A stretch of DNA of 64,000 nucleotides from Octopus sinensis (taxonomy: Eukaryota), in assembly GCF_006345805.1 (NCBI RefSeq), contig NC_042999.1, positions 166,966,001 to 167,030,000 of the forward strand, in the 5' to 3' direction. Below, piece after piece: positions 1 through 64,000 of the stretch. Each line of letters begins with the position of its first letter. The stretch's first letter is position 1. Position numbers and translations under genes: made by a program. Below the pieces are notes generated by a model. That model did not search any database. It saw only the letters and a program-made list of their open reading frames with translations, and was not told the origin of the DNA.

Positions 1-14
1 ATAAAACTGCTCAA

Positions 15-64
<50 letters not shown>

Positions 65-327
65 TATTATATTGTTGAAATCCAGTGAAGGAGCCTTGGA
101 TCTAGGTTAGAAAACCGACCTTTCTCTATGGTAAGAATCTGAAATAAAACTGCTCATGATATATATATATATATATAGATATATATATTATAATATATAT
201 ATATATATATTAAATATATATATTATATATATATTATCTATATGTTGAAATTCCAGTGAAGGAGCCTTGGTCTAGGTTAGAAACCGACTCTTTCTCTATT
301 GGTAGAATCTTGAAATAAAACTGCTCA

Positions 328-364
<37 letters not shown>

Positions 365-466
365 GTTGAAATTCCAGTGAAGGAGCCTTGGATCTAGGTT
401 AGAAACCGACTCTTCTCTATTGGTAGAAAAATCTTGAAAAAAACTGCTCAATGATATATATATATA

Positions 467-512
<46 letters not shown>

Positions 513-605
513 GTTGAAATTCCAGTGAAGGAGCCTTGGATCTAGGTTGAAACCGATTCTTTCTCTATTGGTAAGAAATCTTGAAATAAAACTGCTCAAT
601 GATAT

Positions 606-650
<45 letters not shown>

Positions 651-734
651 AAATTCCAGTGAAGGAGCCTTGGATCTAGGTTAGAAACCGACTCTTTCTC
701 TATTGGTAAGAAATCTTGAAATAAAACTGCTCAA

Positions 735-738
<4 letters not shown>
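1..738 (+). repeat. Tandem repeat: ~90-bp core separated by variable (AT)n tracts (5 full copies + 1 partial)
   Basis: Core GTTGAAATTCCAGTGAAGGAGCCTTGGATCTAGGTTAGAAACCGACTCTTTCTCTATTGGTAAGAAATCTTGAAATAAAACTGCTCAATGA starts at about 74, 244, 365, 513 and 647; copies differ mainly by 1-nt indels. Confidence 0.95.
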
Positions 739-806
<68 letters not shown>

Positions 807-830
807 ATACATATATATATATATATATAT

Positions 831-2140
831 AAACGAGAGATGAAGGTAAATCAGTTTATTCTTTCGAGTGCATTAAAGAAGAAAAAACAGGCAGAGAAGA
901 CATGTTTCTTTGTCACCGACCATGGTAAACAAACAACAGAAGTGGATGGTTGAGAGGAGGCAGCACGATGTGCTTCAACCAACAGAGTGATGCCGTGGAG
1001 ATCGATGTTTATGGATCTTTAATGCATGTATGTGAGTGTAAGGAAATATGTGGGACCAAGTTGTGTATGTGTGTGTGTTGTGCGTATGTGTATGTGCATG
1101 TAGTGTTTAGCGCAAATGTTGTGTTAATCTGGTAGGTGGCGTCTTAAAGGGAACAAGGTTATTACTTATCGCTGTTGTCTTGGCTGTGTTAAGGTGAAAA
1201 TTTAGTTGTTTACGGTGCAAGTGTGAATAGGAGAGCCATAGTGTAAAACAACCCCACAGACAGCAGCCTGTAGGGAGGTGTGGGTAGGAAAATTGAAGTG
1301 TTACAACAAGCATCTAAAAGGTACTCTCTAATATGAATTCAAGTGCAACGTGTTTGTCCAACACTGAACACGCCACCTCAAAACTTGTATTTTATGCATT
1401 AAATAATGTTCTTGCTATAAAAAGTGAAACAGTCAGCAAAATCGAAGATGTTCGTCCAGCAGTGTAATGATGTTCTGGATGAAAGGAAAAGTGTGGCAGC
1501 AGAGTAAAGAGTGATGAGAGACTAAATGCAGACGGCGATCGTGTCAGAAATAAAGGAGGTGTTCCGGATGATGTGACAAGTAAAGGGTCAGAGTGGAGGC
1601 GGTGGAAGTGCGGTAAAATGGTACACCGGATAGGGTATGTGGCGGGATAGTAGGTGAGACATGGAAGGTGATCAGTTGTAACGTGGTGCATGAGTGCAGA
1701 GACGTGGTCAACTATGAGGGAATGGTGTCAGAAATTAGTAACGGCTGATCGAGGATGGGGAAGTACTGTGATAAGCAGTGGATGCAAGCAGATTTCAAAT
1801 TCGAAGTCATAATTACAAAGGCGATGAAGGTGAAGGAAATGCAGGCAGTGGATAAGAGATTTGGTATGAGTGGGAAGGGATGCAGTGAAATAGTAATATG
1901 GGTGGGAGTTGGTGTGATTGTGAAAAACAGAAGCCGAGAGGTTAGCATGACCAATATAGATGATGTCCAGGAAGTTAGCACAAGTAGTGGTAATGGTCAA
2001 TGTGAGACCTTGGGTAAAATGTTTAAAAGTTGACGAAAGCGATTAAGAAATTGAGCTGTTCGCGGGTCAAGTGGATGGCACCGAGACAGTTGTACATTGG
2101 CTGATATAATAACCGTATAGGTGGGTGGATTCAGTGAACT
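831..2140 (-). mobile_element. Decayed Penelope-like retroelement (RT thumb, linker and GIY-YIG C-terminus), 5'-truncated
   Basis: Minus-strand peptides NFLDIIYIGHANLSASVFHNHTNSHPYYYFTASLPTHTKSL..FLHLHRLC (1728-2000), CLTYYPATYPIRCTILPHFHRLHSDP (1392-1691) and RKQLNFHLNTAKTTAISNNLVPF (~1140-1215) resemble PLE RT thumb/linker/endonuclease tail; many stops and frameshifts. Confidence 0.8.
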
Positions 2141-4491
2141 AAGTTAATTTTTAATTAGCCAATGAAATTGTTTTGGAAAAAGACATCTGAACGATGATCG
2201 AGTCTTGTGCAAATTCGAAATTAAGCTGTAGAATCGACGGAGACTAATGGCGATAAACATGGATAGGTAAAGTTAATATGACTTCAGAAAAGATGAGAAA
2301 AATCTAGCGTTTCGAGCAATGTATCAGATTTTTTTAGTTGAGTTTATTGATTGAGGTAGTGGATCATTGAAACATGCAGATATTCCAAACTAAAAATGTG
2401 CGATTGATCTTAAAATGTTAAAGAAAAGAAAAATAATGTATAAGAAATATATTGCATCTTAGTTTTCTTTCTTGTGAGTTAATTTTAGAAAATAAAGAGG
2501 AACTGATTCTACAAAATTGTTCTACCGAAATCCTAGATTTAAACTATTGAAAATTCTATTAAGAAAAATGCATATTTTTTAATGGTTTAGTCAAAGTAAC
2601 AGTAGCATCCATTACATTTTTGCAAGCCCACTAAGACTGCTGAAATAATGGTCAAAGAAATCACGACTCATGCGTTTCTACCGTGGGAAGCAACGCCCCA
2701 AAGGAATCGTGGTATCCGAGGTTTTGGCCTATATGTTTGCATGTGAGTAGATTCTGCTAAAGCCATTTGGGGCAGGGGGGGGGCAAGATTGAGGTATTAA
2801 ACAAAACGATAGGCTAGATCTGCAGCAAACAAACACTGTCTATCCGTTGGACTTCTTCGCAGCTTTTCTTTATTCAATTTCATTTACAAGATTTCGGTCA
2901 CATGAGACTCTTATAAACACTTGGTTAAGGTGTAAAGCTTTGGCATCGAATTCAAAATCCTACGATTGTAAAGTAAGCGTTTTAAGAAGATTACCATGCA
3001 TGATACATAGATGTGCAAAGGTGAGTATATTTAGTACGAAGTAAAACAGTCGAGGATACATTCGAAGCTTTTATTGAGAACAATAATGTTGTTTCCACAG
3101 AATATGTATTGACGGTCAACGAAGAAATGAAGAGATTTAAGGTGAGAAAAGATTTTGTAATTTACGATCATTGTTCAAGAAAATCATCAGTTATAACACC
3201 GTTGTGTTAGTATTTGATAGGTTGGAATCGAAAGGTTTGCGAAGCAGAAACGAACCTGAAGAATTTAGACGGGGCAAATGCCAACAAGGATACGACTTTC
3301 GAAGGAAAAACTCATCTATTTATATGATATATCTTCTGATTATAAAATGCTGTTAGGTTGGTTGAGAGTAAAATGTCTTTTTTTTTTTGTATAGATAGAA
3401 GGTTTTGCTCATGACCTGTTACAGGGTCTCTGAGATAGGTCGGTAGGAAGGGAGGAAAGTATCCTTAAATAAGAAACTTGGCTCTAATATCTGCAACAGA
3501 GTGGACTCTGTTAAAACACACAAGATACCGAGTGGCGGTGTCAAAATGGGCACCTAGTTAATTATACCACTCAAGTAGGCGATAGCAAGGCTGATCTTAG
3601 AACACAAAAAGCCAGTACAAATACATGATATCCAATTCGACGTTCTTAGATTCCTGCCAATCTATTGGCTTGGATTCATACATCTTTATCGATTCAAATA
3701 GATGACAGACGACCTTGGCGGTATTTGAACTCAAAACACAGAGAATCGGAACAAATATTACAAAGTATTTTGCATGATGCTCTAAAGACTGTCGCTTGGC
3801 TTTATTTGGTACTGTGCAACGTAATAAATTACGACGCGTTTGTCTATGAAACATATCGATTAGGCCAGCTACAACAAATACAAGCATACACACACACAAA
3901 GAAAGTTTATATAGTTTTCAGAAAGTATACTGCATTGTTTGGAGACTTTTGTTCTTAAAATTATATTTCCTATTTCCTGTCAGCTTGTCACTGCTTCATC
4001 GAGGATTTTTTAGTGAATAAAAGTAGCTGAGTTTCACTCGAAGTTCTCCAGAAGAGCTAGAAAAGGCGGAACTAAAGTAAAGCAATAAAATACATTATGC
4101 ATTGGACGACGCAGGGGAAAAAGGAAACACTTGTATTGATTTATTGAATTTTGTAACTAAACAAACTCATCGAAGCTTTGTAAATATTTTCTGACTTGCT
4201 CGCTTCCAATAAACGAATTTGAAAATGACAAAGGATTAATAAACATGTGACAATTCTTTTGTGACATTCTTCTTGCAAGCACTGTAATTATCGTCGAATT
4301 ATTTCATTTCTTTCAGTATTACGACGTGCATATAAATCAGTGCATACAAATATGGATGTGATATATTTGTAAAAGGAATGGAAAACGTTTATTGGATAAA
4401 GGGCGGTGTTCTGACTTGGTGGAATTCTTGATAAGTTATTGATATCCTGAAAAAGCAAGTTTCTTGTTGGAATATTAGAGATGTGGGTTTA

Positions 4492-4711
4492 AGGCAGCGG
4501 GCTGGCAGAATCGTTAGCACCCCGGGTAAAACGCCTAACGGTATTTCATCCATCTCTACTATTTGAGTTCAAATTCCACCTAAGTCGACTTTGCCTTTCA
4601 TCCTTTCGGGGTCGAAAAAATTAGTACTAGTTTAACTTTGGGGGTCGATGTTATCGACTTAACTCCTTCCGTGAAATTGTTGGCCTTGTGCTAAAATTTG
4701 AAATCAATATT
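4492..4711 (+). mobile_element. tRNA-derived SINE, family A (octopus OR/OK-like)
   Basis: Box A-like CTGGCAGAATCGTTAG, box B-like GAGTTCAAATTCC, central CTTTCATCCTTTCGGGGTCGA, tail TTGTGCTAAAATTTGAAATCAATATT; several related copies in the window. Confidence 0.85.
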
Positions 4712-4727
4712 ACAGACGTGGTTGTAT

Positions 4728-5120
4728 CTCTTTTACTTGTTTCAATCATTTGACTGCGGCCATGCTGGAGCACCACCTTTAGTCGAGCAATTCGACCCCG
4801 GGGCTTATTCTTTGTAAGCCCAGTACTTATTCTATCAGTCTCTTTTGCCGAACCGCTAAGTGACAGGGACGTAAACACACCAGCATCGGTTGTCAAGCAA
4901 TGCCAGGGGGACAAACACAAACACACACACATATATACATATATATACATATATACGACGGGCTTCTTTTCAGTTTCCGTCTACCAAATCCACTCACAAG
5001 GCATTGGTCGGCCCGGGGCTATAGCAGAAGACACTTGCCCAAGATGCCACGCAGTGGGACTGAACCCGGAACCATGTGGTTGGTTAGCAAGCTACTTACC
5101 ACACAGCCACTCCTGCGCCT
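4728..5120 (-). mobile_element. tRNA-derived SINE, family B
   Basis: Minus strand starts AGGCGCAGGAGTGGCTGTGTGGTAAGTAGCTTGCTAACC..GGTTCAGTCC, has an internal AT/AC microsatellite and ends GATTGAAACAAGTAAAAGAG; at least 7 homologous copies in the window. Confidence 0.9.
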
Positions 5121-5473
5121 GGTTAATAAAAAGTTGATATCGAAACCGCGTAGATCCGGGATCAATATATCAGCGCAGCATATTGGTAATGTGTGTTCCA
5201 CCACAAGATTAAGTTGACCAATATCTTGTAAGCAGAATTTAATTGACAGGAAAAAACATGGTTAAGATTGGATCTATCAATGCTTGTAAAATGTAATTAA
5301 AACGTATACGCTTTTAAAGGGAGTCTTTTTTTTATCTTATATTTATTTGTTGCTGCATGATATCACCTTGGCAATGGACAAGCGCTAGATTTAAAATAAA
5401 TGTTAATTTTTAATTTTAATCTCGTTTACTTTTTTGTGCTCATGGTAATTTATTAGTCTATAACCCATTATAT

Positions 5474-5872
5474 GGCGGTGAATTGGCAAAATCGTGAGAG
5501 CGTCGAGAAAAATGCCTGAGCTGGCAGAAACGTTAGCACACCGGGCGAAATGCGTAGCCGTATTTCGTCTGCCGCTATGTTCTGAGTTCAAATTCCGCCG
5601 AGGTCCACTTTGCCTTTCATCCTTTCGGGGTCGATTAAATAAGTACCAGTTACGCACTGGGGTCGATATAAACGACTTAATCCGTTTGTCTGTCCTTGTT
5701 TGTCCTCTCTGTGTTTAGCCCCTTGTGGGTAGTAAAGAAATAAGTATCTGTTCCACCTGTACATTCTCAATTCAAATTCCGCCGTTCACCATTTCGGTAA
5801 AATAAAGTACCAGCCTCGTATTGGTGTCGATGGTATTGGCTGGTCGCGTGCTTAATTTTGAAAGAATAATTC
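5474..5872 (+). mobile_element. Nested SINEs: younger family-A-head SINE (5518-5744) with a distinct tail inserted into an older family A copy
   Basis: Old head GGCGGTGAATTGGCAAAATCG..AAAATGCCT is interrupted at 5517 and resumes after 5744 (..TTCAAATTCCGCC..). The insert ends GTTTAGCCCCTTGTGGGTAGTAAAGAAATAAG. Confidence 0.75.
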
Positions 5873-6168
5873 TGTTATTCAATAGACGTTTGTTAATGAT
5901 TAGACATCGAGTACACCCAATGATTAAATTTCGCGTGCATCGAAGTCCGTTACACAGAATGAAAACTAAACGTTCGTTTGATTTACTGCTGATTATTCAG
6001 TGCTGAAGAATACCTCTTCAAATAGTATTTCTTTCTTACTTTCTTTTAAAGCCTGGCGTGAAGGCCACCGACGCTGACAGTCGGAATCGTCAAACCAAAA
6101 ACTTGGCCTGAGTGGTTGGAACAATGTGGATTCCACTGAAGTAGCCCAAGATACCTGGCTTCATATTA

Positions 6169-6390
6169 AATCTATCATACAAGTAGACCATTGCAGTATT
6201 TGAACTAATCTATCATACAAGTAGACCATTGCGGTATTTGAACTCAGAACGCAAAGAACAAATACCCACTAGGTATGCAGTCTGATATTCTCTAAGTTCT
6301 AGCAATTTACGGTTTTGAATTGGTACTTTTGTTTATCAATCCTGAAAGGCTGAAAGGTAAAGCTGGCCTCGGCGGTATTCGAACGCATGG
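6169..6390 (-). mobile_element. Degenerate family A SINE with adjacent 38-bp tandem duplication
   Basis: AATCTATCATACAAGTAGACCATTGC(A/G)GTATTTGAACT at 6169-6206 and 6207-6244; reverse-complement SINE motifs GAACTCAGAAC and GGTAAAGCTGGCCTCGGCGG. Confidence 0.6.
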
Positions 6391-6460
6391 TGAAGGGAAT
6401 AGGAATTAATCTTTCTTCAGAAGTCTTTCAAAAGAACGTGTTACAAGTCATTATGACATA

Positions 6461-6679
6461 CTCTCTTTTACTCTTTTACTCTTTTACTTGTTTCAGTCAT
6501 TTGACTGCGGCCATGCTGGAGCACCGCCTTTAGTCGATCAGATCAACCCCGGAACTTATTCTTTGTAAGCCCAGTACTTATTCTATCGGTCTCTTTTGCC
6601 GAACCGCTAAGTGGCGGGGACGTAGACACACCAGCATCGGTTGTCAAGCAATGCTAGGGGGACAAACACAGACACACAA

Positions 6680-6710
<31 letters not shown>

Positions 6711-6882
6711 CATATATACGACAGGCTTCTTTCAGTTTCCGTCTACCAAATCCACTCACAAGGCATTGGTCGGCCCGGGGCTATAGCAGAAGACACTTGC
6801 CCAAGATGCCACGCAGTGGGACTGAACCCGCAACCATGTGGTTGGCTAGCAAGCTACTTACCACACAGCCACTCCTGCGCAT
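6461..6882 (-). mobile_element. tRNA-derived SINE, family B
   Basis: Near-identical to 4728-5120; (CTTTTACT)n tail at 6461-6490. Confidence 0.9.
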
Positions 6883-7065
6883 GTAAGATATTCTCAAATC
6901 ATCTGTTGATCGCAACTCACATTTCCAACGAAGAACTTAATGATAGCCACAAACGAACTTCTACTCAGTCTCAACACTATAAACCAGTTTATCATTGATG
7001 CTCTCGGGTGTTGGTGCGAGTTAGAGAAATCACAGCTTATAGAAAAACTCATATACAATTCTTTT

Positions 7066-7299
7066 ATTCTTTTACTTGTTTCAGTCATTTCCCTGTGGCT
7101 ATGCTGGAGCACCGCCTTTTAGTTGGAGAAATCTCTGCAAACCTGGTGCTTATTCTATCAGTCACTTCTGTCGAACCGCTAAGTTACGGAGGCGTAAACA
7201 CATCACCATCGGTTGTCAAGCGATGTTGGGAGGGGACAAACAGAGACACAAACACATACAAATATATATATATATATATATAATATATATATATATATA

Positions 7300-7368
<69 letters not shown>

Positions 7369-7385
7369 CATATGTATATATATAT

Positions 7386-7420
<35 letters not shown>

Positions 7421-7426
7421 ATATAC

Positions 7427-7470
<44 letters not shown>

Positions 7471-7581
7471 GACGGGTTTCTTTCAGTTTCCGTCTACCAA
7501 ATCCACTCAGAAGGCTTGGGTCGGCTCGAGGCTATAGCAGAAGGACTGAACCCTGAACCACGTGGTTGGGAAGCAAGTTTC
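7066..7581 (-). mobile_element. Diverged family B SINE with expanded internal (AT)n
   Basis: Family B 3' part at 7066-7260 and 5' part at 7470-7581 flank ~210 bp of (AT)n. Confidence 0.8.
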
Positions 7582-7758
7582 TTACCACACAGCCATGCCT
7601 AAGTTATTTATCAATCGATTCTTTGTTATTACAGATAATTACACCTACAGTCTGTTGTATCTACCTATAATGTGTTGGGTTCCGCTTAGGGCTTGATAAA
7701 AATCTTATATTTTCTTAATCGAAATGCTTGACCAGTGTCAGTGATTTCGTCGATATTT

Positions 7759-7810
<52 letters not shown>

Positions 7811-7813
<3 letters not shown>

Positions 7814-8073
7814 ATGTTTATCACCGCATCATATGTGGCTGTTCGACGTTACTACCCTTTTTTAATCCCAGAAAGAGTTTCCTCCAGCTGGTTAGGGATG
7901 CAATCTACACCCGGTATATATTGCAAGCAGGGGAGCGAACCCCTACCTACTTCCAGTAGACAACGGGATCACTAGACCGAACCGTTTCGGGCTATTTGTG
8001 GAGGAGGCTATTCTTAGGGGTTAAAAACAGTAGCAACGTCGAGTAGCCATATTGGTGTGGTGATAAACATTAC
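7811..8073. repeat. Fold-back element with ~55-bp imperfect inverted termini; related to the PLE-pLTR-like repeat at 13716-14700
   Basis: GTAATGTTTATCACCGCATCATATGTGGCTGTTCGACGTTACTAC vs reverse complement of GTAGCAACGTCGAGTAGCCATATTGGTGTGGTGATAAACATTAC. The interior shares TTCCAGCTGGTTA..GATATATTG..GGGAGC with 13830-13890. The minus strand carries a hammerhead 3' half (GAAACGGTTCGGTC). Confidence 0.65.
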
Positions 8074-8227
8074 CTCTCAGTATAGTTTGTTAGTGGCCAT
8101 TGATGATGGACACAAATAACCCGAAATCGTTATATATATATATATATAAAACATTATTGGAATTGCTACTAAGGTATCGGTTAACTTTGATTAATCTACT
8201 ACAAGATTATTCATCTTTCTATTTCAC

Positions 8228-8314
<87 letters not shown>

Positions 8315-10228
8315 TGTGTGTGTGTGTGTGTGTTGTGTGTGTGTGTGTGTACCGTAGAGTGTAACTGTTGTTAAACTGGAGTTTGCATGAAATTACCACA
8401 GAAGAGTTTTAGGAATATGTCAACAGCGAATTATTATTATTGAGATGTCAATAATTACTATTGCTAGAAATGTGTTATCACAAGGAATATGACATAAGCA
8501 TACTCAGAACCAGATTTTGGGAATGCAGCAGTCCTCACACACACACACACTTTACTTCTGGCAGGGGTAATAGTGCTATGTGGAGATCAACTGATTCCCG
8601 GGGAGAATTTTCGTTTCTGGTTGCATCCATTTTATTCCTCTTCTTAATGCATTTCAGAAAGTCACATATGCCACAACGCAAACTACCTCTATCCTAATAT
8701 CTAAAGAGCTTAATCTCCTTTTAGTTGATATTATCGATACCATATACATTTTCTCTATTTACTGCCATATGCCCTTGTAAAGATTAATTTTCTTCTAATC
8801 AGATATATAACTTGATCTCTCGTTTGGAATAGAATGGATTGATATCCAATCCAAGACAAGATTATAAATAATAATTGCAAGCTACCAAATATTCATAATT
8901 TATGCAGTTATCCTGTACATGTTGCCGTGATGTGTATGTCCCACCCACGTACGGCTAATGTTTTTATCTTGTTGGAAAGTAATTGAGAGTTAAGTATTTT
9001 TATATTGGATGTCTACGTCGGTCTGTAAACAATTAATTCGATCACCTTCATCCCTGCCTACCATTTTGACAGATAAAAAATACAGTCTTTATTATTTGTC
9101 TCAATTTACTTCACCTGTATCCTCAAATAAAGAATTCTTTTGTTTTGCAGCTACTGAGATCTTCTAGAGCTCTCCTCTTAAAGTCAGAAAAAAAAAAATA
9201 ATATTCTTTTCTAAAAGCAATTCCGTAGAACATTTTCTATTTTTTATTTCGAAAAGATTATACGAAAAGTTATTACAGAACTTTAGGTATTTTTTTATGC
9301 AAGCGATGTCAATATGTGGGGCAGATGTAGTTTAATCAGTGAACATGCTGTACACCGAGGAGGAAAAAAATCATGTAAAATTAACATCGAATATTGGCAA
9401 ACCTTAGTGTATATGTTTGATAGACGATATATTTGCAAATAACATGTTCTGTTTTATAAAATATACCAATGTCTTGATTTTCCTCAATATTTTGATCCAA
9501 TATTGGTTCTTTACATTAAAAAAGGAAACACTTGATTTATCATGCAGAATGGTATGGATGTGTGGTATACTTGTCTTTTAGCCACTACTTACAACTATTC
9601 GGTTTGTCAGGAGCTAGGGAAAGTTATACGGGGTATCAGTGACAATGCTAGTAGTTGTTCTATCCAGATTAAAACTTCCCTTGATAAATACAATAGTATT
9701 TATCAAGTGAAGTTACCTACAATAGTTTGTTGTAGGTAACTTTTCTTAGAAGTTGTATCTCTTTCTGACTGTAATCTGAGAGACTGCAACAGATAAATAA
9801 ATACAATATAATAAAATAAAATAAATAAGATCCACTGCCGAATCACCGAAAGAGCCATCATGCACTTGCTTGTCCTGCTTGAAAAAGTAGCCAAATTTTC
9901 TCTGATCATATGTTACAATCATAAAAAGAAGAATACATTGACTAATGCAGTCTTATATAAACGAAAAGGTGAGATGGGAAGGCCACGGCTGGAGTCAACA
10001 GTTATCCAAAAGCTGGAGTAAGAGATCTACTAGAAGAACATTTCGAAATAACACCAGCCTCACTGCGAAGCCAGACGTGCCGCTGCTTGTTTCTGGACTC
10101 CTTGTCTTCGTAGGTGAGAGTTCTGGTGGAGTCGTGGAAGCTGTTATTGACTTTAAGATATGAAGAAGATTTTTATGCAAGCGCTTTCTGTCTGCAATTA
10201 TCAGTTCTTCTAACATATTAGAAGGGGT

Positions 10229-10236
10229 TATATATA

Positions 10237-10272
<36 letters not shown>

Positions 10273-10396
10273 TGTATGTATGTATGTATGTATGTATGTA
10301 TGTATGTATGTATGTATGTATGTATGTATGTATGTATGTATGTATGTATGTGTGTGTATGTGTATGTATGTATGTATGTGTGTGTGTGTGTGTATG
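10229..10396. repeat. (AT)n/(ATGT)n microsatellite
   Basis: Direct inspection. Confidence 0.95.
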
Positions 10397-10909
10397 TAAA
10401 ACAAATCAAAATTGATAACGTAATAGAGAAGTACAAAGAAGAATGTTGCTGTAACGCATTCTCCGAATAAGCTAATAAAAATGCAGTTCTAAATTTTTAT
10501 TTCAGTCTTAATCTTAAATGTATTCCTAAGAAGGCATTAGAACGGTGCAGTTCATTTTCAATTCACAACAAACAATGTACTGTACAAATTTTCAGATTAT
10601 GTCTGTTATTTCTCTCTGAACGCCACTATTCCAACTTAAGCATCTTCTCTGCGTGTGCCTCTTCTTTAAACTTAAACCATTTCTGTAACAACTCGCAACT
10701 CTATCTTAGTATTAAGTCTTCTTTCCCCACTGTCATCACCTCTTCCCAGCCTTTGACTTCCTCTCATTTAGACCAGTTCTATCCCCTTCTTAGCTTTCAG
10801 CCGTACATATATACCCTACTATTAATTTGCTTCTGAGTTTTGTTTACAGTTTCAGTAGGAAACTGTTAACTGTCGACTTCATTATAATAATAATAGTATA
10901 GACACTATA

Positions 10910-12546
10910 CGAGGGTGCCCAAACGAAACCGGAATTTTGCACTTTTATATCATTCACTTAGTTTTACATGTTTACACTTTAACCGCCTTCTAAATATCCT
11001 CCGTTTGAAGCAATGCATCGGTCCACACACATCTTCCACTATTCAAAGCAATCCTGGAACGCTTGCGAAGTGATGCTTTTTAACACCTCCGTCATGTTTT
11101 TCTTCACCTCTTTCACATCTGCAAAAAGTTTTCCTTTAAAGATATTGTAGTGATGCTACTGTGTAGGGTTCACCGCGCATGCGCAGAATGGGACTACTTC
11201 CGGGTGGCCACCGGAAGTCTTCCCCATGCGCATGTGCGGGAAACGTTCTCTTAGGCCCGCCAAACTCAAATCCTTCTGTCTGGCAAGTCAGCCAACGCGA
11301 TCGGACGTACATTTCGCAGGCTCTGAAAAACTCACCGACTTAGCCGCCAACGACCATCGAACCTCTTCAACAAAACGAACAAGAAGCTGTACATCAGAGG
11401 CTGTCCTTCTCCCATCAGACACACGTACGCCATCGCAATAAATAAACGAACTGCTGTCTTTTACCTACAACCTGACTTCGTCTGTATTGTCTTACAAAAA
11501 TTGTATGTGACTGGATCGGATCGACACCCTTTCAGTGAATCGATAACCCATCCTGTTACAATTGGTGACCCCATCCTGTTACAATATTTTTATTCGGGGA
11601 AAAAAAAAGATACTGGGAGCAAGTTTAAGACGGGTAAGCGGGGCCATGCCATTTTTGGTCAAAAACTGTCTTACACTCAAGATGGTGTGTGGAGGCACTT
11701 TGTCGTAATGAAACCATCACTCTCCACACTTTTTCACAAGTCGGGGCATTCTCGACTCATCGCGTCCTGCAAATGCTTCGGAACTGCTAAATAAAATGTC
11801 TGGTAAACAGTTTGTCCAGGAGGAACAAATTCTGTGTGGATAATTCCTTCCACATCGATGAAACAAATCAGCATCGTTTTGACTTTGGACTCCACTTGAC
11901 GCACTTTTTTAGGGGCGTGGTGACATCGAATGCTTTCGTAGCACCAGCTTTCGTCACCAGTGATGACCTTCGAAAAAAGGTCCGGATCAACTGCCAACTG
12001 TTCTTTCAGTTCACGACACGCGTTCAGTTGTGATTTCCTTGAGCAAGAGAGACATAAATTTTGCTGCATCTCTTTTCATTCGCAATTTCTCGTTTAAAAT
12101 TCTTTGGCTGGAGTTCCATGACACAACAGTCATGACAACAAGTTCGTCCATTGTTCGGTGACTGTCTTCCAAGATCAATTCATGAATTTTTGTGATGTTT
12201 TCATTCGTTCGAGAGGTCGACGGTCCCCTGAACGAGGTTGGTGTTCAAGTGACCGTTCCCAAAGCGTGAAAACCTCTCGTAAACTTGTGTTTTGCGTCCT
12301 TGTAAGCTGTTTGAAGTATGACAATTGTTTCAGCTGTCGTTTTACCGGTAGAAAACAGAATTTCACGGAAGCACGCTGTTCTTTCGTTTCAGCAATCGCA
12401 AAAATCAACGAACAGGGAAAAGCACTGCAAAACAAAGTCATGACCTTGTCCCGAGGACGCCTGTCGGCAGATTAATACTCGAGGCTCGCATCAAGTGGCT
12501 TCTAGCGGTAGAAGCCTGAACTACTACGGAAAAGGCTTCCGGTTAC

Positions 12547-12562
<16 letters not shown>
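10910..12562 (-). mobile_element. Mariner-family DNA transposon, decayed transposase, with nested LTR remnant
   Basis: TA-flanked imperfect TIRs CGAGGGTGCCCAAACGAAACCGGAA / TTCCGGTTACTTTTGGGTACTCCTCG. Minus-strand peptides EQRASVKFCF, VITGDESWCY, KTMLICFIDVEGIIHTEFVPPGQTV and C-terminal CIASNGGYLEG. Confidence 0.92.
11146..11583 (+). mobile_element. LTR-retrotransposon remnant (one LTR + PBS start + end of second LTR) inserted in the mariner
   Basis: TGTAGT...GTTACA termini (11146-11560), AATAAA at ~11438, then ATTGGTGACCCC (PBS-like) and a second CCATCCTGTTACA ending at 11583; 4-bp TSD ATAT; transposase frame resumes on both sides. Confidence 0.75.
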
Positions 12563-13197
<635 letters not shown>

Positions 13198-13344
13198 TTT
13201 TAATATTTCTATTATATATAAATATATATGTGTGTATGTGCGCGCGCAGAGGCACACATATACATATGATAATCTCTCTTCTCGTATTTGACGCATGAAG
13301 GCCAAACAATCTACATTTTCCCATCTTTTATTTTTCTGTTTCAG

Positions 13345-13473
13345 GATGGTCCTGATAAAGGATGGAGTAGGCAAATCGCTTGGACAACACACACAGTGAT
13401 TTGTTTAACATGTTAATGGCTTGTATGGGACTATTCACACTTTTGGTATTGCTGATAACAACAGTTGATGCAA
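13345..13473 (+). CDS. Candidate exon of a secreted-protein gene (5' UTR + signal peptide MLMACMGLFTLLVLLITTVDA, phase-1 donor)
   Basis: Strong acceptor TCTTTTATTTTTCTGTTTCAG at 13344, ATG at 13410, hydrophobic core ending V-D-A, donor GCAA|GTATGC at 13474. No downstream exon identified. Confidence 0.35.
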
Positions 13474-13888
13474 GTATGCTATGAGACTGAAGAACAGCAG
13501 ACCTCAGTTGGATGGCCATTGACTCTCATGAGCTGCTCCACCTTTCGCCGTATCTTGCTTTTTCATTCTCATTTCGTAGGGTGTCGAATAATTACCCTCC
13601 TCGCCGGGAAAGCTTGATGTGGTTATAGTTTAGTCGCCGACGACTCGACCAAGTGACACGCTGTACTGGGTTACATGTTACCAGTGGCACTCGAGAGTGA
13701 CCTCATGCATACACACACGAACAAAATAGCTAGTTCTAAAATCTCTAATTGATATAAAGTAATAAAAAACTAAACATAACGTTTTTTTTTATCACTATAA
13801 CATGGCTGTTCTATAAAGAACAACGTATTTTCCAGCTGGTTAATGACATACAACCTGTGTCCGATATATTGTGAATAAGGGAGCAAAT

Positions 13889-14295
13889 AGGCGCAGGAGT
13901 GGCTGTGTGGTAAGTAGCTTGTTTACCAACCACATGGTTCCGGGTTCAGTCCCACTGCGTGGCACCTTGGGCAAGTGTCTTCTACTATAGCCTCGGGCCG
14001 ACCAAAGCCTTGTGAGTGGATTTGGTAGACGGAAACTGAACGAAGCCCGTCGTATGTATATGTATATATATATATGCGTGTGTGTGTTTGTGTGTCTGTG
14101 TTTGTCCCCTAGCATTGCTTGACAACCGATGCTGGTGTGTTTATGTCCACGTTACTTAGCGGTTCGGCAAAAGAGACCGATAGAATAAGTACTGGGCTTA
14201 CAAAAGAATAAGTCCCGGGGTCGAGTTGCTCGATTAAAGGCGGTGCTCCAGCATGGCCGCAGTCAAATGACTGAAACAAGTAAAAGAGTAAGAGT
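13889..14295 (+). mobile_element. tRNA-derived SINE, family B
   Basis: Full head-to-tail copy, AAAT on both flanks (possible TSD). Confidence 0.92.
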
Positions 14296-14486
14296 AAATT
14301 ACTCGCCTCCAGCTTGGCAAGACCAGTAGACCATGGGTATAGTGTTATAATGGCAGAAAGACGTTACGTCTAGTATTGTTACTTCTTATATCTCGTTTAG
14401 AGATTTTAGAACTAGCTATTTTGCTCGTTGCGAGAACAGCGGCTGTCTACCGCTTCTCTGTTTACATATTGGGAGTAGGCAGCTGT

Positions 14487-14531
14487 CCAGTACCGATGAA
14501 GGGTAAAGACCCAGAAATCATGGTCTACTGG
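14487..14531 (+). ncRNA. Minimal type I hammerhead-like motif, U4C core variant
   Basis: CCAGTA-CCGATGA-A-GGGT-AAAG-ACCC-A-GAAA-TCATGG-TC-TACTGG: 6-bp stem I, 4-bp stem II, near-palindromic stem III, GUC triplet. Confidence 0.55.
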
Positions 14532-14697
14532 TCTTGCCAAGCTGGTGGGGAGTAGTTCGCTCCCTTACTCACAATATATCGGACACAAGTTGTGTGTCGC
14601 TAACCAATTCGAAAAAACGTTTTCCTGGAGTTAAAAAGTAGTAACATTGTTCTTTAAAGAACAGCCATGTTACATGTTATAGTGGCAAAAAATGTTA

Positions 14698-14758
<61 letters not shown>

Positions 14759-14828
14759 CGAAAAAATATATAGTCTAATGACTAATTCGTCTTTTGTGCT
14801 AGGCCACTGGTAATAATAATTTGTTTTA

Positions 14829-14856
14829 TTGCCCTATTTGATTATGTTTATATATA

Positions 14857-14889
<33 letters not shown>

Positions 14890-15108
14890 CATACATATAT
14901 ATATATACATACATACATATACATACATACATATATATATATACATATATATACATACATATATATATATACATATATATATACATACATATATATATAT
15001 ACATACATAATACATACATATATATATATATACATACATACATACATATATATATATACATATATATACATACATATATATATATATACATACATACATA
15101 CATATATA

Positions 15109-15140
<32 letters not shown>

Positions 15141-15239
15141 CATACATATTATATATATACATATATATACATACATATATATATATATACATACATAATA
15201 CATACATATATATATATATACATACATACATACATATTA

Positions 15240-15271
<32 letters not shown>

Positions 15272-15442
15272 CATACATATATATATACATACATACATAT
15301 ATAATATATATACATATATATATATACATACATACATACTATATATATATACATAATATATATATATATATATATATATACATACATATAATATATACAT
15401 ACATATATATATATATATATACATACATACATATATATATAC

Positions 15443-15476
<34 letters not shown>

Positions 15477-15720
15477 ATATACATAAATATATATATATAT
15501 ACATACATACATATATATACATACATACATATATATATATATACATACATACATATATATACATACATACATATATATATATACATATATATATATATAC
15601 ATACATATATATATATATATACATACATATATATATATACATACATATATATATATACATACATATATACATACATACATACATATACATACATAATATA
15701 CATATATATATATATATATA
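14829..15720. repeat. Compound (AT)n/(ATAC)n microsatellite, ~890 bp
   Basis: Direct inspection; source of the spurious YI/CM-rich ORFs. Confidence 0.97.
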
Positions 15721-15721
15721 A

Positions 15722-16021
15722 ACTTAGATAACTTAGATATGTTTCGACCAGAGATTGGTTCAGGCCATGTCTAACTTAATAGCACCACCTGATAGGATTA
15801 TTCGGATCCTGTTTAAGTCAAGTTTTGTTCAAGTAGTGAGTTCTTGTTGGGTGAGTTGTATCAAGTTTTGTTCAAGTAGTGAGTTCTTGTTGGGTGAGTT
15901 GTATCCAATTATGGGTGGCTTATCTGGTATTCTTTGAAGGAATCTATCCAGACTCTGTTTAAAGTTGATGGGATCCTTTTCCTCTTTGATCTCCCTCGGG
16001 ACAATGTTAAATAAGGCAGGG

Positions 16022-16023
<2 letters not shown>
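15722..16023 (-). mobile_element. 3' fragment of CR1/L2-like LINE with 43-bp internal tandem duplication
   Basis: Minus strand reads GPALFNIVPREIKEEKDPINFKQSLDRFLQRIPDKP, similar to the GPQLFN..LDLFLLRVPD terminus at 40400-40645; TCAAGTTTTGTTCAAGTAGTGAGTTCTTGTTGGGTGAGTTGTA repeated twice. Confidence 0.75.
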
Positions 16024-16082
<59 letters not shown>

Positions 16083-16279
16083 ATATATATACATATATAT
16101 ATAATAATAAATATTAGGGAATAAATCCAAATTTACAGGGAAAAAATCAGATTTAGGATTAAATCCAATTTTATAGTAAAATATTATAAAATATTATTAG
16201 AGACAAAACCACTATTTTGCAAAACAAACAAGGAAAGACTTAATCAATACATAAAATTATATACATATATATATATATA

Positions 16280-16400
16280 TAATATTAGAAAACAAACACC
16301 TTTTATCAATTCAAAATGAAAAATTAAATTATACCATCTAGAAAATTACATATAATAGAAAAGTTAAAATTAAAATAACAATTAAAAAGTAAAGATTAAG
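16280..16400 (-). repeat. Dispersed fragment homologous to the 3' flank of the PLE at 53.2-56.9 kb
   Basis: AAACACCTTTTATCAATTCAAAATGAA..CCATCTAGAAAATTACATATAATAGAAA matches the reverse complement of ~56810-56885. Confidence 0.7.
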
Positions 16401-16470
16401 TAAATTACAAGAATAATATAATGTATATAATAGGTATATATAATATAATACATATATATAAATATATATA

Positions 16471-16502
<32 letters not shown>

Positions 16503-16548
16503 CATATATATACATACATACATACATAAACACACACACACACACACG

Positions 16549-16597
<49 letters not shown>

Positions 16598-17987
16598 TAT
16601 AAACGATTTTTCTTATATATATGATAACTCTAACAGCTCGAGTGATCCCTCGGAAGATCTGTCATTATCTCACTTTCGAATAGTTAGGTACTGAGATCGA
16701 TCCCAGTGATTATATATCTCGAAAAAACTAAAAATGCGTCAGTGTGCAGATATTGAAACAATTTCGTCAAGTCCGGTGCTTTACAGTGCCGGTTTAAACG
16801 TGCTTAATTTCGTCTCTCTGCATTCTGAGTTCAGATACTGTCGACGCTACACATTTGACAAAGACCGATGAAAAAGTACCTGTTATGAACTGGGAAGGGA
16901 ATGGGGGTGGGTGCATCCATCATATGCCGAGAGAAGAGGGGAAGTGAGTTTTGAACGCTTCTGGCAGGACAGTACTCTGTAAATTGGAGAGAGTGTAGAA
17001 ACAGTAAAGTCATTTCTTTTAAAGACACCTTACTCCATTTTTAGGAGGAAGATCATTGGTCGAAACGCTGAACTCCTTTCACTTTATGGCACATGAATTC
17101 AACACACTTTAGATGTATTATCATTATACTGCTCTTGTTTTCGATACAGACCAACACTAGTTTCCTCGGAATATATTTTAACCCAATAATATTATGTTTC
17201 AACCCACGACTCACTGCATTTATATGAAATTATGAAAAAAGACAAAAAAAACAACAACAATCAAAACAGCTCCCCCAAAAAACAATAACCTTATTTGTAT
17301 AGAGAGTGCACCTTTGAGAAAGAATTCAGTACCCATTGCACTAACTCCAAAATTAAGTATCGGGTTTTGGTTAAGCAAATTAAACCCTTTGTTCAGTACA
17401 GACCATTGAAAGGTGTCAGAATATTTCGTCCCAATCCATTTTGTATCTGAGATCCTATTCACTATATCAAAGAAAAACAGTCACCCTCCATTCTAAATAA
17501 ATTTCTATCGCTCTATACTTGATCGGAAAGCATCAAATCAACTATTCATATTGAAACAATAAAGTGTAAAGCAAGGTATTTCAAGAGGAAAGTGAATGGC
17601 ATTTGTGGTAGTCATGATTGTACAATGGACTTTATTGCTAAAAGGCTTTAAATGGAAATCGACGGCGAACTAGTTTTGTCATACGGTAAATATATTGGGT
17701 TTTTTTTTTGTTTTGACGAAGCTCAAAAACATTTGCAATGTTATACATAGGTAAATAGTTTTAACTTGGAATCGAAATCGCACCGTAGACTTGGTACAAT
17801 TAAATGGAAAATTTAATTTAGTCTAAAACAAATAGACATGGGATTGGGATGAACCAAACTTTGACACTGCAGACCCCTCTAATAAATGTGTAGCAAATAA
17901 GGAATTTCTTTATTTAAAGTGATTTATACATAAGTGGACGGGAATGCAAAACAAAACTTGAAATAGCGAACCAGTAATATTTCCTGC

Positions 17988-19034
17988 ATGGATTCTTTAT
18001 CACCAAATGGCTTTTATCGGACAAATCCTCATTCTTTGTGCATTACTTCACCGCCATTCTTACCAGGCAATTCTTATATGTTGGCGTTCCGTATACCATT
18101 ATTAGAGAAAATAGAAATAATACGTAAGTCACGGTCACGATTTCACACGTTTAATCACTGTCAGTATTGTACACGCGATCTGATATTGTTCAGTCTTTTG
18201 AGATCTGATGTATTTGCTATTGACCGGCTTCAGTTACTCACTATTCTGGAGAGAGATATACCGCAAGGAGGAAAGTTTGCTTGTAAGGGGCGAGTGGAAC
18301 AATGGCTTGGTATTATTGATATCGGCTCCATAGCTACAGTGGAAAAATTACCAGTGTTACGCAACCGTCTTGAAAGCACTGAGTACTTCTTTTTACAGGA
18401 TAGCCTTTTTAAAATATTCGCACATTTTCTAGAAGATTCTTGTACAGAAATACTTGAGGACGTTCGTTGTGATTTAGTTAATATGCTTGAGGATTTAAAG
18501 CAAAATGAACAAAGCTTTAAAATTATCATTACAGCTTGTCAAATAAAATTTCGAAACTACTTGAATAAATTGAATAATGACATTTTACCAATCGTAAATG
18601 TATCTCCAAAACCCAGTATCAGTTTGCAACGGACATGTTCTGGCAATAGTCTAGAAACAATTGGTATTAATAAATCGCCAGTAACGCCTATTCTGGCAAT
18701 TCCTGATCCTGTTTTTACTCAAAAACTTTCATACGGAACTAACTCTGACAGCGAAAATTGCTCAAATTCTGGAAATTCTACTTTTAATGATGCTACTCAA
18801 ATTGGGGACTTATCTGGCATGTCGCTATTCAATAATTCTTGCAGAATTTCTACCCCTTTCTTGTCGCCCGTAACTGCTTCTGTATTTCCCAAAATGTTAT
18901 CGATCCCTTCTGTGGCGCAGCAAACCTACAATTTATCTCCTGTTTCTCTTCCTGACAACCATATTTATTTTAAGTATTCCTCGCACAAAGCAAAAAAAGT
19001 TAATGAAATGTTTCATCCTGTTGCCAGCATTTAA
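17988..19034 (+). CDS. Intact single-exon ORF, 348 aa, unknown function
   Basis: Uninterrupted frame in unique, non-repetitive sequence; in-frame stop at 17964-17966 upstream of ATGG; AATAAA at 19054 and 19222. Helical-looking N-terminal half with HCQYC, S/T/P/N-rich C-terminal half; no family recognised. Confidence 0.7.
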   Translation: MDSLSPNGFYRTNPHSLCITSPPFLPGNSYMLAFRIPLLEKIEIIRKSRSRFHTFNHCQYCTRDLILFSLLRSDVFAIDRLQLLTILERDIPQGGKFACKGRVEQWLGIIDIGSIATVEKLPVLRNRLESTEYFFLQDSLFKIFAHFLEDSCTEILEDVRCDLVNMLEDLKQNEQSFKIIITACQIKFRNYLNKLNNDILPIVNVSPKPSISLQRTCSGNSLETIGINKSPVTPILAIPDPVFTQKLSYGTNSDSENCSNSGNSTFNDATQIGDLSGMSLFNNSCRISTPFLSPVTASVFPKMLSIPSVAQQTYNLSPVSLPDNHIYFKYSSHKAKKVNEMFHPVASI

Positions 19035-19955
19035 ATAACTGGATAAAAGAATTAATAAAACGAGATGTGTTTCGCAATTTCTAAAATGAATCCTCATAAC
19101 GTATAAAAATGAAAGAAAACTGTAAATATTGCTCGAGTCAAAACGTAAGCGAATATAATTTTCTGTATTCGCCGTGCATTTCCATTTGTTTTAATAAGCA
19201 GATTTTAATCAATGAAATGAAAATAAAATTACTTTGTCTAATTTATTACCCACATAACGAATTCATTTCAGCCGATTAACTTTCGAAATCTCCTTTCTGA
19301 GGGAGGTTAAAAATTGTTTCCGTTTACATAAGTTACACAGCTGCATTGTGGAATTGAAATAAAGTTAACCCTGGTTCAGCAAAATACTTGGAATATTTTT
19401 TTAAAATTTCAAATAGATTTTGAAATGATTTGTGGCATTTTTTTTTTCTTATTTTTAAAACCATTAATTAATCGCATCTTTCAGAAGACACTGCAACACT
19501 TGGGACTGAAAATATTTTACTCTTCAAAATCTTTTAGGATTTCTTTTTTAAATCAAGGCCTTAAATTACAGTATTTCACCGAATATTATCTGTACGAACT
19601 TCGTATTAATACACACATATTTGAGCCTCCAAATGATCTTATTTCGTAACGAAAGGATTTTTGGAAACTCTACCATTTTTGCATTTAACCGCCACCACGT
19701 TCGATATAGGCTTGCTACTTCATAAGAATGAGGAGATTAACATTCACTTGAATCTCCATTACTCAAACATTGCAAATGGTTTCTAAACTCCGAGTTTCTA
19801 AAACTAATGTTTTGGAATCCAACTGGACGTAAAGAAAATATTATTCACATTTACCTATTTGTTTTCAGTGCATCCTTATTTTCTAAATGTTGGTCTAGTA
19901 CAGCTTGAGCTAAGAGTAAAGTATTTTGTAATATGGAAATAATTTTCTTCTAATA

Positions 19956-20453
19956 TCTATATATATATAAAACTCTAGTTGTGAGTGTCTGTCCCCTTCG
20001 ATTTAGATTCCTAACTACTCCCACATTTTGCGGTGCAGTTTAACCAAATTCGGGTATCTTATAGTCGTGATTCATATTGAGCCCGTCTGGCTATTAGCGC
20101 GCGTCTACGATGAGTCTACGATTTAAAAAATAATTTAACATTTTTTATTCCATTTTAATGCATAATTTTTCGTGTGTCGATGGCGGTGGAGTTGGCGTCC
20201 ATGGTCACACCTGCACCTGTGTTTGCTTCTTCCCCTTCTTCCCTCCCTCGTGAAGCTGTGGGAAGGAAATCAACGTCGTAATGCGTTAAGGAGACCAGCG
20301 TTCTTTTAGAACAACGACTTCATGGCTTGAAGACACCAAAACAGAAATGGCTAAGAAAGTCCGAATTGGCATCTATAAGGGAAGTAACTCTCTAAAAATG
20401 CTTATATAGTTATTTCCCTTACAAACCCGAGCAACGCCGGGCGATACTGCTAG
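19956..20453 (+). mobile_element. Non-autonomous Helitron-type element
   Basis: 5' TC(TATA..), 3' hairpin CCCGAGCAACGCCGGG followed by CTAG, inserted between A and T, no TSD; near-identical copy at 62840-63348. Confidence 0.85.
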
Positions 20454-20732
20454 TTTTAGTATATAACTAAGATATCACCTTTTACATAGGTGTTCAGTGT
20501 ATGTTAGCTTATTCCTGCCCTTGTTGAGCATACTAAAGGTTTTATTTTTAAATTAGGAAAATGTTTCTCACATCTTACATTATGGGTTTCTGAAACATTA
20601 TTTCCATTTTGGCAACCCCTAAATAAATATCTACCGAATATGGAACAAATCAGTGTGTGTTAATGCAAATCCATATTTTATTTGAAGGTGGGTGTATGAT
20701 TATGGTCGATTTCATAGTTTTCTGCATCCCAA

Positions 20733-20920
20733 AGGTGGCGATCTGGCAGAATCGTTAGCACCCCGGACAAAATGCTTAGTAACATTTCTTAAGCTTTCAC
20801 GTCCTGAATTCAGATGCTGTTGAGATCCACTTTGCCTTTTATCCTTTCAGGAGCGATAAAATAAATACCTCATCCTCCCTAAAAATTGCTGGTCCTCACC
20901 AAAATTTGAAACCACTATAT
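20733..20920 (+). mobile_element. Family A SINE (diverged)
   Basis: CTGGCAGAATCGTTAGCAC head, CTTTGCCTTTTATCCTTTC core, AAAATTTGAAACC tail. Confidence 0.8.
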
Positions 20921-21262
20921 TCCTACCACCTCCGAAGGCTGCAAAACGAAGTCGAGCTATAACCTATTTGGATTTAAGGAAGTCAATTGGTGGAAGCGAA
21001 TACTGAAAGGCGCTCAGGCTACACCGTTTCTCCTAAACTTATTTGCAAACCAATGAGTAACTTTGGAATGCTTTAAAGTCACATTTAACCGTGTGCGTAT
21101 TGGTACTGGCGGAATGAATGGACAGTCTATTATGTTCAGTGCTTCTCGAAGTGGACGGCTCTGCCTCCCAATGTTGTTGATGCAGTGGAAAATTTCGTAT
21201 GGCTACTGGGAATCGAGAGTAGCTACAGATCGTGTATAGTCTTTGATGTCTTGATCTATTAA

Positions 21263-21461
21263 AATATTTGTTTCAAATTTTGGCACAAGGCCAGCAATTT
21301 TGAGAGAGGGGGCAACCTGATTACAACTGGTACTTCTTATGGACTCCGAAGGGATGAAAAGCAGAGTCGACTCGGCTGAATTTGAACTTGGAACGTGAAA
21401 GCGGACGAAATTTCGCTAAGCATTTTGCCCAGCGTGCTAACGATTTTGCCAACTCGCCGCC
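21263..21461 (-). mobile_element. Family A SINE
   Basis: Reverse complement of GGCGGCGAGTTGGCAAAATCGTTAGCAC...TTGTGCCAAAATTTGAAAC. Confidence 0.8.
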
Positions 21462-23224
21462 GATCTTCTATTAAGATATTAACGTTTTTAAAGTATTATG
21501 ATAAACTGATTGTTAGCCACAATCACAATAACGACTGATATATCGGAATAGTAAATATTTCAACTAGTAACTTCGCTGGCACATAATGAAGTACTAAGAA
21601 ACCACGTTCTGAAGGTTAGGTCAGTCAATGAAAATCAAGTGTCAAATAACCACTAACAGTAAGGGGTTGATGTGGTAAGTTGCCACTTGCACTAGACTAT
21701 AGTATGGAACTAAATTGCTCTGCTTTGATATTACGTATATGGATTACGTTGTGAGGGGCATCGAAAAAGTCTTTGCAAAAAACAAAAGGTGTAAATCTTA
21801 CCATGAATAATGCCCAGTAAACGACCACTACATAAAACATTGTCATGTCTACTCAATACAATATGGCTTCGCTTTCTGATTGTAGCCATTTCACTTCACC
21901 TCTATTGTCCCTTCCACTTCCGCTCTATTTTAATATCGTTCTTCGTAGGTGTTATAGAAAGCCATTCCACTGTATACTTTTCTACAGTTGCTGTCACGGC
22001 AAAGAAAGTTCCGTACGAAACACAACATTCTGCTTAGAAGAAAACATTAAATCATTGTCAACGATGTCGATGTTGTCGGGTTAATAAATTACATGCTTCT
22101 TGAGAAAACAACAAAACCCAATATGCTAATCATTCGATTCCGTCCAAGATTAACATATTCCAGTTATTGTTCGTTGTAGCACAAACACTTTTACGTGTCA
22201 TGCCATCCATTTATTTTATTGATCTCTCAATTTTTCCCTCGGTCATTGATGTCATTCATCAAAACTATTTTCTTTCTCTTTTCAGTATTTAACGACACTG
22301 CTGGTTTTTCTTTACACTGTATCAATGATTTCTCTATCCAATGCATATTCATTGTCATACTTAAACACTTTATCAAGTGAAGTGATAAGTTTTGATCATG
22401 GTTATAAACTTATTTATAAAGCTCTAGATTAAGAATCATTCCACGGTACAAATGCTATTTAAAGGTATCGATTAACATTTTTGCTTTGGGATTTTTTATA
22501 GAACCATCAGAAAAGAGATGGGCAAGACAGTGTAACACCGGAGTAGATAATTTAATGTGGCTAATGATACGTTACTGTTATTTTTACTTTTTGCCCCATT
22601 TCTAGAGATGAAAAATGTTTTAATATTTACATCAACAATTCACTCAGATTCACAATAAACCAACTCAAACATTCAGTAGCGCATTTTGTGGCTAAGTTCT
22701 ACTTACTTCACTTTCGCATTCGACTCTCCGGGACTGTGTAAACTAACAAAAATATATCGACACTTTCATATAAATATTCTTGTGAAGCTAACAGTCTTTG
22801 ATATTCGCATTTGAAGGGAAAATAGGATAATTTTATTTGTTTTTGTTTTAATACTTACTTCACTTTGAATTAATACGTTACAAATCCTTTAATAGCATTT
22901 ATAACTATATCATAATAATCCACCATTAATATTGTCATAACGAATGAACGAGTATTTAAATAGATTTCGACAAAGATTGGAAGTTATTTAAATGCTGCAG
23001 ACTGAGTCAATTAAAGACGTCAGACAGATTTAAGTATTCTTAGAAGTTTAATGAAAGCTAACTTTTGTTTTATTTACAAAATGATAGCGTATTTTCGACA
23101 CCGGGCACATTTTAAATGCGAAATGGATGTTTTGACACCTGGTGCAAAAGAATATAGTTCGTCGCTGATTAGAAAATTCAGATTGAACTTCTCATTTCGT
23201 TAACAAAGTTAATATTTCATAACT

Positions 23225-23935
23225 CGGATTATTTATACTTCTTCTTCAGGGCAACAGCATTGAAATGTTAAAAATAAAATAATGCAGGTAAAATTTCCGA
23301 GATCCATGGACGAATTCTCTCCAGCGGTCTTTGTTCCTCATCATCGCTGCCATGTTCTGTGTCTCCCAGACACCAGTGCCTGTCCTTAGGGCATCAACAT
23401 ATGTCATCCTCGGTCTCCCTCTTCTAGTGTGTACGTGTAGGAGCTCCCACATGAGCACTGAGTGACGACGAACATGTCCAGCTAACCTCAGTTTCCTCTG
23501 TTATTTTAGAGCTTACTATTGGGAGGCTCTTGTACAGCTCTGAGTTCTTCATCCTCGGTGTGTACTGATTAGTATTTAAAGCCATCCTCAGCATTTTCGT
23601 GTAGCACCTATTCACCATCTGAGGTAGTTTTTTGGTCAGTATCCAAGTCTCAGACCTGTACAACAGCGGTAAAAGAGGTGGAGACTGTGCCGGTGAGTGT
23701 GGAGTTAAAAAGGAATGAAACGAAGACAAAGTATTTGGTAGAGAACGCTAGGAAGCGAGAGAAGATTATGAATGTAGGAGGGAAGCCACTAGAGTTGGTT
23801 GAGGACTTCCTGTATCTGGGAGCAAAGATTGAGAACACAGAGGGTGATATAGTTGAGAGGAGGAGAAAAGCCTGAGCGGCATGCCACAATTTAAGATCTG
23901 TATGGAAATCGGACCTTCGTGAAAACCTGAAGATA
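23225..23935 (-). mobile_element. RTE-like LINE 3' fragment with an inverted 5' segment
   Basis: Minus 23225-23685: LLYRSETWILTKKL..RRGRPRMTYVD..NKDRWRE. Plus 23690-23935: LKRNETKTKY..VEDFLYLGAKI..DIVERRRKA..VWKSDL, the immediately upstream RT segment. Confidence 0.8.
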
Positions 23936-23994
23936 TGTGTATGTGTGTGTGTATTCTGTTACATGTTTCAGCCCAAGGCATGGCCATACTGGTG

Positions 23995-24570
23995 CAACAC
24001 CAATGCAATCACCCTTTGGCCGATTTATGTAATTGGCTTTTGGTGAAGGAGGGAGTTCGACACTGCTGCCCTCTTTTGAGTCTCCTGCTTAGATCTTGAT
24101 ATATCTCCGATCTTGTGTAGCAGGAGGTTAAGTTGTTTCTTGAAAACATCTACTGCTACTCCATGAAGATCACTCAGATGTATTGGCAAGGGAGTACAGA
24201 GTTGTTGGCTCTTACAGTTCATGGTCCTCACATTAGACGGGACAAATGGGACCGTTGGAATCGGGCAGAAAGTCCAGTTCAGGGACTGGTGTAGCTCTCG
24301 ATTCCAAACCGAGGTGTCAGCCAGCCCGTCAAGGATATTCCATGCTTATACCACTCTTTCTTCTCTCACAGTAACTCAGCTGTGCTATTAACATAAGCTT
24401 CCTGGTGTAACGCAGCTGAACTGCCTCAAGTTTTGCGATTAATTTGACACTGTAGGGTGACCATAATTCAGAGTGGTCCAGAGAGTTCAGTATAAATGTG
24501 CTCCATAGAACCAGCATAGATAGTATCCTGGTCCATTGTTTGGAAGGTTCTCAGAATTCATCCGCCTAGT
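23995..24570 (-). mobile_element. CR1-like LINE 3' fragment
   Basis: Minus peptides LDHSELWSPYSVKLIAKLEAVQ..QLSYCER and LSDLHGVAVDVFKKQLNLLL. Confidence 0.8.
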
Positions 24571-24594
24571 CAGGTACAGGAGTGGCTGTGTGGT

Positions 24595-26636
24595 TTTTTG
24601 GCAGCTGCCGGTTGTCACGTGCTTCGACGTGAAATGTTGAATTTTTGAGACTCGACTACAGGTAGGCATTTGTTGAATTTTATTTAGGGGCCTAGTGAAG
24701 TTTATTGCTTTGCATTTAATAATTTTTAGCAAGTAATAGATTACACTTTGCTCCAGACATTTTTTCCTGCCTGTTGTCGAGTGTAAAGACTCACTTTGCA
24801 GTGAGAATTGTGTTTTTGAAGAGGCGTAGTTCCTCTGCAAAAATTGTTTTTGAAATTGTCTTTGTGTTATCCACGGGAATTACCAGGGAGTGCCAAGGAT
24901 TATTTTATCAAGAAGTTTTACCAGTTGTACATTTGGCCTAGAATACAATGTTTTGGCCGAAAAAAGTGAAAAAAAAAAAAAGAAAAAATTAATTCCTTTG
25001 CCTGGATTTGAACTCTCTTTCTCCGTCTATCATTTATTTTTTAAAAAAAAGAACTGTTTTTGAACTGCTATTTCTAATTTCATTTCTTCCCCTCTGTTGT
25101 ATTTTTCATTCTCCTTTCTGTGTCTTATTTTATTTTATCACATTTTGAACTGTTTTTGAACCTTACGTTATGGCAAAGAAATTCACTGTGTGGGAATTGA
25201 CACCTCCCAAAAAATATTTCAATGAGCTCGAGGAAAAGACCGTGGTGCTGAGGACATACTCGAAGTCGCTCGACACCATAGCAGTCTTTCCAAAGGCTAC
25301 TATTGTTAACGAGCTGGCAGACTACATGCCAGCCGTTAAATATATCGCACGGGGAGTTAGATACGCAACGGTTTGGTTGCTATTTGACTCCCCTAAAGCA
25401 GCTTGCGAATTTGCAAGCCAGCTCATTGAGGGCAAACACATATTGTTCCTCCCTAATTACAAGGGACAAAATTGTTGAGAGCTTGGATCTGCGGCTTACC
25501 ACCAGGCGTTGAGCCCGAGTGGATAGAGGACTCTATCCGCCGGGGCTTGGATGGTAGCAGTTCCAAGCTACTGAACGTAAAAGTACAGCCTGCGGCTGAT
25601 TGGGAGGGGTCAACAGCTGTTTTGACCCTATGGACCCAGTCAGCCAAAAGTCTGGTTTTTCCGGACTTTTTGAGGATGGCCGGGTCCAGGTATCCGGTGA
25701 TGCTTGAGGGACGCCCCCCCCCCAAGTGTCACCTGTGTCTGGAGACCGGCCACATTAAGAAGAACTGCCCCAGGGACCAAAGTAGGATCCTGGAGAAGTT
25801 GATATCGGAACCTCTCCCTGCCCCCCAAATGGAGGGAGAGAAACAGAACGAGGAAGCGGTGACTTCCTCAACGAGAAAACGAAAAGTGGGGAACAATGGT
25901 GACCCACTAAAAGACCCGGAAGCTACGGGAGAAAGAGTGGACCTGGCGTGTGCAACACCGGAACCTCAACCTCCCGTGGCCCACGGTAAAAAGAAAAAAA
26001 GAAAGAAGAGAAACGGAACGCCGCCAGCGGATTGTAACACGCAGACGGCGTCTCCCATGTCTCCTTCGGCGGTTGAGGGGCCGGAGAAATATTATGTAAT
26101 CCTCTTCTACAAAGGAGGAATATTAGAAAATGAAATAGGTAAAATGAGGAAGAGAAACTAATGGGAGGGTCTTCGGTCCTGCATGGAGGATCCCGAGTGG
26201 CCTTCGCAGCTGGCTGCAGAGGTCCTATTGGATAAAGATCTGTGCAGGATCGAGAATTCTTTCCCGGAGGACCTCTTTCAATTGATACCTGTATGCGGGG
26301 GCCTGACGAAGAACGATTGAGTCAATAAAGCAAGAACGTTCATCAGCCGGGTAACGTGAACCTGTTTTTGTATTATATTGAGATAGAGGTTTATTGCCTC
26401 TGGAAAAATTTTTGAATTTGTAATTTGTAATTTGTAAAATTTGGAATTTTTGTGAAATTTTGGAAATTTTGTGAAATTATTGAAAAAAGAACAATGTCTT
26501 AGAGAAGCGGAAGTCGGCGGGCGCTTTCGTCTTCTCCCATCACCATCTTCATTCCATTACCATCATTCATTAATGTCTATGTCCAGACCGTAGCTACTAT
26601 CTGTGTACTGCCCTTGTGGCAAATTAAATTAAATAA
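24595..26636 (+). mobile_element. Array element 1: ORF1-only L1/Tx1-type retroelement
   Basis: 5' UTR, ORF1 25170-26161 with a frameshift near 25470 and CHLCLETGHIKKNC zinc knuckle, no ORF2, conserved 3' UTR ending AAATAA. Confidence 0.8.
25170..26161 (+). pseudogene. Gag-like ORF1 with CCHC zinc knuckle (frameshifted)
   Basis: ORFs 25170-25478 and 25472-26161; collinear with the ORF1s of elements 3 and 4. Confidence 0.8.
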
Positions 26637-26651
26637 AGTAGCTCGCTAACC

Positions 26652-27000
26652 TCTGACGTGTTCGGACGTGTTTTTTGGCAGCATTCCTTCCCGATGGACC
26701 CATTTCAAATTATACCTCTAGACCACGACCTGACCAGCGATGATTGCCTCGTTGAGGCAAGAGCGCTGGTCGGCCGGGTAACATAGACTTATTGAACATT
26801 ATATTGTATTGAAAAAGAAAATTTGAAATTTTTGTGAAATTTTGAAAAAAAAAGGAACAATGTCTTAGAGAAGCGAGGGTCGGCGGGCGCTCTTGTCTTC
26901 TCCCATCACCATCTTCGTCCATCACCATCATTCATTAATGTTTTTTGTCCAGCCCGCAGCTACTCTATGTACTGCCCTAGTGGCAAATCTTATGAAATAA
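26652..27000 (+). mobile_element. Array element 2: internally deleted short derivative (5' start + distal region + 3' UTR)
   Basis: Starts with the same ..ACGTGTTTTTTGGCAG 5' motif and ends with the shared GAGAAG..CTTCTC/GTGGCAAAT..AAATAA 3' UTR. Confidence 0.75.
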
Positions 27001-27015
27001 AGTAGCTCGCTTACC

Positions 27016-28994
27016 TTTGTCGGAGACAGATGTGTTTTTTGGCGGAGAGTTCTTGCTGCATGAAGTCACGTCTTTCGTCGTGAAATATTGAGCTTTGAGG
27101 GTCGACTACAGGTAGGCGTTTGTTGTATTTTTTTGAGGGCTTAGTGGAGTTTGTTGCCCTGTATTTAATATTTTTTGGTGAGCAACAGTCTCTACTCTGC
27201 TCCAGACATTTGCCTGCCTGTGGTCGTGCGTAAAGACTCACTTTGCAGTGAGAATTGTGTTTTTGAGGAGGCGTAGCCCCTCAGCAAAAATTAATTTGTT
27301 TGCGAAAATTGTCTTTGTGTTTGCGAATTTCCACTGGATTACCAAGGAGTACCAAGGCAGGAAGGACTATTTTTGCGACTGGAGTACCTGTATTATTACG
27401 GAGTTGCGGAATTGTGTTGCCGTGGATTGAACTGTCTTCCTTCGTTCTTTTCTCTGCTCTGTCTTTCCGTTCTTTTTTTGTGTTTATTACTGAACTTTTA
27501 TTTAGAACATTTGAACTTTTGTTGAACTCTTTATTGGTTCTTTTGGGTTTTAAATCATGGCAACAAAGAAAACCACTGTGCTGGAGTGGGAAATTGTGCC
27601 CCCCAAGCAGTGGATAGAGGACCGAAATGAGAGAATGGTGGTGTTGGGGACATACTCCAAGTCACTCGACACCATCACTGTGTTCTCTCAGGACGAAATT
27701 GAAAAAGAGTTGGCAGAGTACCTGCCAACTATCAAGTATATTGCAATGGGTGTCAAATTTGCAACAGTGTTGTTACTCTTTGACACCCCTAAAGAGGTTA
27801 GCTTATTTGCAAGTCAACCTCTGGAAGGGGAAAACATTTTGTTTCTCCCCACATATCGTGGGAGGAAATTAACAAGAGCCTGGGTGAGTGGGCTGCCACC
27901 CGGAATAGAGCCTGAGTGGATAGAAGGTACTATCTGCCGGGGTCTAGGTGGCAGCGGAGCCAGGCTCTTGAATGTTAGAATGCTTCCTGTGGCTGATTGG
28001 GTGGGGTCGAAAGCAATTTTGACCCTATGGACCCAATCAGCCAAAGATCTGGTCTTCCCAGATTTTCTAAAGATGACTGGTGCCTGGAATCGGGTCACAT
28101 CAAGAGGAAGTGCCCCAACAACCACGCAAGGGCACTGGAAAAATTAATAGAGGAGGATGTTTTTCTTCCAAAGGAGCTTCCTGGGCATATAAAGGAGGGA
28201 GGTCTAGAAAAAGTCGAGGAGGAGGTAACCCCTTCGAAAGGAAAAAAAAGAAAGAAGGTTGGCAACAATGGATCCCATGGTGGCGGAGGGAAGGAGGGAC
28301 ATACGGACAGACCGGAGGAACCTCACCCTCCCGACGCGAAAAAGTGGAAAAAAAGAAAAGAAAGAAAAACGGGGCATCGCCGGCGGTTGCAGGTGCACCG
28401 GCGGCATGTTCTGAAACCCCTTCGGTGGAACGTGAGCCACCGGAGGTGGGGAAGAAGAAGGCCCCTCCCTATGGAAATGTTGAAGAACATGTCGTCTTCT
28501 ATCTCAGAGGAAGGGCTGTAGAGAATTATATAGAAAGTTCCTTTGATAGTCGGGATCTAATAGACTCGACTTGTATTGCAGGGTGGCCTCCGCAGGTGGC
28601 TGCCCGGGTACTGGAAGAAAGAAACCTCTATCACATAATGGACTCCTTCTCAAAGGAAGAGTATAGATCATGTGTAAAGGACCCCAACTTGCAGTTGCTG
28701 GAATGCCTGCATGAGGCAAAAAAGCTTATTAAAGACTCATTGATGTAATTGTTTTCAATTGTAATGGACATTTTTGCCCATAAAAGTGTAACAATATTGT
28801 AAGAGGTTTAATACCTCAAATATTAAAAAAACAAACAAACCATGTTTTAGAGAAGCAAAAGTCGGCGAGTGCTTTTTGTCTTCTCCCATCCTTATCATCT
28901 TTCGTTCATTATCATTCACCTCATTAATGTCCTTGTCCAGCCCGCAAGCTACCATACTCTATGTACTGCCTTTATGGCAAATTCTATAAAATAA
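27016..28994 (+). mobile_element. Array element 3: ORF1-only L1/Tx1-type retroelement
   Basis: ORF1 27557-28748 in two frames (MATKKTTVLEWEIVPP..; CLESGHIKRKC); a deletion near 28080 removes the first knuckle Cys; shared 3' UTR; no ORF2. Confidence 0.8.
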
Positions 28995-29009
28995 AATAGC
29001 TCGCTTACC

Positions 29010-30954
29010 TGTGGAAGTCGTCACGCTGGTGTGCAGTAGTCGAAAATTGAATTTGTAAGACGCTCTACCGTAAGGTAAGACCTTTTGCTCTTTGAGTCCA
29101 GTAGGATTTGTTGTCTGTAGGTTTTATTTATTTATTTATTTTTTTGCACAAGCAAGGAGTCCTTACTGGATTCGGAGCATTTTGTCTGCCTCGGTGGAGA
29201 CGTGTGTGTGTTTTCTCACATAATTGTGAGAAATTCTGTGTGGAGTTTACTCCAAATTGTTTCTGATTCACTGGATTACACAAAGGATTGACCAGGAATA
29301 CCATACGGCCGAAAATTATTTTTTGTTTGCCATTGTTTGAACTCTTCTTCTTACTATCATTTAGTTTTTTTAAAAAAAACTTATTGAACTGTTATTTTTT
29401 TCCTTCCCTTCTCTTGGGTCCTTTTTCTTTTTCTTTCCTTTTTGTGTTTTTTACTTTATTTTAAAAAACTGTTGTGAATTTTTTTAGTACTTTGTGTTAG
29501 GATGGCAAACGAATTGATAGTGTGGGAGTTGACACCTCTCAAGACATGGCTGAAAGAGTTCGAAAGGAAGACGGTGGTGTTGAGGACTTATTCAAAGTCG
29601 CTCGATACCATAACCGTCTTCCCGAAAGCCTCAATTATGAAAGAGCTGGCAGAATACATGCAATCCATTAAATATATTTCACGGGGGGTCAAATATGCAG
29701 CGGTCTGGTTGCTCTTTGACTCCCCCCAAGAAGCTTGCGAATTTGCAAGCCGGCCCCTGGAGGGCAATGAAATTATGTTCCTTCCCACTTATTATGGGAA
29801 GAAGTTGACGAGGGCTTAGGTCTGCGGTTTGCCACCCGGAATTGAGCCCGAGTGGATAGAGGATTCTATCCGCCAGGGTCTGGGTGGTAGCAGTACCAAG
29901 CTGGTCAATGTAAAAATTCTGCCTGCGGCTGATCGGGAGGGAGCAAAAGCTGTTTTGACCCTATGGACCAATCAGCCGAAAGTCTGGTTTTCCCCGATTT
30001 TTTGAGGATGTCCAGGTCTAGGTATCCGGTGATGTTCGAGGGACGCCCGCCCCCAAGTGTCACCTGTGCCTAGAAACCGACGACATCAAGAAAAACTGCC
30101 CCAAGGACCAAAACAGGGTTCTGGAACAGTTAAATCACTCCCTGCTCCTACTTTGGAGGGAGAGAAGGAGGAGGATGTCGAGGAGGTAGAAACCTCCTCG
30201 AAAAAACGAAAGCGAAAGGAGGGCAACCCACCGAAGGACCCGAGGGCTGCGGGAGGAATGGAGGACCTGCTGGACGCAGCAAAGGTACACCAATCTCCCG
30301 CGGTCCAAGGGTAAAAGAAAAAAGAAAAACAGGACATTGCCGGCGGTTTGTGACACGCTGCCGGCGTGTCCCCATGCTCCTTCGGCAGGTGTGCCGCTGG
30401 AGGAAGAATTTGTGGTCCTCTTTCACAAAGGGAGGGACATTGCAGAGTGTAATTGGCAAAATTGAAAGGAAGGGCCGGTGGGAGGGGCTTCTGTCCTGCA
30501 CGGAGGACCCTGAGTGGCCTTCGCAGGTGGCTGCGGAGGTCATGTGGGAGACCGATCTGTGCAGGATAATGAACTCATTCCCGGCGGACTCCTCAGATAT
30601 ATGATGAAATGTTCAAGTTTGAAACGGACCAGGTGCTTCAATGAAGCGAGTAGCCTGGTCGGACAGAAGAGTTGAATTGATGGACATTTTTGTAAGAGGT
30701 GTATTACATCAAAAAGACTTTGTTTTTTTTATATAAAAAGTAAGGGGATTATTGCCTCGTGTGTGTCGATTTACTGAACTGTGTAAGAGGTTTATAGCCT
30801 CATTATGTGATTTAAAAAGAAAAAGGAAAAATGTTTCAGAGAAGTGAAAGTCGGCGGGCGCTTTTCTCTTCTCCCACCCTTATCATCCTTGTATCATTAT
30901 CATTCATCCCATTACTGTCTGTGTCCAGCCCTTGTGGCAATTTTAATAAAATAA
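29010..30954 (+). mobile_element. Array element 4: ORF1-only L1/Tx1-type retroelement
   Basis: ORF1 from 29502 (MANELIVWELTP..KTVVLRTYSKSLDTI), TGG>TAG stop at 29817, later frameshifts; shared 3' UTR; no ORF2. Confidence 0.8.
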
Positions 30955-30969
30955 AGTAGCTCGCTTACC

Positions 30970-33900
30970 TTACAAGAGTTAACATGTCTTTCCTCGTGGT
31001 AAGAGTTTTTGCTGTTGTTATTGTTTCATTGTTGCTGTTTTGTTGTAATTACTTTTTGGATTTGTTACCTTTGAAACAAGGAATTACATTTGAACGATTT
31101 TGGACTGTTTTATTCCCTGGTCTTTCCGGGGAATAATTTAATAATTCAACACTTTCTCAAAAATTCTGAACTCTGGCAATTGTGGCTTTTTTTCTTCGTG
31201 TGTGAATAACATTTTTGAATTGTAACAGTCTTTTAGACTATTTTTGTGCCCTCCCCCTAATGGGGGTGGGATTTGAACTGTATTACATAATTAAAAAAAA
31301 ATTACTATCCTCTTTGATAGGAAAAAATATATATAGGTTTCCCAGTTTGTGTTATTAATTTCAACCATGTCAGTTGAAATTATACACGAAATGTGTGCTC
31401 TTATAAAGAGCAATGATGATGTCGACAGTCATGTCAACAATGGAAAAAAGTTTTCGGAGGTTGCCGCAGTGGCAACCGAAAATATTGATATGCCTGTAGG
31501 TGTGCTACAGGGATATTTTAAACGTATGAAAAAAGAAGGAGGTGATGTGATAATATCACCTTCTTCAACTGTGGTGGAAACTGAAAAGCGGACCGTAGTG
31601 TTCAAAACCTTCAGCCCAAAAGACAGAAGGTTTAAACACTTCAAAGAAGTGAAAATAGAGAAATGCCTGTCCCCGACACGGAGGGACATAATGTACATTA
31701 CAATGGGAAGGATATATGGCTCAGTCGAGGTTCGCTTCGCAGACGAAGAGGTGGCCCGTGGGCACGCCGCGTGTTCCCTAAAGTCAAATGAGGTGGTAAT
31801 TCTACTCATGTATATGGGGAAAAGAACATCTAGTGTAAGAATAAATGAAGTACCGCTTGAATAGGCCTAAGAGAAGTGCTGGCCGCCCTGTTGTTTGATA
31901 TGGCGGACCAAATAAAAATCTTACAAATAACATGCTCCAACCCCCAGAATTGACTCGGGCGAAGCATTACGGTCCTGATTCAGGGGACACAGGAGGACCT
32001 TCAGGTCCTACCAGAGAGAGTGCCTGTTGGGGAAAATGTGTCCCTTAGGGTACAGGTGGAAGGCCGTAAACCCACCTGTTACCAATGCGGAAAAAAGGGC
32101 CACAATCGAGCGGACTGTGAACAAAAAAAAAGTTGTCGCAAACACCAGGCCACTCAAATAACAAAACAAAACCACCCCCGCAAACACACCAATCCCCACA
32201 GACAAAAAATTCCCACTCCCCCTGTTGTGGTGCTAGCCCCGAAACAAACGACAAAAAAGACCCAGCCCCTGCACGCACAAGCCCCTACAAATATAAAAAC
32301 ACCCATCCCCTTGGAAGCTGTGGCACCGACTGCTCCAAAAAGTGTTGCCCCCACAGACGTTGACCTCTCAGACGACACCATGGAGGTATCAGAGGGTGGA
32401 TTTACAACACCTCGAAAACGAAAACCTTCCCCATCCACATCACCGCCCGAGAGAGTAAAAACCAAAACAATACACAAAAGACAATAAAAAAGAAATCCCG
32501 CCCAACTGACCCCGGAAGAAAAAGAGGAAAAGCTTGTCGAAGACGACACTACGGAACAATACACCAACGAAGCTATTGTGACACGTCAGATGACAAAACT
32601 TTATATTCAACATAAAGAATTAACGCGCAAGGGGGACGGGATAGGTAACTTTAGGCCCATAACTCTGTTAAACACAGAGTTAAAGATTTTGGCCAAGGTG
32701 TTGGCAAAAAGGTTGGCGCGGGTCATAGACAAACTTGTCGGGGAGGCGCAAAATTGTGCACTGGTGCATTTAGACCAGTCTAAAGCATTTGATAGGGTCG
32801 ACCATCGGTACTTGGCGGCGGTCCTCGGGGAGGATGGTCTGGGCCCGACCTTACGCGGTTGGATCGAGTCTGTTGTCAAGGAGAACGGGCTCTTTTCGAA
32901 GCCGTTCAGGATCGAGCGTTCAGTTCGCCAGGGGTGTCCCCTGTCCCCGCTTCTGTATGTAAGAGGAGCTACGGCGTACGCGGTTGACATCTCCATCATC
33001 GTGGCAGATGAAGGCCGGCTTCCAGTGGTGGAAGAGGCCATCAAGAGTTACGAGGCGGTGGCAGGAGCAAAGGCTCACAAGGACAGGTCGGTCGGGTTGC
33101 AACCCGGCACCGGGAGGGGCAAGCCGGTGCCGTCCAATAACGTCGCGTTGGACGGAAGGTCCTGTTAAGCTGCTCGGAGTCTGGATTGGTCCAGACCTCC
33201 AGATAGAGAAACATTGGAATGAGGTGGCCGGCAGGGTGACTGCTCTAACCCAGACCTGGTCTGTACGGACGTTATCCCTGCTAGGGAAGATGGAGGTGGT
33301 GCAGATGTTCATAGCATCAGTAATCACCTACCGTCTGACCGTGGTGCCTTGCGCCGATTTGTAGCTGAACAAATTGGAGAGAATCCTTTTCCGCTTTTTG
33401 TGGAAAGGAGGAAAGCCAGTTGGAAAGCGCTCTGTCAGTTGCCAGAAACCGCTAAAGGGTGGGCTAGGGATGCCTTGGCTGAAGATGCGAAAACTCGCAT
33501 TAAGGTTGAGGCACCTCTAGTTTTACCTGGATGGAGAGCAGGTGTGGTCAACGCACGTTCGGTTCTACCTTCCCCAGTTAATATCCTTCACGGACACCGG
33601 TGCATAGATCAAGCGGAGACCTAAACAGGAGTTCTACCGCGGATTTCTATAGCCGGTTAGTGAAATTTATATCAGAAGACGTCTTGGGGGAGACCCTGGG
33701 CTACGATGAAAATCGGTTGGTCAACCTGTTCCGAGAACGTTAATTACCAGAAATCCCTGGCCTGGCAGTGTTTCCGTGCGGCGTTACCTGTTCGCGACAA
33801 GCTGTCAAGGCACGGAAGTGCCGTCTCGCCGACATGTCCGCGATGTGTGCGGTATAGGGAAATCGTCTTGCACGCATTCGTGGAGTGCCCGGAGTTATCG

Positions 33901-34387
33901 GGACTGATTGCTTTTGCCGAACAACTGTTGTCAGTGAGTGGAAGAGTACAGCTATTAGCAGAGTCTATCGTCGAGATTATGCCACCTGCTTTCCTCAGCG
34001 GGGAAAGAAAGGCTTGATTTTCCTGCGTAGTTGTCATACTGAAAGAAACAGTATGGAAGATGCGTCCGAAAGGTATAGTGACAGGTACCTTTATATCCGG
34101 CCAGGGGTTGGTTAACTTTTTTAGTTACCATCTCGGTAGTAAGATCAGGCTGGAGAAGAGGTGTCTGTCACGAGATATGTTTGTGAAAAGATGGAAGCCT
34201 GTAACTTGTAAGCTGGGTATGTTTGGCACCAATTATGTGTGGCCAGATCAAGAAGTAAAGGTTCTACCCAGATGGATGAGTTCCTTGCCCTACTATGTAA
34301 CATTAAATTTGTAAACTTTCATTGAAATTTGTACCCATCATATTAATTTTTAAAACGTTTTAAGCTGCTTCACCTATATGTTTGTAA
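30970..34387 (+). mobile_element. Array element 5: L1/Tx1-type LINE, ORF1 + internally deleted ORF2 (no endonuclease)
   Basis: ORF1 with CYQCGKKGHNRADC. RT motifs FRPITLLNTELKILAKVLAKRL, LDQSKAFDRVDH, VRQGCPLSPLLY, YAVD; C-terminal CPRC..HAFVECP. Confidence 0.88.
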
Positions 34388-34619
34388 AGTAGCTCGCTTA
34401 CCTCTGTCGTGGATAGACGTGTTTTTTGGCGGTGAGTCAAACGTTTTGTTGAGCGTTGAATAATTTTTCTATTGGAATTGTTGTTTATTGTTGAATATTT
34501 TTGAACTGTTGAACATTGTTGAACTTTGAAAATATTTGTGCTTTTCCCCGGTGACGAGAGAAAGTAATTGTTCAAATATTGAAATTATTAATATTATTAA
34601 TATTGAACTTATTAAAGCT

Positions 34620-35040
34620 GTTGTAGGCTTTATTGCCCCCCCCCCCATCGGGGGTGGGATTTGAACTGTTATCCTCATTAAGAGGAAAACATATTATAGG
34701 TTTTCCGTTTTTTGGGATAAGCAATTTATTATTGCGTGAAAAATTAAATTTCAGCCGTTGTAGGCTCTATTGTGGCATCCACCCCTAGCGTGGGCGAGAT
34801 TTGAACTGTTGTCCTCGATGTGAGGGGAAAAAAATATTATAGGTTTCCCGTTTTTTTTTTGATTCTGTATTTTTATCATTGTGTGAAAAAAAATTCGAAC
34901 GTTGTAGGCTTTGTTGCTACGTCTCGTCTCCCCAGCAGGGGTGGGATTAGAACTGTTGTCCTCGTTGAGAGAAGATAAAAGTAAAAAATTACAGGTTTCC
35001 CATTTTATGGGATTAAATTGTGTATAATTTATTTCGAACG
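34620..35040 (+). repeat. Three ~140-bp tandem monomers in the 5' UTR of element 6
   Basis: GTTGTAGGCT at 34620, 34757 and 34901, each followed by GGGATT(T/A)GAACTGTT(A/G)TCCTC-like and TATAGGTTT-like motifs. Confidence 0.8.
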
Positions 35041-35381
35041 ATATATGTCGGTCGAAATAATTCAAGAAACAAACCAGCTGCATGAGCCAGCAAAAATGTT
35101 CGCGGCAGTAGCCGCTGTTTAGTGTAAAAATGTTGTAATAGAAACGGAGAAGCTCTCCGAGCTTTTTGAGAGAATGAAAGAGGAGGGTGGAATATAAAGA
35201 TATCACCCTCCCTTAGTATTGAAAATATGAAGAAAAGGACAGTCGTTTACTTAATGTACTGTCTTTCATCGAAAAAATTCAAGCACTTCGAAAAGTGCGA
35301 AACAGAAAAATGCCTGGCCCCCATATGGAAATATATAAAATACATAGCGAGGGGCCGAGCATACGGAACAATAGAAGCCAG

Positions 35382-35821
35382 GGATCTTTTCGGTTTGAAC
35401 GGCAGTTTTTTCTAGCGGTGTCATATGAAATTGTCACCCATAATTATGACCCTAGTATCGATCTATTGCATTTCAATCTGTTTTAGGCTTAGGGTTAGTT
35501 AGGGTTAGTTAGGGCTTGGGTTAGGGTTAGGGGTGGGGGGAAGGGTATCTTTTTTTCTTCACAAATGTAAATAAACCTAATCTGTTTCTTAAATGAGGGA
35601 CATATTCATACGGCACAGAATGTTTTTTAACGTCATCGATTGGTTGAAATTTCAGAAATTGAAGAAAAAAAACAGCAAATAGCTTACAAACTATAAAATT
35701 TTCTCAATAAAGCCAAGATAAAAAGATGTTTTATAAACACATTCTACCAGTATACGAAGTTTAAAATTTTTTAGTTACCGAGAAATTGTGTTAAAAACTG
35801 CCGTTCAAACCGAAAAGATCC
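35382..35821. mobile_element. MITE with 28-bp perfect TIRs and 8-bp TSD (Merlin-like GG termini), containing TTAGGG-like repeats
   Basis: GGATCTTTTCGGTTTGAACGGCAGTTTT / AAAACTGCCGTTCAAACCGAAAAGATCC; flanks GAAGCCAG and GAGGCCAG; excision restores the ORF1 reading YGTIEARFEMTE. Confidence 0.85.
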
Positions 35822-38800
35822 GAGGCCAGATTTGAGATGACTGAAAAAGCCCAAGAGCACTCAGTGAGTCCTCTGAAAACGAAGGAGATGATGCTGCTCC
35901 CAGCATACACGGGAAGGAAAACAGCACGCGTCAGAATAAATGAAGTACCACCAGAAATTGAGGCAAGGGAGGTGATAGCCGCCCTGTTGTATAACAGAAC
36001 GGACAAAATCACCTTCCTCCAAATCACATGCACTGCCCCACAAAATTGGCAAGGGCAGAGCATCACTGCGATTATTCGGGGAACACAAGAAGACATCGAA
36101 ATGCTGCCAGAAAGAATGCTCTTGGGGGAAGATATTGCCCTCAAGGTTCGAGTAGAGGGCAAAAAACCCACGTGTTTCGAATGTGGCAAAAAGGCAACAT
36201 TTGCGTAGACTGTGAAATATGGAAAAAAATAATAAGTGCGCAGACATCAGGCCCTCCAACTACAGAAAAAGACCCCAAACCCGCACACAAATTAACCCCC
36301 ACAGAAACAAATACTCCCACCCCACCATCTGTGGCACCCACTCCCAAATAAAACACCCAAAAATCCCAGGCCATGCACACACTGGTGCCGACCGAAACAA
36401 ATGCACCCACCCCCTCTGAAGTAACAACTCCTCTGGAAGACACCATGGAGGTGACCGAAGGGGAGTTCAAGACACCCAGAAAAAGAGAACACGTGCACCT
36501 TCCCTAATCATATCCCCCACAAAGAAAAAAGAAGAAAAACAGCACACCACAGAAAAAAAAAAAGATCCCGCTCCACTGTCTCAGAAGAGAAAATAAAACA
36601 GAACAAAGACGGAAAACCCTGGTAAAATTTGATACCAGGGATAAATAAATCATGGACACATTAAAGAAACATCACACCGTGGAGCTGTTGCAGCAGTCTG
36701 AAGACACGGAAGAGAGATGTGCCTGGATACCAGAAAAACTGTATAATGAAATGAAGGGTAGGCATCCGAGAGCCATCACGAACATCCCGGACATTCCACG
36801 GTATTTGAAGGAGCAGGAGGAAAGGACTGCCTCACGTGTGGTGAGGTCAGCCCCAGCATCACCAATTAAAGAAAAGTCAAAGAGTAAGTAGAACCCTTGC
36901 TTTGCTTTTGTTTTAAATGACTGCACTTAACCTTGGGTGTTTGAAAGTGCGTGGTCTGAGCTCGAAGTGGAAGCAAGCTTGTTTTCACGATATGCATGTG
37001 ATGGTTGCTACAGAGACCAAGCTGGACAGTCTACAAGCCCTCTCGCCCCTCCTGAATGACTATGAGGAAATCATGTCGCCTAGCTTGACTGGAGGGCTAG
37101 GGGGTGTAGTAGTACTGGTTCGAAAAGGCTTGGCTCTGCAGACAAATACAGTCTATGTAGACCCAGAAGGTGGGCTGGTTGTCCTTGATGTGACATACAG
37201 CAGTAAGGCCTTCTGGTTGATCGGAATCTATGCACCTTGTGCTTGAGGATTTCAAACTGATTTTTATCGGCGCCTAGAGAACTTTCTCGGGACGTCAAAG
37301 ACATTAGTGGTGTTAGGAGACTATAATGCTATTGTTGATGCGTGCATCGATAGCGTTGGCTCGATCTATAGGAAAGTAAACTCACGTCTCATAAATCTGC
37401 TCAAGCGTTTTCAGCTGGCTGATCGTTACAGACTTGACCATCCGAACGTCCCAGAGTGGACCTGGATGAGTGGCGACGGAAGGTTCAAGTCCTATTTAGA
37501 TAGGATAGTGATAAGAACTGGAGATAAGTCTAGTTTTAGCTGTCCACAGCATGTCCAAGTAGCTTACACTGACCATAGAATGGTTAAGTGTTGACTGGAC
37601 ATAGATAGTACAGTTAAGAGAGGATCCGGCTACTGGAAGCTGAATAAGTCTATTTTGACTTGCGAGGCATACTGTAGCCGGATTGAGGAATTAGTACAGA
37701 GGGCGTTAACCGGTGCGGTGATTAATAACCGATAGTGATTCGCCCTCAAGGGAGCCATTCGTTTTGAGTCTATTAGGTTTAGCCGTCAGCTAAGACTAGA
37801 TAAGGCCAGAACAGAAGAGCAACTAGTTAAGGACCTAGAGGAGGCGTTGATGTTGGGCTCTGCATCTCACATTTTGGCAGCGAAAACGGCCTTGGACCGT
37901 TACCTCAAAGCCAAACATGAGGGGTGCAGAGTTTGGGCTAAAGTGCGCGCATTGGGCCAGATGGGCCCTTACGATAGAAACCCAGCGTGGCAATGATACC
38001 ACAATTAGGTCTCTCGTGGATGACAATGGGTCGATGGACGGGACGAGATGTGTGAGACGATTCACAAGCACTTAGTAGAGGCATAGTGTCGGGTACCTTT
38101 GTATCCGACCAGGGGTTGTTTGGGAGTGGCGGGGCGCTGGATCATGGCGAGGTCCTTAGGGACTTCCTGTCTGGTGGCCCGCGTCTCTCGGCATGAGAGG
38201 CTGAGTGCTGCGAAGGGTCAATCACGGCCGAGGAGATGATCGAAGTACTGGGCGAATGTCCCGGGGAGATGTCACTGGGTCTCGATGGTCTGCCTTACGA
38301 ATTTTACAAAAGTATGCCAGACTTGTTCGGGCACCTGCTGGCCAGCGTCTACGCCAATTGGTAGCAGAATGTGAGAATTCCTAAGTCTGCGAGCCGGGAA
38401 GTGGTGACGTTGATCAAGAAGGACCCAAGCAAGGTGGGCGAGATATGTAACTTCAGGCCCATAACTCTGCTGAACACAGAGTTAAAGATTTTGGCCAAGG
38501 TGTTAGCGAAAAGGTTGGCGCGGGTCGTGGACAAACTTGTCGGGGAATGCAAACGTGCGCTATCCCGGGCAGGACGATCCACGACAATCTCCACCTTGTA
38601 CGCTACTCCTTAGAGAGGGTGGGAACGCTTTCTGGCACATGGCGGGTACTGGTACATTTAGACCAGTCAAAGGCATTTGATAGGGTCGACCATCGGTACT
38701 TGGCGGCGGTCCTCGAGAAGGCTGGCTTGGGCCCGACCTTCCGCGGTTGGATTGCTGCGTTGTATAGAGACATCGAGTCCGTCGTAAAAGTGAATGGTTT

Positions 38801-40389
38801 CCTTTCGAAGCCATTCAGGATCGAGCGCTCAGTGCGTCACGGGTGTCCCCTGTCCCCGGTTTTGTATGTACTGGCTGTTGAGCCATTATTGCAGAAGTTG
38901 GAGGCACTAGGGGGCGCACCGCATGATCTATGGATGGAAGAGGAGCTACAGCGTATGCGTTGACATCTCCATCATTGTGGCGGATGAGGACCGCTTCCAG
39001 TGGTGGAAGAGGCTATCAAAAGTTACGAGGCGGTGGCAGGAGCAAAGGTTAACAAGGACAAGTCAATTGGTTTGCAGCTCGGCACCTGGAGGGGCAAGCC
39101 AATGCCGTACAATAACGCTGTGGGGCGTTGAACGGAAGCTCCTGTTAAGCTGCTCGGAGTGTGGCTAGGACCGGACTTCTAGATAGAGAAAAATTGGAGT
39201 GAGGTGGCCGGCAGGGTGACTGCTCTAACCCAGACCTGGTCCGGGTGGGCGTTATCTTTGCTAGGAAAGGCGGAGGTGGTGCAGATGTTTATAGCATCGG
39301 TTATCACCTACCATCTGACCGTGGTGCCTTGCCCCGATTTGTGACTGAACAAGTTGGAGAGAATCCTTTTCCGCTTTTTGTGGAAAGGAGGAAAGCCTGT
39401 TGGAAAGCGCTCTGTCTGTTGCCAGAAACCGCTAAAGGGTGGGCTAGGGATGTCTTGGTTGAGGATGCAAAAATTCGCGTTAAGGTTGAGGCACCCTTGG
39501 CTTTACCTGGATGGAGAGCAGGTGTGGTCGCCGCACGTCCTTAACGGACATTTGTAATTGGATCAAGCAGAGACCTAGGCTTGGGGACTGGCAATTGGAG
39601 TGCTGCCAGGCACTTCAGCTACTCTCTCGGGCGGGTAATGCCGGCAATAGGAGTTCCACCGCAGATTTCTATAGCCGGTTAGTGGAGGTTAAGTCCGAAG
39701 GCTTGCTTTTCTGCGTAGTAGCCATACTGAAAGAAACAGTATGGAAGACGCGTGTGAGAGGCATAGTGTCGGGTACCTTTGTATCCGGCCAGGGGTTGGT
39801 TAACTTTTTTAGTTACCACCTCAGTAATAAGACCAGTCTGTAGAAAAGGTACCTGTCAAGAGACAGATTCATGCGAAGATGGAAGCCTGTGGCGAGGAAG
39901 CTGGGAGTGTTTGGCACCAGGTAAGTGGAAGCCAAAAACAGGAAAGAAAAAGCAAGGGGTCTACCCTGGTGGTCGGATGCCTATCCTTCAGAGAAGCCAT
40001 TACAAATTTCATTTGTAATGAGCAACGCTTAAGTCAAAAATTATAAACATTTTCATTAAATTATTGTATTTTTAAATTGTAAATATTTAATCGCTACAGC
40101 TTTTGTTTGTCTCTTCTTGTTTGTCCCCTCTTTGTAATGCCTTCATGGCAAATATTTATGAAATAAAGTAGCTTGCTTACCAACCATATTGTTCCGGGTT
40201 CATTGCCACTGCGTGGCACCTTAGGCAAGTGCCTTCTACTATAGCCTCGGGCCGACCAAAGCCTTGTGAGTGGATTTGGCAAACGGAAACTGAAAGAAGC
40301 CCGTCGTATATATATATATATATATGTATGTATATTCTCTAGTTTCAGCTCGGAGCTGTGGCCATGCTGATGCACCGCCGTTTTGCTAC

Positions 40390-43300
40390 ATATGTGGCAC
40401 TAATAGCCTCCTCTAATATGTGGCACTTGGTGAATCATGGAGTTTGATATAGCTACCCTCATTTGCACCTCTTGCAGTGAGGTAGATTTATCTGGAACTC
40501 TCAACAAAAAGAGGTCCAGTTTTGATTTGAAAACTCCTACATCTACTTTGTGCAAGTTCCTCAGACTCTTTGGGAGAATATTAAAAAGCTGTGGGCCCTT
40601 GAAACCCAGGCTGTTGCAGAGACTGGTCCTGGAGCACAATGGCATTGCTGGGATCTATGGCACTTTTCAGTGTCGTCCCTTTCTGGCATTAGTGTACCTT
40701 TCAATGCCAACATTTGGCACAATTCCTTCCAGGATCTTCCAGATATATATTACTGCATACCTCTCCCGTCTTCTTTCCAGGGTGTAGAGACTTAGCTGTT
40801 TCAACCTTTCTCAGTAGCTGAGCTGTTGCAAAGAGACGATCTTCTTTGTGAATCTTCTCTGCATTGCTTCAAGGCCCGCTATTAATTTCACACTGGTGGG
40901 TGACCACAGCTGTGAGCAGTAATCCAAGCGGCTGAGGACGAATGTCCGTCAGAGGACCATCATGGTTTCCTTATCTCTGGTTCTGAATGTTCTTAGGATC
41001 CATCCTGCCAGTCGTCTGCACTTTGTCGCCATCCTGGTAATGTGCACTTGGAAAGAGGTATCATCACTCATGTCGATACCCAGGTCCCTCACAGTCTTAG
41101 GCTCTGGGATTGAAATTCCCTGTGGACCGGTGTATCCTGTAAGTTTAATATTCAGTTTTGGATGCTGGTAGCGCAGGGCCTGGAATTTTTCAGCATTAAA
41201 CTACATATTCTTATCCTCAGCCCATCTGTAAATTGAGTCCAACTCCTGCTGCAGGTGTGCAACATCGCCGGGGTTCTGTATTTTCTGCGAGACTTTAGTA
41301 TTATCTGTATAGCTTGCAAGGGTGGCTATCCGGGCATTTGAGGGCATATCTGAGAGGGCCACTATAAAAAGAAGTGGTCTCAAGACAGCGCCCTGTGGAA
41401 CACCCCTCACTATTTGTGTGTTCATAGAAGTGGCTCCATTAGCCACTACTGCCTGACTCCTATCTTTCAGGAAGTCATGTAACCACTCTCCAAGTTTTCC
41501 AGCTATGCGAAGGTCACGCAATTTGTGGCATATTATACCATGATCCACCTTGTCAAAAGCTTTTGCAAAATCAAGGTATATTACGTCCACATTTGATTTG
41601 TTGAGTAACTGCCTCAACACCCAGTCATAATGTTGTAAGAGCTGGGTCAGGCAGCTCCTTACCTGGTCGAAAACCATGCTGGGTATCACTCAGCAAGTTA
41701 TTTTCTTCAAGTTTCCCTTTGACTATCCGTTCCATGACTTTGCTGATGCGTGAAGTCAGAGAGATAGGCCTATAGTTTTTGGCATCGGCTCTACTTCCCC
41801 CTTTATGTATTGGGCATATTATTCCCTCCTTCAGCTTGCTTGGCGGTTTGCCATTTGTAAGAACGCTCTGGAAGAGAATCTGGAGGGGTTTTACCAGGGC
41901 ATGCTTACGCGATTTGAGGAGGATTGCTGGGAAACCATCAGGACCAGCAGTTGAGTTTGTGTCCACTTCATCTATGGCTAGTAGGATATCTTCTTCGCTA
42001 ATGTCAATGTATCCCATTGTAGCTGCCTCACTGGTTATAGGTGAGGCGCCAAAGAAGTCCACTGGTTCGTTCACTTGTCTGTGTTCCAACGGGGTAGTAA
42101 AGACACTTTTGAACTGGTCTTTCAGTATCTCACTGATCTTAGTTGGACTGTCTGTGAGGGAGCCATTCTTTTGGAGGAGGTGTCCTATCTTGCAGTGCAC
42201 TGAGGCTGTTTCTTTCGCATAATGAAAGAAGGCCTTTGGGTTTGACTTAATGTTTTTTATAACCCAGGCTACTTTGTTTGCTTTCTCCCTCACATAGGAT
42301 TGTTGCAGCCTTTTTTCGATCTCCAGTGTTGTTTTTAGGCGGGACGTTTCGCTACTTTTGGGATGTTGGTTGAGTCGATTTGCATCCTTCGTCCGTCGTC
42401 TCATGAGGATCTTCCTCTCCCTTGGAATCTTGCTCCTGTTTGTTTTGGCCTTGTGCTCTGGGACATATTTCTGGCATATGGCTTGGACAGAAGACATGAA
42501 ACATACTAGTTTCATGTCAATGTCTGGTGTGGAGAGACATTTCGGCCAGTACTCTCTGAGGATCTCTTTTTGGATTGATTTCCAATCTGCTTTGTGGAAG
42601 TTCAGATTGGAGAGATTTCGGGTGCTTCCTTTAGGCTGTATGTCTCTGGTTACTTTCGGCCCAAACATAGACAGCTCTATTATGTTGTGATCCGAGACTA
42701 ATGTCGGTGTCACTTTCACATCATGAATGATGTCCATATTGTTCGTGAAGCAGAGATCCAGAATGTTAATCGCCCTAGTTGATTTGAGTACAACTTGCTC
42801 CATGAATAAGGCATTGGTGAGGTTGAGCAGGGACTCCACCTGTGCTTGCTTGCAATGACGTTGGGGAAGTTGAAATCACCTATAAGAAATATGGTCACGT
42901 GGTGTTCCAGATTCATGAGGATTTCTTTAATTCTTGTGAGGTAACCTTCAAACTTGCCTATGTGGTTTGGAGCATCCGATGGGCAATATGTATTGCATAT
43001 GACTATATTATGTTGTCTTATGTATACAATTAAAGTGTCACATACCGAATTTGAGTATGTCATTGAGACCTGGGGTGAGGTCATCTCGGATGTATACAAC
43101 AACTCCTCCATGGCTCCTTTCTCTTCTGTCTTTTCGCAGTATGGCATCGTTTCAGGGTTGAGATGAGTTTCCACAAGTGCTATGCATAGGGCTTGATTGC
43201 AATCAGTAAAAATCTCTCAGGAAAGAAAGTTTGTTTTTATTTTGATGTGACAGGCCCCCAATATTTAGTAAAAGTATTGGGATGACGACTGTGCAGGCGT

Positions 43301-44260
43301 TAGGGGAGGCCATCTCGTGTCTGTTGACTGTTGACTGTGGTGGTCTTGCATAGTGGTAGGCAAGGTTCCTTCTTTGTGCTTTGTGTAGCCAGGTTAGCTG
43401 TTGTACAATCCTTTGCGCTATACATAAAAAAGACTCTTTCTCAGCTGCTGCGTTGCGCAGAACATCTGAGGAGCACACTTCTTTTCTCAATGTTTTTCTT
43501 GGAGACATATGTCTTTCCTCAGTGAATGTTTTCTCTTTAAGGCCCCTGTAGTTCTGGCGGGGTGTCGGGTGAGCAAACGGGCAGTTTTTGCCGTCCTCCC
43601 CATTTGTCTTGCAGTTAAAATTTTCAGGTTCTTGGACGCCTTCCAGATTTCTTCTTTCCTGTAGGGTTTTGGGTGGCATTAAATCCTCCACGGGTATTTC
43701 TATTGGTTGTTTGGTGGGTTGGGATTTCGGTTTTGGTTGTTTTGCATTTTCCATTTTCTTCCTTTCCTTCTTTACTTTTGTTTTCCGTCCTTCCTTTTCT
43801 TGTGATGGGAACTTTTTCTTCTGTTTTTTTTAATGGGGTGAGGGCTCCGTTCCTTTGTAGGACCACTGGCACAGGGCGGACTTCCAGTTACTGCTTCCTT
43901 TACTCCCCTATCCTTTTCTGCCTGGTCGTTCACCGGGGCGGGTGATCCATTCTCTTGAGGAACCTCTGGATTACAAAGACTTCCGGGTTTTTTCCTTTTC
44001 TTTTTCGTCTTCTCCATCCTTATTAGCCTTGCCACAATAGTTTTCGATTATGTTATCCAAGGTGTTAATGTGTGGTCTTATAAGCATATAAGACCGGATA
44101 ATTCACTCTTCTTCCGCTCTATCTGGTCAATGGTTCTGTGAAAGCCATTGTTCTTTAGTGCAGCAGTGATGATGTTGTTTGGCGGATCGCCACTAGCAAT
44201 CACCCATGCTCGCAGCAGAAGATTTAATTCTTTCTTTTCCCACTTTGGTGCCATCTTCGT
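40390..44260 (-). mobile_element. CR1/L2-group LINE, near full length, decayed (ORF1 from ATG at 44254; APE + RT ORF2)
   Basis: APE METHL..IGDFNFP; RT NYRPISLTSRISKVMERIV, QHGFRPG, IYLDFAKAFDKVDH, GVPQGAVL, SYTDNTK; C-terminal GPQLFNILP..LDLFL. Confidence 0.92.
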
Positions 44261-44269
44261 TTTTAAGTC

Positions 44270-44880
44270 CAGAGGGGGAGTAGAGGCTAGAGAGGTAATG
44301 AGAGATAGGGGAGGTAGATATGAAGGAAAGGGAGAGAGGTGCTATGAAAGAAATAGAGAGGGTGATATGAGGAAAGCAAGGGGGTGTGGCATGTTAAAGA
44401 GACAGAGGAAGGTAGAGGAAGGGAAGAGAAAGAGAGACAGAGCGAGGGAGAGGAGGGGAATAGAAAGAGAGACGGAGTGAAGGAGAGGATAGGAAGAGAA
44501 AGAGAGATAGAGGGAGGGGAAGGATGGGAAGAGCAAGAGAGACAGAGTGAAGGAGAGACTGGAAAGGATGAAGGATGTGTGAGAGAGGACGAAACGGAGT
44601 GAGAAAAATGGGCAAATGAGAAGTATATGAGGGAGAGGAGAGGTAGACGTGAGATGCAAAGGAAAGGAAAGGGAAGTGAGAAAAGAGGAGGATATGAAAG
44701 GTAGGGAGAGAGATGAGAAAAAGAGTAAGATATGCAAGAGAGAGGGAAAGAATAGGCGTAAAGAGAGATAAGGGGGGAGCGAGGAGCAGGAAAGGGAGGA
44801 ATATATGTAAGGGAGGAGAGAGGAAGAGGTAGATATGAAGACAGTGGGAGTAGGTACCAAAATGTGTAGGGAAACGAAAA
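44270..44880. repeat. Purine-rich (GA) low-complexity tract
   Basis: About 600 bp almost entirely G/A on the plus strand, directly upstream of the CR1-like ORF1. Confidence 0.85.
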
Positions 44881-45487
44881 ACAATATATAATTCTAAATA
44901 CGATTAATTCTAAATAATTTTAAAGAGATAAAGTGAAAAAAGGGAACGATAGTGTAAAGAAAGGGGTTTCGTGATTTCTAGTTTTCTAATAGCTTGAAAG
45001 CGAAGTGGACGCTGTAATAGAAGTTGAAGGAAAATTATAGCGATAGTTCTTCTCAGGAAGTAGACAAAGATGAAGTCGCAACTCAGATGTTACCTTCAGC
45101 TAAAGGAAAATAAACGAATGAAAAGGATACTTATTCGCGAGAGGTGAAATTCCAAATCTTTCTTCTTGTACGAAGAAGTTTTCTTTCAAAAGAAGGAAAA
45201 CAATTATTTTTGCTTCTTACATTCGGCTGGAAATAAAAGTACGACTTGCAACCACGTGCTTTTCGACGAAAACTCTATTCAGCTTGTAGCGAAATATATT
45301 ACGGTTTTTAATTAATATATTTTAGTAGACTGTTTTGAAGTTGTACGTTTTTGTCAGTTCTAGTAGATTATTTTGTCGGTTTACGCAACCCATTTGGTTG
45401 TTTCAGGAGAACGAAAAAACACGTCTTTCTTCAACGAAACCGGAAGTATATATCATACTTTTATTTATATAACTATAACTATATATA

Positions 45488-45554
<67 letters not shown>

Positions 45555-45558
45555 TATA

Positions 45559-47119
45559 CAGTTGCGGCCAAAATATTCAGAACGGCATTGTTTTCGTCAG
45601 AAAAGTAGGGATAAGTTTTTATCAAAGTTGTTTTCATAGACAATAAATACAATATTAATTGTTATTGTCTGAGATTTTGGTGTAATTTAAGAGGATAATA
45701 CAAAAGTTATGGATGATTTAGTGATTTACTGCATAACCCATGGCGGCCAAAATGATCAGAACGGTTGAAAAAATAACAAAATAATCAAAAATGACAGAGA
45801 ATACTGGAATTATTTAATATTTAGTGTGAAGCCCTTTAGCTTCAATCACACTTTGACATCTTCGACTGCATGAGGAAATTAAATTTTTTCGTTTCTTGCT
45901 GAGTGATCTTATTCCATTCTTCCTGAAGGGCATCCCATAATTGCTCGGTTGTTTTAGGATTTCTGGCTTTCTCCTAGAATATTCCACATATTTTCAATAG
46001 GATTGAGATCTGGGCTTTGAGCAGGCCAATCCATAACAATAACCTTTTCAGCCTTGAGGAAGTTCATGACCACCTTAGCCTTGTGACATGGGGCATTGTC
46101 CTGCATGAATATGGGTGGTCGCTTGGTTAAATTTCTCAGCACAAGCAAGACATGATCTTTTACAAGTTGTTTATAAACTCCTGCATTTACCTTTCCATGT
46201 AATCGCACCAAAGGGCCCACACAATTTCCAGATATCATCCGCCAAACCATGACACTTCTTCCACCGAATTTAACACTAGTCTTAAGGCATTTAGGCGACA
46301 ATTTTTCACCTTATTTTTCGACGAACGTACCTTTTCCCATCTGAGCCAAATAACACAAACTTAGATTCATCACTGAAATGCAACGTTTGCCATTTTTCTT
46401 GAGACCACAACACATGTTTGGTTGCAAAGGTAAGACAACACTTTTTATTCTTGGAGCTGATCAGTGGCTTCACTGCAGGTGCTCTTACTTGTAGGTCATG
46501 TTCAACTAAACGACGAGACACAGTTTTTCGAGATAAAGTTTTCTTCAGTACAATGCTCATTTCCCTTTTTAACCAACTTTATCATAGCACGATCTTCTCT
46601 CTTGGTCGTTTTTCTTGGCCTACCTGTAGACTTTCTAGCTTCACACGAACCACAATATAAGAATACCGTTAACAACACTTTTTGACTTGTTACCAATCTT
46701 TGCAAAAGACCCAATACTTAAATTATCCTTCTTTCGAAGCTTAATAATCTGCTGACGAATTGGTAACGGAGTAAGTGGCATTATATTAGCAAAGTACACT
46801 GCAGATATTCTTACTAATGTTTAGTAAACGAACCGTCATGTAACAAATTCAAAACATTAGAGTTCGCCGGTTAAATATACTAAAACACGGAGTAAAAGTA
46901 ACCGTTCTGATCCTTTTGGCCGCCATGTGTTTTGCAGTAAATCACTAAATCATCCATAACTTTTGTATTGTCCTCTCAAATTACACCAAAATCTCAGACA
47001 ATAACAAATAATATCGTATTTATTGTCTGTGAAAATTATAGAATATAAAACAACTTTGATAAAAACTTACATGTACGTTTCTGACGAAAACAATGTCGTT
47101 CTGAACATTTTGGCCGCAA

Positions 47120-47122
<3 letters not shown>
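45559..47122 (-). mobile_element. Tc1-family DNA transposon with long IR/DR-type TIRs
   Basis: TA-flanked CAGTTGCGGCCAAAAT..; ~210-bp inverted repeats, each with an inner copy of GGCCAAAA..CAGAACGG; transposase gene on the minus strand. Confidence 0.95.
45814..46781 (-). pseudogene. DD34E Tc1 transposase, frameshifted
   Basis: MPLTPLPIRQQII.., GRPRKTT, FSDESKF, FMQDNAPCH-(34 aa)-WPAQSPDLNPIEN, AKGLHTKY-stop. Confidence 0.9.
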
Positions 47123-47191
<69 letters not shown>

Positions 47192-47256
47192 TATTATATA
47201 TTATATATATTATATATATTATATATATTATATATATTATATATTATATATATATA

Positions 47257-47342
<86 letters not shown>

Positions 47343-47350
47343 TATACATA

Positions 47351-47392
<42 letters not shown>

Positions 47393-47459
47393 CATATATA
47401 TATGTGTATATTATATATATATGATTTGTGGCGGAAGATAGCAAGGAATTATGGGTATT

Positions 47460-64000: not shown

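What the first reader, a model, noticed from the sequence alone, without database searches (positions are those of the whole stretch)
24572..40310. SINE-targeting L1/Tx1-type retrotransposons stacked six-deep at one site
Seen: one family B SINE is split between GTGGCTGTGTGGT (24594) and AGTAGCTTGCTTACC (40167). Six same-orientation elements fill the gap, and the SINE motif (A)GTAGCTCGCT(T/A)ACC recurs at each junction (26637, 27001, 28995, 30955, 34388). The elements are clearly divergent from one another, arguing for serial independent insertions rather than tandem duplication. Established: Tx1-clade LINEs with CCHC ORF1 and APE-RT ORF2 include sequence-specific families (targets such as tRNA arrays, U2, 5S, microsatellites, other transposons). 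Inference: a lineage here targets the tRNA-derived head of an abundant SINE between boxes A and B, regenerating its target as a TSD and using SINEs as safe-harbour landing pads.
Basis: partly seen in the sequence, partly recalled or inferred. Interest (0 to 1): 0.9.

Follow-up and report, generated by a model that had tools for sequence, protein, structure and literature searches.

The report
LINE stack inside one octopus SINE
Six related retrotransposons sit head to tail at one exact position in a short octopus repeat (a SINE), apparently because this L1/Tx1-type family cuts that spot and recreates it each time; this behaviour is already known for Tx1 elements, with a target type I did not find reported.

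Summary
One SINE is split exactly between its positions 23 and 24 (window 24594 | 40166), with nothing lost or gained. Six same-strand units fill the 15.6-kb gap. Each junction carries the SINE 16-mer AAGTAGCTYGCTWACC.

The units are only 68-88% identical and differ in structure, so this is not a recent tandem duplication. Only two units carry ORF2. E6 has the APE endonuclease and RT; E5 has RT and zf-RVT, with the endonuclease deleted. E1, E3 and E4 are 2-kb ORF1-only elements, and E2 is a 364-bp mini-copy.

Two independent Octopus sinensis loci show a relative of E3/E4 starting right after the same SINE position. The upstream motif there matches the local SINE subfamily. That fits a true ~16-bp target-site duplication that is hit again.

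Relatives in Argonauta end in (TCTA)n, and another relative forms tandem arrays.

Tx1-clade elements are already known to target other transposons with 16-bp duplications and to form tandem insertions sandwiching a duplication (PMC4494074). So this is a new member of a known kind, not a new mechanism.

Still open: formal Tx1 placement, a genome-wide flank census, and why all five internal motifs read CG where every SINE copy seen reads TG.

The parts
24572..24594 (+). 5' part of the split SINE (positions 1-23, including the box A-like TGGCTGTGTGG)
   Evidence: Aligns to SINE positions 6-23 at 100%; sequence read.
24595..26651 (+). E1: ORF1-only element, missing about 20 nt at its 5' end, joined directly to SINE ...GTGTGGT with no motif copy on its left. 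ORF1 is at 25170-26320 with 1 frameshift and 1 stop. The last 16 nt are junction motif J1, AAGTAGCTCGCTAACC.
   Evidence: frames; CCHC knuckle; no ORF2 remnant; 3' end alignment.
26652..27015 (+). E2: 364-bp internally deleted copy. It keeps the 5'-terminal ~30 nt (TCTGACGTGTTCGGACGTGTTTTTTGGCAGC) and the last ~330 nt of an E1-like element. It ends in J2, AAGTAGCTCGCTTACC.
   Evidence: (85% identity to the E1 3' end).
27016..29009 (+). E3: full-length ORF1-only element. ORF1 is at 27557-28748 with 2-3 lesions. It ends in J3, AAATAGCTCGCTTACC.
29010..30969 (+). E4: ORF1-only element. ORF1 is at 29502-30604 with about 7 frameshifts or stops. It ends in J4, AAGTAGCTCGCTTACC.
   Evidence: (74% identity to E1 over 1.3 kb).
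30970..34402 (+). E5: LINE with ORF1 (31367-32487, CCHC) and an ORF2 remnant (32554-34233). The remnant has RT and C-terminal zf-RVT; the first ~480 ORF2 residues, including the endonuclease, are deleted. It has a different 3' tail and ends in J5, AAGTAGCTCGCTTACC.
   Evidence: RVT_1, 53.6 bits; zf-RVT, 33.1 bits; matches ORF2 residues 483-1138 of P0003.
34403..40165 (+). E6: near full-length LINE. It has three ~140-bp repeats in the 5' UTR, ORF1 from 35045 (CCHC), APE endonuclease at 36917-37594 and RT at about 38260-39540. There are at least 15 stops or frameshifts and internal rearrangements.
   Evidence: Exo_endo_phos, 35.3 bits; RVT_1, 46.8 bits.
35382..35821 (.). Secondary insertion in E6 ORF1: a MITE with 29-bp terminal inverted repeats and an internal (TTAGGG)n-like run. 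It is not part of the LINE.
   Evidence: sequence; TRF; six more copies in O. sinensis locus L003.
40166..40318 (+). 3' part of the split SINE (positions 24-176). Its first 16 nt are J6, AAGTAGCTTGCTTACC, the only junction motif with TG instead of CG. The box B-like GGTTCATTGCC follows.
   Evidence: 92% identity over 153 nt to an intact copy.

Best explanation
A group of related L1-group (Tx1-like) non-LTR retrotransposons in octopods inserts sequence-specifically into the head of an abundant SINE.

Proposed steps:
1. The APE-type endonuclease nicks the bottom strand at GGT^AAG (SINE position 23|24).
2. Reverse transcription is primed there from an RNA whose body ends in ...GGCAAAT..AAATAAA.
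3. The top strand is cut about 16 nt downstream (..TTACC^AACC). A full-length insertion is therefore flanked by a 16-bp duplication, AAGTAGCTYGCTTACC.
4. The upstream copy still sits behind the SINE's GTGTGGT, so the site is recreated and can be hit again. Repeated hits build a head-to-tail stack with one motif between each pair of units.

The stack probably grew leftwards, with E6 first and E1 last. Growth at the left end stopped when the 5'-truncated E1 joined without a duplication.

The ORF1-only elements (E1, E3, E4) and the mini-copy E2 encode no RT. They are presumably moved in trans by an E6-type ORF2 protein, with which they share the terminal ~54 nt and the first ~35 nt.

Shown: the anatomy, the domains, the exact split, the recurrence of the junction at independent loci, and the local origin of the upstream motif. 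Inferred: the nick positions, the order of insertion and trans-mobilisation.
For: - The SINE is split exactly at 23|24, and all six units are on the same strand with the same 16-mer at every junction.
- The units are 68-88% identical over parts only and belong to at least two ORF1 lineages (21% amino-acid identity, E 5e-9). They are therefore separate insertions.
- None of these units occurs elsewhere in the window.
- E6 has Exo_endo_phos plus RVT_1, and E5 has RVT_1 plus zf-RVT. Intact homologues have APE + RVT_1 + zf-RVT. The best solved relative is human L1 ORF2p at 9e-63, against R2 at 1e-27.
- In O. sinensis loci L001 and L003, E3/E4-like elements begin immediately after the SINE head plus motif.
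- Their motif versions (..GCTTGCTTCC..AAGAAGTTTGCTTCC) match a second SINE subfamily also present in the window. The upstream copy is therefore local target DNA, and two SINE subfamilies are hit at the homologous position.
- E5 has a different 3' tail but the same motif after it. Relatives share the ...TGTGGC.AATAAA tail but are followed by other sequences: (TCTA)n in Argonauta and TTGTCAGTATACTG in contig L005. The motif is therefore target-derived, not part of a conserved tail.
- Tandem arrays also occur in relatives. L005 has three copies in a row, two with complete 1143-aa ORF2s and the first cut by the contig end; L002 has two copies.
- Coding lesions run at about 2 per kb in E1 and E3 and about 5-6 per kb in E4, E5 and E6. 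This is weakly consistent with leftward growth.
- There is published precedent in the Tx1 clade: targets include other transposons, a 16-bp duplication is described, and tandem insertions sandwiching a duplication are attributed to sequential insertion (PMC4494074).
- L1-Tx1 families are annotated in octopus genomes (PMC13282606 and PMC8967140).
Against: - Only three genomic sites were available. Both O. sinensis copies have lost their 3' ends, and no SINE remainder lies downstream of them. A complete head-element-tail structure is therefore seen only in the window.
- All five internal motifs read GCTCGCT, while 0 of about 12 SINE copies examined do. A pure duplication model needs an extra early T>C change, or an atypical SINE copy.
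- The expected leftmost motif copy is absent, which needs an irregular 5' joining of E1.
- RT phylogeny against Tx1 and L1 references was not possible.
- In another organism (ENA sample ERZ21867824), relatives with the same tail have different flanks at different loci. Strict specificity is therefore not universal in this group.
Confidence: 0.7

Rival explanations
1. The 16-mer travels with the elements rather than being duplicated from the target. It would be carried as read-through past the AAUAAA at the 3' end, or as a 5' extension from a master copy sitting in a SINE. Arrays would then arise by annealing or template switching between such terminally redundant RNAs, or by retrotransposition of pre-formed multi-element transcripts.
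For: - All five internal motifs share CG, while no SINE copy seen does. The only motif that is not the 5' neighbour of an element (J6) has the SINE's TG.
- The 5'-truncated E1 lacks an upstream motif, and the outer SINE shows no duplication.
- AATAAA lies directly before the motif, so a polyadenylated transcript would be expected to include it.
- 5' extensions taken from the target are described for Tx1-mobilised SINEU-2 (PMC4494074).
Against: - In L003 and L001 the upstream motif carries the sequence of the local, second SINE subfamily, not the CG variant.
- E5's different tail is followed by the same motif.
- Without any duplication, a second insertion at the single remaining motif would leave no motif between units.
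- Relatives with the same tail are followed by unrelated sequences.
Confidence: 0.15
2. A single composite insertion was amplified locally by tandem duplication or unequal crossing-over and then diverged.
For: The arrangement is head to tail with a constant short junction sequence.
Against: - The units differ in architecture: ORF1-only, a mini-copy, ORF1 plus truncated ORF2, and near full length.
- E1-E4 share nothing with E5 and E6 except about 54 nt at the 3' end (with E6 only) and, for E2, E3 and E6, about 35 nt at the 5' end.
- The two ORF1 lineages are only 21% identical.
- Identities of 68-79% among E1, E3 and E4 are far lower than the ~93% identity of the host SINE copy to its family.
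Confidence: 0.04
3. The elements have no real sequence specificity. The pile-up would be a chance nest in a permissive region, or an assembly artefact joining repeats.
For: There is no read-level evidence for the window. The region is repeat-rich, with SINEs and MITEs throughout.
Against: - The junctions are identical to the nucleotide at six boundaries, and the SINE is restored exactly when the flanks are joined.
- The same junction is present at two other loci in a different assembly.
- The motif count is 11 against 0.36 expected.
- Divergent units are not what repeat collapse or expansion produces.
Confidence: 0.05

Closest known systems
Tx1-Mar LINEs and the SINEU-3 elements they mobilise in crocodilians (Kojima 2015, PMC4494074)
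   Same: These are L1-group elements with an APE endonuclease that insert at a fixed position in another abundant transposon. They make a 16-bp target-site duplication, form tandem insertions 'sandwiching a TSD' by sequential insertion, and non-autonomous partners share the target.
   Different: The target here is a SINE head rather than a Mariner DNA transposon. The non-autonomous partners here are ORF1-coding 2-kb elements and a mini-copy, not snRNA-headed SINEs. Clade membership of the octopus elements was not tested by phylogeny.
Xenopus Tx1L in Tx1D, and Keno, Kibi and Koshi (named with targets in PMC4494074), plus Dewa and Mutsu (targets from my own knowledge of Kojima & Fujiwara 2004)
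   Same: They are sequence-specific Tx1-clade LINEs that use multicopy, dispensable targets: a piggyBac-type transposon, the U2 gene and microsatellites. The Argonauta relatives here end in a (TCTA)n microsatellite, like Kibi and Koshi.
   Different: None of the targets named in the texts I read is a SINE. The tRNA-array target of Dewa and the 5S target of Mutsu rest on my own knowledge; the passages retrieved did not describe them. A SINE head with box A/B-like motifs is the nearest analogue to Dewa's target, but homology of target recognition is unknown.
HAL1 (half-L1), the ORF1-only L1 derivatives of mammals, and Drosophila HeT-A
   Same: They are retrotransposons that encode only the ORF1/Gag-like protein and depend on another element's RT. 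E1, E3 and E4 keep this architecture despite 25-30% mutual divergence, so they were propagated as ORF1-only units.
   Different: This comparison rests on my own knowledge plus titles retrieved. The elements here are site-specific and share both termini with the putative autonomous partner. Trans-mobilisation is inferred, not shown.
R1 and R2 rDNA-specific LINEs
   Same: They make precise, repeated use of one site in a multicopy sequence. In R1, from my own knowledge, downstream target sequence in the transcript helps precise priming. AATAAA directly before the motif suggests the octopus transcripts also include target sequence.
   Different: R2 uses a restriction-like endonuclease and a single ORF, and its RT is a much weaker match (1e-27 against 9e-63 for L1 ORF2p). 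The targets are rRNA genes, not a transposon.

Membership tests
L1-group / Tx1-clade non-LTR retrotransposon | ORF2 with an N-terminal APE-type endonuclease, an RT and a C-terminal zinc-binding region | tested here: met
   E6 has Exo_endo_phos at 35.3 bits (cut-off 24.5) and RVT_1 at 46.8 bits. E5 has RVT_1 at 53.6 bits and zf-RVT at 33.1 bits (cut-off 27.5). Intact homologues carry all three domains. Human L1 ORF2p matches P0003 residues 3-856 at 9e-63.
L1-group / Tx1-clade non-LTR retrotransposon | ORF1 with a CCHC zinc knuckle and no L1-type Transposase_22 domain | tested here: inconclusive
   CX2CX4HX4C is visible in E1, E4, E5 and E6. Pfam zf-CCHC scores 17 bits, below the 20.8 cut-off. 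There is no Transposase_22 hit. The RRM-like part has no Pfam match.
L1-group / Tx1-clade non-LTR retrotransposon | RT domain clusters with Tx1 references rather than L1 or other clades (RTclass1-type phylogeny) | not testable with these tools
   No labelled Tx1 or L1 reference sequences were reachable, and homologue hits carry no clade names. Octopus 'L1-Tx1' families are reported by others but were not linked to these copies.
Sequence-specific (target-specific) LINE | Independent copies share the same insertion point in the same target sequence | tested here: met
   There are three independent loci: the window, L001 and L003 in O. sinensis. All have a 5' junction immediately after the SINE head plus motif, in two SINE subfamilies. 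One locus has the exact 3' continuation of the SINE. The sample is small, and no genome-wide census was possible.
Sequence-specific (target-specific) LINE | Target-site duplication derived from the local target and regenerated between tandem insertions | tested here: inconclusive
   The upstream motif is local in L001 and L003, and one motif lies between each pair of units. However, the internal motifs read CG while all SINE copies seen read TG, the leftmost copy is missing, and no locus shows both flanks of a single insertion.
ORF1-only non-autonomous LINE derivative (HAL1-like) | Several diverged copies keep ORF1 and both termini, and lack any ORF2 | tested here: met
   E1, E3 and E4 share one architecture at 71-79% identity. 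tblastn with an intact ORF2 finds nothing in E1-E4 at E <= 1. They share 54 nt of 3' tail with E6 at 79-85% identity. O. sinensis LOC115225585 is an intact ORF1 of this family.
tRNA-derived SINE (SINE2) as the target | Head recognisable as tRNA-derived, with box A and box B | tested here: inconclusive
   Box A-like TGGCTGTGTGG and box B-like GGTTCAGTCCC flank the site, and an acceptor-like stem plus a hairpin can be folded. ARAGORN finds no tRNA, Rfam gives no tRNA match, and the fold z-score is -0.74.

The most novel reading that the evidence does not exclude
Octopods may harbour a group of Tx1-like lineages, both autonomous and ORF1-only, that have specialised on one nucleotide position inside a hairpin (GGTAAG..CTTACC) of the octopus-expanded SINE. 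Recognition would depend mainly on the SINE sequence upstream of the nick. Arrays would then grow in one direction only, leftwards, until a truncated insertion caps them. The shared CG in internal motifs would reflect either an endonuclease preference for a rare SINE variant or copying of the motif from the element RNA. This would be a SINE-targeting class of site-specific LINE, with a compact and defined endonuclease target.
Probability: 0.3. Interest if true: 0.55.

Novelty: new member of a known kind. Interest (0 to 1): 0.4.

Why it matters
SINEs make up over a tenth of the Octopus vulgaris genome (PMC13282606). A LINE group that lands only in a fixed SINE position would have an enormous supply of harmless targets. 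It would inactivate the SINE copies it hits, because box A and box B become separated. It would also generate long nested arrays that confuse repeat annotation and assembly.

It adds a SINE to the list of Tx1-type targets. It gives an example of ORF1-only elements sharing a site-specific partner's target. It also offers a short, defined endonuclease target for biochemical study.

It does not reveal a new mechanism.

Tried and rejected
- A scan of JGI metagenome contigs for AATAAAGTAGCTCGCTWACC gave one hit, a bacterial contig (L006). This is a chance match in a coding-region end and is irrelevant.
- An exact look-up of a window ORF (27557-28147) found nothing on record.
- Rfam and ARAGORN on the SINE gave no tRNA, only noise hits to miRNA and CRISPR models in the microsatellite tail.
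- A 'terminal redundancy' model, in which the motif is carried at both RNA ends with no true duplication, explained the CG/TG pattern and the missing left copy neatly. I set it back after one search showed that the upstream motif in L001 and L003 follows the local SINE subfamily.
- The shared oddities of the L001 and L003 heads (AGGC....TTCC) first looked like a SINE head co-mobilised with the element. They are features of a second SINE subfamily that is also present in the window.
- The many ENA homologues come from one unnamed eukaryotic assembly. Their 3' tail signature is conserved, but flanks differ between loci, so they gave no clean target, and I stopped there.
- The third homologue search gave no source names, so it could not place the clade.
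- The paper on Tx1L endonuclease specificity (PMC85248) is not held.
Full report
**What is there.** The window is octopod DNA. Homologues of its reading frames come from Octopus sinensis and Argonauta hians, and it is full of one SINE family. An intact copy reads AGGCGCAGGAGTGGCTGTGTGGTAAGTAGCTTGCTTACCAACCACATGGTTCCGGGTTCAGTCCC....

At 24572-24594 a copy of this SINE stops after position 23 (...GTGTGGT). It resumes at 40166 with position 24 (AAGTAGCTTGCTTACCAACC...). Alignment to an intact copy shows that no base is lost or duplicated.

The 15.6 kb between the two halves consists of six units on the + strand. Each ends in (A)AAGTAGCTCGCT(T/A)ACC. The 14-mer is found 11 times in the window at up to 2 mismatches, against 0.36 expected. 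The remaining hits are other SINE copies.

**Anatomy of the units**.
- **E1** (24595-26651), **E3** (27016-29009) and **E4** (29010-30969) are ~2-kb elements. Each has a ~0.55-kb leader, one reading frame of ~370-390 codons with a CX2CX4HX4C knuckle, and a ~0.3-kb trailer. tblastn with an intact ORF2 finds no trace of endonuclease or RT in them.
- **E2** (26652-27015) keeps only the first ~30 nt and the last ~330 nt of such an element.
- **E5** (30970-34402) has an ORF1 and an ORF2 remnant matching residues 483-1138 of an intact relative. That covers RT (RVT_1, 53.6 bits) and zf-RVT (33.1 bits), but no endonuclease.
- **E6** (34403-40165) is near full length. It has ORF1, an APE endonuclease (Exo_endo_phos, 35.3 bits) and RT (46.8 bits). 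It is riddled with at least 15 stops and frameshifts, and a MITE interrupts it at 35382-35821.

The ORF1s of the E1 type and the E5 type are distant homologues (21% identity, E 5e-9). Nucleotide identity between units is 68-88% and covers only parts of them. E1-E4 share with E6 only the last ~54 nt. E2, E3 and E6 also share the first ~35 nt (TYTGWCG..GAYGTGTTTTTTGGCRG).

Nothing related to any unit occurs elsewhere in the 64 kb, although about nine other SINE copies there are intact at this position. These facts exclude a recent tandem duplication and make chance nesting very unlikely.

**Kind of element.** Intact homologues have the architecture APE + RVT_1 + zf-RVT and are 35-47% identical to the E6 translation. 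The closest named one is from Argonauta hians. Among solved structures, human L1 ORF2p is by far the best match (9e-63 over residues 3-856), ahead of R2 proteins (1e-27).

Together with a CCHC ORF1 and the absence of an L1-type ORF1 domain, this places the elements in the L1 group. 'L1-Tx1' families are already annotated in octopus genomes (PMC13282606 and PMC8967140). I could not run an RT phylogeny against labelled Tx1 and L1 references, so 'Tx1 clade' remains a well-motivated label, not a tested one.

**Is the motif target or element?** Three lines of evidence say target.
1. E5 has a different 3' tail from the other units, yet the same 16-mer follows it.
2. Relatives keep the tail signature ...TGTGGC.AATAAA but are followed by other sequences. 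In two Argonauta copies lying 6 kb apart this is (TCTA)n. In an ENA contig with three tandem copies, two with complete 1143-aa ORF2s and the first cut by the contig end, it is TTGTCAGTATACTG.
3. Two independent O. sinensis loci were found through an annotated ORF1 protein. Each contains an E3/E4-like element whose 5' end starts immediately after SINE positions 1-36. These are L001:9452-9487 and L003:15703-15738.

In those loci the motif reads AAGTAGCTTGCTTCC and AAGAAGTTTGCTTCC, and the heads read AGGC[AG]T... These are the features of a second SINE subfamily that is also present, uninterrupted, in the window at 60101(+) and 7595(-). The upstream motif copy is therefore local SINE DNA. The same position is used in two SINE subfamilies that differ at 4 of the 16 motif positions but share the upstream GTGTGGTAAG.

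**Mechanism proposed.** Target-primed reverse transcription would start from a bottom-strand nick at GGT^AAG, with a top-strand cut ~16 nt downstream at ..TTACC^AACC. This gives SINE head - 16-mer - element - 16-mer - rest of SINE.

The upstream 16-mer still lies behind the SINE head, so the site is recreated and can be used again. Each further hit adds one unit and one motif.

This is the behaviour described for Tx1-Mar LINEs and SINEU-3 in crocodilians. There the duplication is 16 bp (AGGTTCCCATCAGCAT) inside a Mariner transposon, and 'tandem insertions sandwiching a TSD' are attributed to sequential insertion (PMC4494074).

The internal junctions have lost either the SINE sequence upstream or the SINE sequence downstream of the motif. 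The second subfamily conserves the upstream part. I therefore infer that recognition lies around and upstream of the nick, and that the stack grew leftwards from E6 to E1. Lesion densities fit this weakly: about 2 per kb in E1 and E3, against about 5-6 per kb in E4, E5 and E6.

E1 lacks its first ~20 nt and joins GTGTGGT through a single shared T, without a motif copy. A truncated, irregular 5' joining of this kind would explain why the outer SINE shows no duplication and why growth stopped.

The ORF1-only elements and E2 cannot supply RT. Their shared termini with E6 suggest trans-mobilisation, as for HAL1-type elements. This is inference.

**What does not fit cleanly.** All five internal motifs read GCTCGCT. 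The terminal one and all ~12 SINE copies I could inspect read GCTTGCT or a further variant, never CG.

Under the duplication model, one early T>C change in the upstream copy would suffice if all later insertions used that copy's descendants. An atypical SINE copy followed by CpG decay of the last motif would also do. Either is an extra assumption.

The alternative is that the motif is copied from the element's RNA. AATAAA lies directly before it, so transcripts probably include it. This would explain the pattern and the missing left copy, but it is contradicted by the local-subfamily motifs in L001 and L003. I rate this rival at 0.15.

Other limits:
- Both O. sinensis copies have lost their 3' parts, and no SINE remainder lies downstream. 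A complete single insertion with both flanks was therefore never seen.
- In an unnamed eukaryotic assembly (ENA sample ERZ21867824), relatives with the same tail have different flanks. Specificity is not a fixed property of the wider group.
- The SINE head is not recognised as tRNA by ARAGORN or Rfam.

**Comparison and novelty.** In mechanism and outcome this is the Tx1 pattern: a site-specific APE LINE, a repetitive and dispensable target, a long duplication and stacked arrays. What may be new is the target and the company it keeps.

The target is a fixed position inside a hairpin (GGTAAG..CTTACC) between the box A-like and box B-like motifs of the octopus SINE. The company is an ORF1-only lineage using the same site. 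My literature searches found no report of a SINE-targeting Tx1 or L1 element or of these octopus elements, but the library is incomplete and Repbase Reports are not covered.

I classify it as a new member of a known kind, of moderate interest (0.4). Its description of the six units and its novelty estimate were too generous.

Noticed in passing
window 35382-35821 (inside E6 ORF1); L003 at about 20657-21075, 32675-33072, 33757-34195, 42539-42952 and 45508-45934: A ~440-bp MITE with 29-bp terminal inverted repeats (GGATCTTTTCGGTTTGAACGGCAGTTTTT). It contains a degenerate (TTAGGG)n run at 35483-35532. It is abundant in O. sinensis, with several copies in 46 kb.
   Followed up: partly
window 25170-26320, 27557-28748, 29502-30604; L001 10001-10846: An ORF1-only retrotransposon family of ~2 kb with no ORF2 remnant. 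One intact ORF1 is annotated as a gene in O. sinensis (LOC115225585, 281 aa). It could be a HAL1-like parasite of the E6-type LINE, or in single cases a domesticated gene.
   Followed up: partly
window 26636-26651, 27000-27015, 28994-29009, 30954-30969, 34387-34402 versus 40166-40181: All five internal junction motifs have CG (GCTCGCT). The terminal motif and every SINE copy inspected have TG. No CA variants were seen, so simple CpG decay of the SINE family does not explain it.
   Followed up: partly
window about 24655-24665, 27105-27115, 29073-29085, 31005-31015; L001 about 9585-9595; L003 about 15838-15848: Every unit type has a splice-donor-like AG|GTAAG or AG|GTAGG 45-105 nt from its 5' end. 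E1, E2, E3 and E6 have a T6 run at nt ~20-26, which resembles a Pol III terminator, just downstream of the SINE's box A-like motif.
   Followed up: no
window 34609-35045: The 5' UTR of E6 contains three ~140-bp tandem repeats, each with CCCC..GGGGTGGGATTTGAACTGTT. One such unit is also present in E5 at about 31262-31290.
   Followed up: partly
window 38081-38130 and 39760-39810: There is an internal duplication in E6. A ~50-nt stretch from the ORF2 C-terminal region (ggcatagtgtcgggtacctttgtatcc.gccaggggttg) is also inserted between the endonuclease and RT regions.
   Followed up: no
window 60101-60206 (+), 7458-7595 (-): A second SINE subfamily is present (head AGGC[AG]TGG, motif region AAGAA.TTTG.T.CCCAACC). 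This is the subfamily hit at the homologous position in O. sinensis loci L001 and L003.
   Followed up: yes
window 61887-62123: Two SINE fragments lie in inverted orientation, separated and flanked by long (TA)n tracts. One copy lacks its head (it starts at position 25).
   Followed up: no
L002 4543-4590, 12758-12810, 13185-13230, 18827-18915 (Argonauta hians): Two related LINE copies lie 6 kb apart on the same strand. Each ends ...TGTGGCTAATAAAGAAA followed by (TCTA)n and then a 179-bp flank that is 99% identical between the two. Each is preceded by TTTTTCTTGTCTGTAAAACTCTATC. This looks like a microsatellite-containing repeat used as the target.
   Followed up: partly
L005 1-15884 (ENA ERZ25071366): Three head-to-tail copies of a relative, nearly identical across the junction regions read, with a ~6.5-kb period. 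Two have complete 1143-aa ORF2s, and the first ORF2 (945 aa called) is cut by the contig start. The junction reads AATAAA|TTGTCAGTATACTG|AAAAGAGG. The contig ends inside the array, so the target is not visible, and the organism is unknown.
   Followed up: partly
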